Assembly (NCBI GenBank): GCA_963678065.2
Contig: CAXXVZ010000004.1
Span: forward strand, 160,001 to 224,000
Source: Treponemataceae bacterium
GTDB taxonomy: Bacteria > Spirochaetota > Spirochaetia > Treponematales > Rectinemataceae
Length of the DNA stretch: 64,000 nucleotides
Reading direction: 5' to 3'
The notes below the pieces were generated by a model. It saw nothing but the letters and a program-made list of their open reading frames with translations. It searched no databases and was not told the origin of the DNA. Positions 1 to 64,000 of the stretch are shown piece by piece (position 1 is the first letter of the stretch; each line of letters opens with the position of its first letter). A program made the translations under genes and the position numbers.

Positions 1-2
1 CG

Positions 3-1022
3 GACCTGGTAATGCTCGAGATCTCCCGCATCCCCGTCTTCGCCGAGCGCAAGGCGATTCGCTCCCTCGATGATCTTGCCGCAAAGTTCAAGCTCCCGAA
101 AGAGGACTTCCCCGAGGCGCTGCTGGGCGAGAGCACCATAGACGGCAAGCTCTATAGCCTGCCGCAATCCCGGTCCATGCCGGTCTTCTACTACAACAAG
201 GACATGTTCAGGACTGCGGGACTCCCCGACAAAGCCCCCGAGACCTGGGCCGAGCTGCGCAAGGCGGCAATCGCGCTCACCAGCAAGGACGGGAACCGGT
301 ACGGATTCGGCGTCCAGGTCGGCAATCCCTTCTGGTACTTCTCCAACGCAGTCGAAGGCAACGGCGGCACGATTTCCGTGAAGAAGGGCGCGACCGACAT
401 CCCGACCTTCAACGACGAGAAGGGAGTGGCGGGTCTCAAGTTCTGGTACGACCTCGTCTACTCCGACGGCGCGGCGCGGATCTATCCCGGCCAGGGACTC
501 GCAACCTGGGAAGCCCTTCAGGCTGACTTCATCAGCTCCAAGGTCGGCATGATGTTCATTACGACAGGATGGATGGGAAACATCATAAAGAACTCGAAGT
601 TCGATGTCGGCATCGCGATGCTTCCCGTCGGCCCCGGCGGCGTCAGGAAGGCTCCTACGGGCGGCAACGGGATCGTCATCCCCGCCAAGTCCCCGGCAAA
701 GAACCAGGAGGCGGCCTTCAGGTTCCTGCAGTGGCTCACCGATACCCCCCAGACCTCGAAGTGGGCGATGGACACGGGCTACATGCCCCTCAGGCTCTCT
801 GCCCTCAAGGATCCCCAGCTCGTGAAGTATTTCGCCACGAATCCCGAGTTCAGAGTGGCTGTCGAGCAGATGCGCTACGCGAGCGCTTTCCCCGGCATCA
901 AGATGGATCCCAAGACCGAGCCCGCCCTCAATGTCCTTTGGGAGAGAATTTTCGTCGGCAAGGAAGACATCAAGAAAGTGGCGGACGAGGTTGCCGCCCA
1001 GATCGAAAAAAACATGCGCTGA
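3..1022 (+). CDS. ABC transporter substrate-binding protein, SBP_bac_1/UgpB-like (5' truncated by window edge)
   Basis: Frame open from the window edge (DLVMLEI...). Motifs 'DGKLYSLP', 'YYNKDMFRTAGL...PETWAEL', 'AAFRFLQWL' and 'TGYMP' are typical of CUT1/G3P binding proteins. Confidence 0.85.
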   Translation, partial: DLVMLEISRIPVFAERKAIRSLDDLAAKFKLPKEDFPEALLGESTIDGKLYSLPQSRSMPVFYYNKDMFRTAGLPDKAPETWAELRKAAIALTSKDGNRYGFGVQVGNPFWYFSNAVEGNGGTISVKKGATDIPTFNDEKGVAGLKFWYDLVYSDGAARIYPGQGLATWEALQADFISSKVGMMFITTGWMGNIIKNSKFDVGIAMLPVGPGGVRKAPTGGNGIVIPAKSPAKNQEAAFRFLQWLTDTPQTSKWAMDTGYMPLRLSALKDPQLVKYFATNPEFRVAVEQMRYASAFPGIKMDPKTEPALNVLWERIFVGKEDIKKVADEVAAQIEKNMR

Positions 1023-1024
1023 TG

Positions 1025-1073
1025 GCGCATGGGCCGACCGTTCTGACAGGCCGGTCGGCCCATATGCGCTTTT
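1025..1073 (+). terminator. Stem-loop after the SBP gene (terminator or mRNA-stabilising hairpin)
   Basis: GCGCATGGGCCGACCG ... CGGTCGGCCCATATGCGC followed by TTTT, directly after the stop codon. Confidence 0.6.
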
Positions 1074-1107
1074 GCGGACCTACATTGCAGCATGAGGAGC
1101 CTTTCGC

Positions 1108-2175
1108 ATGAGCACCGTGACAATACTGGGTGCCGGTCTCATGGGGTCGGCGCTGGCCTACCCCCTTTCTGACAACGGCCATTCCGTACGCCTGGTCGGA
1201 ACCTTTCTCGACGATTCGACCATCGCCTCCTGCAAGGAGAGGCACTTCCATCCGCGACTGCGCCGCAGCCTCCCCGACAAGGCGAGCGCCTTTTATTTTT
1301 CGGAACTCGACGAGGCGCTGGATGGGGCCGGCATCATCGTGAGTGGCGTGAATTCCCTCGGTGTCCATTGGATCGGAAAGACACTCGGCCCCCGCCTCAG
1401 AGAAGGGCAGATCCTCATCGCGGTAACGAAGGGGCTCGAATCAGCCCCTGCCGGGAACCCGCGGATCCTCCCCGAGGTCCTGCGCGACGAGTTCCCCGCG
1501 GGCATTCGGGACACCCTGCCCATCGCGGCCATCGGCGGCCCCTGCATCGCCGGAGAACTCGCCGGAAGGCGGCAGAGTTTCGTCATGTTCGGTTGCCGCG
1601 ACCCGGCGGCGCTCGAGGTACTCGCGGCGACTTTTTCTACGAGCTACTACCATGTGACGCCGACGACCGATCTCGTCGGACTCGAATATTGCGCCGCCCT
1701 CAAGAACGCCTACACCCTGGGGGTCGGACTCGCCGCGGGAATGCTTGAGCGCGAAGGCGGCCCCGATCATGCCGAGGCGTACATGCACAACCTGGCCGCG
1801 GCACTCTTCGCCCAGGGGACCACGGAGATGGCCCGCTTCCTCGAGATCACCGGGTCGAGAAGGGAGCTTGCCTACATGCTTCCCGGTGCGGGCGACCTCT
1901 ATGTCACTGCCCAAGGAGGAAGAACCGTGAGGCTTGGCCGCCTGCTCGGATCCGGAAAGAGTTACGCCGAATCGCGGTTGATACTCGACGGTGAAACACT
2001 CGAGGCGGCTGAAATAGTGAAAACACTGGGTCGGGTCCTCCCTTCTCTGGAAGCGAGGGGACTGCTCGCGAAAGACGAACTGCCGCTTTTGCGCAGCCTC
2101 ATCTCCATCGTGGTCGACGGTTCGGCTGCGGCTCTCCCCTACAGTTCGTTTTTCCGGCATTACCACGAGAACTAA
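1108..2175 (+). CDS. gpsA: NAD(P)H-dependent glycerol-3-phosphate dehydrogenase family (GpsA-like)
   Basis: GAGLMG Rossmann motif, 'VTKGL', 'GGPCIA', 'AALKN', 'GAGDLYVT...GGR'; SD GAGGAG. Confidence 0.75.
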   Translation: MSTVTILGAGLMGSALAYPLSDNGHSVRLVGTFLDDSTIASCKERHFHPRLRRSLPDKASAFYFSELDEALDGAGIIVSGVNSLGVHWIGKTLGPRLREGQILIAVTKGLESAPAGNPRILPEVLRDEFPAGIRDTLPIAAIGGPCIAGELAGRRQSFVMFGCRDPAALEVLAATFSTSYYHVTPTTDLVGLEYCAALKNAYTLGVGLAAGMLEREGGPDHAEAYMHNLAAALFAQGTTEMARFLEITGSRRELAYMLPGAGDLYVTAQGGRTVRLGRLLGSGKSYAESRLILDGETLEAAEIVKTLGRVLPSLEARGLLAKDELPLLRSLISIVVDGSAAALPYSSFFRHYHEN

Positions 2176-2260
2176 TTCGTCGCATTTGCATTCACATATC
2201 CATTCGAGTATATTTTTCGCTAGAGATGTCCCGGCGCACGACCCGAAGAGGAGCAGTCGC

Positions 2261-4300
2261 ATGGGGAAGACAGGGAAATCCGGTATTTTTTCAAAACCCA
2301 TACCCACCGTATGTCTTTCCTTTGTGTTGCTCCTGACGATTCTGGGCATTGCTGGATGGCTCTTTGACCGCCCTATATTTGCGAGCTTCAACACCCACTA
2401 TATTCCGATGGCCCCGGGCACTGCTCTCATGCTGTTACTTCTATGCGGAGCTTTGCTGGTGCACCGGGACAAAAAGAGCGGCACAGCTGGAAAAACGATC
2501 GCTCTCGTCGCATCGATAGCGGTCATTGTCAACTGCGCGCTTGTGATCGCCGGTTTCTTGACAAAAATAGATCTGGACATATCCCGCCTCTTCCTGCCGG
2601 CACCGCCCACTTTGGGACTTGTGTCGACCGGCCGCATGTCGAACATCACGGCGGGATGTCTCATTCTCGAGGCTCTTGCGCACATTCTGCTACTCTCCGC
2701 CACACCGGGCAACCGGGTACGCAACCGCTCGATCGCCGGAATACTCTCCTTTTCGGTAGCGATGATCGCCCTCACGATACTGATCGGGTATCTGTATGGA
2801 TCGCCTCTTCTCTACGGGGGTACGCTCATCCCCGTCGCGTTGCCGACAGCGTTTGCACTTTTTTTTCTGGCCTTTGCCACGATGGCCTCCGTGGGACCCG
2901 ATGCATGGCCGGCCATGACTTTTTCGGGCGATTCGGTGCTCGCACGATTGACCCGCGCATTCCTGCCGCTCTCTCTCGTCAGTATCCTCGTGTATGGTTG
3001 GCTGGCTCATGAGCTTGTCCCGCACATCGCCAATCCCGCCCTCGCGGCAGCGCTCATGAGCCTTTTGTATATGGCTGTATTCGGACTCATCGTTTCGCAG
3101 GCGGCGCTTCGCACAAGTGCGGAGATCGATGCAGCCAACGCCGCGGCGGAAAAGGCCCGACAGGAATTGCAGAACAGCGAGGAAAGTCTTTCGTTCATAA
3201 TCGAAGGCAGCCAACTCGGCACCTGGGACTGGAATATCGCGACGAATACGGTAAAACGGAACCGAACCTGCTTCGAGATACTCGGATACGAACGCGAGGA
3301 CTCTGGCTATACTCCCGCAGAATGGAAGAACCGCATCAATCCTGAAGACAGACCGGTCGTATTCGCATCGCTTCAGAACCACCTTCAAGGGAAAACGCCC
3401 CTGCACGAGGTCGAATACCGGATGAGAACCAACGACGGGAAAGAGATATGGGTATCCGATCGCGCGCGCGTCGTTCAGCGCGATGCCGGCGGCCGGCCTC
3501 TCAGAATGAGCGGTATTTTTGCCGACATCACCGAAAGAAAGCATGCCGAAGATGAAATCCAGAAACTCAACCGCGAACTCGAACGACGTGTGGCCGAGCG
3601 CACGCGGCAGCTGGAACTCGCCAACGAAGAGCTGGAGGCATTCTCATATGCGGTCTCGCACGATCTCAGAGCCCCCTTGAGAGCGATGGACGGGTTCAGC
3701 ACGGCACTGCTCGATACCTGCGGCCCGACGCTCGACGTGAACGGCAAACACTATCTGGAACGGATCAAGATATCGACACAGCGGATGAGCGACCTGATCG
3801 ATGCTCTTCTCAACCTCTCGCGAGTCACGAAGAGCGGACTCACCCGACAGACCGTCGACCTGGGCGCACTAGCCCGGGAGATCGTTATAGAACTCAGGGA
3901 ACGAGAGCCGGAACGAACTGTTTCGGTTTCCATTTCTGACGGCCTTGAGGTGCAAGGTGATCCGCAGTTGTTGGGAATCGTACTGGAAAACCTTTTGGGA
4001 AATGCATTCAAGTTTACGAGCCACAGCGAATCTGCTGCGATTGCTCTCGGCATGGAATTCAGAAATGGCGAAACCGTCTATTTCGTGCGGGACACTGGCG
4101 CGGGCTTCGACATGGCTCAGGCCTCCACTTTGTTCACCCCGTTCCATCGACTGCATTCCACAAAACAGTACGCCGGTACCGGAATAGGTCTTGTCACGGT
4201 ACAGCGGATTATTATCCGGCATGGCGGCAGGATCTGGCCCGATGCGAAACCGGATTGCGGAGCTACATTCTATTTTACACTCGGAACCACTCCATCATGA
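2261..4300 (+). CDS. Membrane-bound PAS sensor histidine kinase (orphan)
   Basis: Multi-TM N-terminus, PAS_3 domain, H-box 'LEAFSYAVSHDLRAPL', N box 'NLLGNAFKF', G boxes 'DTGAGF' and 'GTGIGL'. Start placed at ATG 2261 after GAGGAG. Confidence 0.9.
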   Translation: MGKTGKSGIFSKPIPTVCLSFVLLLTILGIAGWLFDRPIFASFNTHYIPMAPGTALMLLLLCGALLVHRDKKSGTAGKTIALVASIAVIVNCALVIAGFLTKIDLDISRLFLPAPPTLGLVSTGRMSNITAGCLILEALAHILLLSATPGNRVRNRSIAGILSFSVAMIALTILIGYLYGSPLLYGGTLIPVALPTAFALFFLAFATMASVGPDAWPAMTFSGDSVLARLTRAFLPLSLVSILVYGWLAHELVPHIANPALAAALMSLLYMAVFGLIVSQAALRTSAEIDAANAAAEKARQELQNSEESLSFIIEGSQLGTWDWNIATNTVKRNRTCFEILGYEREDSGYTPAEWKNRINPEDRPVVFASLQNHLQGKTPLHEVEYRMRTNDGKEIWVSDRARVVQRDAGGRPLRMSGIFADITERKHAEDEIQKLNRELERRVAERTRQLELANEELEAFSYAVSHDLRAPLRAMDGFSTALLDTCGPTLDVNGKHYLERIKISTQRMSDLIDALLNLSRVTKSGLTRQTVDLGALAREIVIELREREPERTVSVSISDGLEVQGDPQLLGIVLENLLGNAFKFTSHSESAAIALGMEFRNGETVYFVRDTGAGFDMAQASTLFTPFHRLHSTKQYAGTGIGLVTVQRIIIRHGGRIWPDAKPDCGATFYFTLGTTPS

Positions 4301-4312
4301 CAGAGGCGCCAC

Positions 4313-5395
4313 ATGCAGACAATCATCGACTCGATCAGGCAGGACAGAACCGTATCGCTCTACGCACCCAAGATCGCGTATATCCTTTCCGGCGGATCGG
4401 CCAAGGGCTTCTGCCATCTTGGCATGATCGAAGCCCTGGAAACGCGGGGCATCAAACCGGATCTGGTCGTCGGGACTTCGGCGGGAGCGCTGTTCGGGGC
4501 GCTGTACTGCCATTTCGGTTCGGTGGAGGGAGTGCTCGGGCGGGTCGAGGAAGTTTTCGCGTCGAGCGAGTTCGCCGCTTTTTCCAGAAAGTATCTGGGA
4601 GAACCGAAGGGCGACGAGGACACTACCTCGAAATGGAAACAGTTCGTGTCGACACTCTCCGGAACAGTAAAAAAGGGGATCCGCATCGGGCAGACCCTCG
4701 CGAGGCAGGCCATGGTGAACGAGCGGGATGTTTCCGCCATTTTTTCGGAGATTTTCCGGGGTATCGACTTCGCGACCCTGAAGATTCCCTTCGCGGCCGT
4801 GGCGAGTGACCTCGGGAATGCGGTTCCCGCCGTCTTCTCATCATTGAATAAAAAAGGATCGGCGCCCGGAGATGATTCCCGGAACAGAGTGGAGCCTCCC
4901 CTCGCGCGCGCCGTCATGGCCTCGACGGCGATCCCCTTTCTCTTTCCTTCGGTCGAGATCGGCGGGCGCGATCACGCGGACGGCTACCTCATGGCCAACC
5001 TGCCTGTGCGCGAAGCCCGCGTCCTCATGGAGGGCGGACTTCTCTTCGTGGCCGGCTTCGATGTCTCGGCCCCCCTCGTGCGGCCGGACGAGGAGCTCTC
5101 TTCTCTCGAACTGGTGATGAGGCTTCTCGACCTCGCGGCGGGCAGCAAGCAGGCCGCCGACAGGGAACTCGCGGACGTCCTGTTCCGCCCTATCGACAGG
5201 AACTACGCGTGGTCCTCCTTCGACGAATACCGCATCTTCATCGACATAGGCAGGAACTACATGAGCGAAGAAAAAGTCGACGCTTTCCTGACTGCCTACC
5301 GCGACAAATGCGCGATTGCGATCGCGGCGGAGCGCAGGCCGGTGAGGCGATTCTTCGCCGAAAGGCGCCTCGGAAAAATGGCGCCAAGGGCTTGA
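4313..5395 (+). CDS. Patatin-like phospholipase (RssA/NTE family)
   Basis: 'LSGGSAKG' oxyanion motif, 'GTSAG' nucleophile, 'ASTAIP', 'DGY' (DGG variant). Confidence 0.88.
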   Translation: MQTIIDSIRQDRTVSLYAPKIAYILSGGSAKGFCHLGMIEALETRGIKPDLVVGTSAGALFGALYCHFGSVEGVLGRVEEVFASSEFAAFSRKYLGEPKGDEDTTSKWKQFVSTLSGTVKKGIRIGQTLARQAMVNERDVSAIFSEIFRGIDFATLKIPFAAVASDLGNAVPAVFSSLNKKGSAPGDDSRNRVEPPLARAVMASTAIPFLFPSVEIGGRDHADGYLMANLPVREARVLMEGGLLFVAGFDVSAPLVRPDEELSSLELVMRLLDLAAGSKQAADRELADVLFRPIDRNYAWSSFDEYRIFIDIGRNYMSEEKVDAFLTAYRDKCAIAIAAERRPVRRFFAERRLGKMAPRA

Positions 5396-5396
5396 G

Positions 5397-6749
5397 TCAG
5401 ACTTCGATGCGCCGCGCCGCCGAGATTCCGGCCAGCCAGCCCGTCGAGAAGGCGGCCTGGAGATTGTAGCCTCCCGTGTCGCCGTCGATATCGAGAACCT
5501 CTCCCGCAAAGAAGAGTCCCGGACAGAGCCGGGATTCCATGCTTTTCGCATTCACCTCTCCGAGATCGACACCGCCCGAGGTCGACATTGCCTGAGTGAA
5601 ATCGCCGAGGGCCGAAACCCGGAGCGTGCAGGCCGAAAGACATGCAGCGAGCGCCTTCCTCCCCGCCCTGTCTATGTCGCAGGCGCGGACTGAAGGGCCG
5701 AGCCCGGCGTGGATGGCCGCCGCCCTCGCGAGACTGTCCGGCAGTCCGAAGACGCGAAGGACTGTCCGGAGTTCGCGCTTGCCGTGGGCGGCGATCTCGC
5801 CCAGGAGGGTGGCCTCGGCATCCTGCTCCGGCAGGGCGAGGGCGAAGGAGAGCTCGTCGCCTGCGCGGATGTTCCGGGACAGGTCGAGTATGCCCGGCCC
5901 AGAGAGCCCCGTGTGCGTGAACAGTATGTCGCCCGAGCCTTCCGCGAGCTTCTTTCCGTCCCGGAACACGGAGATGCGCCTCTCCCTCAGGGCGAAGCCC
6001 GAGCATCCGGCGAAGGGCCAGGGACTGACTGTCGCGGGCGTGAGGCAGGGAGCGGGTTCTACGATGCCATGCCCGAGGGATGCGGCGAGGACGTATCCCT
6101 CCCCCGTCGAACCTGTGCCCGGATACGAGGCGCCCCCTGTCGCGATGCAGACCGTATGGGAACGAAAAGCTGCGGAGGACGCGCGGAGGATGAAGCCCTC
6201 TTTACCGCGCATGAGGGAGATGACGGGGCTGCCGGCGCGGACCTCCACGCCATGTCTGGCTGCCAGGGCCAGGAGGGCATCGAGGACAGCGCGCGCTCCG
6301 CCCGATTCCGGAAAGACTTTGCCGTTCTCGTCGGTCACGAAGGAGAGCCCCTCCGACTCGAAAAACGAGAGGAGTTCTCCGCTCGTGAAGCCGAACAGGG
6401 CAGGTTTCAGGAAGCGCCCGTGACTCCCGTAGTGCGAGAGGAAATCCTCAGCCTCGCCAGAGTGCGTGATATTGCAGCGGCCGGAGCCGGTCGCTAGGAG
6501 CTTGATGCCGGGCCGCGGCATTTTCTCGAGGACGACGACGCGAGATCCTGGGACGACGCGGGATCCAGGGACGGCGCCGGAGGCGTGAGAAGCGACGTCT
6601 CGGGCGGCATCGACAGGCAAGGCGGCCGCGCGGGAATCCCTGTCGCGGATTCTCGCGGCGATGGCGCACATGAGCCCCGCAGGGCCTCCCCCGACGACGA
6701 CGAGTCCGGCATCCTCCATTTCCGCGAATCCCCCGGGCGCAGCGTTCAT
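5397..6749 (-). CDS. HI0933/BaiN-family NAD(P)/FAD-dependent flavoprotein
   Basis: GGGPAG, 'KLLATGSGRCNITH', 'ATGGASYPGTGSTGEGY', 'FTHTGLSGP', 'GEVLDIDGDTGGYNLQAAFSTG'. Confidence 0.92.
   Translation of the reverse strand: MNAAPGGFAEMEDAGLVVVGGGPAGLMCAIAARIRDRDSRAAALPVDAARDVASHASGAVPGSRVVPGSRVVVLEKMPRPGIKLLATGSGRCNITHSGEAEDFLSHYGSHGRFLKPALFGFTSGELLSFFESEGLSFVTDENGKVFPESGGARAVLDALLALAARHGVEVRAGSPVISLMRGKEGFILRASSAAFRSHTVCIATGGASYPGTGSTGEGYVLAASLGHGIVEPAPCLTPATVSPWPFAGCSGFALRERRISVFRDGKKLAEGSGDILFTHTGLSGPGILDLSRNIRAGDELSFALALPEQDAEATLLGEIAAHGKRELRTVLRVFGLPDSLARAAAIHAGLGPSVRACDIDRAGRKALAACLSACTLRVSALGDFTQAMSTSGGVDLGEVNAKSMESRLCPGLFFAGEVLDIDGDTGGYNLQAAFSTGWLAGISAARRIEV
6534..6569. repeat. Imperfect 18-bp in-frame tandem duplication (PGSRVV x2)
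   Basis: gacgacgcgagatcctgg / gacgacgcgggatccagg, within an insertion in the flavoprotein N-terminus. Confidence 0.8.
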
Positions 6750-6795
6750 GGGTCGATTGTTGCAGAGCTCCGGGAAAGGGTATAGTCCCCCGGAG

Positions 6796-8700
6796 ATGAA
6801 TCTTGTTTCATGCGACGGCATATCCAAAGCACTGGGCGACGGCCCGCTTTTCTCCGAGGTCAGTCTCGGCATCGACACAGGCGACAGAGTCGGCTTCGTC
6901 GGACGCAATGGCTGCGGCAAGTCCACCTTCCTCCGCATCCTGGCCGGAACGCTCGAACCCGACTCAGGCTCGATGGCGCGCGCCCGCGAACTCTCCGTGA
7001 GCGTACTCGAGCAGCGTCCTTCCTTTCCTGTCGATTGTACGCTCGGATCCTTCCTCTACCTCGCGGACTCCCCGATAGTCCGGGCGGTCAGGCGCTACAA
7101 TAACCTCGTCCACCAGGAAAACCACAGCCCCGCAGAAGAACGGGAGATCCTCACTCTCGGACAGAGAATGGAGGAGATCCAGGGTTTCACACTCGAGCGG
7201 GTTTACGCGTCCCTGTGCTCGGAACTCGGACTGCCCGCTCAGGATGCGCGGATGGACATCTTTTCGGGAGGCATGCTCAAGAAAGCGGCCATCGCCCGCT
7301 GTCTCGCCCCCGCCTCCGACCTCCTCCTCCTCGACGAACCCACGAACCACCTCGACATCGAGACGATCGAGTGGCTCGAGCGCAAGCTCGTGCAGGGCAG
7401 ACCGGCCTTCGTCCTCGTCACACACGACAGATGGTTCCTCGACGAGGTCTGCACGTCGATCATGGAAATCGACAGGGGCCGCATCTACAAGTACGCCGAC
7501 GACTACGAAGGCTACCTCGAGCGGCGCATCGAGAGGATGGCCTCGCTCGAAAAAGCGGAATCCAGGCGTCTCACCATACTGAAGACCGAACTGGCCTGGC
7601 TCGGCAGAGGCGCGCGGGCCCGCGCCACCAAGAGCGAGAGACGAAAAGAGAGAATCAGGTCGATGCAGGATGCCGCTCTCGAACGGGAACAGAGCATGGA
7701 AGGTTTTTCGACGGGGCAGCGAAGGCTCGGCAAGAAAGTCCTCGAGATCCGCGGCGCCTCCAAGTCCTTCGGAGAAAAATTGGTTCTCCTGCCCTTCGAC
7801 CGGGTCTTCAAAGCAGGCGAAAGGATCGGCATCGTCGGTCCCAACGGCTCGGGAAAGACTACCTTCCTCAACCTCGTCTACGGGAGGCTCGAATCCGACA
7901 CAGGCAGGATCGACCGGGGCGAGAATACATCCTTCGCCTACTTCGACCAGACTGCTTCCGGCCTCGACATGGGAATGACCGTCCTCGAGCTCGTCGCCTC
8001 CCACGCGGAACGCATCACCATGGCCGACGGGAGCCAACTCACAGCCGAGCAGCTGCTGGAAAGATTCCTGTTCACGAGAACCATGCAGGGGCTCACGCTC
8101 TCCCGCCTGTCGGGCGGCGAACTCCGGAGGGTGCAACTCGTCCGCCTCCTCGCGGAATCCCCGAATTTCCTTCTTCTCGACGAACCCACAAATGATCTCG
8201 ACATCGACACGATCGAACTCCTCGAGGATTTTCTTGCTAATTTCGGGGGTTGTGTCGTGTCTGTCAGTCACGACCGGGCCTTCCTGGACCGCACGGTCGA
8301 TTTCATCTTCGCCTTCGATGGCTCGGGTCGGTTCAGGGAATTCGTCGGCGGCTACAGCGAATACCGCAGAAACGCGCCCGAAGCGGCGGCGAACCAGGCA
8401 AAGGCCGAATCGCCCCGGGCGGCGCAGAGTCCTGTAGCGGAGCCTTTGCGCCCGGCAAAACCGGCGCAAAAAAAGCTCAGCTACGCGGAGCGGAAGGAAT
8501 ACGAGGGCATTCTCGACGAGATCTCCGGGCTCGAGGCGGAAAAAACCGCCCTCGAGGCGAGCTTCGCATCGCCGACCCGCGATGCCGCGGCCCGCGCGGC
8601 TGAGGCGAGGCGGTATGCGGAAATCATGACTCTCATCGATGCGCGGACGACGCGCTGGGAAGAACTCGCCTCGCGCGATGTCCCGCCACTCGAGTCATAG
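6796..8700 (+). CDS. ABC-F family ATPase, Uup-like
   Basis: Two ABC cassettes (GRNGCGKST, GPNGSGKTT, LDEPTNHLD/LDEPTNDLD), linker 'WLGRGARARATK', C-terminal 'KLSYAERKE' coiled coil, no TM segments. Confidence 0.92.
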   Translation: MNLVSCDGISKALGDGPLFSEVSLGIDTGDRVGFVGRNGCGKSTFLRILAGTLEPDSGSMARARELSVSVLEQRPSFPVDCTLGSFLYLADSPIVRAVRRYNNLVHQENHSPAEEREILTLGQRMEEIQGFTLERVYASLCSELGLPAQDARMDIFSGGMLKKAAIARCLAPASDLLLLDEPTNHLDIETIEWLERKLVQGRPAFVLVTHDRWFLDEVCTSIMEIDRGRIYKYADDYEGYLERRIERMASLEKAESRRLTILKTELAWLGRGARARATKSERRKERIRSMQDAALEREQSMEGFSTGQRRLGKKVLEIRGASKSFGEKLVLLPFDRVFKAGERIGIVGPNGSGKTTFLNLVYGRLESDTGRIDRGENTSFAYFDQTASGLDMGMTVLELVASHAERITMADGSQLTAEQLLERFLFTRTMQGLTLSRLSGGELRRVQLVRLLAESPNFLLLDEPTNDLDIDTIELLEDFLANFGGCVVSVSHDRAFLDRTVDFIFAFDGSGRFREFVGGYSEYRRNAPEAAANQAKAESPRAAQSPVAEPLRPAKPAQKKLSYAERKEYEGILDEISGLEAEKTALEASFASPTRDAAARAAEARRYAEIMTLIDARTTRWEELASRDVPPLES

Positions 8701-8735
8701 GTTGCGGCCGCGATTCGATCTTCGAAAGCCCTGTC

Positions 8736-9689
8736 TCAGCGTTTCCCGGCATCGTAGATCTCGCCGGAAGCCTTGGGGCCGACCGTACGTCCCGCGAAAA
8801 TTATAAGCGCGATGATCGTGAGGACATAGGGCAGAAGGTAGAAAAACTCGAGGGGAAGCCCCTTGAGGAAGGATATGTCCTTCGCATAAAAGGACAATGC
8901 CTGTGAAAAACCGAAAAAGAGTCCCGCGCCGAGGACGCCGAAGGGATTCCACTTTCCGAAGACGAGGGAGGCCATGGCGATGAAGCCTGTGCCGTGGATG
9001 GTGGAGAGGGTGTACTGAATATCGACGGTGAGCACCATAGCCCCGCCGGCGAGCCCCGAAAGGGCTCCGGAGATGATGACTCCGACATAGCGCATCAGGG
9101 CGACATTTATCCCCATCGAGGCCGCCGCCTGCGGATGCTCGCCGCAGGATCGCAGTCTGAGTCCGAACGGGGTCTTGTAGACGAAAAACCAGGTCAAGAG
9201 GACGAGAACCATCGCGATGTAGAAGGTCGGATAGTTTTCGATAAAAAAGATTTTCCCAAGGATCGGGATATCCTTGAGGAAGGGAACCGTGATCTTGGGT
9301 ATGCCGCTCGAGAATGTCCGCGTGCGCTGCTGGTGGAATATGATCTGACAGAGGTAGACGGTGAGTCCGCCCGCGAGGATGTTGAGAGCGGTGCCTGAAA
9401 TGACCTGATTGGCTTTGAGATTGACGCTCGCAAAGGCGTGGATGAGGGAGAAAATGCTGCCCGCGAGGATACCGGCCCCGATGCCGATCCAGGCCGCGCC
9501 GGGATTGGTCGCCTCGAGGAGAACCGTGACCGTGGCGGCCGCGAAGGCGCCGACCATCATCGTACCTTCTATGGCTATGTTGACGATCCCCGATCGCTCG
9601 CTGAAAAGATCGCCGAGCGCGGCGATGATGATAGGTGTCGCAAACATGAGGGCGATCGGGAACATTTCGAGTATGAGTCCGAAGTTCAT
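8736..9689 (-). CDS. Nucleoside ABC transporter permease (NupQ/YufQ-like)
   Basis: 'SERSGIVNIAIEG', 'TPFGLRLRSCGEHP', 'LPYVLTII'. Confidence 0.9.
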   Translation of the reverse strand: MNFGLILEMFPIALMFATPIIIAALGDLFSERSGIVNIAIEGTMMVGAFAAATVTVLLEATNPGAAWIGIGAGILAGSIFSLIHAFASVNLKANQVISGTALNILAGGLTVYLCQIIFHQQRTRTFSSGIPKITVPFLKDIPILGKIFFIENYPTFYIAMVLVLLTWFFVYKTPFGLRLRSCGEHPQAAASMGINVALMRYVGVIISGALSGLAGGAMVLTVDIQYTLSTIHGTGFIAMASLVFGKWNPFGVLGAGLFFGFSQALSFYAKDISFLKGLPLEFFYLLPYVLTIIALIIFAGRTVGPKASGEIYDAGKR

Positions 9690-10810
9690 TTACTTCCCCT
9701 CCCTTTCGTTCCGGATGCGGCCGGCTTCATCTCCGCCTTGGGCGCAAAAGCGCCTCTGATGCGGTCGAGCATGGAACTCAGTCCATACTGCATGGCGACG
9801 AAGAGCACGATGGAGGCCTGGATGATGCCCGCGATCTCCTTCGGAATCCCTTGAGACTGCATGAGGGGCTGAGCAGCTTTCAACATGCCGAAGAGGAGTC
9901 CTGAAAGCAGGGTTCCGAGAGCCTCGTTGCCTCCGACGAGAGAGACGGCGATGCCGTCGAAGCCGTAACCCTCGGCCGCGCTTATGACCCGTCCGAAGGA
10001 GAAGGTTCCCACCGTGATCACGGCGCCCGCGAGGCCGGCGAAGGCTCCCGAGATCGTCATGGATAGCACGATATTCCTGTCGACCTTCATGCCGGCATAC
10101 TTCGCGGCGTCCTTGTTGAAACCGACGGCGCGCAGGCTGTAGCCGAAAGTCGTCTTGTTTATGACGAACCAGAACACGAGGAGGGCGACTATGACGGGAA
10201 TGAATCCCCAATTGAGGCGCGACCCCTGGGTGATCTGCGAGAGCCAATCGTCCTTGAGGAGGGCGGTTGCGGAGAAAGGTGTCGTTTTGACCCGATCGGC
10301 GGCGCCGAAAATGTTGAGAATAGTATAGTTGTTCACGTGGAGAGCCACGTAGTTCAACATGATGGCGACGACGACTTCGTGGACGTTGAAGCGGGCCTTG
10401 AGTATGCCCGGGATGGCTCCCCAGAGCGCTCCCGCCGCCATGGCCGCGAGAATCACGAGAGGCAGGTGAACAATCTTGGGAGCCTCGACGAGGAGGGCGA
10501 CGGCTGTGGCCGCGAGGCCTCCGATCATGAGCTGGCCCTCGGCGCCGATGTTGAACAGCCCCGTGCGGAAGGCGAAGGCCACTGCGAGGCCCGTGAGGAT
10601 GATCGGCATCGACTGGACTATGAATTCTCCTATATAGCGGGGATTGAAATCGAGGCCTCCCGAGATGTCGAAGCCCGAGACGGCTCTCGTCATGGCGGTG
10701 AGCATGCTGAAAGGCGATTTTCCGGTTATGACGATGATGATCGAGCCGAGGAGGAAGCCGAGGAATACCGCAATCAGGGGCAAAAGGATCTTGTCGCGTT
10801 TTTTTGCCAT
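9686..10810 (-). CDS. Nucleoside ABC transporter permease (NupP/YufP-like)
   Basis: 'GLFNIGAEGQ', 'HEVVVAIMLNY', 'GYGFDGIAV'. Confidence 0.9.
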   Translation of the reverse strand: MAKKRDKILLPLIAVFLGFLLGSIIIVITGKSPFSMLTAMTRAVSGFDISGGLDFNPRYIGEFIVQSMPIILTGLAVAFAFRTGLFNIGAEGQLMIGGLAATAVALLVEAPKIVHLPLVILAAMAAGALWGAIPGILKARFNVHEVVVAIMLNYVALHVNNYTILNIFGAADRVKTTPFSATALLKDDWLSQITQGSRLNWGFIPVIVALLVFWFVINKTTFGYSLRAVGFNKDAAKYAGMKVDRNIVLSMTISGAFAGLAGAVITVGTFSFGRVISAAEGYGFDGIAVSLVGGNEALGTLLSGLLFGMLKAAQPLMQSQGIPKEIAGIIQASIVLFVAMQYGLSSMLDRIRGAFAPKAEMKPAASGTKGRGSK

Positions 10811-10812
10811 GT

Positions 10813-12333
10813 TCAACCGACCTTGCGCATCGAGCCGGACATCATGAGGCCCAGTTCATTTTCGTTGGTCAGGCCGGCATCGACGAGGCCGACTATTTCG
10901 CCGCCGTAGATGACCGCGATGCGGTCACAGACGTCCAGGATCTCGTCGAGCTCAAGCGATACGAGGAGGATGGCCTTGCCCTTGTCCCGCTCGGCGATGA
11001 TCCTCTTGTGGATGTACTCGATGGCGCCCACGTCCAATCCGCGCGTCGGCTGGGCGATAACGAAAACTTCGGGCGAGTGGTTGATCTCGCGCGCGACGAT
11101 GGCCTTCTGCTGGTTGCCGCCCGACATGCTGCGCACCGGCGTGGCGGCGCCTTCTCCGGAGCGCACATCGAACTGCTCTATCAGGAAATCCGCGTTCTTT
11201 TTGATAGCCTTGAAATCCAGAATTCCGTGCTCTGCGAATGGCTTCTTGAAGTAGGAATGCAGGACGAAGTTCTCGTCGAGGCGGAAGTCGAGGATGAGGC
11301 CGTGCTTGTGTCTGTCCTCGGGGATGTGGCCGAGACCCATCTCCGTTCTCGTCATGACGGACAGCTTGGCGATGTCCTTCCCCTTGAGGAGGATGCGGCC
11401 GGATTCGGCCTTGCACAGTCCCGTTATCGCCTGGACGAGCTCGGTCTGGCCGTTTCCGTCGATGCCGCAGAGTCCGAGGATCTCGCCCCGCCTCACTTCG
11501 AGATCGAGGTTTTTCACGCCGAGCAGACCTTTGGAGTTTTTCACGTTGAGCTTCTCGACCCTGAGGAGGACTTCGCCAGGCTTCCCTTCGGCCTTGTCGA
11601 CGTGGAAGCTGACCTCGCGGCCGACCATCATCTCGGCCATCCTCTCCTCGCTCGTATCGGCGACTTTGACGGTGCCGATGCATCTGCCCCGGCGGAGAAC
11701 AGTGCAGACATCGGCGACTTCCTTTATCTCCTTCAGCTTGTGGGTGATGAGGATGATGGTTTTGCCTTCGGCGACGAGCCTGCGCATGATGCCGATGAGT
11801 TCGTGGATCTCCTGGGGGGTGAGGACGGCCGTCGGCTCGTCGAAGATGAGAAGCTCTGCGTCCCGGTAGAGCATCTTGAGAATCTCGACCCTCTGCTGCA
11901 TGCCGACGGAGATATCCTCGATCTTCGCATCGGGGTCGACGTTGAGTCCGTAGAGCTTCGTGAGTTCGGCCACGCGCCTCGATGCTTTTTTGACATCGAT
12001 GACGAGACCCTTCCGGGGTTCCAGGCCGAGGATTATGTTTTCGGTGACGGTAAAGTTGTGCACCAGTTTGAAATGCTGATGCACCATGCCGATGCCGAGG
12101 GCGTTGGCCGCGTTGGGATCGGTAATGCGGGCTTCCGCGCCCCGGATGCGGATCGAGCCGTCATCCGGCTGGTAGAGTCCGAAGAGGATGCTCATGAGGG
12201 TAGATTTCCCCGCCCCATTCTCCCCGAGAAGTGCGTGGATGCTCCCCTTCTCCACCTGCAAGGTGACATGGTCATTCGCCCGGATGCCTGGAAAATCCTT
12301 GGTTATGTCGAGCATCTCGATGACACAGTCCAT
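10813..12333 (-). CDS. Nucleoside ABC transporter ATP-binding protein (CUT2, NupO/YufO-like)
   Basis: 'GENGAGKST', 'GMVHQHFKLV', 'DEPTAVLTPQE', 'SGGNQQK', 'QPTRGLDVGA'. Confidence 0.93.
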   Translation of the reverse strand: MDCVIEMLDITKDFPGIRANDHVTLQVEKGSIHALLGENGAGKSTLMSILFGLYQPDDGSIRIRGAEARITDPNAANALGIGMVHQHFKLVHNFTVTENIILGLEPRKGLVIDVKKASRRVAELTKLYGLNVDPDAKIEDISVGMQQRVEILKMLYRDAELLIFDEPTAVLTPQEIHELIGIMRRLVAEGKTIILITHKLKEIKEVADVCTVLRRGRCIGTVKVADTSEERMAEMMVGREVSFHVDKAEGKPGEVLLRVEKLNVKNSKGLLGVKNLDLEVRRGEILGLCGIDGNGQTELVQAITGLCKAESGRILLKGKDIAKLSVMTRTEMGLGHIPEDRHKHGLILDFRLDENFVLHSYFKKPFAEHGILDFKAIKKNADFLIEQFDVRSGEGAATPVRSMSGGNQQKAIVAREINHSPEVFVIAQPTRGLDVGAIEYIHKRIIAERDKGKAILLVSLELDEILDVCDRIAVIYGGEIVGLVDAGLTNENELGLMMSGSMRKVG

Positions 12334-12362
12334 CGCATGCCCCCCTGTCTAAATTTTCGTCC

Positions 12363-12371
12363 ATTATAGCA
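12363..12371 (-). promoter_or_regulatory. Extended -10 promoter (TGcTATAAT) for the ABC ATPase/permease genes
   Basis: Minus strand reads TGCTATAAT about 30 bp upstream of ATG 12333. Confidence 0.55.
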
Positions 12372-12404
12372 CGGCATAGGCGCTGCAAGCACGGTATCGG
12401 CCGA

Positions 12405-12440
12405 CAAAAATCGACCGCCCTCTCGGACGGCCGACTTTTG
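12405..12440 (-). terminator. Intrinsic terminator after the BMP gene
   Basis: Minus-strand RNA AAAAGUCGGCCGUCC-GAGA-GGGCGGUCGAUUUUUG; the G-U pairs work on this strand and there is a GNRA loop. Confidence 0.7.
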
Positions 12441-12493
12441 ACGATCGCTCGCCCTCCGGGAGGGCCGATCGTTCAGATGCGGAACAAAACTGA

Positions 12494-13513
12494 TTACTTG
12501 GCGGGAACCTCGGGAACTTCGAGCTTGCCGGTGGCGATCTTGGTCTCGTAGTCCTTCACGGTCTGGATGATGGCCGCGCTGAGGTTGGGGTTTTCGGCGG
12601 GGATGCCGACGCCCTTGTTCTTCAGGGAGAAGACGAGGACCTGGCCGCCGGGGAATTTGCCGTCCATGACCATCTTGGCGACATTGTACGCTGCGACGTC
12701 GACGCGCTTCATCATTGAGGTGAGGACTGCGGACTTGGTGCCGTACATGCCATCCTTGTACTGGTCTTTGTCGACGCCGATGGCCCAGCGGATGTCTCCC
12801 TTCTGCGAGCGTTCCTTGGCTTCCTTGATCATGCCGTTTCCGGTGCCGCCCGCGGCGTGGAAGATGATGTAGGCGCCGGCGTTGAACTGTTTCTGGGCGA
12901 TGGCCTGTCCCTTGTCCGGGGCGGCGAAATCACCGGCGTAGTCCACGAGGATGGTGCACTCGGGGTAGGCGGCCTTGACTCCGGCCTGGAAACCGGCCTG
13001 GAACTTCTCGATGAGGGGGAACTGCATTCCGCCGAGGAATCCGACGACTTTCTTGCCGTCGACCTTGGCCTTGAGCCCGGCCGCGACGCCGACGAGGAAG
13101 GATCCCTCGTGCTCGGCGAAGACCGCGTTGGCGACATTCGTGATATTCTTGCCGTTCTTGTCCTGCACAATGGAGTCGATGATGAGGAACTTCTGGGTGG
13201 GATTCTGGCCGGCGACTTCGGTCATCGCGTTGTTGAAGAGGAAACCCGGGGCTACGATGAGGTCGAGCTTCTCATCGGCGAAGGTGGCGAGGTTGGGTAC
13301 ATAGTCGGCCTCGGCGGAGGACTGGAGGTACTTGTAGTTGGCCTTGGGGAGCTTGTTATCGACCGCGAAGCGGACGATGCCTTCCCAGGTTCCCTGGTTG
13401 AAGGACTTGTCGTCGATGCCGCCGATGTCGGTGACGAGACCGACTTTGATCTGTGCAAAAACCGGAGCCGCAACCATGGCGACGATGAGAAGCATGAACA
13501 GCGCTTTCTTCAT
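12494..13513 (-). CDS. BMP-family nucleoside-binding protein (PnrA/TmpC-like)
   Basis: 'DIGGIDDKSFNQ', 'FAEHEGSFLVG', 'FHAAGGTG', 'IGVDKDQ', 'TSMMKRVD'; signal peptide; SD AAGGAGG. Confidence 0.93.
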   Translation of the reverse strand: MKKALFMLLIVAMVAAPVFAQIKVGLVTDIGGIDDKSFNQGTWEGIVRFAVDNKLPKANYKYLQSSAEADYVPNLATFADEKLDLIVAPGFLFNNAMTEVAGQNPTQKFLIIDSIVQDKNGKNITNVANAVFAEHEGSFLVGVAAGLKAKVDGKKVVGFLGGMQFPLIEKFQAGFQAGVKAAYPECTILVDYAGDFAAPDKGQAIAQKQFNAGAYIIFHAAGGTGNGMIKEAKERSQKGDIRWAIGVDKDQYKDGMYGTKSAVLTSMMKRVDVAAYNVAKMVMDGKFPGGQVLVFSLKNKGVGIPAENPNLSAAIIQTVKDYETKIATGKLEVPEVPAK

Positions 13514-13543
13514 TGAAAGCCTCCTTGTTTGGACTGAAATGTC

Positions 13544-13572
13544 ATTTTAATGGCGTCGGGGCGGGTTGTCAA
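13544..13572 (-). promoter_or_regulatory. Sigma70-type promoter for the BMP gene
   Basis: TTGACA-17 bp-TAAAAT. Confidence 0.75.
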
Positions 13573-13596
13573 CAAATAAACCTCACCCGCGGATCC

Positions 13597-13690
13597 CGTT
13601 CACGATGATGCCCACCGTGAACATCAAATTATCTCGTTCACAATGATGCCCACCATCGTAAACATCAAATTATCTCGTTCACGATGGTGA
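13597..13690. repeat. About 2.4 tandem copies of a 38-41 bp unit copying the deoC 3' end, with internal inverted repeats
   Basis: cgttcacgatgatgcccaccgtgaacatcaaattatct / cgttcacaatgatgcccaccatcgtaaacatcaaattatct / cgttcacgatggtga. Confidence 0.85.
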
Positions 13691-14348
13691 CGCCGCTGGA
13701 GGCGCCAATTCTGTCCGCCCCGGCCTCCAGCATGGCCACGGCGTCGGAGAGGGTCCGGATTCCGCCGGAGGCCTTCACCTTGAGCCCGGCCGCCGCGACG
13801 GTCTTCTTCATGAGCCGTACATCCTCGACGGTCGCCCCTCCGGTTCCGAAGCCCGTGCTCGTCTTGACGAAGTGAGCGCCGGCCTTTACGGCGGCCTCGC
13901 AGGCCTTCACCTTCTCGGCGTCGGTGAGGTAGCAGGTTTCGATGATGACCTTGACGGTGACCTTTGGTCCTGCAAAGAGAGCGGCGTCCACGACGGCCCG
14001 GATGTCGGACTCGACGAGAGCCCAGTCGCCGGCCTTCGCGGCGCCGAGATTGATCACCATGTCGACCTCCTGAGCGCCCTGCGTCACGGCGAGCCTGGCC
14101 TCTCCGGCCTTGACCGCGCTCGTGTTGGCGCCGAGGGGGAAGCCGATGACGGTGCAGACCAGAACCTGCGTTCCGGCGAGCTCTGCCGCGCAGAGCGAGA
14201 CCCAGCAGGGATTGACGCAGACGGAGGCGAATCCGTACTTCTTGGCCTCGGCACAGAGATCCTTTATGGCCTTTTCGGTTCCGACTGCCTTGAGCAGGGT
14301 GTGGTCGATCGTCGACGCGACGGCGCTCCTCGTTATGGCATTGCTCAT
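13665..14348 (-). CDS. deoC: Deoxyribose-phosphate aldolase
   Basis: 'IDHTLLK', 'VIGFPLGA', 'KVIIETCYL', 'VKTSTGF', 'KASGGIR', 'RIGASSG'. Confidence 0.97.
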
Positions 14349-14365
14349 GTGTTGACTCCTTTCGG

Positions 14366-14920
14366 TTATATTTCGAACATCCGGGAGAGATATTCCCGGC
14401 GGGTGGCGACAAGTTCCATGAGTTCGGCGAGCATGCGCCTGTCCACGCGCTCGGCGATCGGATACACGTAGCGCTCCGTCTCGTCGGTGTAGCGGCGGAC
14501 GAACTCGACATCGGTGACGTAGCCCAGGCTGATCATGTTGGAGATGCGGTCGGCGGACTTGAGCACGCGCGCCTTGTCGGAGCCGAACTCGAGTATTCTC
14601 GCGAGGAACTCGGACTTCGTCTCGATGGGGCTGCGGGTCACTTCGAGCACGAGCTTGTAGACGTCGACCGACTCATCGTCGATCTCGAGGATGCGGTCCC
14701 GGTCGAAATCGGGCACGTCCTCGACGAGGTCGTGGACCATCGAGGCCTTGAGGAGGACTGAGTCTATGTAGCCGTAGTCCATGAGGATGCCGAATGTGTC
14801 GACCTGGTGGCGGAACATGTTGCCGCCGGAAAGACGGCGTTTGCCTATGAGGGCCGTCGCCAGCTGAATGTAGGGGGCGAGGTGCATGTTCTTGAGCCGA
14901 AGCATGTCGGTCTTGTCCAT
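14366..14920 (-). CDS. Stand-alone HD-domain protein, RelA/SpoT hydrolase (small alarmone hydrolase/Mesh1)-like
   Basis: 'KRRLSGG..FRH', 'VHDLVED', 'LVLEVT', '[11 protein letters not shown]'. Alternative start 14971 overlaps the valS stop. Confidence 0.7.
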
Positions 14921-14967
14921 GGTCGCCTCGACCCCGTCGCGGGGGGGGAGACCGCCCCGCCCATCGT

Positions 14968-17625
<2,658 letters not shown>

Positions 17626-17698
17626 ACGGGAAGCCTCCATCCGGGATGTACAGTGTGCCCCTTCCGGGAACGCCGGAGCGGACGATCTGTGCAGGATA

Positions 17699-20600
17699 TC
17701 AGATTCCGCCCGTCTTTTCAAAGGGTGAAGAGAGACTGAAGGAAAATACCGCGCCTGCGCCCGGCTTTCCGGATGCCCGGACCATTCCGCCGTGGCGGCT
17801 CACGATGCGCTTCACGAGGGCGAGCCCGACGCCCGTGCCCTCGAACTGTTCCGAGCTGTGAAGTCTCTGGAAGGGGCCGAAGAGTTTGCCCGCGTAGTCC
17901 TCGTCGAATCCGACGCCGGAGTCCCGCACGAAGTAGAAGGTCCGCCCCTCCCTCTCTTCGAATCCCGCCTCGACCCGGTGGACGGGACTCGGCGCGGAGT
18001 ACTTGACGGCGTTCGAGAGGAGATTGACCCATATCTGCTTGACGAGAGAAGGATCGCCGAGGGCAGGCGGAAGCTTGTCCACGGTGAAGACAAAATCTGT
18101 CGGCCTGTCCTGGGGCATGAGTTCGAACCAGGTCGAGAGGGCCATGGCCTCCATGTCGATCGTCTTCATCTTCATCTCGATCGTGCCGATCCGGGAGAGC
18201 GAGAGGATATCGCCGATGAGGGTGTTCATCTTCACCGTGTTCCTGCGGATCACGCCGAAGAGGCGCAGGCCCTCCGCATCGAGGATGGGGGCGTACTTCT
18301 TCTCGATCATCGACGAGAAGCCCTCGATGGCCCGCAGGGGAGCGCGCAGGTCGTGCGAGACCGAGTAGGAAAAAGCCTCGAGTTCGGCGTTGATGGATTT
18401 GAGCTGGGCTGTCCTCTCCTCCACCCGGCGCTCGAGGTCGGTGTTGAGGGCGTTGATGGTTTTCTCGGACTCGATGTGCTCGGTTATGTCGGTCATGGTG
18501 CCGATGTACCGGACCACCTTTCCGTCCTGGTCGATCTCCGGCACGACCTGGCCCATAACCCAGACGACCCGACCGTCGGCGTGGAGGAAGCGATACTCCG
18601 CCTGTCCGGAGTCACCTTTGTCCACCGTGCATCTCCAGCCTGAGAGGTTCTCGCCTCTATCATCGGGGTACAGGGCCCGGAGCCAGCCGTAGCCCATGGC
18701 TTCCTCCGCCGGAATGCCGGAGAGATCGCACCATTTCGGATTGACATAGGTTGTCTCCCCGGAGGCATCCGTGAGGAAGATGCCGACGGGAGCGGATTCC
18801 GCCAGAATCTGGAACTGACCGCGGCTCTCTCTGAGCTGACGCTCCGCGCATCTGAGATCGACGAGCACGGAAGCGTTTGAAAGCGCGTTGGCCGCGCTGG
18901 CCGCGAGCCCCTCGAGGAGGGCTATTTCCTTTTCAGAGAAACCGCCTCTTCTGTCGCCCGCGAGGAAGCAGGCGAGAAGTCTTCCGTCGTGACCGTGGAT
19001 GGGGATGCCCGCACAGTTCCGGAAAGCGATCCGATTCCGGTGTTCGGGCACCACATACGGGTCGTGCTCCGCATCGTTCGTGAAATAGGAGCGGCCCGTC
19101 TCGGCGATGTGGCCGGGAATACCGATCCCGGGCCCGTAGGTGCACTGGATCGGGAAGACTTTGCCGGCACTGTTCAATTCCGTGAAGATGAACCTTCCCT
19201 CCTCGAATCTCCCCGCCGATCCGTACTCCGCCCCCACCAGCTCCCTGGCCGCGGCGACGAGAGTGCGCAGGATGACCGGATACTCGAGGACAGAGTTCAG
19301 ATCCTTGGCGGCCTGCGTGAGCTTGTCGAGCTGTGCATTCCGCGTCTCGAGGTCTTCGCGCGCCTGGTTGCGTTCGGTCACGTCGGTGATGAAGCCCTCG
19401 AGCGCCAGCACTTCCCCGTTTTTCCCATACACCGCGACGCCCTGCTCCCAGACCCATTTCTCGACGCCGGATCGCGTGCGGATGCGGTATTCGGCCGTGA
19501 ACGCCTTCCTTTCCGCCACGGCCACCGTAAAGCGCTCGCGTATCCATGCCCTGTCGTCGGGATGAATGATGTCGTTGAAGGACAGGGTGGCGTTGCCGAC
19601 GAGGTCCGCGGGAGCATATCCGGTGAGCTCCGGCGCTCCATCCGACACGAATTCCATGGTCCACTTCTCATCGTTGGCACAGCGGTAGGACATTCCGGGA
19701 AGGTTGGTCATGAGAGTCGACAAAGAGCGCAGGCTTTCCCTGCTGCGATCTTCGGCACGATCCCGCTCGGAGATGAAGCGCGCCTGCTGGATGTTCTGAT
19801 AGGCTTTGCCGGAGAGTTCCCGGGCAAAAAGATGAAGGAGGCGCGCAATCTTCGCGAACTCCTCCCGGGACATGACCGATACCTCGGACAGGGCCTCTCT
19901 GAATGCGCTCCGGTCGATTCCGAACCTGTCGGAGTTTCCGACAAGCGAGTCGATATCGGACCTGGCATCCCGGACCTCTCCGATTATCCAGTTCGCGATG
20001 TGTTTCCCGCCGACCACGATCGAGACGCCGGCGTTGAGGAGCCCTGCGGCGAGACAGGGCATTATGACCGGCGCCGACTCGTCGAACATGCCGCCGAGAA
20101 CCGAATCCGATTCGCAGCAGACGGCGAAACCCTCCGCCGAAGTCTGGATGAGATCGCGGCAGAGCCTGCAGGGGTTGCTCAGTTTTGTGATAGGTTTCCC
20201 GTCCGGATACCCGATTATGGAGGAGACGCCGTGAGCCTGGGCAAAGGCATCCTGAATCTCCTGGATTTCGTCGATGTCGAAGAGGTCGGTGAAATCGGGG
20301 GGAGCAGAGCTGTCGAGGGGAAGAGTGAGGGCGAGAATGCGCCTGTGAAGGGCCGCCTGGGCGTTTCTCTGCTCCGTCGTATCGCTCGCGTAGCAGAGAA
20401 AGCGGTCGGGGGCGACTTGCGCGGAGCTGACTTTCCATGATCGCCTCTCGCCTGATGCGTGCACATAGTCGAGCTCGATATCGAGCTGTCTGCCTTCTTT
20501 CGTCTCTGCGAAGTACCTGGCGGCCGCTTCCTTCATGTCGTCGGGAATGAGGTCGAGGAAGTTTTTGGATAGCAGGTCCGCGGTCGCGTATCCCGTAATT

Positions 20601-21043
20601 CTGCATGCCGATTCGTTGACCTCGATATAGTCGCCGTTTCCGTCGACGAGGAAGACTCCGTTCGGCGAACGGTCGACGTAGGTTTTGAATCTGTCCCCGA
20701 TCTCGCGGGCTTCGGAGAACGCGGTCTTTCGCTCACATTTTTCAGTCACGAGCCGATCGGCCTCGACGATGAGGGTCTTTTCGCAGCGGTCAAGACTCCA
20801 GGAGCCGGCACAGATGAAGATGAAGGAGCTTGCCAGGTAGACCAGATTGCTGAGGTAGAGCGGAATGTGGGAGTCGAAAATGGTTCCCGCAAAGATACGG
20901 TAATCCGCGAGACCGACAAGAGTATACATCAGACTCGCCGAGAGGCAGAGAAAGAGGACATTCCTGGTCTTCAGCCTGAACAGGTGATCGGTGTGACAGT
21001 CATCGGAGGCTTCGCGGTCGTCGGCAATTCTGGTGCCGTTCAT
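17699..21043 (-). CDS. Multi-sensor histidine kinase (2TM-PAS-PocR-PAS-GAF-PAS-HisKA-HATPase), orphan
   Basis: PocR-like segment 'IQEIQDAFAQAHGV...SNPCRLC...CLAAGLLNAGVSIVVGGKHIANWIIGEV', PAS repeats, GAF, H-box 'SHDLRAPL'. Confidence 0.9.
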   Translation of the reverse strand: MNGTRIADDREASDDCHTDHLFRLKTRNVLFLCLSASLMYTLVGLADYRIFAGTIFDSHIPLYLSNLVYLASSFIFICAGSWSLDRCEKTLIVEADRLVTEKCERKTAFSEAREIGDRFKTYVDRSPNGVFLVDGNGDYIEVNESACRITGYATADLLSKNFLDLIPDDMKEAAARYFAETKEGRQLDIELDYVHASGERRSWKVSSAQVAPDRFLCYASDTTEQRNAQAALHRRILALTLPLDSSAPPDFTDLFDIDEIQEIQDAFAQAHGVSSIIGYPDGKPITKLSNPCRLCRDLIQTSAEGFAVCCESDSVLGGMFDESAPVIMPCLAAGLLNAGVSIVVGGKHIANWIIGEVRDARSDIDSLVGNSDRFGIDRSAFREALSEVSVMSREEFAKIARLLHLFARELSGKAYQNIQQARFISERDRAEDRSRESLRSLSTLMTNLPGMSYRCANDEKWTMEFVSDGAPELTGYAPADLVGNATLSFNDIIHPDDRAWIRERFTVAVAERKAFTAEYRIRTRSGVEKWVWEQGVAVYGKNGEVLALEGFITDVTERNQAREDLETRNAQLDKLTQAAKDLNSVLEYPVILRTLVAAARELVGAEYGSAGRFEEGRFIFTELNSAGKVFPIQCTYGPGIGIPGHIAETGRSYFTNDAEHDPYVVPEHRNRIAFRNCAGIPIHGHDGRLLACFLAGDRRGGFSEKEIALLEGLAASAANALSNASVLVDLRCAERQLRESRGQFQILAESAPVGIFLTDASGETTYVNPKWCDLSGIPAEEAMGYGWLRALYPDDRGENLSGWRCTVDKGDSGQAEYRFLHADGRVVWVMGQVVPEIDQDGKVVRYIGTMTDITEHIESEKTINALNTDLERRVEERTAQLKSINAELEAFSYSVSHDLRAPLRAIEGFSSMIEKKYAPILDAEGLRLFGVIRRNTVKMNTLIGDILSLSRIGTIEMKMKTIDMEAMALSTWFELMPQDRPTDFVFTVDKLPPALGDPSLVKQIWVNLLSNAVKYSAPSPVHRVEAGFEEREGRTFYFVRDSGVGFDEDYAGKLFGPFQRLHSSEQFEGTGVGLALVKRIVSRHGGMVRASGKPGAGAVFSFSLSSPFEKTGGI

Positions 21044-21131
21044 GATGAGTGAAGTTTAAACCAGAGCGCCGCGGAATACCATGACGAAAACCTTGCCGAG
21101 CAGGCTTTGGGGCCCTTGAGAGCCCGGACCT

Positions 21132-21725
21132 TCAGGCCCTGAGACCTTCGATGAGGACCTTGGTGGACGCGACCGTTTCTTCCAGGGAGATGTTGTCGTA
21201 CAGGACGCTATGGATGGCGGCCGCTTCGACAAGGGAAAAAAGCGTGAACCCCATCGATTTGGCGGAAACCTGCTTCAATTCGCCGCTCTTTACTCCAGCT
21301 TCGAGGAGCCGCTCCACGGAGGCGCGGAGTTCCCGGACTTTGCCGCTGACATCGAAGCTCATGCCGGGAATTATGCGTTTGGGGTGAAGGAGGAAATCGA
21401 GGACGAGGATCATCCTCTCCTTGTCTTCGACCGCGACCTTCTCGAGAAAGAAAAGGAGGTCGAGCAGTTTCTCCGTGGCGGAGTTTCCTGGCTTCTCCGC
21501 GACCGATTCGATATCCTTCATGAGGCGACTGAAGATTTCCTCCAGCGAGAACGCGAGAACTTCGTCGATGTTCCGGAAGTATTGATACATGGTTGTCCTG
21601 CCAAAGCTGCAGAGCGCCGCGACAGTCCCCAGATGAGCTTCCCGGATTCCATCCCGCACGAAAACGCTTATCGCGGTTTGGGCAATCTCCCTTCTTTTTG
21701 CGTCATGGTCGATAATTTTGGGCAT
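21132..21725 (-). CDS. TetR/AcrR family transcriptional regulator
   Basis: 'MPKIIDHDAKRREIA...GRTTMYQYF' HTH; SD AGGAG. Confidence 0.88.
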   Translation of the reverse strand: MPKIIDHDAKRREIAQTAISVFVRDGIREAHLGTVAALCSFGRTTMYQYFRNIDEVLAFSLEEIFSRLMKDIESVAEKPGNSATEKLLDLLFFLEKVAVEDKERMILVLDFLLHPKRIIPGMSFDVSGKVRELRASVERLLEAGVKSGELKQVSAKSMGFTLFSLVEAAAIHSVLYDNISLEETVASTKVLIEGLRA

Positions 21726-21920
21726 GATCTCTCCTGATCGATTCCGGAGTATACCGGTTCGACGCGCGGGCCGCAATTAACTGTCTCCGGGACTGCCGTC
21801 AGATGCGGAAATACCTGCTGGCATTGGTTCGTTTCATGTCGACAATACCGCACGACAATACGCAAAACTTGACCCTCTCGGTCTCCATGGATTACCATCG
21901 CCCAGGTCGGAGGCAGGTTC

Positions 21921-22943
21921 ATGCATGACAAGATCCCGGCGCTCCTCGTGCTGTTCGCGGCTCTGTTCGCTCCGGGAGCTCAGGGCGTTCCGGGAATTCC
22001 GGCCCTCCCGGCAAAGGGCGCCGGCCCAGGCGACAGCCTGCGGATCAAGGCGGTCGGGGACGTCATGCTCGCACGGTCTGTCGGAAGGAGGCTTGCGCAA
22101 TACGGCTGGCAGGCCATATTCGGGCCGGGCGAGAGGGTTCTGGCGGAGGCGGACATCCTGACCGCGAACCTGGAATGCTGCATCTCGACGCGCGGCAAGC
22201 CTGAAAACAAGAAATACACCTTCAGAGCCGATCCCGGAGCGGCGGCGGCGCTGTCGCGGGCCGGTTTCACCCTCGTCTCGCTCGCCAACAACCATGCCAT
22301 GGACTACGGGCCAAAGGCCCTGGCTGAAACGATTTCTCTCCTCGACGCGGCGGGAATCGCCCATGTCGGAGCCGGAGCGAACGAGGATGAAGCGCGAAAG
22401 CCCGCCATCGTTACGCGCGGGGGGCTCCGCGTGGCCTTCCTTGGCTATGTGGCCGTACCCGTCGAGTCGGGCGGCTTCGACATCCGTTCATGGCAGGCCT
22501 CCGCTAAAAAGCCCGGCGTGGCCCTGGCGATTCCGGGCGACATACGCTCGGACGTGAGCGTGGCCCTCGGGCAGGCGGATGCCGTCGTCGTCCTGCTTCA
22601 TGCGGGACAGGAAGGTTCAACCGCGCGCACACGGGCCCAGACCGATGCCGCCAGGGCCGCCATCGACGGAGGCGCCTCTCTCGTCGTCGGCTCCCACCCC
22701 CACGTCGTGCAGGATCTGGAGACTTACGGAAAAGGCTACATCGCGTTCAGCCTCGGAAACTGGATCTTCGATGGCTTCGAGGAGGCCGGGGAGTCGGGCG
22801 CCGTCCTCGACGCGGTGCTGGCGGTGAAATCACGACCGGAGAACGTCGCCACGGCAGAGCGCAAAATGGCCGGAGCGGTATCCACTCCGGCCAGGATCGC
22901 GGGAATAGTATCTGCCTCGCTCCTCCGGCTGCCCCGGAAATGA
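21921..22943 (+). CDS. CapA family metallophosphoesterase (exported)
   Basis: 'VGDVM', 'ANLE', 'LANNHAMDYG', 'LHAG', 'GSHPHVVQ', 'FSLGN'; signal peptide. Confidence 0.9.
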   Translation: MHDKIPALLVLFAALFAPGAQGVPGIPALPAKGAGPGDSLRIKAVGDVMLARSVGRRLAQYGWQAIFGPGERVLAEADILTANLECCISTRGKPENKKYTFRADPGAAAALSRAGFTLVSLANNHAMDYGPKALAETISLLDAAGIAHVGAGANEDEARKPAIVTRGGLRVAFLGYVAVPVESGGFDIRSWQASAKKPGVALAIPGDIRSDVSVALGQADAVVVLLHAGQEGSTARTRAQTDAARAAIDGGASLVVGSHPHVVQDLETYGKGYIAFSLGNWIFDGFEEAGESGAVLDAVLAVKSRPENVATAERKMAGAVSTPARIAGIVSASLLRLPRK

Positions 22944-22957
22944 GGGGCTAAGAAGGC

Positions 22958-23665
22958 TCACTCTTCCCGGACAGTATTGCGCAGAATCCCGATGCCACCG
23001 ATCTCGATCTCGACGATATCGCCCTGACGCAGGCGTCCTACGCCGCTCGGGGTTCCGGTGACGACGATATCGCCCTCCTCGAGGGTCATCTGGGAGGAGA
23101 TGAAAGCGATCTGCTCGTCGATCGGGAAGATCATGTTGCGGGTATTGGATTTCTGGACAACCGTGCCGTTCAGCCTGCACTCGATGTCGAGGTTCTGAGG
23201 ATCCCCGATCAGCGCGTCGGGCACGACAACCGGCCCGATGGGCCCGAAGGTATCGAAGCTCTTTCCCCTGAACCAGCCCGAGCGGTCCGAATTCTGGATG
23301 TTCCGCTGGCTGACGTCGTTGAAGCAGGCATAGCCGAAGATGTGGGACCGGGCTTCGGCGGCCGGGATGTTCCGCCCGCCCCTTCCGATGATGACGGCCA
23401 GCTCAGCCTCGTAGTCGGTGCGCAGGCCGGGAAAACCGTACTTCAGGAGAAAGCTCGTCGGTATGACGATCTCCTCGCCCGGGCCGATGAGCACGTTCGG
23501 GGTTTTGGCAAAGAGTATGGGCTCCTTGGGCAGTTCGGTGCTTCCCGACTTGACGACGGAGAGGCTCTCGGCCACATGGTCCCGGTAGTTGAGACCGAGT
23601 GCGATGATTTTTCCGGGTTTTACCCTGTACGAGACATCCGATCCGAGTACGGGGAGCGTGACCAT
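22958..23665 (-). CDS. Fumarylacetoacetate hydrolase family protein
   Basis: 'GLNYRDH', 'DYEAELAVIIG', 'NDVSQR', 'GKSFDTFGPIGP', 'TGTPSGVG'; SD AAGGAGG. Confidence 0.93.
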   Translation of the reverse strand: MVTLPVLGSDVSYRVKPGKIIALGLNYRDHVAESLSVVKSGSTELPKEPILFAKTPNVLIGPGEEIVIPTSFLLKYGFPGLRTDYEAELAVIIGRGGRNIPAAEARSHIFGYACFNDVSQRNIQNSDRSGWFRGKSFDTFGPIGPVVVPDALIGDPQNLDIECRLNGTVVQKSNTRNMIFPIDEQIAFISSQMTLEEGDIVVTGTPSGVGRLRQGDIVEIEIGGIGILRNTVREE

Positions 23666-23917
23666 GGGGGACCTCCTTAAAAAGCGGACTTTCCGGGTAC
23701 TATACCCGCCGGGAACCCATGAATCAACAACCTCGCAGCGAGCTGCAGGGTATGAAGCCAGCTTCCGAAGCAATGCATGAACCGGTGCTTGCCCTGTCCC
23801 GGCTTTCTGATGCTACTATAGTATCGCATCGACGCACCGAAGAGGCGTGGGGCAGACAGGCAAAGGTCTTCTCTGGCCTCTACGCCGCGATGTATCCGAC
23901 GGCCTCGGGATGGTTGC

Positions 23918-25036
23918 ATGAAATCGGAACGGATCATTGTCGTGGGAGCGGGCCCCGCCGGGGCCTCGTTCGCCCTTGCGCTCGCCAGGAAAGGCATGCA
24001 CAGCATTCTCCTGGACGCGCGCGATTTTCCCCGTCCGAAACTCTGCGGAGGCGGGATCACGCAGAAGACACGCGAGGTCGTAATCCCACTCCTCGGCGAA
24101 GAGGCATACCGCAGCAGCGTGAAAGCGAGTTCCTCCGAAATAGAAATCCGCTACGACGGCAGGCGGGCCGCCCTTTTCACAACCGATTTGCCATTCGACT
24201 TCGTGGACAGGAGCCTGTACGACCTCGCCTTCGTCGATGCCTTCCGGAAGGCAGGAGGGGATTTCCGGCCCGGAGTGAAGGCGACGGGAATCGACGCGAA
24301 GCGCAGGCGGCTCCAGACGACGGCGGGCACCCTGGACTACGATATTCTCGTCTGCGCCGACGGGGCCACGAGTCTGATGCGTCGTTGCCTCGATCCGGAC
24401 TACCGCCCCGAGGGTTTCTGCTACGAGTACAAGACCTCCGATTCCGAAGGGAAGCTCGTCCACATCGACTTCTTTTCGACGATGAAAGGGTATTCCTGGT
24501 CATTCCCGAACGGAGCCGAACGGGTGATCGGGACCGGCTCCTTCTACCGAAAGCCGGTGGACGCTGGATTCCTCAAGGGCTTTCTCGGTGTCTATGGTCC
24601 TGTCCCGGAAAAACTTTCAGGCGCCTTCATTCCCCTCGGAGAAAGGCCCATGCTCTGCGCCCAGGCCGACGGCCGTGTCCACTTCCTGGGCGACGCGGCG
24701 GGATTCGCCAATCCCGTCACGGGCGAAGGACTCTTTTTCGCCACGAAGGCATCCCTCCTTCTGGCCGGACATCTCTCCGGAGAGCTGTCCGGGAGCGCCT
24801 ACCGCTCCGCGATGGCCGCGATAGGGCGGAGCCTGCGAATCTACGGCAGGGCGCAGGATCTGGTGTTCAGCCCGAGGGTGTGGGAAAAGCTCACGAGGGA
24901 GGGCAGATCTCATTCCGGATACAAACGGGTCTGCGACGGGATCATATCGCGGGACAAGAGCCCGCTCGGCTTCCTCGCCGGCCACTTCGGCCGCAAACTG
25001 ATCTCTGGGCTCGGAATCGGGACAAGGGAAGCTTAA
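23918..25036 (+). CDS. Geranylgeranyl reductase-like NAD(P)/FAD-dependent oxidoreductase
   Basis: GAGPAG, 'FPRPKLCGGG', 'ADGATS', 'GYSWSFP', 'GDAAGFANPVTGEG'. Confidence 0.85.
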   Translation: MKSERIIVVGAGPAGASFALALARKGMHSILLDARDFPRPKLCGGGITQKTREVVIPLLGEEAYRSSVKASSSEIEIRYDGRRAALFTTDLPFDFVDRSLYDLAFVDAFRKAGGDFRPGVKATGIDAKRRRLQTTAGTLDYDILVCADGATSLMRRCLDPDYRPEGFCYEYKTSDSEGKLVHIDFFSTMKGYSWSFPNGAERVIGTGSFYRKPVDAGFLKGFLGVYGPVPEKLSGAFIPLGERPMLCAQADGRVHFLGDAAGFANPVTGEGLFFATKASLLLAGHLSGELSGSAYRSAMAAIGRSLRIYGRAQDLVFSPRVWEKLTREGRSHSGYKRVCDGIISRDKSPLGFLAGHFGRKLISGLGIGTREA

Positions 25037-25136
25037 GACCCGATGCTGGGCCCGAGGCCGTATAGCCTCAACAAAAACCAACCTGCGGGTGAGCCGCGTG
25101 TTGCCTCATCCAGAAATCAATCCGGAGGAAGGGCCG

Positions 25137-25165
25137 TTGCCTGTCCCGCCCTGCCCGCCTATACT
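25137..25165 (+). promoter_or_regulatory. Sigma70-type promoter for the GlpA-like gene (probably leaderless)
   Basis: TTGCCT-17 bp-TATACT, then 7 bp to ATG 25173; no SD. Confidence 0.6.
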
Positions 25166-25172
25166 GTCCATC

Positions 25173-26435
25173 ATGCAAGATGGAGCCGGAAGCTCTCCCC
25201 TGTCGGGACAGGGAGCGAGCCCTTTGACCAGAACGCAGGCCGCGAAAACTCCGGGGAGCGCGAGGCTCCGCGTCTGCGTTGTCGGAGGCGGCGGGACAGG
25301 AGCCGCCCTCGCCTACGATCTCGCGCTCCGCGGGGTGCAGGTCGTCCTCCTGGAACGCGGCGAACTCACATCGGGGACGACGGGACGTCACCACGGCCAG
25401 CTCCACTGCGGCGCGCGCTACGCCGCGGCGGACAGAACCATCGCCAGGGAGTGCTACGAGGAAAGCCTCATCCTCCGCAGGATCGTTCCTCAGGCTGTGG
25501 AGTACAATGGAGGCCTCTTCGTCGCCCTCTCCGACGAGGAGGCCGACTGGACCCCGACTTTCATGGCCGCCCTCGCCGAATCCGGCATCCCCGCGTCGCG
25601 TCTCACCGCGCAAAGAGCGCTCGAACTGGAACCCGCCCTCAATCCCTTGATCCGGCTGGCTGTTCGCGTTCCGGACGGAACCTTCGACGCCTTCCGGGTC
25701 CCGCTCTCGTTTTTCGCCGCGGCCCGCGCACTCGGGGCCGACATACGGCCCTGGTGCGAAGTCGTCGGCTTCGAGCGATCGGGAGGGAGGGTAGTTGCGG
25801 CCCAGGTGGTGGACAGGCGCAACGGGAGTCCCGTGGAGGAGAGCGTCCGCGCGGACTACTTCGTCAACGCCGCGGGAGCCTGGGCCGGCTCCGTCGGGCT
25901 TCTCGCGGGAGTCGACATACCGGTAACGCCCGCGCCTGGGGCCCTCCTCGCCGTCAGATGTCGCATCTGCGACCATGTCGTGAGCAGGCTCCGTCCTCCC
26001 GCCGACGGCGATATCATGGTGCCCCAGAGGGGACTTTCGATCATTGGTTCGACCCAGCGGGACGGCCCTGTCTCCGAGGCCATCCGCCCTCTCCCGGAAG
26101 AGATCGAATTCCTCCGACACTCAGGCGCGCAGATGTTCCCTGCGTATGCGGATGCACCACTGCACGCGGCCTGGGCCGCGGCGCGCCCGCTCTCGGGACG
26201 GGCCACGGGCGACAGCAGACTCCTGTCGCGGGATTTCACGGTGATCGACCACTCGTTGACCGAAGGACTGGGGGGATTCTGCAGCCTCATAGGTGGCAAG
26301 GCCACCGTGCTCAGGGCCATGGCCGAAAAGGCCGCGGACATGGTCTGCTCCGCCTTCGGCCTGAAGACCGTCTGCCGCAGTGCGGACTTCGTCCTGCCAA
26401 GCTGGCGAGACTTCTACAGGGGTGAGCGGCAATGA
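25173..26435 (+). CDS. FAD-dependent oxidoreductase, anaerobic glycerol-3-phosphate dehydrogenase subunit A (GlpA)-like, lacking the C-terminal BFD-like domain
   Basis: GGGGTG, 'SGTTGRHHGQLHCGARYA', 'VNAAGAWA', 'RLRPPADGDIMVP', 'SRDFTVIDH', 'GGKATVLRAMAE'. Confidence 0.78.
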   Translation: MQDGAGSSPLSGQGASPLTRTQAAKTPGSARLRVCVVGGGGTGAALAYDLALRGVQVVLLERGELTSGTTGRHHGQLHCGARYAAADRTIARECYEESLILRRIVPQAVEYNGGLFVALSDEEADWTPTFMAALAESGIPASRLTAQRALELEPALNPLIRLAVRVPDGTFDAFRVPLSFFAAARALGADIRPWCEVVGFERSGGRVVAAQVVDRRNGSPVEESVRADYFVNAAGAWAGSVGLLAGVDIPVTPAPGALLAVRCRICDHVVSRLRPPADGDIMVPQRGLSIIGSTQRDGPVSEAIRPLPEEIEFLRHSGAQMFPAYADAPLHAAWAAARPLSGRATGDSRLLSRDFTVIDHSLTEGLGGFCSLIGGKATVLRAMAEKAADMVCSAFGLKTVCRSADFVLPSWRDFYRGERQ

Positions 26436-27073
26436 AGGCGACCATCGTTCTCCCTTCGGGAGAATTCGAGGTGGAAATCTCGGAAACGACAACCGTGCTC
26501 GATGCCCTGGAAACCCTCAGGGCCACGACAAGGAAGGACCTGCGCTACCGGCACTCCTGCCACCATGGGTCCTGCGGAACCTGCGGCGCCCTCATCAACG
26601 GCGCGCCGGCCCTCATGTGCCTCACCCGGATGGCGCCGCTCGCCGACGTTCCCGTCAGGATCGAACCGCTGGGCAAGATGCAGGTGATCGGAGATGTGGC
26701 CGTCCATCCGGGAAACTTTTTCGACGCGATGCCCGATACCGGATATGTCCGCAAAAGTGGCGTGACGCACGATGCCCCGAAGCCCGAGGGTTCGCCCTGG
26801 GAGCGTTTCGAGGCGTGCATCGAATGCGGCATCTGCGTGTCGGCCTGCCCTGTCACGGCTCCCTTCGAAGGGCCGGCCGCCCTGGCTGCCGCCGACAGGG
26901 AGCGCGAAGAGCGCCCCGCTCGGACCGAGGCCATGCTCGACTTCGCCGCAAAGCCGCGCGGGGTTCCAGCCTGCGAGCGCAGATTCGCCTGCAGCAGGGC
27001 ATGCCCCCAGGGCGTGGCGCCGGGACGGAGGATAGAAAATCTCAGGAAGACCTTGGCCGCGGGTCGAAAATGA
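26432..27073 (+). CDS. SdhB/FrdB-like iron-sulfur protein
   Basis: 'SCHHGSCGTC...C' (2Fe-2S), 'CIECGICVSACP' (4Fe-4S), 'CERRFACSRACP' (3Fe-4S type); ATGA overlap with the upstream gene. Confidence 0.88.
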   Translation: MKATIVLPSGEFEVEISETTTVLDALETLRATTRKDLRYRHSCHHGSCGTCGALINGAPALMCLTRMAPLADVPVRIEPLGKMQVIGDVAVHPGNFFDAMPDTGYVRKSGVTHDAPKPEGSPWERFEACIECGICVSACPVTAPFEGPAALAAADREREERPARTEAMLDFAAKPRGVPACERRFACSRACPQGVAPGRRIENLRKTLAAGRK

Positions 27074-27082
27074 TGAGGGTCG

Positions 27083-27277
27083 CATACCCGATAGTCACTT
27101 CACAAAAAAGAGCGCAGCAACTGGAGGTATGGACCCGCATGCGAATGAACGAACCCCGGAGCAGGGCTCCGAGGTATCGTTCGTTCTGTAAGGAATGGAT
27201 TGTATGCGGGTCCATACCCGATAGTCACTTCACAAGAAAGAGCGCAGCAACTGGGGGGTATGGACCCGCATGCGAAT
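27083..27277. repeat. 64/65-bp direct repeat with nested inverted repeats between convergent genes
   Basis: Copies at 27083-27146 and 27213-27277 (catacccgatagtcacttcacaa..agagcgcagcaactgg..gtatggacccgcatgcgaat); 27199-27218 is the inverted copy of the 3' arm. Confidence 0.9.
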
Positions 27278-27699
27278 CAATGCCCTCTGCGCCGTTCTTT
27301 CTTCTTTTCCTGCCTCGCCTCGAAGGCCAGCGCGGCAGTACTCCTCTTGTGAAATGCTCGCTCTGACTGTCGTTTAGCCATTTCCCGCTCAAAAGCCTGT
27401 TTGTAGGCGGCGTCCGCCCTCGAAGTGGAACCGAGGGTGGCCTGCAGCTTCTTCGCTTCGCGCAGCGAGCGCTTGAACCCCATTCCACGCGGAGAGCTTC
27501 CCGCGGTCAGTTCCGTCTTCAGGACTTCGAGATGAGCGAGTTCGTCGAGACAGAAGCTGAGAAGCTGCGGGTTGGTCGGTTCGGCGCCGAAAGTATGGCG
27601 ACCGACATACAGTACTCCATCGCGGCACGTTTCGAGAATTCCGACCCAGAACGGATCGTCAAAGCAAACGGTCAATGTTGCATAATCCGGAGAATCCAT
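27277..27699 (-). CDS. yjdF: YjdF family protein (DUF2992)
   Basis: 'LTVCFDDPFWVGILE...RHTFGAEP', 'KRSLREAKK', basic tail ending 'KKKERRRGH', and the upstream riboswitch. Confidence 0.88.
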   Translation of the reverse strand: MDSPDYATLTVCFDDPFWVGILETCRDGVLYVGRHTFGAEPTNPQLLSFCLDELAHLEVLKTELTAGSSPRGMGFKRSLREAKKLQATLGSTSRADAAYKQAFEREMAKRQSERAFHKRSTAALAFEARQEKKKERRRGH

Positions 27700-27729
27700 T
27701 TCCTTGACCCCTAAATACAATGATTTAAG

Positions 27730-27818
27730 GGTAAAGAACGGACATCCTGACAGGATGGTTACTGATATGGTCGCCCATACGCCCCGACTACCTACGGGGC
27801 CGTGTTTCTTCCTTTACC
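27730..27818 (-). ncRNA. yjdF (azaaromatic) riboswitch
   Basis: Minus strand GGUAAAG-GAAGAAACAC-GGCCCCGUAGGUAGUCGGGGC-GUAUGGGCGACCAUAU-CAGUAACC-AUCCUGUCAGGAU-GUCC-GUUCUUUACC carries the AAACAC, GGUAGUC, CAGUAACC and GGAUGUCC hallmarks and lies 30 nt 5' of yjdF. Confidence 0.9.
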
Positions 27819-28020
27819 TGGTTAGAGAAACTGTCTTCAAGATCGAGGAATACCATTGCGCACAGCAAAGGTCAAGATACCCGCCGCGCCGTACCCGCGG
27901 AGTCTGACCCCGTGTCGGACAGCATCAGCGCGATCCGCTTGCCTCCGTCTGGCCGCCCCTGCACAACTGGCTTCTGGCGCAGGGCGGGCAGACGGAGAAT
28001 GACCGCGTAGAGCGCCAGGT

Positions 28021-29283
28021 TCAGGAGACGCGGCGCAGGACGGTGACGCAGTTCGTGACGGAGCTGCCGCCGACATTGAAGGAGACGCCGACCTCGGGCT
28101 GGCTCTTGGCGGGCACGGCGCCGATGGGCCTCCCGACAAGCTGCCTGTGCAGGAGGGCGTGCATCGACACGCCGGTCGCGCCGACGGGGTGGCCCTTGGC
28201 CTTGAGGCCGCCGGAGAGATTGATGGCGCACTGCGGATCATCGCGGCCGAAGCGCCCGGCCATGTAGTCGTAGCCCGCGCGGCCGTCGGCCGAAAGCCCG
28301 AGCGCCTCGGTACACAGAAGCTGGTTGATCGTGAAGCAGTCGTGCACCTCGGCGATGTCGACATCTCCTATGCCGATTCCGGCCTCAAAGAAGGCGCGGC
28401 GCACGGCCTCCTTGCCCGCCATGAGCTCGTACATGTTGGGCCTGACCGACAGTGCGAGGCGCTCGTTGACGTGGCCGAAGCCGGCGATCTCGACGACGGG
28501 ACCGCCTCGCCTGCGAGCCTCTTCGGCGCTCATGACGACGAGGGCCGCCGCCCCGTCCGTGACGAGAGAGCAGTCGTGGAGGCGCAGGGGCTCGGCTATC
28601 ATCGGGTTCTTTTCCGGCGGCAGGCCGAGGATGGCCTGCGCCGTCACGAGACCGAGCTTGTCGGAGGGCCCGCCCTTCCCGAAATGGGCGAGCGGGTTGT
28701 CGAGGCCGTTGCGGTATCCCAGCGCCGAAACGTGGGCGAGCATGCGCGCGAGGGTCTCCGGGTCGAGGTTGTAGCGGGCGGCGTAGCCCTTCGCGTACTC
28801 GGAGAAGAGGCAGGGGAAGCTCACCGCTTTTGCACCCTCTTCCGGCCAATAGGAACAGGTGGCGAGGGCGTGGGTGACGCCCTTCGTGTCGAGGAGGTTC
28901 ATCTTCTCGACGCCTATGACGAGGGCGACCCTCGCCCTGCCCGACTCGACGGCGTAGATGGCGTTGTAGAGGGCGACGGAGCCGGAGGCGCAGGCGTCTT
29001 CGCAGCGTGTCATCGACTTGAAGCGGAGTCCCTCCGGGTCGACTTCCGTGGCGAACGCGGCGAGGTGCTCCTGGTTGGCGAAGAGGCCGGGCGCGCAGCT
29101 TCCCACCCAGACTCCGTCCACCTCCGCGCCGGTGAGGCCTGAGTCCGCGAGGGCGCCGCGGCCGGCCTCGACGAGGAGGTCGTAGATGGAGGCGAGATCG
29201 GTGACTTCGCCTGTCTCTTTGTTCTTTTTTACCAGGCTGCCGAATTTCGTGTTGTAGCTGCCGACGATCGATGTCTTGCCCAT
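28021..29283 (-). CDS. SCP2-type (non-classical) thiolase / acetyl-CoA acyltransferase
   Basis: 'EDACASG', 'GVEKM', 'DCSLVTDGAAA', 'EVHDCFT', 'NLSGGLKAKGHPVGATG', 'NVGG'. Confidence 0.9.
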   Translation of the reverse strand: MGKTSIVGSYNTKFGSLVKKNKETGEVTDLASIYDLLVEAGRGALADSGLTGAEVDGVWVGSCAPGLFANQEHLAAFATEVDPEGLRFKSMTRCEDACASGSVALYNAIYAVESGRARVALVIGVEKMNLLDTKGVTHALATCSYWPEEGAKAVSFPCLFSEYAKGYAARYNLDPETLARMLAHVSALGYRNGLDNPLAHFGKGGPSDKLGLVTAQAILGLPPEKNPMIAEPLRLHDCSLVTDGAAALVVMSAEEARRRGGPVVEIAGFGHVNERLALSVRPNMYELMAGKEAVRRAFFEAGIGIGDVDIAEVHDCFTINQLLCTEALGLSADGRAGYDYMAGRFGRDDPQCAINLSGGLKAKGHPVGATGVSMHALLHRQLVGRPIGAVPAKSQPEVGVSFNVGGSSVTNCVTVLRRVS

Positions 29284-29345
29284 GAGAAACTCCTTTTCAC
29301 AGGGTTTTGAGAAAGTCGAATGTGTTTTCAGTCTTCCTGTGTATT

Positions 29346-30131
29346 TCAGTGCCGCGCGGCGAAGCCTGCGACCAGTTTGACAAAGTACTCCGGATCCTCG
29401 GCCATGAGGGAGTGGCCGACATGCCCGACAATTTCGGGCTCTGCGTTGGGGAAAGCCTCCACGGTCTCGCGCATCATCGCTTCGGTCACGACGATATCCT
29501 TCCGCCCCCAGACCACGAGGACGGGCGCGGTGTAGCCGGAGCATTTCCCCCTGTAGTCGAAGCGCGTCAGCGCCCTCGCGTTTCCCGCGAAGGAGGCAGT
29601 ATTCATGAGGAGGGCCTCGTCGACAGCCTTTTCAAGGAAATCCGGATCGGTCAGTGTCGGGACGACGGAGCCGAGGGCGGCTTTCAGCACGGCGCGCGTC
29701 GTGCGCATCATCTCGATGAGGGGATACCGGTCCTCGGGTGTCTGCAGCCCCGAAGGGGCGGCCGAATCGACGAGAATCATAGCCCTGGAGAGTTCGGGCC
29801 GACGCGATGCTAAGGATATCGCGACGCCACCGCCGAGAGAATGCGCGACGACGAGGGGTTTATCCAGTCCGAGTTTCTCAATGAAGCCCGCGACGTAGTC
29901 CGCATACAGATCCAGATCGGAGGTGTCGGGCGCCGCGGCTTCGTCGATTCTGCCCGAACGCCCGAAATTGGGCATGTCGAGGGCTATCGTCCTGAAGCCC
30001 GGGATGTCCATGACCTTGGAGTACCAGTAGCTCGAGCCAGTGTTGCCGTGGATGTAGAGGATGGCGGGTCCCGATCCCGATTCGACATAGTAGATCGGAA
30101 CATTCAGCACGGTGACGAAAGCGCCTATCAT
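29346..30131 (-). CDS. Alpha/beta hydrolase (AHSLG nucleophile)
   Basis: 'IHGN', 'DMPNFGRS', 'AHSLGG', 'WGRKD', 'GH'; SD AGGAGG. Confidence 0.88.
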   Translation of the reverse strand: MIGAFVTVLNVPIYYVESGSGPAILYIHGNTGSSYWYSKVMDIPGFRTIALDMPNFGRSGRIDEAAAPDTSDLDLYADYVAGFIEKLGLDKPLVVAHSLGGGVAISLASRRPELSRAMILVDSAAPSGLQTPEDRYPLIEMMRTTRAVLKAALGSVVPTLTDPDFLEKAVDEALLMNTASFAGNARALTRFDYRGKCSGYTAPVLVVWGRKDIVVTEAMMRETVEAFPNAEPEIVGHVGHSLMAEDPEYFVKLVAGFAARH

Positions 30132-30197
30132 GAATAGACCTCCTGTCATGTCGGGGATGCCCTTTCGCGGACACCCCGACGGGCCGATTCGGCCAAT

Positions 30198-31118
30198 TTA
30201 ACAGCCCTGCAGCGAGCTGCGAGGCATGAAACCCGCCTGCGAGTCGATGAAGTCCCGCGCCGCGCGGCCCACCGCTTCGGGATCCTCGATGACGGCGGCG
30301 TGTCCCGCGCCGGGGATGACGGCGAGTCGGGCGCCCGGAATGCCGGCGGCTATTGTACGGGCGAAACCGCTGTGCTTCAGGATATCATTCTCCCCGACCA
30401 TGACAAGGGTGGGACAGGCAATATTTCCGAGGCGGCGCGTCAGGTCGATGTCGAGGAAGGCGTCGCAGAGCGAGACGAAGGCCGTGAAATAATCGCGAGG
30501 CAGGCAGGCCACGGCCGCCTCGCGCTTCGCGAGGAGTTCGCGGCTGCGGCCGATGTACGCGGCGGAATAATTCCAGGGTACGATGGCCCGGTAGAATGTG
30601 ACGGGGTCGGCGAGGGCCGCCCGCTTCCAGGATTCCACCGTGGCCGAAAGCAAAGGATCCAGCTCGCTCACCCCGTCGACGAGAACGAGGGAAGCGCAGC
30701 GTTCCGGGTAGTTCAGGGCGAAAACCATGGCCACCTCGGCGCCGTATGAGGTGCCGACGAGGTGGGCCCGGGCGATTCCTCGCAGGTCCATGAGGGCCGC
30801 AAGGTCGTCGGCGTGCATTTCGAGGCTGTAGGGCCCGTCGGGTCGGTCGCTCAGCATCTGCCCTCGCATGTCGTGGCAGAGGCAGCGGTAGCTGTCCGCG
30901 AAAAACGGCAGCAAGGGCTTCCAGTGCGCGATCGTCATCGCGATCCCGTTCAGGAAGGCGACAGTCGGCCCGGGACGAATCCGCGTCTCTTCCGAAGGCG
31001 CGGCCGGGGCCTCAGCCGAGACCGCGGCCGATATCCTGGCTGCGGCCCCTATTTCGGACGGCAGGGTTTCGGAGTCCTCGAAGGCCAGTCCGACGCCGTC
31101 GACCTTGATCCTGTCCAT
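30198..31118 (-). CDS. Alpha/beta hydrolase, enol-lactonase (PcaD)-like
   Basis: 'HDMRGQMLS', 'GTSYG', 'GEND', 'AGHA'. Confidence 0.85.
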   Translation of the reverse strand: MDRIKVDGVGLAFEDSETLPSEIGAAARISAAVSAEAPAAPSEETRIRPGPTVAFLNGIAMTIAHWKPLLPFFADSYRCLCHDMRGQMLSDRPDGPYSLEMHADDLAALMDLRGIARAHLVGTSYGAEVAMVFALNYPERCASLVLVDGVSELDPLLSATVESWKRAALADPVTFYRAIVPWNYSAAYIGRSRELLAKREAAVACLPRDYFTAFVSLCDAFLDIDLTRRLGNIACPTLVMVGENDILKHSGFARTIAAGIPGARLAVIPGAGHAAVIEDPEAVGRAARDFIDSQAGFMPRSSLQGC

Positions 31119-31120
31119 GC

Positions 31121-31843
31121 TCAGATCCCCAGGTAGGACGTGAGGACGTGGGGATTGGTCTTGAGGCCCTGGGCGGAGTCCTCGATGGCGATGACTCCGT
31201 TCTCGAGCACATAGCCCCTGTCGATCGCCCTGAGGCTCTCGCGCACGTTCTGTTCGGTGACGAGAATGGAGACTGTTTTCTTGAGTTCCTTCAGGACTTC
31301 GAAAACTTCAGCCACGAGCGAAGGCTGAAGCCCGAGCGAGGGTTCGTCGAGAATGAGAAGCCGCGGATTGGACATGAGGGCCCGGCCGATGGCGACCATG
31401 CGCTGCTGCCCCCCTGACATGGTGCCGGCGTATTGTTTGTAGCGCTCCTTCAGTATCGGGAAGAGGCTGAACACCTTTTCGAGCTGGCTGTCCGCGATGT
31501 CCTTCGCGTGAGGGATGAAGGCCGCCCCGAGGGCGAGATTGTCGGCCACCGACATGCCGGGGAAGAGCTCCCGCTCCTGGGGAACGAGGGCGATTCCCGC
31601 ACGGGCCATCGCGAAAGTCTCGGTGCCGAGGATGTCCTTTCCGTCGAATTTGACCGAGCCCGACCAGGCCTTTCCGATTCCCATGACGGCGTTGATGAGG
31701 GTTGTCTTGCCGGCGCCATTCGGACCGAAGAGCCCTACGGACTCGGGCGCCCCCGTTCCTTCCTCGCCGACGTGGAGGGACACGCCCATGAGCACTTTCA
31801 GTTTTCCGTAGCCGCATTCGAGATTTCTGATGTCGAGCATCAT
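31121..31843 (-). CDS. HAAT-type ABC ATP-binding protein (LivF-like)
   Basis: 'GPNGAGKTT', 'AGTMSGGQQRM', 'LDEPSLGL', 'EQN'. Confidence 0.9.
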   Translation of the reverse strand: MMLDIRNLECGYGKLKVLMGVSLHVGEEGTGAPESVGLFGPNGAGKTTLINAVMGIGKAWSGSVKFDGKDILGTETFAMARAGIALVPQERELFPGMSVADNLALGAAFIPHAKDIADSQLEKVFSLFPILKERYKQYAGTMSGGQQRMVAIGRALMSNPRLLILDEPSLGLQPSLVAEVFEVLKELKKTVSILVTEQNVRESLRAIDRGYVLENGVIAIEDSAQGLKTNPHVLTSYLGI

Positions 31844-32559
31844 GCCGCACCTCCGAGATAGGCCTCGATGACGCGCGGGTTTTTGGAAACCGTCTCGTAG
31901 GGCCCCTCCGCTATAAGTTCGCCCGCCTCGAGCACGATGACTCTGTCGGTCAGCTCGCGAATGACGCCCATGACGTGCTCTACGACGCCCACGGCGATTT
32001 TCTCGCGCCGGGTGACTTCCTTGATGAGGCGGATGACTTCCTTTGTCTCGTCGGAGTTGAGGCCGGCCATGATCTCGTCGAGGAAGAGGACGCGCGGTCC
32101 GTTTGCGAGTGCGTGCGCTATTTCCATCTTCTTCGTTTCGAGCATCGTGAGCTGGGATATCTCGCGCTCCAGGCGGGTGAGTCCCATGGACTCGCAGAGC
32201 TCGCCTGCGTGCTGCCGGGCTCTGCGCAGACTCTCGCGCCTCGCGAATATGAAGCCGACCATGACGTTCTCGATCACGTTGAGGTTCTCGAGGGGATGGA
32301 TGAGCTGGTAGGTCCTCGCGATGCCCATCCTGGCGCGTTCGTGCGCCGGCAGCTCGGTTATGTCCCTGCCGTTGAAGGTGATAGTGCCGGATGTCGGCAT
32401 GTATATTCCCGAGATCAAGTTGATGAATGTCGTCTTTCCCGCGCCGTTGGGGCCGATGATGCCGAGAATCTCGCCGGCATCGATCGAGAAGCTCACGTCA
32501 TTCACGGCGACGAGGCCGCCGAAGCGCTTTGTCAGTCCGTTTGTTTCAAGACTGGGCAT
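31840..32559 (-). CDS. HAAT-type ABC ATP-binding protein (LivG-like)
   Basis: 'KRFGGLVAV', 'GIARTYQ', 'VEH', 'VIEAYLG'. Confidence 0.9.
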   Translation of the reverse strand: MPSLETNGLTKRFGGLVAVNDVSFSIDAGEILGIIGPNGAGKTTFINLISGIYMPTSGTITFNGRDITELPAHERARMGIARTYQLIHPLENLNVIENVMVGFIFARRESLRRARQHAGELCESMGLTRLEREISQLTMLETKKMEIAHALANGPRVLFLDEIMAGLNSDETKEVIRLIKEVTRREKIAVGVVEHVMGVIRELTDRVIVLEAGELIAEGPYETVSKNPRVIEAYLGGAA

Positions 32560-33478
32560 TTCTCTTTCTCCTCGCGTTCCGGACAATGCCGTAGATGCCG
32601 TTGGGCATGAACAGGATGACCAGGATGATGATGAAACCGTAAACCATGAGGTATCCGTAGGGGATCTTCAGTTTGAGGAATTCCGAGGCCAGGCCGAGAA
32701 GGACAGCGCCGATGATGGGTCCCCAGGTGGAGTGGATGCCGCCGAGCAGGGCCATCGCGAGTGGCAGGAGGGTGTAGTTCCCGTCGAAGGAAGAATCCGG
32801 CATCGCAAAGCCGTAGGACATGACCTGGACGCCGCCTATGAGTCCCTGGAGGAAGGAGGTGACGACGAAGACAACGATGAGGTTGGCGAAGATATTCACG
32901 CCGCTCGAACGCGCGCTCGTCTCGTTGTTGCGGATCGCGGTGAGGGCGAAGTGCAGCCTCGATCTTTCGAATATCACCGAAGCCCCGACCGTCACGATGA
33001 CCATGCCGAAGGAGAGCCAGTACAGAAGGGCCGAGTTGCCCTTGAACATCACGTTCTCGAGCACGAGGCCCTCCGGGCCGCCTGTGAACGAGGACCAGTT
33101 GTGGATGATGACCTTAAAAATCTCCGCGAGGGCGAGAGTCGTGATCGAGAAGTAGATTGCCCTGAGCCTCAAGATCAGGAATCCGAGGATGAGCGCGACG
33201 AGGGCGGCGAAGACCGCCGAGAGCAGGATGGCCGCGGCAGGAGGAAAGCCTGCTTTGACGGCGGCCATGGCGGCCGCGTAGCTGCCGAGGCCATAGAATC
33301 CCGCGATGCCGAAGGATATCTGGCCGGAGCGAAGAAGCATGTCCCAGGTGATCGCAAGGGCCATGTAGGTGAAGATGCTTCGCGCGACCGCCTGCGGATA
33401 GGCGCCGAGGCCCAGGGGCAGGAGGGCGCCGGCCGCCGCGACGACGAGGGGCAGGATCCATTTCGTCGATTTGTTCAT
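32546..33478 (-). CDS. HAAT-type ABC permease (LivM-like)
   Basis: 'GQISFG', 'LRLRAIYFSITTLA', 'FTGGPEG', 'AIRNNE'. Start at MNKSTK. Confidence 0.9.
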   Translation of the reverse strand: MNKSTKWILPLVVAAAGALLPLGLGAYPQAVARSIFTYMALAITWDMLLRSGQISFGIAGFYGLGSYAAAMAAVKAGFPPAAAILLSAVFAALVALILGFLILRLRAIYFSITTLALAEIFKVIIHNWSSFTGGPEGLVLENVMFKGNSALLYWLSFGMVIVTVGASVIFERSRLHFALTAIRNNETSARSSGVNIFANLIVVFVVTSFLQGLIGGVQVMSYGFAMPDSSFDGNYTLLPLAMALLGGIHSTWGPIIGAVLLGLASEFLKLKIPYGYLMVYGFIIILVILFMPNGIYGIVRNARRKRNAQS

Positions 33479-34398
33479 ATTTTCCTCTCCTTGTGCGACC
33501 TGACCATGATCACGACGATGATGATCGCGAAGAAGACGATGTTGGACCAACCCGACATGCCCCTGAAGGAGCTGATGAAGGCTTCGGAGAGTCCGAGAGC
33601 GAGGCTTCCGTAGAGGATGCCGGGGATGTTGCCGACCCCGGCCATCGCCACGAGGCAGAATGATTTCATCGTGAAGGGCGAACCCACGTTGGGAAATATC
33701 GAAAAGCGCGTCAGGAACACCGATCCCATGATTCCGACGAGGACGACGGAGATGGTGAATACCCCGACGAATATTTTCTGTACGTCGATGCCGACAATGG
33801 CCGCGCCGCGAGGATTCTGGCCGACGGCCAGGGCCGCCTTGCCGAGCCTCGTGTGAGTGAGGAAGTATTTGAGTGAGTAGGCCATGACGATCGCGATTCC
33901 CACGAACACGAAATTGAAAATGCCGAAACTCGTTTCGCCGATTGTCATCGACGCGGAGACATAGTCGAGCGGAATTTTCCTGGTCTGGGAGGTGAACAGG
34001 ATTGTGATGGCTTGGCTCAGCGTTATGGCGATGCCGAAGGTGAGGATGAGCTGGTTGAGCTCGGGCGCCTTCAGCGAATGCTTTATGGTGAGCTTGAATA
34101 TGCCGAAGCCCAGTATGGCCATGACGACCGTGACGGGGACGAGGGCGAGAAGCGGATCGATTCCAAGGGAACGGCTCACGAAATAGGTGACATAGGCGGA
34201 GACCATGAGGAGTTCTCCGTGAGCCAGGTTGACGATGTGGACTATTCCGAGTACGAGCCCCATGGGGATCGCGATGGCGGCGTAGAGTCCGGCCTGCTGG
34301 ACGCCGTATATCAGGACGGTCGGTTTCCAGGCGATCATGATAGCGGCGGCGACAAGTCCGGTCAGTCCGTAGATGATGGTCTTTTTGTTCAGTGTCAT
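33475..34398 (-). CDS. HAAT-type ABC permease (LivH-like)
   Basis: 'IVNLAHGEL', 'TRLGKAALAV', 'GVGNIPG'. Confidence 0.9.
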   Translation of the reverse strand: MTLNKKTIIYGLTGLVAAAIMIAWKPTVLIYGVQQAGLYAAIAIPMGLVLGIVHIVNLAHGELLMVSAYVTYFVSRSLGIDPLLALVPVTVVMAILGFGIFKLTIKHSLKAPELNQLILTFGIAITLSQAITILFTSQTRKIPLDYVSASMTIGETSFGIFNFVFVGIAIVMAYSLKYFLTHTRLGKAALAVGQNPRGAAIVGIDVQKIFVGVFTISVVLVGIMGSVFLTRFSIFPNVGSPFTMKSFCLVAMAGVGNIPGILYGSLALGLSEAFISSFRGMSGWSNIVFFAIIIVVIMVRSHKERKI

Positions 34399-34421
34399 TG
34401 CTCACCCCGGGTTCATTGTAC

Positions 34422-34461
34422 AAAAAGGCGGCCAGGAAACAACAACTGTCGCCCGGCCGTC
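34422..34461 (-). terminator. Hairpin + U-tract between the binding-protein gene and the permeases
   Basis: Minus strand GACGGCCGGG...CCTGGCCGCC-TTTTT. Confidence 0.55.
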
Positions 34462-34513
34462 ATTGAAGGGGGCGCGCCTTCTTGAAGGCACGCCCCGGCA
34501 GGAGACAGTAGCC

Positions 34514-35710
34514 TTATTTCCAGGCCGGGAAAGGATACACGGGATCGGCGGTCTTGACGTCGAAGGGCCAGATCACTTCCTGGCGGCCGTTCTGCCACTG
34601 GAGGATCTTCTGGTTCCGCACGCCCTGATGCTTGATCACGTTGGAGGGCGTGAAGGTGATGGTCTCGCCGAGAGGAGAAGCGTACTTCGTCTGCTCGAGC
34701 GCCTTGATGACGGCGGCATTGTCGGTGGAACCGGCTCGCTTGATCGCATCGACGAGGATGTAGACCGCGGAGTACGAGAGCGGGGCGAAGTAGGTAGCCG
34801 GCTCGTATTTGTACTTGGCCACGAATGAGTTGTAGAATTTGTCGCTCACCGGGCTGATGTCGTTGATCGAGGGCGCCCACATGCCGTAGAGACTCACGTT
34901 GTTGGCGAGGGAGGATTTCCCGAAATCCTTGGGCCATCCCGGAGGAGCTCCGACGTAGAGGGGCGGGGAGAACTTCATCGCCTTGGCGCTCTCGAGCATC
35001 GGAAGCGCGTCTGCGTCGTAACCTGCCCAGAGGAAGAGGTCGGGCTTGTAGGCCTTGGCCGCTTCCAGCATGGAGGTGTAGTCGCCGCCACCGAGTGCCG
35101 CGCTCTTGAAGGAGGCGCCGTCGAACTGGTAGTCCTTGCCGAACAATACCTTGGACTGATCGAAGGAGGCCTTGCCGAAAGCGCCTTCCTCATAGGCGAG
35201 GAACATCCTCGTGATCTTCATCTTGGGATACTTGGCCTGAAGCTCGGCCCAGCCGGTCTGATAGCTCGCGGCCTGATTGTAGTCCCAAGGATGCAGGTGG
35301 AAGTACCAGTCGGCATCAGCGCCAAGGGCCTTCTCGACGAGGCTGCTCGCCGCGCCGGTGGAGACGACGATCTTCCCGTACTTCTTCATTGTCGGTATCT
35401 GGCCGAGCGCGACGCCGGAAGCCATTCCGCCAATGAGGAAGTCGACTTTGTCGACCGTGACGAGCTTCTCGAGGGCCGCGACGCCCTTGTCGGCTTTCAG
35501 CTCGTCGTCGACGATAATGAGCTGGAGCTGTTTGCCGAGGACTCCGCCTGCCTTGTTGATCTCCTCGACGGCCATCAGGGCCGCCTTGGAACCATGGTCT
35601 CCCGTGACATCGGCGAGCGGCCAGGTTGCGCCGATCTTGATGACGCCCTGTCCGAAGGCCGCCGACGCGAGGAGCGCGAAGAGCGCAGCGACAGCGATTG
35701 TCTTTTTCAT
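34514..35710 (-). CDS. HAAT-type ABC substrate-binding protein (LivK-like fold)
   Basis: Signal peptide, 'IKIGATWPL', 'AVEEINKAGGVLGK', 'ILQWQNG..VIWP'; SD AAGGAGG. Confidence 0.9.
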   Translation of the reverse strand: MKKTIAVAALFALLASAAFGQGVIKIGATWPLADVTGDHGSKAALMAVEEINKAGGVLGKQLQLIIVDDELKADKGVAALEKLVTVDKVDFLIGGMASGVALGQIPTMKKYGKIVVSTGAASSLVEKALGADADWYFHLHPWDYNQAASYQTGWAELQAKYPKMKITRMFLAYEEGAFGKASFDQSKVLFGKDYQFDGASFKSAALGGGDYTSMLEAAKAYKPDLFLWAGYDADALPMLESAKAMKFSPPLYVGAPPGWPKDFGKSSLANNVSLYGMWAPSINDISPVSDKFYNSFVAKYKYEPATYFAPLSYSAVYILVDAIKRAGSTDNAAVIKALEQTKYASPLGETITFTPSNVIKHQGVRNQKILQWQNGRQEVIWPFDVKTADPVYPFPAWK

Positions 35711-35833
35711 CCGTGCCTCCTTGAACTGTCGAAAACCGTTTCCCGGTCTGCGGCCGACGGCCGGTTCCGGAAACGGCAAAAGTACCCACTGGTTGGCGGC
35801 CCCGCATATCGGGCCCGCATTCGCCATCCCGGT

Positions 35834-36571
35834 TTACAGAACCAGGCCTCCGTCCACTCGCAGGACCTGTCCGGTGATGAAGACCGCCTCGTCGCTGGAA
35901 AGGAAGAGGACGGCGTTCGCGATATCGATGGGCTCGGCGAGCCTGCCGAGGGGGGTCTTGGCGATGAAGGGCTCGAGGACTTTTTCCGGCACGCTCGCGA
36001 TCATAGGCGTGCGGCAGTAGCCAGGCGAAACCGAGTTGACGCGGACCTTGGCACCTTTACGGGCGAATTCCTTGGCCCAACCCTTGGTCATGGAGACCAC
36101 GCCGCCCTTGGTGGCCGCGTAGTTGGACTGGCCGATGTTGCCGTCCAGGCCCACGACGCTCGAAATGGAGACGACCGAGCCCGAGCCGCACTGCATCATG
36201 ACGGGGGCGACGGCGCGGGTCATCTTGAAAACGCCCGTCAGGTTGACGGCGATGACGGCGTCCCAGTCCTCGTCGGACATTTTCTGGATCAGCGCGTCGC
36301 GCGTGATGCCGGCGTTGTTGACGAGAGCGTCGATGCGCCCGAATTCGGCGACGACTTTCGTCACGAAATCGTTGATGCCTGCGGTATCCGTGACGTTGAG
36401 CACGACGCCCCGGACGTTGGACCTGCCCGCTTCCAGCTCGGCGAAGGCCGAATCGTTCACGTCGATGGCGAAGACCATGGCCGCGCCCTCGGCTGCGAAG
36501 CGGTCGACGATCGTCCTGCCTATTCCGCGGGCCCCGCCCGTCACCACACAAACCTTGTCTTTCATCCTCAC
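35834..36571 (-). CDS. fabG: 3-oxoacyl-(ACP/CoA) reductase, FabG-like SDR
   Basis: 'TGGARGIG', 'NNAGITRD', 'GNIGQSNYAATK'. GTG start after GGAGG (alternative ATG 36565). Confidence 0.85.
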   Translation of the reverse strand: MRMKDKVCVVTGGARGIGRTIVDRFAAEGAAMVFAIDVNDSAFAELEAGRSNVRGVVLNVTDTAGINDFVTKVVAEFGRIDALVNNAGITRDALIQKMSDEDWDAVIAVNLTGVFKMTRAVAPVMMQCGSGSVVSISSVVGLDGNIGQSNYAATKGGVVSMTKGWAKEFARKGAKVRVNSVSPGYCRTPMIASVPEKVLEPFIAKTPLGRLAEPIDIANAVLFLSSDEAVFITGQVLRVDGGLVL

Positions 36572-36617
36572 GATGGATTCCTCCCCTTCCTGACGTTCTG
36601 TATGTTTTTCCGCCGGA

Positions 36618-37631
36618 TTATCCGGCATAGGGTCCCCAGAGAACCACAGAGCTCGCCCATACGAATCCGAGCCCCGCGCCGACGAGCACGATGCGCGCGC
36701 CATCGCGGATTTTCCCCGCGTCGAGCCCCAGCTTTATGGAAAGCAGCTGGTCGTTCTGGCCGATATGGCCGTAGTCGTCGAGGTAGGTGGACTGTTCCTG
36801 CGAGAGCCCGAGCTCGGCCAGGACGGCTTCGTGGGCGCTTCTCTTGAAATGGAGGATGGCGAGGTAGTCGATATCCCGCTCCCCATAACCCGATTTCTTC
36901 ATGGACTCGCGGATGACGGTGTAGAAGTTGGGCATCGTCACCTCGCCGAGCTTCTTTTTGAAGGCTTCGTCGTCGGGTACGACGAAATACGGATGCTCCG
37001 CATCGGCGGCCGATGGCGGCCAGGCCCTCGACCCGAGGACGGGAACCACGCACATCTCCGAGAGCGAACCGTCGCCCCGGAACGCCGAGGCGAGGACGGC
37101 GTTCTTTCCGAGGTTCTTGCGCAGCACACAGGCCGATCCGCCCGAGCCGATGTCCATCATGAAGCGCGTGGAGGGATTCGCGAGGTCGATGAGATCGTTG
37201 TTCCGGTAGCCCGAGACGAGGAGGACGGTAAAGAGGTCGTCGCGGGCGAGCATGAGGGACTTGGCGACGTCCAGGGCCGCCATCATGGAGCCGCACATAG
37301 CCTCCATATCGAAGCTCCATGCGCGATCTGCGCCGAGACGATGGGCGACATTGAGGCCCGCGAGCCAGCAGGGATAGTCCTTGTGCTGGGCTCCGCACCA
37401 GATCAGAAGGTCAATTTCGGAAGCCTCGATCCCGGCGTCAGAGAGCGCGGCAGTCGCAGCGCGGTATCCCATCTCGGCGGTACTGTCTTCGGGGCCCGCG
37501 ATGGGTTTGGACTTGATACCGAATTTCTTCGCGATGACCTCTTCGGGAACGGAGGTGGCGGCGGAAAGCTCCGCGGCGCTCATCCTTCGTGGGGGCAGCC
37601 ATACGCCGATGCCCGCTATGCCAACATGCAT
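36618..37631 (-). CDS. KAS III (FabH)-like condensing enzyme, Cys-His-His variant
   Basis: Thiolase fold with 'DMEAMCGS', 'ILHFK', 'YGHIGQND', 'GAGLGFVW'. Confidence 0.85.
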   Translation of the reverse strand: MHVGIAGIGVWLPPRRMSAAELSAATSVPEEVIAKKFGIKSKPIAGPEDSTAEMGYRAATAALSDAGIEASEIDLLIWCGAQHKDYPCWLAGLNVAHRLGADRAWSFDMEAMCGSMMAALDVAKSLMLARDDLFTVLLVSGYRNNDLIDLANPSTRFMMDIGSGGSACVLRKNLGKNAVLASAFRGDGSLSEMCVVPVLGSRAWPPSAADAEHPYFVVPDDEAFKKKLGEVTMPNFYTVIRESMKKSGYGERDIDYLAILHFKRSAHEAVLAELGLSQEQSTYLDDYGHIGQNDQLLSIKLGLDAGKIRDGARIVLVGAGLGFVWASSVVLWGPYAG

Positions 37632-37649
37632 GTCAATCTCCGTAACAAG

Positions 37650-37843
37650 TGAATCGTCTCTCATTCGAGAATCAATCCATTTTCCGAATTCGTCAAGCAA
37701 AAAACAACACAGCCACGTCATTTTCTTACATTTTCGATAATTTTTTATCCAATACAGCGATAATAATCCGTTTTAGTGCGTTTTTTCGTTGCAAGTCCAC
37801 CAAAACGGGTCTATAATCGTCGGTAATACTGAATCACTTCTCA
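37650..37843. promoter_or_regulatory. Divergent promoter region with two TGAATC-N4-CTCA candidate operators
   Basis: Plus promoter TTGCAA(37789)-17-TATAAT(37812); minus promoter TTGACG-17-GATTCT; motif copies at 37650-37663 and 37830-37843. Confidence 0.6.
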
Positions 37844-37861
37844 CGCCAGCGGGGGTGAAGG

Positions 37862-39007
37862 ATGACAGAACAAAAAGAGGCGCAGAGAAAAGCCGAAACG
37901 GAGGAGAGACTCCTCCGGGCGGCGACTGCGCTTTTTGCCGATAAATGGTATGGAACGGTATCTGTCGCCGAAGTCTGCCGCACTGCGGGACTCTCCAACG
38001 GAGTCTTCTACAAGTACTTCACGAACAAGGAAGAGTTGTTCAAGAAAATCCTCGGCCGCATACTCGACCTGATCGCGGATTCGGTGGCGCGCGTGACAGG
38101 CTCCACGCCCGCCGAGAGACTCCGCAGTCTGACGGGCATCCTCGTGCGCTTCTCCGCGGACAATTCCGGGCTGGTGTCGGTGTTCCGCGAGGGCCAGTAC
38201 CGCTTCTTCGAATACGAACAGCGCCTGGTGAGGATCTATATGGACGCCCTCGCCGCGGCTCTCGGCAGAGCCGTGGAACTTCCGGAATACGTGTTCGCGC
38301 TCGGCGGCATCAGGTTCTCCGCCATCCGTCACGCCTTCCACCAGGTTCCCATCGACCTCGACAGCCTGTACAGTATCGTGGCGCGCGGACTCTTCCCTGA
38401 TCTTTCCGCCGACACCGAGAGAGTGTTCATGGGAAGCATCACTCCCCTCCCCTTCGACATAGAGCCCGACGCGCGGGAGCGCCTCCTCTCGGAGGGAAAA
38501 GTCCTCTTCGGGAAAAAGGGATTCTTCGAGACGAATATCCACGAGGTCACAGACGCTGCGGGTCTCTCCGTCGGCGCCTTCTACACCTATTTCGAGAGCA
38601 AGGAAAGTTTCTACGCCGAACTCATCGACCGCGTCGGGAAGGAAGTGCGGCACTTCATCTCCCTCAACATGGGGAAAGGCCTCAACAGGCTCGAGCGGGA
38701 GATGCGGGGAATCTGGCTCTTCACCGTGCTCCTCTCCATAGACAAGAACTGCTACAACATCGTGCGCGAAGCCGAGTTCGTCCTGCCACAGAAGGCCCGC
38801 GAATACTACCAGGCTTTCGTGGCCGGATACCTGCGGAATCCCGAGGGCAACGGCCAGGCCGACGAGAGGACGGCGATCGAATTCCTTCTCGGCGTGGCGC
38901 ACTATTTCGGCCTCGAAGTGGCCTTCGACGATTCGCCCGCCAACGCGCGCTCCGTCGTCGAGACTATAGGAACCTACCTCGTACGGGGTTTTTCGGACTT
39001 CGTATAA
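37862..39007 (+). CDS. TetR family regulator with two tandem TetR units
   Basis: HTH1 'AGLSNGVFYKYFTNKEE' and HTH2 'AGLSVGAFYTYFESKES'; 381 aa is about twice a TetR monomer. Confidence 0.9.
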   Translation: MTEQKEAQRKAETEERLLRAATALFADKWYGTVSVAEVCRTAGLSNGVFYKYFTNKEELFKKILGRILDLIADSVARVTGSTPAERLRSLTGILVRFSADNSGLVSVFREGQYRFFEYEQRLVRIYMDALAAALGRAVELPEYVFALGGIRFSAIRHAFHQVPIDLDSLYSIVARGLFPDLSADTERVFMGSITPLPFDIEPDARERLLSEGKVLFGKKGFFETNIHEVTDAAGLSVGAFYTYFESKESFYAELIDRVGKEVRHFISLNMGKGLNRLEREMRGIWLFTVLLSIDKNCYNIVREAEFVLPQKAREYYQAFVAGYLRNPEGNGQADERTAIEFLLGVAHYFGLEVAFDDSPANARSVVETIGTYLVRGFSDFV

Positions 39008-39038
39008 CTTCGACTTCAGACATTTCCGGAGGAATGAT

Positions 39039-40064
39039 ATGGCCAAGGCGAGGATTATCGGCACCGGGGTTTACGCGCCCGGCGAAGCGATCGACAACGA
39101 AAGACTGAAGGCCCTGACGGGCGTCGAGTTCGACTCGGGCAAGCTCGAAGCGAAGATCGGCATCCGCGCGCGGCATATCGCGAGGTTATGCGACGCAGAA
39201 TCCCCCGTCTCGCGCGAAACGACGGCGGACTTCTGCGAACATGCGGCGCGCGCGGCCCTCTCGGCGGCCGGCGTGGATCCGGAGGATGTCGGCATCTTCG
39301 TCGTCGCGACGGACACACCCGAGTACATCTCCCCCGCGACCGCCATCATTCTCCAGGGCAGGCTCCAGGGCGGCGAGCGCGAGACCGAATCCTTCGACGT
39401 GGGAGCCTCCTGCGCGAGCTTCGTCACCGCCCTCGACCTCGTCGCGCGCAGGATCGCGACCGACCCTTCAATGCGCTACGCGGTAGTCGTCGGCGTCTAC
39501 AACATGCCCGCCTTCGTCCGTCCCGGAGACGCCTTCGGCTGGTCGATCTTCGCCGACGGAGCGGGCGCCGTCGTTCTCGCGCGCACGGAGGATGGCGACT
39601 CTTCCGGCTACGTGGAGGGGGTGTTCAGGTCGGACGGGACACAGTGGGATTACGTCGGCGTCTACGCAGGGGGCACGCGCAAACCGGTCACGAAAGAGCT
39701 TCTCGACGCGGGGACCTGGGGGCTCGAACTCCTGCAACGCCTTCCGGGAGACCGGAATGTCAAGCTCTGGCCGCCCCTCGTACGGAGGCTTCTGGAGAAA
39801 GCGGCGTACACGCAGGAGGGCGTGGCCCACTACATCTTCACGCAGATCAACCGATCCGTCATCGCCGAGGTCATGGGAATCCTCGGAGAGGACATGTCGA
39901 AGACGACGACGGTCATGGACCGCTACGGCTACACGGGATCGGGATGCGTGCCCATGGCCCTGCATCACGCGATCGCCGAGGGGAGGGTCCGGAAAGGCGA
40001 TGCCGTAGTCCTCGTCGCCTCCGGGGCGGGACTCGCGGTCGGAGCGAACCTCATCGTCCTGTGA
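39039..40064 (+). CDS. KAS III (FabH)-like protein lacking the canonical His and Asn
   Basis: 'IIGTGVYAP', 'VATDTPEY', 'DVGASCASF', 'FADGAGAVV', 'FTQIN', 'YGYTGSGCVP', 'SGAGL'. Confidence 0.85.
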   Translation: MAKARIIGTGVYAPGEAIDNERLKALTGVEFDSGKLEAKIGIRARHIARLCDAESPVSRETTADFCEHAARAALSAAGVDPEDVGIFVVATDTPEYISPATAIILQGRLQGGERETESFDVGASCASFVTALDLVARRIATDPSMRYAVVVGVYNMPAFVRPGDAFGWSIFADGAGAVVLARTEDGDSSGYVEGVFRSDGTQWDYVGVYAGGTRKPVTKELLDAGTWGLELLQRLPGDRNVKLWPPLVRRLLEKAAYTQEGVAHYIFTQINRSVIAEVMGILGEDMSKTTTVMDRYGYTGSGCVPMALHHAIAEGRVRKGDAVVLVASGAGLAVGANLIVL

Positions 40065-40106
40065 ACGGCGCGGCACAAGAAAAACAAGAAAAAAAGGAGG
40101 CCATCC

Positions 40107-41414
40107 ATGAATTGGGCGGACACATACAAGTCAAGACTCGTGGACATCGATACGGCTGTTTCGAAGATCGGCACGGACAACGACGTCATCGTCGCCATGT
40201 GCGCCTCGGAACCTCAGGGCTGTATGAGTCGTTTCCATACTATTGCGGATCGGGTCGAGGAGGTGCGCGTTTTTTCCTGCCTCACCCTCAAGCCCTACGA
40301 TTTCTACATGAAGCCTGAAATGAAGGGGCACTTCGAACTCGCGAGCTGGTTCCACGCGCCCGGCTCGAGGGCGGCGCTCAAGGCCGGAAACGGTACGGTG
40401 ACCTTCGTTCCGAACATGCTGCACCGCTCGGCCTCGGACAGGATACACGCGCGCAGGCCCGACATCTTCTTCGGCACCTGCACGCCGCCGGACAAACACG
40501 GCTTCGTCTCCCTCTCCCTCGGCATCACCTACGAGAAGGACATCATCGAGGCGGCGAGAATCGTCGTGCTCGAGGTGAATCCGAGACTCCCGCGCACCCT
40601 CGGCGACACACAGATCCACGTCAGTGCGGTCGATTTCTTCGTCGAGAACGACCAGGAAGTGCCCTCCCTCCCCGCCCCGGAGCCGAACGGGACGGACATG
40701 ACTATCGGCGGCCACATCGCGGAACTCGTGGATGACGGATCCACCATCCAGCTCGGCATAGGCGGCATCCCCAACGCGGCCGCCCTGGCCCTGCGGGACA
40801 AAAAAGATCTCGGCGTCCACACGGAGATGTTCGTCGACTCGATGATGGAGCTCTACGAGATGGGCGTCATCACCAATGCGCGCAAGAGCCTGAAGCCGGG
40901 GAAATTCGTGACGACCTTCGCCATGGGCTCGCGCGCCCTCTACGACTGGCTCGACGACAATGTCGTCGTGGAATTCCAGCGCGGACGCTGGGTGAACGAC
41001 CCGCACACCGTCGCCCAGAACTCGAAGATGGTCTCGGTGAACACCTGCATCATGGTGGATCTCACGGGCCAGGTCGCGAGCGAGAGCATCGGGGCCGCGC
41101 AGTATTCGGGCACGGGGGGGCAGTCGGACACCGCCCAGGGCGCGGTCGCCGGAACGGACGGGCTCGGCAAGAGCATCATCGCCTGCTACTCCACGGCCAA
41201 GAACGGAACGGTGTCGACGATCGTACCGACCCTGCCCGAGGGAAGCGCCGTGACTCTGCACCGGAGCTTCGTCGACCACGTCGTGACGGAGAACGGCATC
41301 GCCCGCCTGCGCGGCAAAACCGTCAGGGAAAGGGTGCGCGAGCTCATCGGCATCGCGAAGCCAGAGTTCCGCGCCGATCTGGAAGCGGGAGCGCGGAAAC
41401 TCGGCTACCTCTGA
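40107..41414 (+). CDS. Acetyl-CoA hydrolase/transferase family (4-hydroxybutyrate CoA-transferase-like)
   Basis: 'QLGIGGIPNA', 'DLGVHTEM', 'VDLTGQVASE', 'SGTGGQ', 'VVTENGIA'. Confidence 0.92.
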   Translation: MNWADTYKSRLVDIDTAVSKIGTDNDVIVAMCASEPQGCMSRFHTIADRVEEVRVFSCLTLKPYDFYMKPEMKGHFELASWFHAPGSRAALKAGNGTVTFVPNMLHRSASDRIHARRPDIFFGTCTPPDKHGFVSLSLGITYEKDIIEAARIVVLEVNPRLPRTLGDTQIHVSAVDFFVENDQEVPSLPAPEPNGTDMTIGGHIAELVDDGSTIQLGIGGIPNAAALALRDKKDLGVHTEMFVDSMMELYEMGVITNARKSLKPGKFVTTFAMGSRALYDWLDDNVVVEFQRGRWVNDPHTVAQNSKMVSVNTCIMVDLTGQVASESIGAAQYSGTGGQSDTAQGAVAGTDGLGKSIIACYSTAKNGTVSTIVPTLPEGSAVTLHRSFVDHVVTENGIARLRGKTVRERVRELIGIAKPEFRADLEAGARKLGYL

Positions 41415-41563
41415 AATTCAAAAACATCATATAAAGAGTGGGGAGAAATCGTGTCGCAGGCGGCAGCATCGCCTGCGACACGGCATCCCCGGCAGGCCCA
41501 CCCGGAGGCGATGCTGCCGCCAGAGGGTTCACAGCTTGCGCCGCGGTCTGAATTCCTTTCGTT

Positions 41564-42745
41564 TCATTTTCCGTCAAAACGTGCGCACAGATCTCCTGAA
41601 ACGCTCGAGAGCGAGAGCGGAACCGAGCCGTCGCCGACAACGGCCTGCCGTGTCCTGAGCTGTTCCCCGTCGACCTCGATCCGGATTTCCCCGGAGACTG
41701 TCACCGCGCGGACTCTGGCGCCGATTTCTCTCCCCAGACGGCATTCGACATCGCCCGATATCGTATTGACCACCGCTCCTCCGAACAGTCGCTTCGCTTC
41801 TATTCCGATGTTTCCGGAAGTGCTCTCCACCCTGAGGGAACCTGCGCATTCCTTGATGCCGATATCTCCCGAGACTGTCGTCACCCTCGCGTCGGAAGCC
41901 TGGTTTTCAAGGGCGACATCGCCTGAGGTGGTGGTTATTTCGACCTTCCCGGCCAAATTCGCGACTTCCACATCGCCCGAAATAGTCTTTATTCCCGCAT
42001 CCGTGCAGTCCTGCACCTCGATATCCCCCGATTTCGTCGAACAGGAGAGGCTCGCATCCACTCCGTTCACCGAAATGTCGCCCGATGTGGACTGCAGGCG
42101 CAGGACTTCAATCTGTGCGGGAACGCGTACGAGAATCAGATCCAATCCCTGAAGCCGTTTCTTCTCTTCGAGCACCAGGGTCCTTCCCTCAAGCACTGCC
42201 GTAAAATGATCCGAGTCGACGAGACCTTCCGCCCCGACGCGGATTTCACTGACCGAAGACAGGACCTCGACATCGGCCGAGATAGCCCGAACGACGATCG
42301 AATCGGCTTCCCTCGCGGGTATTTCCTTAGAAAATGAATCTGGCCCCGAGCGGTCGCGATATTTTTCGCCGCGCATGCGCGATTCGAGAAAATCGCCGAG
42401 ATTGAAGGTAGTCCGGATACGGTATCGATGGTGGCGGTTCCCCTCGCAGCAGGGATCGGACCTGTCGCCCTCGCCCTCTTCTCCGGAAGCAGAGCCGGTG
42501 GAACCGGAGGCATCTGAACCGGCATTGCGCTTTTTTTCAATCGTCAAACCTTCGTCGAGAATCGCTTGCGCGACAAGGCCGGGCGAATCGAGGCGCAGGA
42601 TCGTCTCTTCTTCCGATTCCCCGGGATGGGCTGCTCTGAGATCGTCGATGTGACTGTCCAGCTCCTGCAGGATGTCTTCCCGTGTCGCCGAATCGAGCGC
42701 TTCCAGCTTGTATTTCAATAGTTTCAAGTATTCCTGCCGTGTCAT
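41564..42745 (-). CDS. HAAS (DUF1700) + Toastrack/DUF4097 beta-repeat protein
   Basis: N-terminal 'MTRQEYLKLLKYKL...REDILQELDSHI..GESEEE...SPGLVA'; C-terminal repeated 'T.SGD(I/V)' beta-helix motifs. Confidence 0.8.
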   Translation of the reverse strand: MTRQEYLKLLKYKLEALDSATREDILQELDSHIDDLRAAHPGESEEETILRLDSPGLVAQAILDEGLTIEKKRNAGSDASGSTGSASGEEGEGDRSDPCCEGNRHHRYRIRTTFNLGDFLESRMRGEKYRDRSGPDSFSKEIPAREADSIVVRAISADVEVLSSVSEIRVGAEGLVDSDHFTAVLEGRTLVLEEKKRLQGLDLILVRVPAQIEVLRLQSTSGDISVNGVDASLSCSTKSGDIEVQDCTDAGIKTISGDVEVANLAGKVEITTTSGDVALENQASDARVTTVSGDIGIKECAGSLRVESTSGNIGIEAKRLFGGAVVNTISGDVECRLGREIGARVRAVTVSGEIRIEVDGEQLRTRQAVVGDGSVPLSLSSVSGDLCARFDGK

Positions 42746-43098
42746 GCTACCTCCCCTGCCTGTCCGATTTTTTCATAGGCCGCAGCATTTTTTCCGTACT
42801 CGGCGCGCATCGCGTCGAGCAGTTCCGTTCCCGCCCCTGTGAGTCGGTAGTATTTGCGCGGATGCCCTGTCTCGGGTGTTGTCCACTTCGCCTCGAGGGT
42901 CCTTTCGCGCGTCATCCGCATGAGGAGAGGGTAGAGTGTTCCCTCCGTGAGCTCTATGCCGACCCCGGAGAGTCTCGTCATGAGATCGAGACCGTATCCC
43001 TCGCCTCCTGCGTCAATCGACGAAAGAACGCAGAGTTCGAGGAAGCCCTTTCGCGACTGGGATCTCCATTTTTCGAACAGTTCTCTTGAATCTTCCAT
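42742..43098 (-). CDS. PadR family transcriptional regulator
   Basis: 'RKGFLELCVL', 'YG', 'EGTLYPLLMR', 'PRKYYRLT..G'; SD AAGGAGG. Confidence 0.92.
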   Translation of the reverse strand: MEDSRELFEKWRSQSRKGFLELCVLSSIDAGGEGYGLDLMTRLSGVGIELTEGTLYPLLMRMTRERTLEAKWTTPETGHPRKYYRLTGAGTELLDAMRAEYGKNAAAYEKIGQAGEVA

Positions 43099-43108
43099 GA
43101 AGCCTCCT

Positions 43109-43396
43109 TCAGGCCGGATTGTCGTGCCCGGACAGGAGCCGGTACAGCTCGAAGGTCTCTCTGCGGGCCGTGAGGTCCGCAAAGCGCGAATCGCCGTAAA
43201 ATCCCGGCACGAAACGCTCAGGTGAGCCGCGCAATCTTTCGTCGATGCGGGGTGTATCCCGCGTGCAGGTCCGCGCGCCGGCCGGACCATGCGGGTCGGA
43301 AACCCGCACGCGCCGCGCATCCTTTCCGGCATGCGCGAGAGCCAGGAGGAGCCGGCGGATGCCCGACTCCCTGCCCGCGCTCAGTGTTGTGTCCAC
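43109..43396 (-). CDS. Small hypothetical protein (95 aa), first gene of the PadR operon
   Basis: AAGGAGAG SD then GTG 43396; the TGA stop abuts the padR SD; lies just downstream of a near-consensus promoter. Confidence 0.6.
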   Translation of the reverse strand: MDTTLSAGRESGIRRLLLALAHAGKDARRVRVSDPHGPAGARTCTRDTPRIDERLRGSPERFVPGFYGDSRFADLTARRETFELYRLLSGHDNPA

Positions 43397-43415
43397 GATT
43401 CTCTCCTTTACGAAA

Positions 43416-43459
43416 TATATTGCATTACATAGTATATTGCATGATTTAATATTTTTCAA
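43416..43459 (-). promoter_or_regulatory. Sigma70 promoter with overlapping candidate PadR operator
   Basis: TTGAAA-17-TATACT on the minus strand; 10-bp direct repeat TATATTGCAT at 43416-43425 and 43433-43442 in an AT-rich patch. Confidence 0.7.
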
Positions 43460-43514
43460 GTTTTCGTCGCGGAATCGCTGTCTGAATCCCTCGGGATGGC
43501 CAGGGGCCGGCGAG

Positions 43515-43543
43515 TTGACCTGCGGCCCCTGCCGCCGCATATT
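43515..43543 (+). promoter_or_regulatory. Promoter for tatD-tcdA (probably leaderless)
   Basis: TTGACC-17-CATATT, then 6 bp to ATG 43550. Confidence 0.55.
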
Positions 43544-43549
43544 CGTACC

Positions 43550-44320
43550 ATGTACGCTGACGCCCATCTCCACCTCGTCGACCTTGCCGGACGGGAACCT
43601 GGTTTTCCGGAAAAACTGTCGGGTTTGGGTTGGACGGCCTGCGCGGCCTGCCACGACGAGGCCGAATACGAAATCCAGAAAGGCCTTCTGCCGCGCCTTT
43701 CCCCGATCATCACGAGTTTCGGCATCCATCCTCAGTGGCCGGTCTGGAAAAACGCCGATCTCCTCGCACGCCTCGCGGCGACGAAAGAAATCCAGGCGGT
43801 CGGCGAAGCCGGATTCGATTTTTTCGGCGATAGGCCGGAAAGGGTCAGAAATCCCGAAAACGAGAGGATCCAGCGCGGCGTCTTCGAATTCCAACTGGAA
43901 CTCGCGGAACGACACGACCTTCCCATGGTCCTCCATTTCCGGAAATCGATGGACATGGTCTTCGCCTACGCGAAGCGGCTCGCGCGCCAGCGCTCGCTCA
44001 TCTTTCACTGTTTTTCCGGCAGCGCCGAAGATGCGCTCTCAATCCTCCGGCACGGCATCGACGCGTGGTTTTCGTTCGGGACTCCAGTGATCAAGGGCAA
44101 TAAACGGGCCGCACGCGCCTGCGCCCTCGTCCCCCCGGACAGACTCTTGTCCGAGACTGACGCGCCGTGGCAGGCTCCACGGGGCTTTGCATGGTGCGAC
44201 GCCCGGACCATCGTCGACGTTGTGGCGGCGATAGCCCGCATCCGCGGCATGGAGGAAGGCGGGCTCGCCGGGCTCGTCGCCCACAATTTCAGGAAAGCCT
44301 ACGGACTGGAAGGAGACTGA
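43550..44320 (+). CDS. TatD family nuclease
   Basis: 'DAHLH', 'GIHP', 'VGEAGFD', 'FHCFSGS', 'LSETDAP'. Confidence 0.9.
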   Translation: MYADAHLHLVDLAGREPGFPEKLSGLGWTACAACHDEAEYEIQKGLLPRLSPIITSFGIHPQWPVWKNADLLARLAATKEIQAVGEAGFDFFGDRPERVRNPENERIQRGVFEFQLELAERHDLPMVLHFRKSMDMVFAYAKRLARQRSLIFHCFSGSAEDALSILRHGIDAWFSFGTPVIKGNKRAARACALVPPDRLLSETDAPWQAPRGFAWCDARTIVDVVAAIARIRGMEEGGLAGLVAHNFRKAYGLEGD

Positions 44321-44326
44321 GCCAGG

Positions 44327-45055
44327 ATGAGTTTCGACGAGCGCACGAGGATACTTCTCGGCAATGAGGCTGCGGATCTGCTCGCGCGGTCATCGGTGGC
44401 TGTGTATGGCCTCGGAGGGGTAGGCGCCGCATGCGCCATGGATCTCGTCAGGTCGGGCATCGGCCGGATCGTCGCTTTCGACCTCGACAGTGTCAAGGAA
44501 TCGAACTTGAACCGACTGTACTTCGGCTACGCGCGGGACATCGGGAGGCCGAAGGCCGAAGTCTTCGCGGAATACGCGCGCGAAGTAAATCCCGATGTCG
44601 TCGTCGAATCGGAGCGCCGGTTTTTCTCGGGCGAGACGGCGCGCGACATCATCGCGCAGGGCTGTGCCGTCCACATCGACTGCGTCGACTCCCTGAATCC
44701 CAAGACCAACCTCATCGCCGCCCTCGCGTCGGAGGGAAAGACCTTCATCTCGAGCCTCGGGACGGCCGGCAGGCTCGATCCCGCCCGGCTGCGCATCGTC
44801 TCGATATGGGAAACCAACAACTGTCCGCTCGCTGCGGCAGTCCGCCATCGCCTCCGCAGAATGAAAGTCGACGCGGATTTTCCCGTGGTGTGGAGCGATG
44901 AGCCGGCGAGGCCGCCGGTACCGCCGCCTGAAGGTCACACGCAGGCCGCTCCGGGACGCATGAGGATGGTGCAGGGCTCCATGGCATTCGTACCCCAGGC
45001 CGCAGGCCACCTCATCGCGAGCTGGGCAGTCAGAGAAATTCTTGGGCTCGTCTGA
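44327..45055 (+). CDS. tcdA: ThiF-family tRNA threonylcarbamoyladenosine dehydratase (TcdA-like)
   Basis: 'GLGGVG', 'SNLNR', 'DCVD...K', 'CPLA..VRHRLR', 'VVWSDE', 'GSMAFVP'. Confidence 0.8.
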   Translation: MSFDERTRILLGNEAADLLARSSVAVYGLGGVGAACAMDLVRSGIGRIVAFDLDSVKESNLNRLYFGYARDIGRPKAEVFAEYAREVNPDVVVESERRFFSGETARDIIAQGCAVHIDCVDSLNPKTNLIAALASEGKTFISSLGTAGRLDPARLRIVSIWETNNCPLAAAVRHRLRRMKVDADFPVVWSDEPARPPVPPPEGHTQAAPGRMRMVQGSMAFVPQAAGHLIASWAVREILGLV

Positions 45056-45058
45056 AGC

Positions 45059-46138
45059 TCAGACCGTCCCGAGGAGGCTCTGCACGCCCAGGCTGCAGAG
45101 GGCGACGGCCAGCCAGACAGCCAGACCCAGAAAAAGAGGCCTCGGGCCAGCCGCAACCAGTTTTCTGAAGTCGGTCTTGAGTCCGATGGCCGAGAGGGCG
45201 AGGACGATGAGAAATTTCCCCGCTTCCTTCAGGAAGGCCATCGCGGGGGTCGAAACGATCCCGCTCGTCCGCAAGGCCGCCATCGCGATAAAACCGAGGA
45301 CGAACCAGGGAAAAGTTTTTTTCCAGTCATAGCTCAGTCCTGCGCCGCTTCCCGGGCCTGCGCCGAGGCCCGCGGCTCTTTTCCTGCGCGCGGCGGCGAT
45401 GAAGGCGAAGGCGAGCGAAACGGGCAGTATCATGAGGGTTCTCGTCAGTTTGACGACGGTGGCGTAGTCGCCTGCCTCCGTCCCGAAGACGTAGCCCGCG
45501 GCGACGACCGAAGAAGTGTCGTTGATGGCCGTTCCGGCGAAGAGCCCGAAGCCCCGCTGGCTCAGGCCGAGCCAGCTGCCCAGGGGCGGAAAGAGGAAGA
45601 CCGCGACGACATTGAAGAGGAACACGACCGAGATCGCGTACGAGACATCCTTGTCCTCGGCGTCTATGCAGGGTGCGACGGCGGCGATGGCCGATCCGCC
45701 GCAGATCGCCGTCCCCGAGGCGATGAGACTGGTGAGTCCAAAACCCGTTCTGAGGATCGTGCCGAGGAAGAAAGCGACGAGGAAGGCGGCGACGAGGGTC
45801 GCGAGGATGACGGCGAGGGAGTCGGCGCCCGTATGGAACACCTGAGTGAGGCTCATGGATGAGCCCAAAAGGACGACGGCGCCCTTCAGGAGGGTTTTTG
45901 AGCTGTAATCGAGACCGGTGGTCGTCGATGCCGGCCTTCCGGCGACATTGTTGACGATGATGCCGAAGAGAATCCCGAAGACGGAGGCGCCCATGACGGG
46001 AAAAACCCTGCCGGCAAACCACGCAGCGAGGGCAACCGCGAGGGCGAGTCCGAGACCTGGAACTCTTTTTTTCCATACAGGGGAAAAGCGATCGAGGAAA
46101 GAGGCCCCGATGTGGCCGTCAGCGCCCGCCTCATGCAC
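45059..46138 (-). CDS. YeiH/UPF0324 putative sulfate exporter family membrane protein
   Basis: 'GTAICGGSAIAA', 'AGTAINDTSSVVA', 'VKLTR', 'PWFVLGF'. Start uncertain. Confidence 0.9.
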   Translation of the reverse strand: MHEAGADGHIGASFLDRFSPVWKKRVPGLGLALAVALAAWFAGRVFPVMGASVFGILFGIIVNNVAGRPASTTTGLDYSSKTLLKGAVVLLGSSMSLTQVFHTGADSLAVILATLVAAFLVAFFLGTILRTGFGLTSLIASGTAICGGSAIAAVAPCIDAEDKDVSYAISVVFLFNVVAVFLFPPLGSWLGLSQRGFGLFAGTAINDTSSVVAAGYVFGTEAGDYATVVKLTRTLMILPVSLAFAFIAAARRKRAAGLGAGPGSGAGLSYDWKKTFPWFVLGFIAMAALRTSGIVSTPAMAFLKEAGKFLIVLALSAIGLKTDFRKLVAAGPRPLFLGLAVWLAVALCSLGVQSLLGTV

Positions 46139-46481
46139 GCCGGTGTTCCGCGATGGCCGGGGAAAGATCGGAGGAATCGACGGGGCGCTGACGTTCGTTC
46201 GACATGGCCAGACATTTTTTCGGACAGGCGATGACGCAGGCCCCGCAGATCACGCAGGCCAGTCGGTCGATCCTCCAGCTGGATTCGGCGCGTTTCACGA
46301 CGATGGCAGCCGCCGGGCAGTGGCGCTGGCAGGCCCCGCAGAAGATGCAGTTCGGGAAGTCGATCTCTATCCGTCCCCGGGTCGCCGCGAAGGGCTTCCG
46401 GACCACGAAGGGATATCGCCGGGTCGCCGGTTTCGAAAGCAGGTTGCGAAGCGCGATGCGCGCCATGGGCATGAAACTCAC
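46131..46481 (-). CDS. echF: Ech hydrogenase 2x[4Fe-4S] subunit
   Basis: 'KPATRRYP', 'CIFCGACQRHCP', 'CVICGACVIACP'; GTG start after GAGGT. Confidence 0.88.
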   Translation of the reverse strand: MSFMPMARIALRNLLSKPATRRYPFVVRKPFAATRGRIEIDFPNCIFCGACQRHCPAAAIVVKRAESSWRIDRLACVICGACVIACPKKCLAMSNERQRPVDSSDLSPAIAEHRRA

Positions 46482-46486
46482 TGCGT

Positions 46487-47587
46487 TCACCTCTCGGTGC
46501 ATGAAATGCAGGGATCGATTGTGAGGATTATAGTCCCCACGTCGGCGAGATCGGAGCCTTTCATGATTTCGACCATTGCCGGAATATTGGCGAAGGTCGG
46601 CGTCCGGGCGCGGAAACGTTCGAGATACTTCGTGCCGTTCGCGCGGACGAAATAGAGAACCTCGCCGCGGGGTTGTTCGAGCCGTATGAAAGCCTCGCCC
46701 GTCGGATTGCCTTTTACCGGAACGGAGACGGGACCTGATGGCATGGATGCGACGAGCCGCTCGAGGATGAGGAATGATTGGGCGATTTCCCGTATGCGCA
46801 CGAGGGCACGGGCCATGCAGTCTCCCGCCGTCTCGACGCAGGTCTCGAACTCGATCTCACCGTATGCCGCGTAGCCCCTGCGACGGAGGTCGAAATCCGT
46901 CCCGCTCGCGCGGAGCATCGGCCCCACGGCCCCGAGCATGTTGGCCTTTTCCCGGGAGAGCACTCCGACACCTTCGAGACGGTGTCGCACGGTGCTGTCG
47001 TTCACGAAAACCTCGGCCAGGCCGTTGACGGTATTCCGCGCCATCTTCAGCGCGGAAAGGCAGCGGGCGAGGGGCTCGTCGTCGGGATTGCGCCGGACGC
47101 CGCCGATGGCGCTGGAGCCAAAAATCACGCGGCCGCCAGCGGTCTCCTCGACTACGTCGAGGACGAGTTCGCGCGCCCGCCACGAGGCCATGAAGAGGTT
47201 CTCGAAGCCGAAAGCGTCAGCCGCGAGCCCGAGCCAGAGCAGATGGCTGTGGATGCGCGAAAGCTCGCACCAGAACGAGCGCAGCCATCTCGCCCGGTCG
47301 GGGACAGTGATGCCCATGATGGTTTCCACGGCTTCACAGTACCCCATGCCGTGCATGAAGCTGCAGATTCCGCAGATGCGCTCGGCCACGAACACGTAGT
47401 CCTGGTACTCGCGCTTCTCGACGAGGAGTTCGAGGCCGCGGTGGATGTAGCCTATCTGCGGAATGGCGTCCACGATTTTTTCATCCTGGAGGACGAGGTC
47501 GAAGTGGAGGGGTTCGGGAAGGACAGGGTGCTGGGGACCAAAGGGTATCAGGGTCGGTCCGCAGGACGAGGTGGCCGCGCCGCTCAT
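46487..47587 (-). CDS. echE: Ech [NiFe]-hydrogenase large subunit
   Basis: 'PFGPQHPVLPEP', L1 'ERICGICS', L2 'DPCISCTER*' with no C-terminal extension. Confidence 0.95.
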   Translation of the reverse strand: MSGAATSSCGPTLIPFGPQHPVLPEPLHFDLVLQDEKIVDAIPQIGYIHRGLELLVEKREYQDYVFVAERICGICSFMHGMGYCEAVETIMGITVPDRARWLRSFWCELSRIHSHLLWLGLAADAFGFENLFMASWRARELVLDVVEETAGGRVIFGSSAIGGVRRNPDDEPLARCLSALKMARNTVNGLAEVFVNDSTVRHRLEGVGVLSREKANMLGAVGPMLRASGTDFDLRRRGYAAYGEIEFETCVETAGDCMARALVRIREIAQSFLILERLVASMPSGPVSVPVKGNPTGEAFIRLEQPRGEVLYFVRANGTKYLERFRARTPTFANIPAMVEIMKGSDLADVGTIILTIDPCISCTER

Positions 47588-48003
47588 GGCGTACCCTCCG
47601 CGATGCCCGTGATCCGGATTGGTCCGGGAGACTCCACGCAGGCGCCCGCCACGGAGACTTTCCGGAAGGGCCGGTCGCCGTCCACATCGAAGACCTTGCC
47701 TTCCCAATCAGGATCGATGCGCTCGATCCTGACTCCGAAAAGATCGCGTATCTCGTTCTCGTAAAAAAAGGCGGCCCGATAAAAAGGTGTGATGCTCGGA
47801 ACCGGGTCTTTCGCGTCGATGTCCAGCCTGAGCGTGTGCAGGGCGTAGCCTCCGCCGAAGGAGTAGTCGAGCTCATACCTGTCGCCCGAAGAAAGGGCGA
47901 GGATCTGGACGAGGCGCCAGTCATCCAGCCTGAGCGAATCGACGGCCGCGAGAAGGGTCTGAGGAGTCACCTCCTCGATATCCTGTATCTCCCTTTCGAT
48001 CAT
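47584..48003 (-). CDS. echD: Ech hydrogenase subunit D (NuoC-like)
   Basis: 'WRLVQI', 'YSF', 'PSIT..Y.AAFFYENEIRDLFG'. Confidence 0.9.
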   Translation of the reverse strand: MIEREIQDIEEVTPQTLLAAVDSLRLDDWRLVQILALSSGDRYELDYSFGGGYALHTLRLDIDAKDPVPSITPFYRAAFFYENEIRDLFGVRIERIDPDWEGKVFDVDGDRPFRKVSVAGACVESPGPIRITGIAEGTP

Positions 48004-48446
48004 GCCGGAGCTCCTCTTTTGCCTTTCAGGGCCGCGCGGCGCTCGGCGAGTATGCCAGCCGCGCGCACGACTCCGTCGAGGATGGACTCAGGTTTTGCCG
48101 CGCAGCCCGCAACGTAGACATCCACGGGAATCGCGGTGGCGACGCCGCCGTGAATGTTGTAGCACTCGGCGAACACTCCGCCCGAATAAGCGCAAGCGCC
48201 GACGGCGACGACAACCCTCGGTTCGGGCATCTGCGCATAGATGTTCTTGACGACAGGCGCACAGAGGGCGTTGACACCGCCCGTCACTATGAAAATATCC
48301 GCCTGTTTGGGGTCCCCGGTCACGATGCATCCGAACCTTTCGGCATCGTACATCGGCGTGAGACAAGCCAGCACTTCGATATCGCAGCCGTTGCAGCTCG
48401 AACCGTCGTAATGGATGAGCCAGGGAGAGCGCTCGATGCCGCCCAC
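48000..48446 (-). CDS. echC: Ech hydrogenase small subunit (NuoB-like)
   Basis: 'SPWLIHYDGSSCNGCDIE', 'VGACA', 'DVYVAGC'. Confidence 0.93.
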   Translation of the reverse strand: MGGIERSPWLIHYDGSSCNGCDIEVLACLTPMYDAERFGCIVTGDPKQADIFIVTGGVNALCAPVVKNIYAQMPEPRVVVAVGACAYSGGVFAECYNIHGGVATAIPVDVYVAGCAAKPESILDGVVRAAGILAERRAALKGKRGAPA

Positions 48447-48447
48447 T

Positions 48448-49317
48448 TCAGTGCCCCCTCGTGATGAGATAGAACGGGATGAGATTGCCGGCGCCGACGA
48501 CCAGCGCGATGATCCAGGCCGTGGAAAGAGCGAGCTCCCACTTCACGCGGGCGGTCACGTTGTCGATCAGGATGATGAGAAAATAGGTGAAGACCACGCC
48601 AAGACAGCTGGCGAGCAGGCTCGAGCTGAAGAAAAGGAATACGAGGGCGTAGAGGTAGGAGGACTCATACCAGTGGGCGAGTTCGACGAGGCCGAGGGTC
48701 GGGCCGCCCATGTCCGCCGTGAGGCCCTTGACGAGTTCCTGGTGGGCGTGGTGGGAGGTGGAGAGGTCGAAGGGCGATTTGTGCAGCTTCATGACCAGGA
48801 TGACGATTATGCAGAGGTAGATGCCCGGCAGGTAGAGAATGACCGGCATGGGAGAGCGCATGATGTCGTAGAAGTTGAAGCCTTTCGTCACATCGTAGAG
48901 CCCGACGAGTACGAGGATGACCATGGGCTCGTAGGCCAGCATGAGGATGAGTTCGCGCTCGGCGCCGATGGTCCCGAAGGGCGAGCCGGTCGAGTACGCG
49001 GCCAGAATGAGAAAGATTCCCGAAAGGGTGAGAACGAAAATGATGAGCAGAATGTCGGAACCTTCGAAAAACAGGGCCCCGGTGACCACCGCAAAAATCA
49101 GATGACTCGCCACGAGCGGTATCTGCAGGCGGTTGACGGGCTGTATACGGCGGCTGAAGAGCTTGCGAAGATCGTAGAAGGGCTGCAGGATGGGCGGGCC
49201 TACTCTCCCCTGGAGACGCGCCGTGATTTTTCTGTCAAGGCCATCCAGAAGACCGCCCGCGAGCGGGCCCAGAATCACATAACCCAGGATTGCGAGGATG
49301 CGCGTTCCGGTATTCAT
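48448..49317 (-). CDS. echB: Ech hydrogenase membrane subunit (NuoH-like)
   Basis: 'GLDRKITARLQGRVGPPILQPFYD', 'KSPFDLSTSHHAHQE'. Confidence 0.93.
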   Translation of the reverse strand: MNTGTRILAILGYVILGPLAGGLLDGLDRKITARLQGRVGPPILQPFYDLRKLFSRRIQPVNRLQIPLVASHLIFAVVTGALFFEGSDILLIIFVLTLSGIFLILAAYSTGSPFGTIGAERELILMLAYEPMVILVLVGLYDVTKGFNFYDIMRSPMPVILYLPGIYLCIIVILVMKLHKSPFDLSTSHHAHQELVKGLTADMGGPTLGLVELAHWYESSYLYALVFLFFSSSLLASCLGVVFTYFLIILIDNVTARVKWELALSTAWIIALVVGAGNLIPFYLITRGH

Positions 49318-51239
49318 AGCAGGGCCGTTCCTATGAGGATGATGACGAAAAGGATTCCGGTTCCGGTTCCGAGTCCCATGATCCGTTTTTCCCCGAAGAA
49401 TTTTTCGAGATAGTATGATCTGATCTCGAGATTTTTCGTTGTGCCTTTCGATCCCTTGAACGAGAGATCTGCGCCCGCGGTCCGTCCCGACATGTATGCC
49501 GTGGACAGGACAGCCCGCCGCTTCGACGAAATGATGAGGAGGAGTCCGGGGACGACGACCGTCATCACTATCATGAGGACTGTGACGGCCGCGTTGTCCC
49601 GTTCGAGGCCGAAGGCGCGACCGTACGCGAAGAGAAGGTACGGCTCGACGACAGCCTTCGATATGAACGGAAAGGACACACAGGCCAGGATGGCGAGGAC
49701 GGCGAGGAAACCTCCGGTCAGGAGCTCTTCGACGGAGATTCTCAACTCGAGGAGCCCGCGTCGTGCGCCGGGATCGGGTATGCGGATCAGGATGCCAAGC
49801 CACTTGGTCCAGAAGAATACCGTCGCCGCGCTGCCATAGGCGAGTATGACGATCATGATCGGGCTCGCGACGGAGTTCATGGTTATGAACGCCTCCATCG
49901 CCGCCCACTTCGACACGAGCATACCGAAGGGCGCGATGAACATGGCCGAAATTCCGATCACCATCAGGAGGGTGACGCGCGGCATCGAGGTGACGAGGCC
50001 ACCCATGTCCTCGATGTCGAGACTGCCGCCGAGTCCGATGGATGCCGTGCCGACCGAAAGGAAGAGGAGGGACTTGGCGACGGCGTGGTAGAGTATGAGG
50101 AAGAAGGCGACCCAGACGAGCTGGTAGGTCCCGAAACCCACGCAGGCGACGATGAGTCCGAGGTTCGAGACTGTGGAAAACGCGAGTATGCGCTTGGCAT
50201 TGCGCTGGGATATGGCCGCGAAGGCTCCCGCGAGGAAGGTTACCGCGCCGATGAAGGCGACGGTGTAGCCCGTGATGCTCCCGGAAATGAGCGGGGCCAG
50301 CCGCAGAAGAAGATAGACGCCCGCCTTGACCATGGTGCTCGAATGAAGGAGGGCAGACACGGGGGTAGGGGCGACCATGGCTCCGAGAAGCCAGGGCGTG
50401 AAGGGCAGCTGGGCCGATTTCACGAGGCCGGCGAAGGCGAGAAGGGCGGCGGGCAGGACGAGCCACTGTGTCAGGGCTCCCCCCTTGAGGCTCATGGACG
50501 CGAGCCTGTCCAGCTCGACGGACCCGCTCCTTTGGGCAAGGACGACGATGGCGATCGCGAAGGCTATCCCCCCCGCGAGATTCATGTTCAGAGCGCGGAA
50601 GGCGCTCGCGTCGGCCTCGGCGTTCTTGCCGTAACCGATGAGGAAAAAAGAGCAGAGTGTGGTGATTTCCCAGAAAAACAGAAGGAGACGGAGATCGTTG
50701 GCGAGGACGAGACCGTACATCGCGCCGATGAAAAGAAAAACAATAAAGAAGAAAAATCGGCGGCGATCGGGCACGTCATGATGCTCTTCCTGATAGGTCT
50801 TCATGTAGCCAGCCGCATAAAGGAGGATGAGGCCGCCGACGATCCCCACGATGAGGATCATGAGAAGACTGATCTGGTCGCAGAGGAAGAGCGCGTAGGG
50901 CTTTATCCCGTCGAAGGCGCCTGCGCCGAAGACCGCGATTGTGCCCTGCGCGATCGCGAAGAGGAGGGTGAGACCCTTTCGCTTGCGCACCGCGATGACT
51001 GCGATCAGGGCGGCCATCCCAAGTTCGCCGGCCAGAAGGGCGTCGTCGAGCCAGAAGGGATCGGCCTGGAAAACGTTGGTAGTGGCCAGGTCGACGGAAA
51101 ACGCAAAGAGAAGAGCGAGCGCTCCCTGAAGCACTGTCGCGAGGAGGACGAAGGGCTTCCGTATCCTGAAATTGCGGAGAAGCAGTATCAGGAGGCCGCA
51201 CAGTGGCGGTATCGAGACAAGGGCAATGATTCGGTTCAT
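49314..51239 (-). CDS. echA: Ech hydrogenase antiporter-like subunit (NuoL-like)
   Basis: 'FWEITTLCSF', 'KSAQLPF..WLLGAMVAPTPVSALLHSSTMVKAG', 'HAVAKSLLF'. Confidence 0.93.
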   Translation of the reverse strand: MNRIIALVSIPPLCGLLILLLRNFRIRKPFVLLATVLQGALALLFAFSVDLATTNVFQADPFWLDDALLAGELGMAALIAVIAVRKRKGLTLLFAIAQGTIAVFGAGAFDGIKPYALFLCDQISLLMILIVGIVGGLILLYAAGYMKTYQEEHHDVPDRRRFFFFIVFLFIGAMYGLVLANDLRLLLFFWEITTLCSFFLIGYGKNAEADASAFRALNMNLAGGIAFAIAIVVLAQRSGSVELDRLASMSLKGGALTQWLVLPAALLAFAGLVKSAQLPFTPWLLGAMVAPTPVSALLHSSTMVKAGVYLLLRLAPLISGSITGYTVAFIGAVTFLAGAFAAISQRNAKRILAFSTVSNLGLIVACVGFGTYQLVWVAFFLILYHAVAKSLLFLSVGTASIGLGGSLDIEDMGGLVTSMPRVTLLMVIGISAMFIAPFGMLVSKWAAMEAFITMNSVASPIMIVILAYGSAATVFFWTKWLGILIRIPDPGARRGLLELRISVEELLTGGFLAVLAILACVSFPFISKAVVEPYLLFAYGRAFGLERDNAAVTVLMIVMTVVVPGLLLIISSKRRAVLSTAYMSGRTAGADLSFKGSKGTTKNLEIRSYYLEKFFGEKRIMGLGTGTGILFVIILIGTALL

Positions 51240-51299
51240 CCGTCTCCCCCCGCGCCATTGCTAAACCAAGACTGTCCTTTAGTCAATAGCCTTCATCTT

Positions 51300-52799
51300 C
51301 TAGGGCGTCGGAGCTCCGGGATTCAAGACCCAGTCGGCTATCAGGCCGAGGGCTTCCGGGGAGAAGGTCTGTGCGATGTCGCCGTATTCTTTCGGCAAAC
51401 CTGTGCCGGCATGCTGGAACAGGTGGTTCAGGCCATCGAGAAGCAGGAATCGGGATCGGGCGCGGGATTCTTCGGGCAGACAGGCGCGGATGGCTGCGAG
51501 ATTCTCTTCGCCCGGCACCTGGAGATCCTTCGATCCGTTCAGGGCGAGTACCGGTACGGTCGTCTTCGCGAGATAGGTCGCGGGGTCGAGGGCCATGAAG
51601 GATCTGAACCAGGGGCTTGTCAGCGTCATGGCGGTCCGGGTCGCATCCTGCTGGGCTTCGGCTTTTTCCGCCGGGCTCAGGCTTGTCATCGCCTGTATGC
51701 CCTCCATGTAGACCGTCCTCACGGACAGGACAAGATCCTGCTCGGGCAGGTTTTGCAGGGCGGCGGCGTAGAGTTTCCGGTTGAGCCCGGCCGTCTCGCG
51801 TATGGCCGTCTCGCTCTGGCCCGAAGCGCGCGCGATCAGGGCTCCCTGGGCTTCCAGAATCCGCGATCCCGGGACGCCAGGCCCGGCGAGGAGGACAAGA
51901 AAGCCGATTCCCGGCATCTGCGAGGCCACTATGGGAGCGATGATGCCACCCTCGCTGTGGCCGAGGATGCCGAGCCTGAGGGTATCGATCTCGGGCCTCT
52001 GGATGAGCCATTCGCAGGCGGAGCGGGCATCGGCGGCGAGATCGAAAGTCGTGGCCGAGGCGAAATCGCCCGTCGAGGCGGCGAATCCTCTGTCGTCGTA
52101 GCGGAGACTCGCGATTCCGCGGCGCGCGAGGTAGTCGGCGATGACGAGGAAGGGCTTGTGGCCGAGTATCTCCTCGTCCCTGTTCTGCGCTCCCGAACCC
52201 GTGACCATGACTACGGCGGGAAAGGGACCGGGGCCGGGAGGGAGGACGAGACTCGCGGCGAGCGTCACCCCCTGAGCCGAGGAGGCAATCCGGGCCTCTT
52301 CGGTCCGATAAGGGAATGGAGGAAGTGGCTCCTGCGGCCGGTCGAGGACAAAGGGCTTCGAGGCTCGGACGAGTGTAAGGGGAAAGCTCGCCCCGGCCTG
52401 ATTCCAGGTTCCCGTCAGCCTGTCTCCGGCCTCGGAGGTAGTCCCCTCAAAGTAGCCCTTGATCGCCGCAATCTCGATGCGCACTCCCCTCCCCCCCTTC
52501 GCATCGAAACTGACCGAAGCGACGGGTATCCCCTTCACACCCTGTTTGGGGCTGTCCATCGTGGATCCGGCAGCGTTCGGCCCGGACGTGATATTGAATA
52601 CCAGAGGAAGACTCATGCCCCCCACGGAAAGCTCGCCCGTCCAGCTCCCCGCCACGGGAGATGGAGCGGATTCAGGCTGGGCTTGAGGCGCTGAAACCGA
52701 AAGAAGAGCCGCAAAGACCGCGACAAACAGTCCCCGGACGGGTCTGACGCCTGCCAGGATCGTGTGCGCGCAACGGCGTATCGATTTTTTCGTATTCAT
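51300..52799 (-). CDS. Exported alpha/beta hydrolase (S9/S15-like)
   Basis: Signal peptide, 'RPQEP..PFPY', 'GSGAQNRDE', 'GHSEGG', 'GSKDLQV', 'NHLFQ'. Confidence 0.85.
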   Translation of the reverse strand: MNTKKSIRRCAHTILAGVRPVRGLFVAVFAALLSVSAPQAQPESAPSPVAGSWTGELSVGGMSLPLVFNITSGPNAAGSTMDSPKQGVKGIPVASVSFDAKGGRGVRIEIAAIKGYFEGTTSEAGDRLTGTWNQAGASFPLTLVRASKPFVLDRPQEPLPPFPYRTEEARIASSAQGVTLAASLVLPPGPGPFPAVVMVTGSGAQNRDEEILGHKPFLVIADYLARRGIASLRYDDRGFAASTGDFASATTFDLAADARSACEWLIQRPEIDTLRLGILGHSEGGIIAPIVASQMPGIGFLVLLAGPGVPGSRILEAQGALIARASGQSETAIRETAGLNRKLYAAALQNLPEQDLVLSVRTVYMEGIQAMTSLSPAEKAEAQQDATRTAMTLTSPWFRSFMALDPATYLAKTTVPVLALNGSKDLQVPGEENLAAIRACLPEESRARSRFLLLDGLNHLFQHAGTGLPKEYGDIAQTFSPEALGLIADWVLNPGAPTP

Positions 52800-52835
52800 T
52801 GTCGATCCTCCCGGATAAGAAAGAATTGCCAGCGT

Positions 52836-54152
52836 TCATTCACGGCGCGGCGTCGCGCCGAGGGCGTGGGAAAGCCGCCTGACGGCCTGCGGCCACTCAG
52901 CCTCCGGTATGCCCATGAAAGAGACACGAAATGAGCGTCTCGTCGCGGGATCGGAGCCGAAACGGCTGCCCTCGGTCCATGCCGGACGGGAACCCCTTGC
53001 CGGATCCGTCTTCTCCCCCGCGCCGCCCGTATCGCGGGTCAACCACACATTATAGCCCGCAGTGCCCCCGGAATTCCGTATGCCGGGGGTGGCCGAGACG
53101 ACGGCATCGAGATTCTTCCGCCGGGATTTCATCACGGCGGTGATCCGCCCGAGATGGAGGTCGAAGATCCCCGAGGACAGCAGCCTCTCAGTGAAGAGCT
53201 GGAGCCACATGGCAGGTCCGGGGTCGGTTTCGCTCCGGATGGCGGCGTAGCGCGAGGCGAGCGCTCCGGGGACAGACATGGCGCAGACGCGGATACCCGG
53301 CGCAGTCGTCTTGGAGAGGGACTTGATCCAGATAGTCCTTTCGGGGGCGAGATCCGCAAAACGGGGAATGCCTGTCGGTTCCAGTTCCGAAAGGTAGTCG
53401 TCCTCGATGATCCAGACATCGTGGAGGCGCGCGAGTTCGGCGATCCTGCGCTTGACCGGGGCGGAGTAACAGAAGCCCGTGGGGTTGTGCACATCGGGCA
53501 TGGTGTAGAAGACTCCCGGACCGCCTCCGCTGCGCTTCTTCCAGAAATGGTCGAATTCTTCCGGATCGACGCCTCCGTCGCGCATGACGAGACCGCCGGC
53601 CGGCCGGAAGAGAGAGAGGGCGGCCGGATAGGTGGGATCCTCGACGAGAAAATCCGTCCTGCCGATCGCCCGGAACAGACGGTTGGCGCTGTCGAGCCCC
53701 TGCTGTCCGCCCGAGGCCACCCAGACCGAATCCCCGTCGAGGGAAAACCGGCGCGCGATGGAGTTGATGAGTCGGGATTCCCCCTTGACAGGAGCGGCCG
53801 AGAAAACCCTGCCGCGCTCTCTTTTCAGCTCCTCCGCGAACAGGACTCCCGCGTCTTCGTAGGGAAAGAAGTCCTCGGAAAGGATCGAAGACCCGAAATC
53901 GGCCGCAGAATCTTCGCGTGCGAGGGGAAAGCGGACAAAGCTGCCCGAGCCGACGATATTGTCGACGAGGCCTGCGCTTTTCAGGAGATCGAAGGCCCTG
54001 ACCGCCGTGAGCTTGTTGCAGTCGTACTGTTCCGCTGTCTCGCGCACCGAAGGCAGGCGTTCGCCCGGACGGAGTTCTCCCTCCTCGATTTGCCTCCGGA
54101 GATCCTCGTATATCCGTTCGTACAGGAATTTCACATACACCTCTTGACTCAT
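52836..54152 (-). CDS. pdxR: MocR/GabR-family regulator, PdxR-like
   Basis: GntR wHTH ('RLPSVRE') plus aminotransferase domain ('HNPTG', 'IEDDY', '[11 protein letters not shown]'); divergent from pdxST. Confidence 0.8.
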
Positions 54153-54155
54153 ACA

Positions 54156-54184
54156 TAGTACACTATTATAAGTGTACTAGTACA
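54156..54184. promoter_or_regulatory. Candidate PdxR operator overlapping the pdxR -10
   Basis: Perfect inverted repeat TAGTACACT-attata-AGTGTACTA, plus a third TAGTACA at 54178. The spacer reads TATAAT on the minus strand. Confidence 0.75.
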
Positions 54185-54259
54185 AATCCGACAGAACATG
54201 GTGTCGCTGCCCAACCACGCAGTATACAGGGTAGCATGCGGAACCGGAAGGAGAAAGAC

Positions 54260-55126
54260 ATGAGATCGAAAATAAACAGGGACTTTGCACAGATGTTCAA
54301 GAATGGCGTCATCATGGATGTCACCAACCCCGACCAGGCCAAGATCGCGGAGGACTCAGGCGCTTGCGCCGTCATGGCCCTCGAGCGCGTACCCGCGGAC
54401 ATCAGGGCGGCGGGAGGGGTGGCGCGGATGAGCGATCCGGGCATGATCAGGCGGATCATGGATGCGGTGAGCATTCCCGTCATGGCCAAAGTGCGGATCG
54501 GCCACATCGCCGAAGCGAAGATACTTCAGGCCCTCTGCGTCGACTTCATCGACGAGAGCGAGGTCCTCACTCCCGCCGACGAGGAATTTCACATCGACAA
54601 GCACGCCTTCGAGGTGCCCTTCGTCTGCGGGGCACGCGATCTCGGTGAGGCCCTCCGGCGCATCGCCGAAGGTGCGGCCATGATCCGCACGAAGGGCGAG
54701 GCCGGCACCGGCAACATCGTGGAAGCCGTCCGCCACCTGCGCGCCGTCTCGAGGGGAATACGCGAACTGGAAGGACTGGACTCCGCGGGGCTCGAGGCGA
54801 AGGCGAGGGAATACAGGGTATCGCCCGAACTGGTGGACAAGGTCAAGAAGCTGGGACGGCTCCCCGTCGTCACCTTCACGGCCGGAGGCGTGGCGACGCC
54901 CGCAGACGCCGCTCTCATGATGATGATGGGCTCGGAAGGCGTATTCGTCGGCTCGGGCATCTTCAAGTCGGAGACACCGGCGAAAATGGCCGAGGCTGTC
55001 GTTCAGGCGGTGATCAATTGGCAGGATCCGGACAAGCTCGCCCAGATAAGCGAAGGGCTCGGCGCAGCGATGGGCGGGAAAGAAATCGCGACCCTGGAGA
55101 CGCGGCTCGCGGCGCGGGGACTCTGA
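54260..55126 (+). CDS. pdxS: PLP synthase lyase subunit
   Basis: 'GVIMDV', '[11 protein letters not shown]', '[10 protein letters not shown]', 'RTKGEAGTG', '[10 protein letters not shown]'. Confidence 0.98.
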
Positions 55127-55128
55127 GC

Positions 55129-55734
55129 ATGGATAAGCTGACCGTCGGCATCCTGGCACTGCAGGGCGCGGTCCAGGACCACGAGGCTCCTCTCGCCCGG
55201 CTGGGCGTACGCACGAGGCAGATACGCCGTCCGGAGGAACTCGAGGGCATCGACGCCCTCATCCTTCCCGGCGGCGAGAGCAGCGTCATGGCCCGCTTTC
55301 TGAACCAGTACGGGATTGTCGCCCTCATACGGGAGAAAATCCGGTCGGGCATGCCGGTCTTCGGCATCTGCGCAGGGGCCATCCTGCTCTGCAGGGAAGT
55401 GGACGGAAAGCCGGGGTCCCTCGCGGTCCTGCCCGCCTCGGCGCGGCGCAACGCCTACGGAAGGCAGCTGGCCAGCTTTACCGCCCCCCTCGGGACCCCG
55501 GTCGGAAACTTCGAGGGGATCTTCATCCGCGCGCCCATACTCGAACCTGACCCGGGGACCGAGGTCCTCGCCTGCCACGACGGCAGGGCTGTCCTTCTCC
55601 GTTCGGGCAAGGTTCTGGCCGCGACCTTCCATCCCGAGCTGACAGGAGACGACAGGCTGCACGCCTGGTTCCTCTCTTTTATCGACAGGCCTTTTTCTAC
55701 CGGCGAGCCTTCCTCCGCTCAATCCCCGGCCTGA
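55129..55734 (+). CDS. pdxT: PLP synthase glutaminase subunit
   Basis: 'GILALQG', 'PGGES', 'GICAG', 'RNAYGRQ', 'FIRAP', 'FHPE'. Confidence 0.97.
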   Translation: MDKLTVGILALQGAVQDHEAPLARLGVRTRQIRRPEELEGIDALILPGGESSVMARFLNQYGIVALIREKIRSGMPVFGICAGAILLCREVDGKPGSLAVLPASARRNAYGRQLASFTAPLGTPVGNFEGIFIRAPILEPDPGTEVLACHDGRAVLLRSGKVLAATFHPELTGDDRLHAWFLSFIDRPFSTGEPSSAQSPA

Positions 55735-56990
55735 CCGAACAGGAAGCGCTCCGGGTTTTCCGAGCAGAATCTCGACTTGAGTTCCGCGTCGAGAGGGCTC
55801 GCGTCGAAGATCCGGTAGTAATCCGCGTACGAACGGACCTTCATGAGGTTGACGACGAAATCCGAGCCGAACATGATCCTCGAATCGACCTTTTCCCGGG
55901 CAGTGTCCGGAATCGCGGCCAAAGCCGAGACCAGCCTTCCATAGTATTCAGCTTCGACACCGTTGAACGAAAAATCCGTGTACACATTCGGGTAAAGGCC
56001 GATGAGGCGGACTATTTCGTCGAACCACTCGGTGGGTGTCTGGAGCCGCAGATTGGTGGTGTACTGCCTGCCGAAATGGGCGAAGTTGATCCTGAGCCCG
56101 GGAAAGCGCTCGAGGGCCGGCCTGTAGCGCGAGGGGGCGGTGTACGTGAAGGCCTCTTCCATGGAAACGACGCGGAAACCGTGGTCGTCGCAATGCGTCG
56201 TGATCGGTATGCCTCTCTTCGCGCAGAATCCGAAGAGGGTCTCGACTTTTTCGCGCTCTTCTCCCGGGTCCGGCCAGGGATCGAAGCCGAGTGGAGGATA
56301 GAGTTTGATCCCGGAAAAGAGGCATCGTCCGCCGCCGGTGGCGCCGTGCAGACTGTTTTCGTTCGACGAATAATCCTTCATCGCGGCGAATACGTCGCGC
56401 GCATTCTCTCTTCCCGGCCGCCAGTTCCCCATGTGAGCTTCGAGGAAGAGGGAAAGCGATTCAGGCGAGTGGTTTTTCGTGTTGACGCCGAGGAAGGGAT
56501 ATATCTGCAGCATCCCCTCGGGCCTGGAGCGGCGGTAATCGCGGATGCCGAGCATGATGTCGCGGATCTGGGCGTCGATTGAGGCGGCGGGCGGCCGGTA
56601 GTAATACGCATCGGAGTGCGCCTGGCCCCTGTTGTCGAAATCCATGATGAGGGGGCAGAGCACGACCTCCCTGAAGGCCTTTCCCGCCATCGCGAGTCCG
56701 CCCCCGGACGCGAGAGGAAGAGGGTCACCAGCCTTCGCGTACTGCCCCTTGAGGTCATCTTCCATCAGCTTGAAGATCATGCCGGGGCTGTTCTCCATGA
56801 CGGCGAGCAGGTTGCGCACGCTCTCGCCGCCGTTCCTGAACAGGGCTCCGGCGAGGTAATCGAAGGACCGGATCTGGCTGTAGATGACTTCGGTCCTCCG
56901 CATTCTCAATGTTTCGATGAAGGACAGAAAGTTGGGATGCGAAAGCGTGAGGGCGTGGCAGTGAATGTCGAAAAAGGCCGGGTTTTCCAT
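55719..56990 (-). CDS. Amidohydrolase_2 family metal-dependent hydrolase
   Basis: 'DIHCH', 'GIKLYPPLG', 'THC', 'FAHFG', 'NVYTDFS', 'MFGSDF'. Confidence 0.85.
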   Translation of the reverse strand: MENPAFFDIHCHALTLSHPNFLSFIETLRMRRTEVIYSQIRSFDYLAGALFRNGGESVRNLLAVMENSPGMIFKLMEDDLKGQYAKAGDPLPLASGGGLAMAGKAFREVVLCPLIMDFDNRGQAHSDAYYYRPPAASIDAQIRDIMLGIRDYRRSRPEGMLQIYPFLGVNTKNHSPESLSLFLEAHMGNWRPGRENARDVFAAMKDYSSNENSLHGATGGGRCLFSGIKLYPPLGFDPWPDPGEEREKVETLFGFCAKRGIPITTHCDDHGFRVVSMEEAFTYTAPSRYRPALERFPGLRINFAHFGRQYTTNLRLQTPTEWFDEIVRLIGLYPNVYTDFSFNGVEAEYYGRLVSALAAIPDTAREKVDSRIMFGSDFVVNLMKVRSYADYYRIFDASPLDAELKSRFCSENPERFLFGQAGD

Positions 56991-56991
56991 G

Positions 56992-57945
56992 TCAGGAGAC
57001 CTCCGCCGCCGTCTTCGCCTCTTTCGGCGTTTCCCCTCCGGCTGTGAGCGCGTTGGTGCCCCAAACTCCGATGACGATCATGATGGCCCCTACCAGCTGG
57101 ACGGGTCCGAAGGGTTCGTGCCGGATGAAGACGCCGGCCGCCACGGACACGAGGGTGGTCAGGTTGGTGAACACGGCCGACTGCGAAGCCTTGAGCCGCG
57201 ACAGTGTGAAGTTGATGAGGAAAAAGGCGACGACCGAGGACATTACGCCGAGGTAGAAGAGGGAGGGCAGCGCGGTCATGGCCCGGACGAAGAGGCCCGC
57301 TCTCTCTCCCGGGGCCCCGCCTGTGCGCGCAAGAAAACCGGAGACCAGGTTCATGAACCCGAAAAAGATCGCCCCCGTCCACATCATGGCGAAGGTCGTC
57401 TCGATGGGACGCAAGTCCCTCGATGTCTTGCGCGAGTAGATGTTGAAGAGGGTCGCCGCAGCGACGGCCCCGAGCAGGAGGACGAAGCCGCGGATCGTCC
57501 CGGTCTGCCCCTCCCCGCCGCCGCTCATGACAACGATGAGGGCCACGCCCGCGATGGACAGTCCGAGGCTGAGCTTCTGCCCGAGACTCAGCTTCTCTTT
57601 GAGCATGACCGATCCCAGGATGGCGACCGATGCGGGAATGGCGCCGATGACGATGCCCGCCATGCTGCTCGCGGATTCGCGCACGCCGTAAGTCTCGCAG
57701 AGGAAATAGAGGATGGGCTGAAAGAGGCAGGTCAGGGCGAGATGACCGACGTGGGCGCGGCGATAGTCGAGCCTGACGACTCCGAGCGCCCAGAGGGCTG
57801 TCATGACGAGGGCGGCCACCGAAAACCGCAGGAACATGAGTTCCAGGGGATCGAGCAGGTCGAGGGCACCCTTCGTCATGAGAAAGGAAAAACCGAAAAT
57901 AACAGCGTAGCCGACACCGGCCAGCCAGTTTACGAGTCGCTTCAT
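56992..57945 (-). CDS. DMT/EamA family transporter
   Basis: Two EamA repeats, about 10 TM segments, 'IFGFSF', 'LKEK'. Confidence 0.9.
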   Translation of the reverse strand: MKRLVNWLAGVGYAVIFGFSFLMTKGALDLLDPLELMFLRFSVAALVMTALWALGVVRLDYRRAHVGHLALTCLFQPILYFLCETYGVRESASSMAGIVIGAIPASVAILGSVMLKEKLSLGQKLSLGLSIAGVALIVVMSGGGEGQTGTIRGFVLLLGAVAAATLFNIYSRKTSRDLRPIETTFAMMWTGAIFFGFMNLVSGFLARTGGAPGERAGLFVRAMTALPSLFYLGVMSSVVAFFLINFTLSRLKASQSAVFTNLTTLVSVAAGVFIRHEPFGPVQLVGAIMIVIGVWGTNALTAGGETPKEAKTAAEVS

Positions 57946-57952
57946 GTCGGGC

Positions 57953-59083
57953 TCAGACTAACCGGCCGCCCTCCATCTGCGCAACCGCCGCGTGGAGCTT
58001 TTTGAGCTCGTCGGCGCGGGAGCGCGGGCAGACCAAAGTCGCGTCCTGAGTGTGCACGATCACGAGGTCCTCGCAGCCGAGGCAGGCGACGAGATGACCC
58101 GGCACCGATGAGACGGCCAGGTTGCCCGAGCTCTCGACGAAGGCGGAGAGCCCTCCGATTGTGGAGTTCCCCGTGGCGTCGGCAAAGGCCAGCTCGCCGT
58201 AGGCCGGCCAGGAGCCGATATCCTTCCACTCCATGACGAGGGGAAGGGCTGCGATGGTGACCTCCGGGTCGGCGGAGGCCTTCTCCATCACGCCGTAGTC
58301 GACGCTGATTTTCTTGAGCTGCGGATACGTCGAGGCGAGGAGATCGGACCACACGGGCGTTTCCGAGGCGACGGCGAGCGATCCGATGGATGCCGCGAGT
58401 TCCGGTTCGTAGCGCCCAACGAGCTCGAGGAAGCGCGAGGCCCGCCACACGAACATGCCCGAGTTCCAGAGGTAGCGCGAAGGGCCCGCCTCGAAGAATG
58501 CGCTGGCCATCGGGAGCCCGGGTTTTTCCCTGAAGCGCTCGACGATGCGGGCGTCCAGGTCACCTTCGGCCTCCGCTGTGGCGTGCGCGCCGAGCTGGAG
58601 GTAGCCGAAACCCGTCGCCGGGCGGTCGGGCCTGACGCCGAAGGTGACGAGCCAGCCCGGATTGGCCTCGACGAGGGTGCAGGCCCTGTCGAGGAGAGCG
58701 CGGAATTCGGACTCTGGCCGGATGACATGGTCGGAGGTGAGGACAACGACGACGGCCTCCGGATCTTCGGCGGCGATGAGGGCGCAGGACAGGGCGAGGG
58801 CCGGGAGTGTGTCGCGGCCCTCAGGCTCTCCGATGTACTGGTCGAGCTTTCTGCCTCCGGTGCGGGAGAGAGCGGGCAGGGAAGAGAGGACGAGTTCGCG
58901 GTGACGCTCCGCCCCGCAGACACAGCGGCGGCTCTCGGGGATGAGGCCTTCCAGACGCTTGAAAGCCTCTTCGAGGAGGCTTGTGCCACCCGCGAGAGGG
59001 ATGAGCTGCTTGGGCATGGCATCACGGGAAAGCGGCCAGAGGCGGGTGCCGGAACCGCCGGCCAGAATCAGTGCGTAGCGCAT
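57953..59083 (-). CDS. manC: Mannose-1-phosphate guanylyltransferase (no PMI cupin domain)
   Basis: 'ILAGGSGTRLWPLSR..PKQ', 'EPEGRDT', 'SDH', 'FREKP', 'WNSGMF', 'SVDYGVME', 'WKDIGSW'. Confidence 0.88.
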   Translation of the reverse strand: MRYALILAGGSGTRLWPLSRDAMPKQLIPLAGGTSLLEEAFKRLEGLIPESRRCVCGAERHRELVLSSLPALSRTGGRKLDQYIGEPEGRDTLPALALSCALIAAEDPEAVVVVLTSDHVIRPESEFRALLDRACTLVEANPGWLVTFGVRPDRPATGFGYLQLGAHATAEAEGDLDARIVERFREKPGLPMASAFFEAGPSRYLWNSGMFVWRASRFLELVGRYEPELAASIGSLAVASETPVWSDLLASTYPQLKKISVDYGVMEKASADPEVTIAALPLVMEWKDIGSWPAYGELAFADATGNSTIGGLSAFVESSGNLAVSSVPGHLVACLGCEDLVIVHTQDATLVCPRSRADELKKLHAAVAQMEGGRLV

Positions 59084-59157
59084 GCGACCTCCGAAGGTAT
59101 CGTCGGGACGCAGTCAGAATCGTCCGGACAAGGCTGGTGATTTTTCATACACCGCCT

Positions 59158-60099
59158 TCAGAATCCGCGCAAGTCCGTGCTCGACCGCGCGGGAAGTCCC
59201 TGTCTGGGTTTTCTCTCCAGAACGACATACCTGATGCCATGATCCTCACAGTATCGGCGTTTTTCCGGTCTGTCGCCATCGGCGTTCACCACATATTCGT
59301 CCGGCCGGAGTTTCTCGATCTCCGGCTCGGCGTCGAGCCAGCCATGGCCGGAACTCACGAGGGCGCGACTCACATACCGGATCGAGGCCACCATGTAGCG
59401 GCGCTCCTTTTCTCCGATGAGGGGGTGGCCCTCGCCTTTCAGGAGGCGGATGTTGGCGTCGTGGCCTACGACGACGGTGAGTTCGCCCCGGGCGCCCGCC
59501 TCCTCGAAAAAGCGCAGGTGTCCTGTGTGAAGCCAGTCGAAGGTTCCGGTGGCGAGGACACGGGATCTGCCGGGCTGGGGCGCCGTATCCGGCACAGGAA
59601 AATCGCAGGGGAAGCCCGCGACCTCGTCCTTCGATATGACCTCGTAGCCGATGCCGCCGCGGAGGCAGAACGCGGCCTTGGCTTCGCTGGCTCCGGAAGG
59701 TTCCGGCCCCGCGCGCTCGAAGGAGGCGCTTCCGTGGAGGGTGCCGGCAAAAAGGCCGGGCTCCGGAACGACCCAGACAAGTTCCCCGCAAGGCGCGGAT
59801 ACGGAATCGTCCGCGGCGGAATCGCCGCCCGCGAACGCGGCGGGAAGACTGTCGGGACCGGACATACAGGAATCCACAACGCAGACGGAGTCGACACAGC
59901 GCAGAGATTCGACGAAATAGCGCCGTTCGTCGATCCCGAATTTCGGGAGCCGCCCCGTCCAGGCTTCCACGGTTGCGTCGTCCCACAGGAGCACGGAGAG
60001 GCCGCCCCTGCGGGAAGCCTCCTCAAGGAATCGCATGTGACAGGATTTTAGATCGTCGAAACTGCCGGAAACAATCGCTCTGGGCACAAAATCCTCCAT
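59158..60099 (-). CDS. Tandem cytidylyltransferase-like (HxGH) nucleotidyltransferase
   Basis: Domain 1 'GSFDDLKSCH..FLEEA...ERRY' (degenerate); domain 2 'GTFDWLHTGH..FFEEA...ERRY...RSSTDLR'. Confidence 0.85.
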   Translation of the reverse strand: MEDFVPRAIVSGSFDDLKSCHMRFLEEASRRGGLSVLLWDDATVEAWTGRLPKFGIDERRYFVESLRCVDSVCVVDSCMSGPDSLPAAFAGGDSAADDSVSAPCGELVWVVPEPGLFAGTLHGSASFERAGPEPSGASEAKAAFCLRGGIGYEVISKDEVAGFPCDFPVPDTAPQPGRSRVLATGTFDWLHTGHLRFFEEAGARGELTVVVGHDANIRLLKGEGHPLIGEKERRYMVASIRYVSRALVSSGHGWLDAEPEIEKLRPDEYVVNADGDRPEKRRYCEDHGIRYVVLERKPRQGLPARSSTDLRGF

Positions 60100-60120
60100 A
60101 GTAATAAAGTCTGGCCACAG

Positions 60121-61032
60121 TCATGCGAGCCTGACACGGATGCCGAAGGATCCCGGAACCTCCCTCTCTGTGGGCACGAGGAGGTAGCCTCCGCCGCAGC
60201 CCGAATACATGGCTCCGCCGTACTCCTTCCGGTACCAAGCCTGGATGCCCGCGAGGTCGACGCTGATGGCGGGATGCCGGACGGTCTGCGGAAGAAGTGC
60301 CTCCCAGGCAGCCATGCAGTCGTTCATCGAGGCCTGCAGGCCGGAAAGGTCGGCCTCCATGATGGAATCGAAACAGAGCTTACCCGACTCGCCGAGGCGT
60401 CTCACCCAGGCGGGGTCGATGTTCATGATCCCGAGAGGCGAGTAGCCCGCGGGTCGCTGCGCCACGGGAAGGATTTTCAGAATCCGCTCGAGCCAGGCGG
60501 CCTTCTCCGGATCGACGTCCGATTCGACGCGGACAGGGAAGTATCCCCCCTCGTGCGAGATGTCGTAATCCAGCCTGCTGATCCCCGGGTACACAAGGCC
60601 GATCATATCCTGGCTGCCCGAAGGTTCCGTCCGCCTTTCGTTTTCCGCCCGGTAGAGTTCGCGAACGAGGGCGGCGGGATCGTCGCAGGGGAGACTGTCG
60701 TTCCAGATCCGGGAAGCGACCCTGCGGGTGCTCGTCGCCATGCCGCACATGTCCATGAAGCGGTACTCGGGGACGACGGAGACGACGACCATGGAGCCCG
60801 GCGGCGAGGGATCGAGGGCGGAGACGAAGGGCTGGTCGATCCAGCCCCCCGCGAGGGCTATCCTGTAAGGGATGCCCCCTGTAATCGCGTCGATGCTCTC
60901 CGCGGCATCGATGCTCTCCGCGGCGTCGGCGTTGCCCGCCACTCCGGCGACCTGTCCCGGGACGGACCCGTCGATGCCGCCCGCGAAGCTGGCGCTGTCC
61001 GCGAAGCTGGCGCTGTTGCTGCTGCCACCCAT
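60121..61032 (-). CDS. GHMP-superfamily sugar kinase-like protein
   Basis: 'PYRIALAGGWID' (motif 1), divergent motif 2 'MCGMATS', 'GSQD', motif 3 'SGCGGGY'. Confidence 0.7.
   Translation of the reverse strand: MGGSSNSASFADSASFAGGIDGSVPGQVAGVAGNADAAESIDAAESIDAITGGIPYRIALAGGWIDQPFVSALDPSPPGSMVVVSVVPEYRFMDMCGMATSTRRVASRIWNDSLPCDDPAALVRELYRAENERRTEPSGSQDMIGLVYPGISRLDYDISHEGGYFPVRVESDVDPEKAAWLERILKILPVAQRPAGYSPLGIMNIDPAWVRRLGESGKLCFDSIMEADLSGLQASMNDCMAAWEALLPQTVRHPAISVDLAGIQAWYRKEYGGAMYSGCGGGYLLVPTEREVPGSFGIRVRLA
60890..61016. repeat. Two different 18-bp in-frame tandem duplications in the kinase N-terminus
   Basis: tcgatgctctccgcggc(a/g) x2 at 60890-60925 (DAAESI); ccgcgaagctggcgctgt x2 at 60981-61016 (SASFAD/G). 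Confidence 0.9.
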
Positions 61033-61036
61033 CGCT

Positions 61037-62086
61037 TCAGCTTACGGTGTGCAGGCCGGCCTTGCGGTCATTGTACTGCTTCTCGATCCAGGCGTAGGTT
61101 CTGGCGAGTCCCGTCCTGAAGGAGGTCGAGGGTTCCCAGCCGAGAACGCTCACGATGAAGCTGTTGTCGCTGTTGCGGCCGGCCACGCCCTTGGGGGCGT
61201 CGAGCTTGTAGCTCCGGCCGAGCTTCACGCCGCCGATCTGTTCGGCGATGGTCACGAGCTCATTGATCTCGATGAGTTCGGATGATCCAAGGTTGACGGG
61301 CGTCGCGACGAGTTCGTCGCAGTGGGTGATCCTGTCGATGCCGTTGGTGCAATCGTCGATGTACATGAAGCTGCGGGTCTGGGTTCCGTCGCCCCAGATG
61401 TCGATCGCGCCGGACTTGGAGTCCTTCGCCTCGATGACTTTACGCGCGATCGCCGCGGGGGCCTTCTCGCGCCCGCCGTCCCAGGTGCCGTAAGGTCCGT
61501 AGACGTTGTGGAAGCGGGCGATGAAGGTCGCCATGCCGCGCTCGGCCCAGTATTCCTGGCAGAACATCTCGGATACGAGCTTCTCCCAGCCGTAGCCGCG
61601 CTCGGCCATGGCGGGATAGGCGTCGGACTCCTTCAGAGCGCGGACGTGGGGATCCTGCTGGAGGTCGGTGTTGTAGGCGCAGGCCGAGGAGGCGTAGAAG
61701 TAGCGGCGGGCTCCGGCGCGGTACGCGGACTCGACCATGTGGGTGTTGATGAGGATGGAGCGGAGGCACTCGACACGGTGAGTCTCGATGAAGCCCATTC
61801 CGCCCATGTCGGCGGCGAGGTTGTACACTTCGAAGGCGCCCTCGCAGGCGCGGCGGCAGTTCATCTCCTCGGAGAGGTCGAGGCAGAGGCTCTCGACGCC
61901 AGGCGTGACGCGGTACCATTCGTGGAGGGGCTTCTTGTCGATGGCCCTGATTCTGGTGAAGCCCTTGTCCCGGAAATAGGCGACGAGATTTCCGGCTATG
62001 AATCCGCCGGCTCCGGCGATGACGAGAAGATCATCCTTCCCTGCGGAAGGGATGGGTGTGCTGGCTTTGGGGAAACTGTATTCCAT
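61037..62086 (-). CDS. GDP-mannose 3,5-epimerase (GME)-like extended SDR
   Basis: 'GAGGFI', 'NLAADMGGMGFI', 'YASSAC', 'LKESDAYPA', 'YGWEK', 'RFHNVYGP.GTW.GGREKAPAA..RK', 'WGDGTQTRSF', 'GRNSDN', all matching GME signatures as I recall them. Confidence 0.88.
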   Translation of the reverse strand: MEYSFPKASTPIPSAGKDDLLVIAGAGGFIAGNLVAYFRDKGFTRIRAIDKKPLHEWYRVTPGVESLCLDLSEEMNCRRACEGAFEVYNLAADMGGMGFIETHRVECLRSILINTHMVESAYRAGARRYFYASSACAYNTDLQQDPHVRALKESDAYPAMAERGYGWEKLVSEMFCQEYWAERGMATFIARFHNVYGPYGTWDGGREKAPAAIARKVIEAKDSKSGAIDIWGDGTQTRSFMYIDDCTNGIDRITHCDELVATPVNLGSSELIEINELVTIAEQIGGVKLGRSYKLDAPKGVAGRNSDNSFIVSVLGWEPSTSFRTGLARTYAWIEKQYNDRKAGLHTVS

Positions 62087-62128
62087 GTGATTCCTCCTGA
62101 TGATCCTGAGAGTACGTCCTTTTCTCGC

Positions 62129-62171
62129 TTCACACAATGCTCTTTTTGCGTATAATAAATACCGTTTTGCG
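62129..62171. promoter_or_regulatory. Divergent promoter region with 21-bp-spaced direct repeats
   Basis: TTCACA-16-TATAAT on the plus strand; TTTTGCG at 62144 and 62165. Confidence 0.55.
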
Positions 62172-62239
62172 CAAAGAGAGCTGCCCGGGAGACACATCCC
62201 GGAATGCCCGGGCGCATCCCGGACACAGGAGGTCGCTAC

Positions 62240-63439
62240 GTGAGGCGGATAGCGCTGTGCATGGAGCTCGACGACTTTTACGATCACGGCATAGCCCGCG
62301 GGCTCGTGCGATACGCCAAGTCCCGGCCCGACTGGAGACTTTACGGCTACGGGTGGATGTTCCGTCCCCTCGAAGATCTCGGGTCCTGGCAGGGAGAGGG
62401 CATCATAGCGCGAGTGGAAGGCCCAAAGGACGCGGACAGACTGGCGGCGCTCGGGTTGCCGGTCGTCGACGTGGCCGGAGCCTACTCCAGGCCCGGATTC
62501 CGTCACGTCACGAACGACGATTTCCTTACGGGCTACAAGGCGGCGGTCTCCCTCAGATCCCGCGGCTTCACCCACTTCGCCTATGTCGGCGTGGCGGAGG
62601 TCGCGTGGTCAGCCGAGCGGAAGGCGGGCTTTTTCGCCGCGCTCGCGCGGGCCAGAGGACAAATCCCGCGGCATCCGGCCCAGGATCGCCCGGTTCCCGT
62701 CTACGAGCGGAGCCTCGTCTGGTGGGAGGGTCGCGGCAGGCAGGATCTATTTATGGAAGAAAATCGCGAACTGGCCAGATTTCTCAGCGCTATCGAGAAA
62801 CCGGCAGCCCTGTTCGCCTGCAACGACACGGCGGGGCTCAGGGTGACGGAGCTCTGCAGGCGGCTCGGAATCCCTGTCCCGGAAGATCTCGCTATACTCG
62901 GCGTGGACAACGAGGATATCCTCTGTGAGCTCTCCTTTCCTTCGCTCTCGAGCATCATGCTCGACTGCGAGAGCATCGGCTACCGCGCGGGGCAGCTAGT
63001 CGACACAATCCTCGATGGGTCGGGGCCACCGGAAGGAGCGCGGATAACCGTCCCGCCGCGGGAAGTGGCGGAGCGCGAATCGACGCTCGTGATCGCCTGT
63101 TCCGATCCTCTCGTGGCCCGCGCGGCGACCTACATCAGAGCCCACGCGCACGAGGGCATTTCGGTCGCCGACATCGTGTCCGTGGCAGGATGCTCCCGCC
63201 GAAGCATCGAAACACGGTTCAGGCGGGCCATGGGGCACAGTCTTCACGACGAAATTCTGCGATCCCGGCTGGCCGCCGCCAAGCGGACGCTGGCATCCTC
63301 GAGCCTGCCGCTCGACCAGGTGGCGGAGCGCTGCGGGTTCGGCTCACTCCAGCGCTTTCACACGGCATTCCGCGAACTGGAAGGCTGCACGCCCGGGCAG
63401 TGGCGCCGGCGCGGGGCGAAGGCCGTCCATATGTTTTAA
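62240..63439 (+). CDS. XylR-type regulator (LacI-like sugar-binding domain + AraC HTH)
   Basis: 'KPAALFACND', 'VPEDLAILGVDN', 'PSLSSI', 'REST', C-terminal AraC HTH; GTG start after AGGAGG. Confidence 0.9.
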   Translation: MRRIALCMELDDFYDHGIARGLVRYAKSRPDWRLYGYGWMFRPLEDLGSWQGEGIIARVEGPKDADRLAALGLPVVDVAGAYSRPGFRHVTNDDFLTGYKAAVSLRSRGFTHFAYVGVAEVAWSAERKAGFFAALARARGQIPRHPAQDRPVPVYERSLVWWEGRGRQDLFMEENRELARFLSAIEKPAALFACNDTAGLRVTELCRRLGIPVPEDLAILGVDNEDILCELSFPSLSSIMLDCESIGYRAGQLVDTILDGSGPPEGARITVPPREVAERESTLVIACSDPLVARAATYIRAHAHEGISVADIVSVAGCSRRSIETRFRRAMGHSLHDEILRSRLAAAKRTLASSSLPLDQVAERCGFGSLQRFHTAFRELEGCTPGQWRRRGAKAVHMF

Positions 63440-63454
63440 TGGAGGATACATACG

Positions 63455-63973
63455 ATGCAAGATTTTTTCGGAACGGTCATGCGGCGCTCGAGCGTGCGGG
63501 CTTTTTCAGGCGAGGCCGTGGGCGAGGCCGAGTGGGACGCGCTTCTCAGGGCGGCTATGGCCGCGCCCTCAGCGGTCAACTGCCAGCCATGGGAGTTCAT
63601 CGTCGTCACCGATCGGGAGAAACTGAAAGCCCTGGCCGAAGCCCTTCCCTACGCGAAGATGGCGGCATCCGCGGCGGGAGCCCTGGTGGCCTGCGCGGTT
63701 CCGGCACGGGCATTCGGCGGCTCGAAGGAGCTGGCCATCATCGACACTTCGCTTGCCTGCGAAAACTTTCTCCTCGCCGCCGAGGCCAGCGGGCTCGGGG
63801 CCGTCTGGACAGCGCTATTCCCCGAGGCAGCGAGGGAAAAAGCGGTGCACAGGCTTCTGGGGATTCCTGAGGGGGTCATAGCCCTCGCCCTCATTCCCCT
63901 GGGGCACCCGGCCGGGAAACAGACTCCGAAGGACAAGTACCGAAAGGAATTCATCCACCGCGAGCACTGGTAA
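63455..63973 (+). CDS. Nitroreductase family protein
   Basis: 'RRSSVRAF', 'AAMAAPSAVNCQPWEF', 'GLGAVW', 'IHREHW'. Confidence 0.92.
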   Translation: MQDFFGTVMRRSSVRAFSGEAVGEAEWDALLRAAMAAPSAVNCQPWEFIVVTDREKLKALAEALPYAKMAASAAGALVACAVPARAFGGSKELAIIDTSLACENFLLAAEASGLGAVWTALFPEAAREKAVHRLLGIPEGVIALALIPLGHPAGKQTPKDKYRKEFIHREHW

Positions 63974-64000
63974 CCGGGCGCTGCCGTCCGGCGGGGAAAG

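Follow-up and report, generated by a model that had tools for sequence, protein, structure and literature searches.

The window, a stretch of 64,000 nucleotides from a Treponemataceae bacterium, contains a cluster of 13 open, family-typed genes, 10 on the minus strand and 3 on the plus strand (Table 1). The two arms described in the initial annotation, with a KAS III gene, fabG, liv-like genes, hydrolases and a thiolase on the left and a double TetR, a second KAS III gene and a CoA-transferase on the right, were recovered in full; the thiolase is present, but the domain search found no SCP2 domain in what had been called an SCP2-thiolase. Neighbouring genes lie -14 to 123 bp apart and the divergent arms are separated by 230 bp, which leaves no room inside for an ACP, FabD, ligase or dehydratase gene. 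The lack of these functions noted earlier holds for this locus but not for the module as a whole, since acyl-CoA ligase and MaoC dehydratase belong to it in more distant relatives.

Table 1. Genes and regulatory sites of the cluster (positions within the window)
Feature	Position	Strand	Evidence
Thiolase, PRK07516-like, 420 aa	28021..29283	-	Cys98, HDCF, GHP motifs; NF005704 340.9 bits, cut-off 412
HYD1, serine alpha/beta hydrolase	29346..30131	-	AHSLG, HGNTGSS; best NCBIfam NF050089, 96.5 vs 300 bits
HYD2, serine alpha/beta hydrolase	30198..31118	-	GTSYG motif
LivF-type ABC ATPase	31121..31843	-	family profile matches
LivG-type ABC ATPase	31840..32559	-	family profile matches
LivM-type permease	32546..33478	-	family profile matches
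LivH-type permease	33475..34398	-	family profile matches
LivK-position substrate-binding protein, HAAT family	34514..35710	-	PF13458
FabG/PhaB-like SDR, predicted NAD-type	35834..36565	-	Asp at end of strand 2; top matches 4NBT, 4NBU
KASa, PRK06840/NF005308 KAS III-fold protein	36618..37631	-	Cys113-His289-Asp294; 437 vs 315 bits
Operator copy 1, TGAGA-N3-GATTCA	37650..37663	-	just downstream of left-arm TTGACG box
Operator copy 2	37830..37843	-	13 nt downstream of right-arm promoter
Tandem double TetR regulator	37862..39007	+	family domain match
KASb, KAS III-fold protein	39039..40064	+	Cys125, Thr268-Gln269, Tyr298, Cys303
Family I CoA-transferase, 4-hydroxybutyrate CoA-transferase type	40107..41414	+	HTEM, GTGGQ; 3EH7 348 bits

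Both arms share a conserved operator, located in the region of the divergent promoters. The left arm has a conserved TTGACG box (37696-37691), and the right arm has a promoter of the form TTGCAA-17-TATAAT (37789-37817, plus strand). A scan of the genome revealed no further regulon member, and a third site (C2:630129) had no linked gene. An operator match in Bacillus and Brevibacillus was left uncounted because it overlaps a Shine-Dalgarno-like stretch. Of the two halves of the double TetR, the C-terminal one resembles the sister clade's single TetR more.

Conservation of the module and its relation to PHA synthase

The cluster genes are co-conserved in spirochetes and Holophagae, and cultured carriers include Geothrix fermentans and Rectinema subterraneum. 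Among the 24 related loci with enough flanking sequence, KASa, KASb, TetR and HYD1 were each found in all 24, the liv genes in 23, CoA-transferase in 22, thiolase and HYD2 in 19 and SDR in 14, against counts of 15 for tatD, 6 for DUF4097, 5 for glpA and 0 for DUF2992 among the flanking genes. Judged against these flanking genes, the grouping of the 13 genes exceeds chance. Lack of co-conservation had been named beforehand as evidence against the initial annotation; instead, the cluster genes were kept in 14 to 24 of the 24 loci. Other versions of the cluster add MaoC, or MaoC together with acyl-CoA dehydrogenase, ETF and acetate kinase, which are parts for 3-hydroxybutyrate dismutation. LivM-HYD1 fusions were also detected in relatives. 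Two metatranscriptome assemblies of lakes contain near-identical pieces of KASa, CoA-transferase, livK and livF, such contigs being no proof of transcription or induction. No paper describing this system was found in the literature searched.

Among 301 genomes of the spirochete phylum, KASa is present in 11, KASb in 13, thiolase in 13 and PhaC in 4. All four PhaC-bearing genomes have KASb and thiolase, and three of them have KASa, a statistic that rests on three possibly related families. None of the PhaC-like proteins of these spirochetes reaches the TIGR01836 cut-off. KASa, KASb and thiolase are dispersed in these genomes; KASb lies three genes from phaC in one of them, and in two a livHMGF operon starts with a PhaC paralogue. 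The link did not recur in Acidobacteriota (301 genomes, 10 with KASa and 11 with PhaC, overlap 0).

Active sites of the two KAS III-fold proteins

The earlier view of both KAS III enzymes as non-canonical was confirmed. When aligned to solved FabH, the positions of the FabH Cys-His-Asn triad are occupied by Cys113, Leu260 and His289 in KASa and by Cys125, Thr268 and Tyr298 in KASb, so the FabH His and Asn are missing from both. Both proteins also fall below the FabH cut-offs of NF006829 and TIGR00747 (249 and 292 bits), scoring 122 and 125 bits for KASa and 180 and 146 bits for KASb. That both might be ordinary malonyl-ACP-dependent FabH, the outcome that had been set against the initial annotation, is contradicted by the absence of malonyl-decarboxylating residues in both. 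The canonical FabH of the host genome is encoded elsewhere, in the fab operon on contig C3, and a housekeeping fatty-acid role for the cluster enzymes was rejected on this ground.

KASa passes the cut-off of the PRK06840 family (NF005308, Table 1), and KASb does not (122 bits, cut-off 315); no mention of PRK06840 was found in the papers searched. In KASa, Cys113, His289 and Asp294 are invariant across 54 aligned sequences, His261, Lys263, Lys84 and Arg143 being further invariant residues, and the GH-x4-D motif is present in 80 of 82 KASa ORFs and in 120 of 120 close homologues. In Bacillus and Brevibacillus KASa, Ser replaces Cys. The triad of ChlB3 is Cys113/His296/Asp301 (PMC9573744). The Cys-His-Asp triad of KASa has the spacing found in the ChlB3 and CerJ acyltransferases and is in register with PDB 9Z38, and only KASa has the ChlB3/CerJ-type combination of Cys and a His-x4-Asp pair. 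Overall sequence and fold place KASa no nearer to CerJ and ChlB3 than to FabH. Both rank below FabH in sequence searches, and in a fold search with the KASa model (pLDDT 94.1), FabH-type folds (Z 37-40, 18-27% identity) fill the matches listed, CerJ and ChlB3 being absent among the best 50 listed. Judging from its active-site residues, KASa is predicted to be an ester:CoA acyltransferase. KASb, too, is probably an acyl-transfer enzyme. An obligate KASa-KASb heterodimer of the PqsBC type is not claimed, because 80 of 80 metagenome KASa loci have no KASb neighbour and KASb retains its Cys.

Importer, hydrolases and central enzymes

The importer has the composition of a HAAT-family ABC system, with a PF13458 binding protein, two PF02653 permeases and two ATPases. 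The liv proteins score below the equivalog cut-offs of the high-affinity LIV system, the binding protein far below (LivK 70.9/477, LivH 84.9/379, LivM 96.7/366, LivG 195.6/362, LivF 221.2/441 bits). A search of the binding protein against PDB gave distant matches only (best 59 bits) and so provided no clue to the ligand. The spirochete binding protein also differs from those of Bacillus and Holophagae and of the sister clade.

HYD1 misses the cut-off of the intracellular scl-PHA depolymerase family (NF050089, Table 1) and shares 26% identity with the PhaZ family. Its clade may stand beside the PhaZ clade in the tree (support only 77/89), and it has the HGNxxSS oxyanion motif in common with the PHB depolymerases of the sister clade, together with a Ser lipase box. 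A PDB search with HYD1 gave no clear preference for a PHB depolymerase (8YNV ranked sixth, aligned over the N-terminal half only). HYD2 is a cluster-specific protein with orthologues in spirochete, Holophagae and sister-clade loci (13-row clade, support 95/89), and the family that it matches best is a lactonase, with 130 bits against a cut-off of 256. The sister operons have a KASa of the same family (NF005308 above cut-off), and a full-length Bacillus-type PHB depolymerase is present in 22 of the 80 loci, in 20 of 36 loci of at least 10 kb and in 17 of 22 loci with 7 kb on both sides; these loci belong to another KASa clade (36-44% identity), and none of the 80 has KASb. NF050089 was passed by 12 of 14 sister-clade PhaZ-like ORFs (14 tested from 31). 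No secreted PHB depolymerase linked to the cluster was found, and a weak PF10503 match in the host genome (39.9 bits) sits in an unrelated operon.

The cluster SDR is predicted to be an NAD-type (R)-3-hydroxyacyl-CoA dehydrogenase. Its top structural-sequence matches are 4NBT (258 bits) and 4NBU (236 bits), both listed as NAD-bound in PMC5264612. All 29 close orthologues and all 43 scored orthologues of the sister clade keep the strand-2 Asp, whereas FabG of the host fab operon has Ser/Arg; three of three genomes without the cluster SDR have a second Asp-type SDR instead. An Asp-type SDR is also found in the fab operon of one other genome (G318), and the Asp is therefore no proof of reaction direction. 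The CoA-transferase has PF02550, PF13336 and the catalytic Glu motif of Family I (4-hydroxybutyrate CoA-transferase type) and falls below the cut-off for butyryl-CoA:acetate CoA-transferases (TIGR03948, 238.5 vs 674.8 bits). The thiolase is a predicted acetoacetyl-CoA thiolase. In profile searches of the host genome (99.94% complete), no acyl-CoA dehydrogenase, crotonase or class III PhaC match was obtained, and there was no TIGR01836 match at E 1e-10, so the cluster does not qualify as the mobilisation system of a PHA producer. The substrate should therefore already be a 3-hydroxy or 3-oxo compound, and of external origin.

Proposed pathway and comparison with known systems

On balance we favour the reading (probability about 0.62) that the cluster allows a fermenting spirochete without a detected PHA synthase to scavenge short (R)-3-hydroxybutyrate esters (PHB oligomers) that other cells release, and to ferment them to acetyl-CoA. 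The gene set, its co-conservation, the active-site residues, the operator and the lack of genome matches to beta-oxidation enzymes or a PHA synthase are observations, and from them we infer the following route. The Liv-type ABC system would bring oligomers in, HYD1 and HYD2 would cut them down to monomer, and the monomer (or oligomer) could be activated by the CoA-transferase with acetyl-CoA. The Cys-His-Asp triad of KASa may shift 3-hydroxybutyryl from the oxygen ester to CoA without the activation cost, a role that we somewhat prefer, given the pathway; there is a precedent for the thiolytic conversion of PHB to 3HB-CoA (PMC7147478). The SDR would then oxidise (R)-3-hydroxybutyryl-CoA to acetoacetyl-CoA and the thiolase would yield two acetyl-CoA, while the double TetR would sit on two asymmetric operators and repress both arms until it binds a pathway compound. 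The first proposal of the initial annotation, breakdown of an imported ester or lactone, is supported and narrows to its hydroxy-acid oligomer option through the PhaZ neighbours and the PhaC link. Nothing was found for acyl-homoserine lactones, whose role we rejected for want of any supporting neighbour or family.

The same chemistry could act on esters or amides of longer 3-hydroxy or 3-oxo acyl groups, as in fragments of lipid A, ornithine lipids or rhamnolipids, in medium-chain PHA or in AHLs, with one acetyl-CoA removed, the shortened acid excreted and the chain range widened by two KAS and two hydrolases. This is unlikely: the position of HYD1 outside the PhaZ family, the distinct spirochete binding protein, a long-chain acyl-CoA ligase in 8 of 80 close loci and the restriction of KASb to some clades fit it, whereas the orthologous HYD2, CoA-transferase, SDR, TetR subfamily and KASa link the cluster to operons that encode a genuine short-chain PHA depolymerase, the CoA-transferase is of C4 hydroxy-acid type and an amidase is absent. 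The importer, the NAD-type SDR, the permease-hydrolase fusions and the PHB depolymerase neighbours point to uptake and breakdown, and make synthesis and sensing of a signal, the second proposal of the initial annotation, less likely. In such a biosynthetic scheme, thiolase and SDR would form (R)-3-hydroxybutyryl-CoA, CerJ-like KAS III enzymes would build a 3HB ester, oligomer or signal, and importer, hydrolases and TetR would sense or recycle it. The triad known from ester-forming and transfer enzymes and the dispersed genes of PHA-synthase-bearing spirochetes agree with it, but no exporter accompanies the importer and two hydrolases, and relatives carry attached butyrate-forming modules and acetate kinase; we regard it as improbable. 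Use of 4-hydroxybutyrate or gamma-butyrolactone, with HYD2 opening the lactone and the CoA-transferase activating 4-hydroxybutyrate, would suit the nearest relatives of the CoA-transferase and the best family of HYD2, but is very improbable, as it leaves PhaZ, MaoC and the FabG/PhaB-like SDR unexplained, no 4-hydroxybutyryl-CoA dehydratase is among the recurring neighbours (neighbourhoods only) and the host lacks a crotonase match. A branched-chain amino-acid importer beside spare FabH and FabG copies priming fatty-acid synthesis, as the automatic annotation names imply, is largely refuted by the KAS residues and scores, the FabH on contig C3, the liv scores, the shared operator and the conserved module.

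Beyond PHB oligomer scavenging in this host, a bolder and decidedly tentative proposal is that the PRK06840 'ketoacyl-ACP synthases' are oxygen-ester thiolases that convert imported PHB oligomers directly to 3-hydroxybutyryl-CoA, in an undescribed energy-saving pathway of PHB cross-feeding that spirochetes, Holophagae, low-GC anaerobes, bacilli and haloarchaea would share; KASb would be another transfer enzyme, one that PHA-storing spirochetes use too. Uptake of PHB fragments by non-producers has so far been only loosely described: a 2026 review applies the term 'continuers' to such users of soluble fragments, and the word transporter does not occur in it (PMC13372988). Passages of PMC6566015 yielded nothing on spirochetes. 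An ESM Atlas search returned generic names only. The cluster offers candidates for the importer, the regulator, the operator and the enzymes. If true, the proposal would give a function to the broad, mis-annotated PRK06840 family, carry the chemistry of KAS III enzymes beyond acyl transfer in natural-product pathways into primary catabolism, and make storage polyester part of what fermenting spirochetes consume from necromass, which bears on anaerobic bioplastic breakdown.

Several known systems resemble parts of the cluster. The OleABCD pathway of olefin synthesis comprises a KAS III-like enzyme, an SDR, the alpha/beta hydrolase OleB with a non-serine nucleophile and an AMP-ligase. The cluster likewise has the first three types, with a ligase in some relatives, but we rejected this identity because the cluster lacks the AMP-ligase and its hydrolases have serine motifs (AHSLG, GTSYG); it also has an importer, and KASa lacks the His/Asn pair. 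The 4-hydroxybutyrate CoA-transferases (3EH7, 3GK7) have the Family I fold and HTEM motif and match the cluster enzyme over its full length; unlike in their settings, no 4-hydroxybutyryl-CoA dehydratase is among the cluster neighbours and the predicted substrate is 3HB. The best matches of the SDR, 4NBT from Acholeplasma laidlawii and 4NBU from Bacillus sp. SG-1, are NADH-type FabG proteins that were, by the title of the study, examined as fatty-acid FabG variants, whereas the cluster SDR lies in an uptake cluster with the housekeeping FabG elsewhere. PHB mobilisation, as with PhaZ of the Bacillus thuringiensis type (NF050089, 8YNV), PhaA, PhaB and PhaJ or the thiolytic PhaZa1 of Cupriavidus necator, likewise involves serine hydrolases, a FabG/PhaB-like SDR and a thiolase, has MaoC counterparts in the cluster's relatives and true NF050089 members in the sister operons, and follows the predicted route from 3HB-CoA to acetyl-CoA. 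In contrast, the cluster host has no PhaC match, an ABC importer is coupled, HYD1 fails NF050089, a dehydrogenase route for free 3HB is missing and two KAS III-fold proteins are involved. Finally, ChlB3 (7EQI), CerJ (3S3L), DpsC and 9Z38 have the KAS III fold, Cys nucleophile and His-x4-Asp pair of KASa, with a hydrophobic residue where FabH has His244. KASa differs in its additional invariant residues and in an overall score no closer to them than to FabH; they work with carrier proteins in streptomycete natural-product pathways, whereas KASa lies in an ACP-free catabolic setting.

Gene content and conservation of the cluster

The 13 genes that the initial annotation had assigned to the cluster were all confirmed in position, with refined starts, and are separated by gaps of -14 to 123 bp within the arms and by 230 bp between the two arms. 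The GC content of the cluster is about that of the remainder of the window. We read it as a real, conserved and uncharacterised cluster for uptake and catabolism, most likely of PHB fragments (probability roughly 0.6). A full-text literature search, with most subscription journals outside its coverage, found no account of the cluster or of any function of PRK06840, the family model of KASa.

The nearest relatives of KASa, one of the two KAS III-fold proteins, are 69-82% identical and come from Spirochaetota and Holophagaceae records, on which ground we take the host to be a spirochete. Among 80 close loci, 53 are spirochete-type and the other 27 are mostly from Holophagaceae. In the 24 spirochete-type loci with sufficient flank, KASa, the second KAS III-fold protein KASb, TetR and the alpha/beta hydrolase HYD1 are always present (24/24), followed by the liv genes (23), the CoA-transferase CoAT (22), the thiolase (19), the second hydrolase HYD2 (19) and the FabG/PhaB-like SDR (14). 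The genes are co-conserved; of the flanking genes, tatD is found in 15 of the 24 loci, DUF4097 in 6, glpA in 5 and DUF2992 in 0. In the 27 remaining loci, like parts stand in altered gene sequence along the DNA and the Liv importer is of another kind, accompanied by a porin, in many cases MaoC, and an additional hydrolase, so that conservation is partly shared ancestry, yet the module outlasts rearrangement.

Coordinates of features in the window, its assembly (G000) and comparison loci (L) and genomes (G)
Location	Feature	Remarks
Window 25089-27073	GlpA-like FAD oxidoreductase, shorter than family model, then SdhB-like Fe-S protein	glpB/glpC not adjacent
Window 46131-48446 and onward (minus strand)	Run of genes resembling membrane NiFe hydrogenase subunits (Ech type)	Possible electron sink
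L084:9460-19736 (Bacillus)	TetR-ligase-MaoC-KASa-NHL repeat protein module	No adjacent alpha/beta hydrolase
L085:9317-15745 (Brevibacillus)	Same module	No adjacent alpha/beta hydrolase
L110:14552-16315	LivM-HYD1 fusion (582-587 aa)	Also L112-L115
L107:8284-18133 (G286)	KASa with three hydrolases, FabG, ligase	Sodium:solute symporter and TonB-dependent receptor replace Liv importer
L140:2822-8007; L141:6713-12664	3-6 class III PhaC-like paralogues in low-GC spirochete-phylum genomes	Also L138, L139, L142-L145 (G318, G329, G333; also G314)
G000:C5:786829, 842935, 1118158	Identical 18-base stretch, three times	Probably part of repeated element
G000:C5:1072000-1084000 (L147)	Second thiolase-like gene with (S)-3-hydroxyacyl-CoA dehydrogenase	Two family III CoA-transferase-like genes, TRAP-like transporter, corrinoid-like protein

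Candidate substrate and its proposed processing

A metagenome scan with a broad KASa alignment gave 477 relatives, the best 80 of which represent a sister clade 36-44% identical to KASa. Their usual operon comprises TetR, classic thiolase, FabG, KASa, livHMGF, binding protein, CoAT, HYD2 and a PhaZ-like hydrolase. A full-length PhaZ-like gene is present in 22 of these best 80 loci; it occurs in 20 of the 36 that span 10 kb or more, and in 17 of the 22 with 7 kb on either side. The cut-off of NF050089 (intracellular PHB depolymerase) was reached by 12 of the 14 sister PhaZ-like proteins tested, out of 31 candidates. Bacillus PhaZ, described as an intracellular PHB depolymerase, was originally annotated as an enol-lactonase (PMC7236355). 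Some loci also carry MaoC, acyl-CoA dehydrogenase, ETF and acetate kinase; at L204, L205, L229 and L197 the first three are attached to the operon, with acetate kinase in two, a set of components that would suit a dismutation yielding acetate and butyrate. Bacillus, Brevibacillus and haloarchaeal records have KASa beside Liv genes, and several have a ligase and MaoC.

The window HYD2 clusters with HYD2 of the sister clade and Holophagae (support 95/89). HYD1 shares the HGNxxSS motif with PhaZ-like proteins and adjoins the PhaZ clade, a placement that is weakly supported (77/89); it lies below the NF050089 cut-off. HYD1 is fused to LivM in five spirochete loci, which ties hydrolysis to the imported molecule.

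By our inferred accounting, hydrolysis and CoA transfer would yield one net acetyl-CoA per monomer and ester thiolysis two; given an ATP-driven importer, it is the uptake of oligomers and their cleavage with CoA that would render the pathway profitable to a fermenting cell. PhaZa1 is described as thiolysing PHB to 3HB-CoA (PMC7147478). Rectinema, the genus of two carriers among the close KASa relatives, is described as an obligate H2-producing necromass fermenter, with no mention of hydroxybutyrate (PMC6052044).

Genome searches of G000 (99.94% complete, 6.72% contaminated) found no match for acyl-CoA dehydrogenase, crotonase or class III PhaC. Therefore, a substrate entering the SDR and thiolase must be 3-hydroxy or 3-oxo from the start, and we infer that it is not PHB made by the cell itself. 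One (S)-type 3-hydroxyacyl-CoA dehydrogenase lies outside the cluster. In the SDR, strand 2 is followed by Asp in 29/29 close and 43/43 scored distant orthologues, and the fab-operon FabG of G000 has Ser/Arg there. As a rule, Asp at this position indicates NAD preference. The rule is backed by the top PDB matches, 4NBT and 4NBU, recorded as NAD-bound (PMC5264612), so the SDR is read as NAD-type. Because the fab-operon FabG of genome G318 likewise has Asp, this supports the direction but does not prove it. The SDR is missing from 10 of the 24 close loci; a Holophagae-type Asp SDR was present instead in all three SDR-less genomes checked and absent from both genomes with the cluster SDR.

PHA synthase association and regulation

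Among 301 spirochete-phylum genomes, KASa was found in 11, KASb in 13, thiolase in 13 and PhaC-like proteins in 4, none of the last reaching the TIGR01836 (class III PhaC) cut-off. KASa genomes have KASb in 11/11 and thiolase in 10/11, and PhaC genomes have KASb and thiolase in 4/4 and KASa in 3/4 (Fisher P-value = 1.4e-4 for the PhaC association, about 7e-4 at family level, kin being not independent). The PhaC link was not repeated in 301 genomes of Acidobacteriota (10 KASa, 11 PhaC, none with both). In PhaC-bearing spirochetes the genes are dispersed, as KASa-CoAT pairs, KASa with three MaoC, and solitary KASb and thiolase. KASb is three genes from phaC in one genome, and in two a PhaC paralogue with a GWC-GG box heads livHMGF, as if the PhaC fold acted on imported substrate.

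Of the 69 TetR-KASa intergenic regions, from which the pattern TGAGA-N3-GATTCA was itself derived, 68 contain it and 53 have two copies on one strand. The two window copies, each directly downstream of a promoter box, rank 1 and 2 genome-wide, both being among the 125 training sites. In the sister clade, whose TetR is single, the site is symmetric (TGAA-N6-TTCA), which would fit an asymmetric operator for a double TetR of two unlike fused domains.

The two KAS III-fold proteins

KASa and KASb both fall below FabH cut-offs, which bears out their description as non-canonical, and the canonical fabH (PHQAN) of G000 sits in the fab operon on contig C3. KASb forms a separate group of its own and retains Cys125, with Thr268-Gln269, Tyr298 and Cys303 (118/120 homologues). 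A second KASb-type paralogue occurs in PHA-synthase-bearing spirochetes (L168-L171), beside a long-chain acyl-CoA ligase in two cases; with the KASb query used, no KASb was found in G286. Two high-GC loci (L189, L193) have KASa alone, without pathway neighbours.

KASa exceeds the NF005308/PRK06840 cut-off (437 vs 315). Leu260 replaces the FabH His and His289 the Asn, with Asp294 five residues further; all 54 sequences aligned keep Cys113, His261, Lys263, His289 and Asp294. GH-x4-D was found in 120/120 close homologues and 80/82 distant ORFs, the two exceptions being N-terminal fragments, and Bacillus and Brevibacillus KASa have Ser in place of Cys. Judged from its sequence, we specifically propose that KASa may catalyse CoA-dependent thiolysis of a 3HB ester. 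In ChlB3 and CerJ, Cys113-His296-Asp301 is described as serving acyl transfer without decarboxylation (PMC9573744), and in the alignment to PDB 9Z38 the KASa Cys-His-Asp motif stays in register. KASa thus has the His-x4-Asp pair with Cys113 in common with ChlB3 and CerJ, whereas in overall score and fold it is no nearer to them than to FabH.
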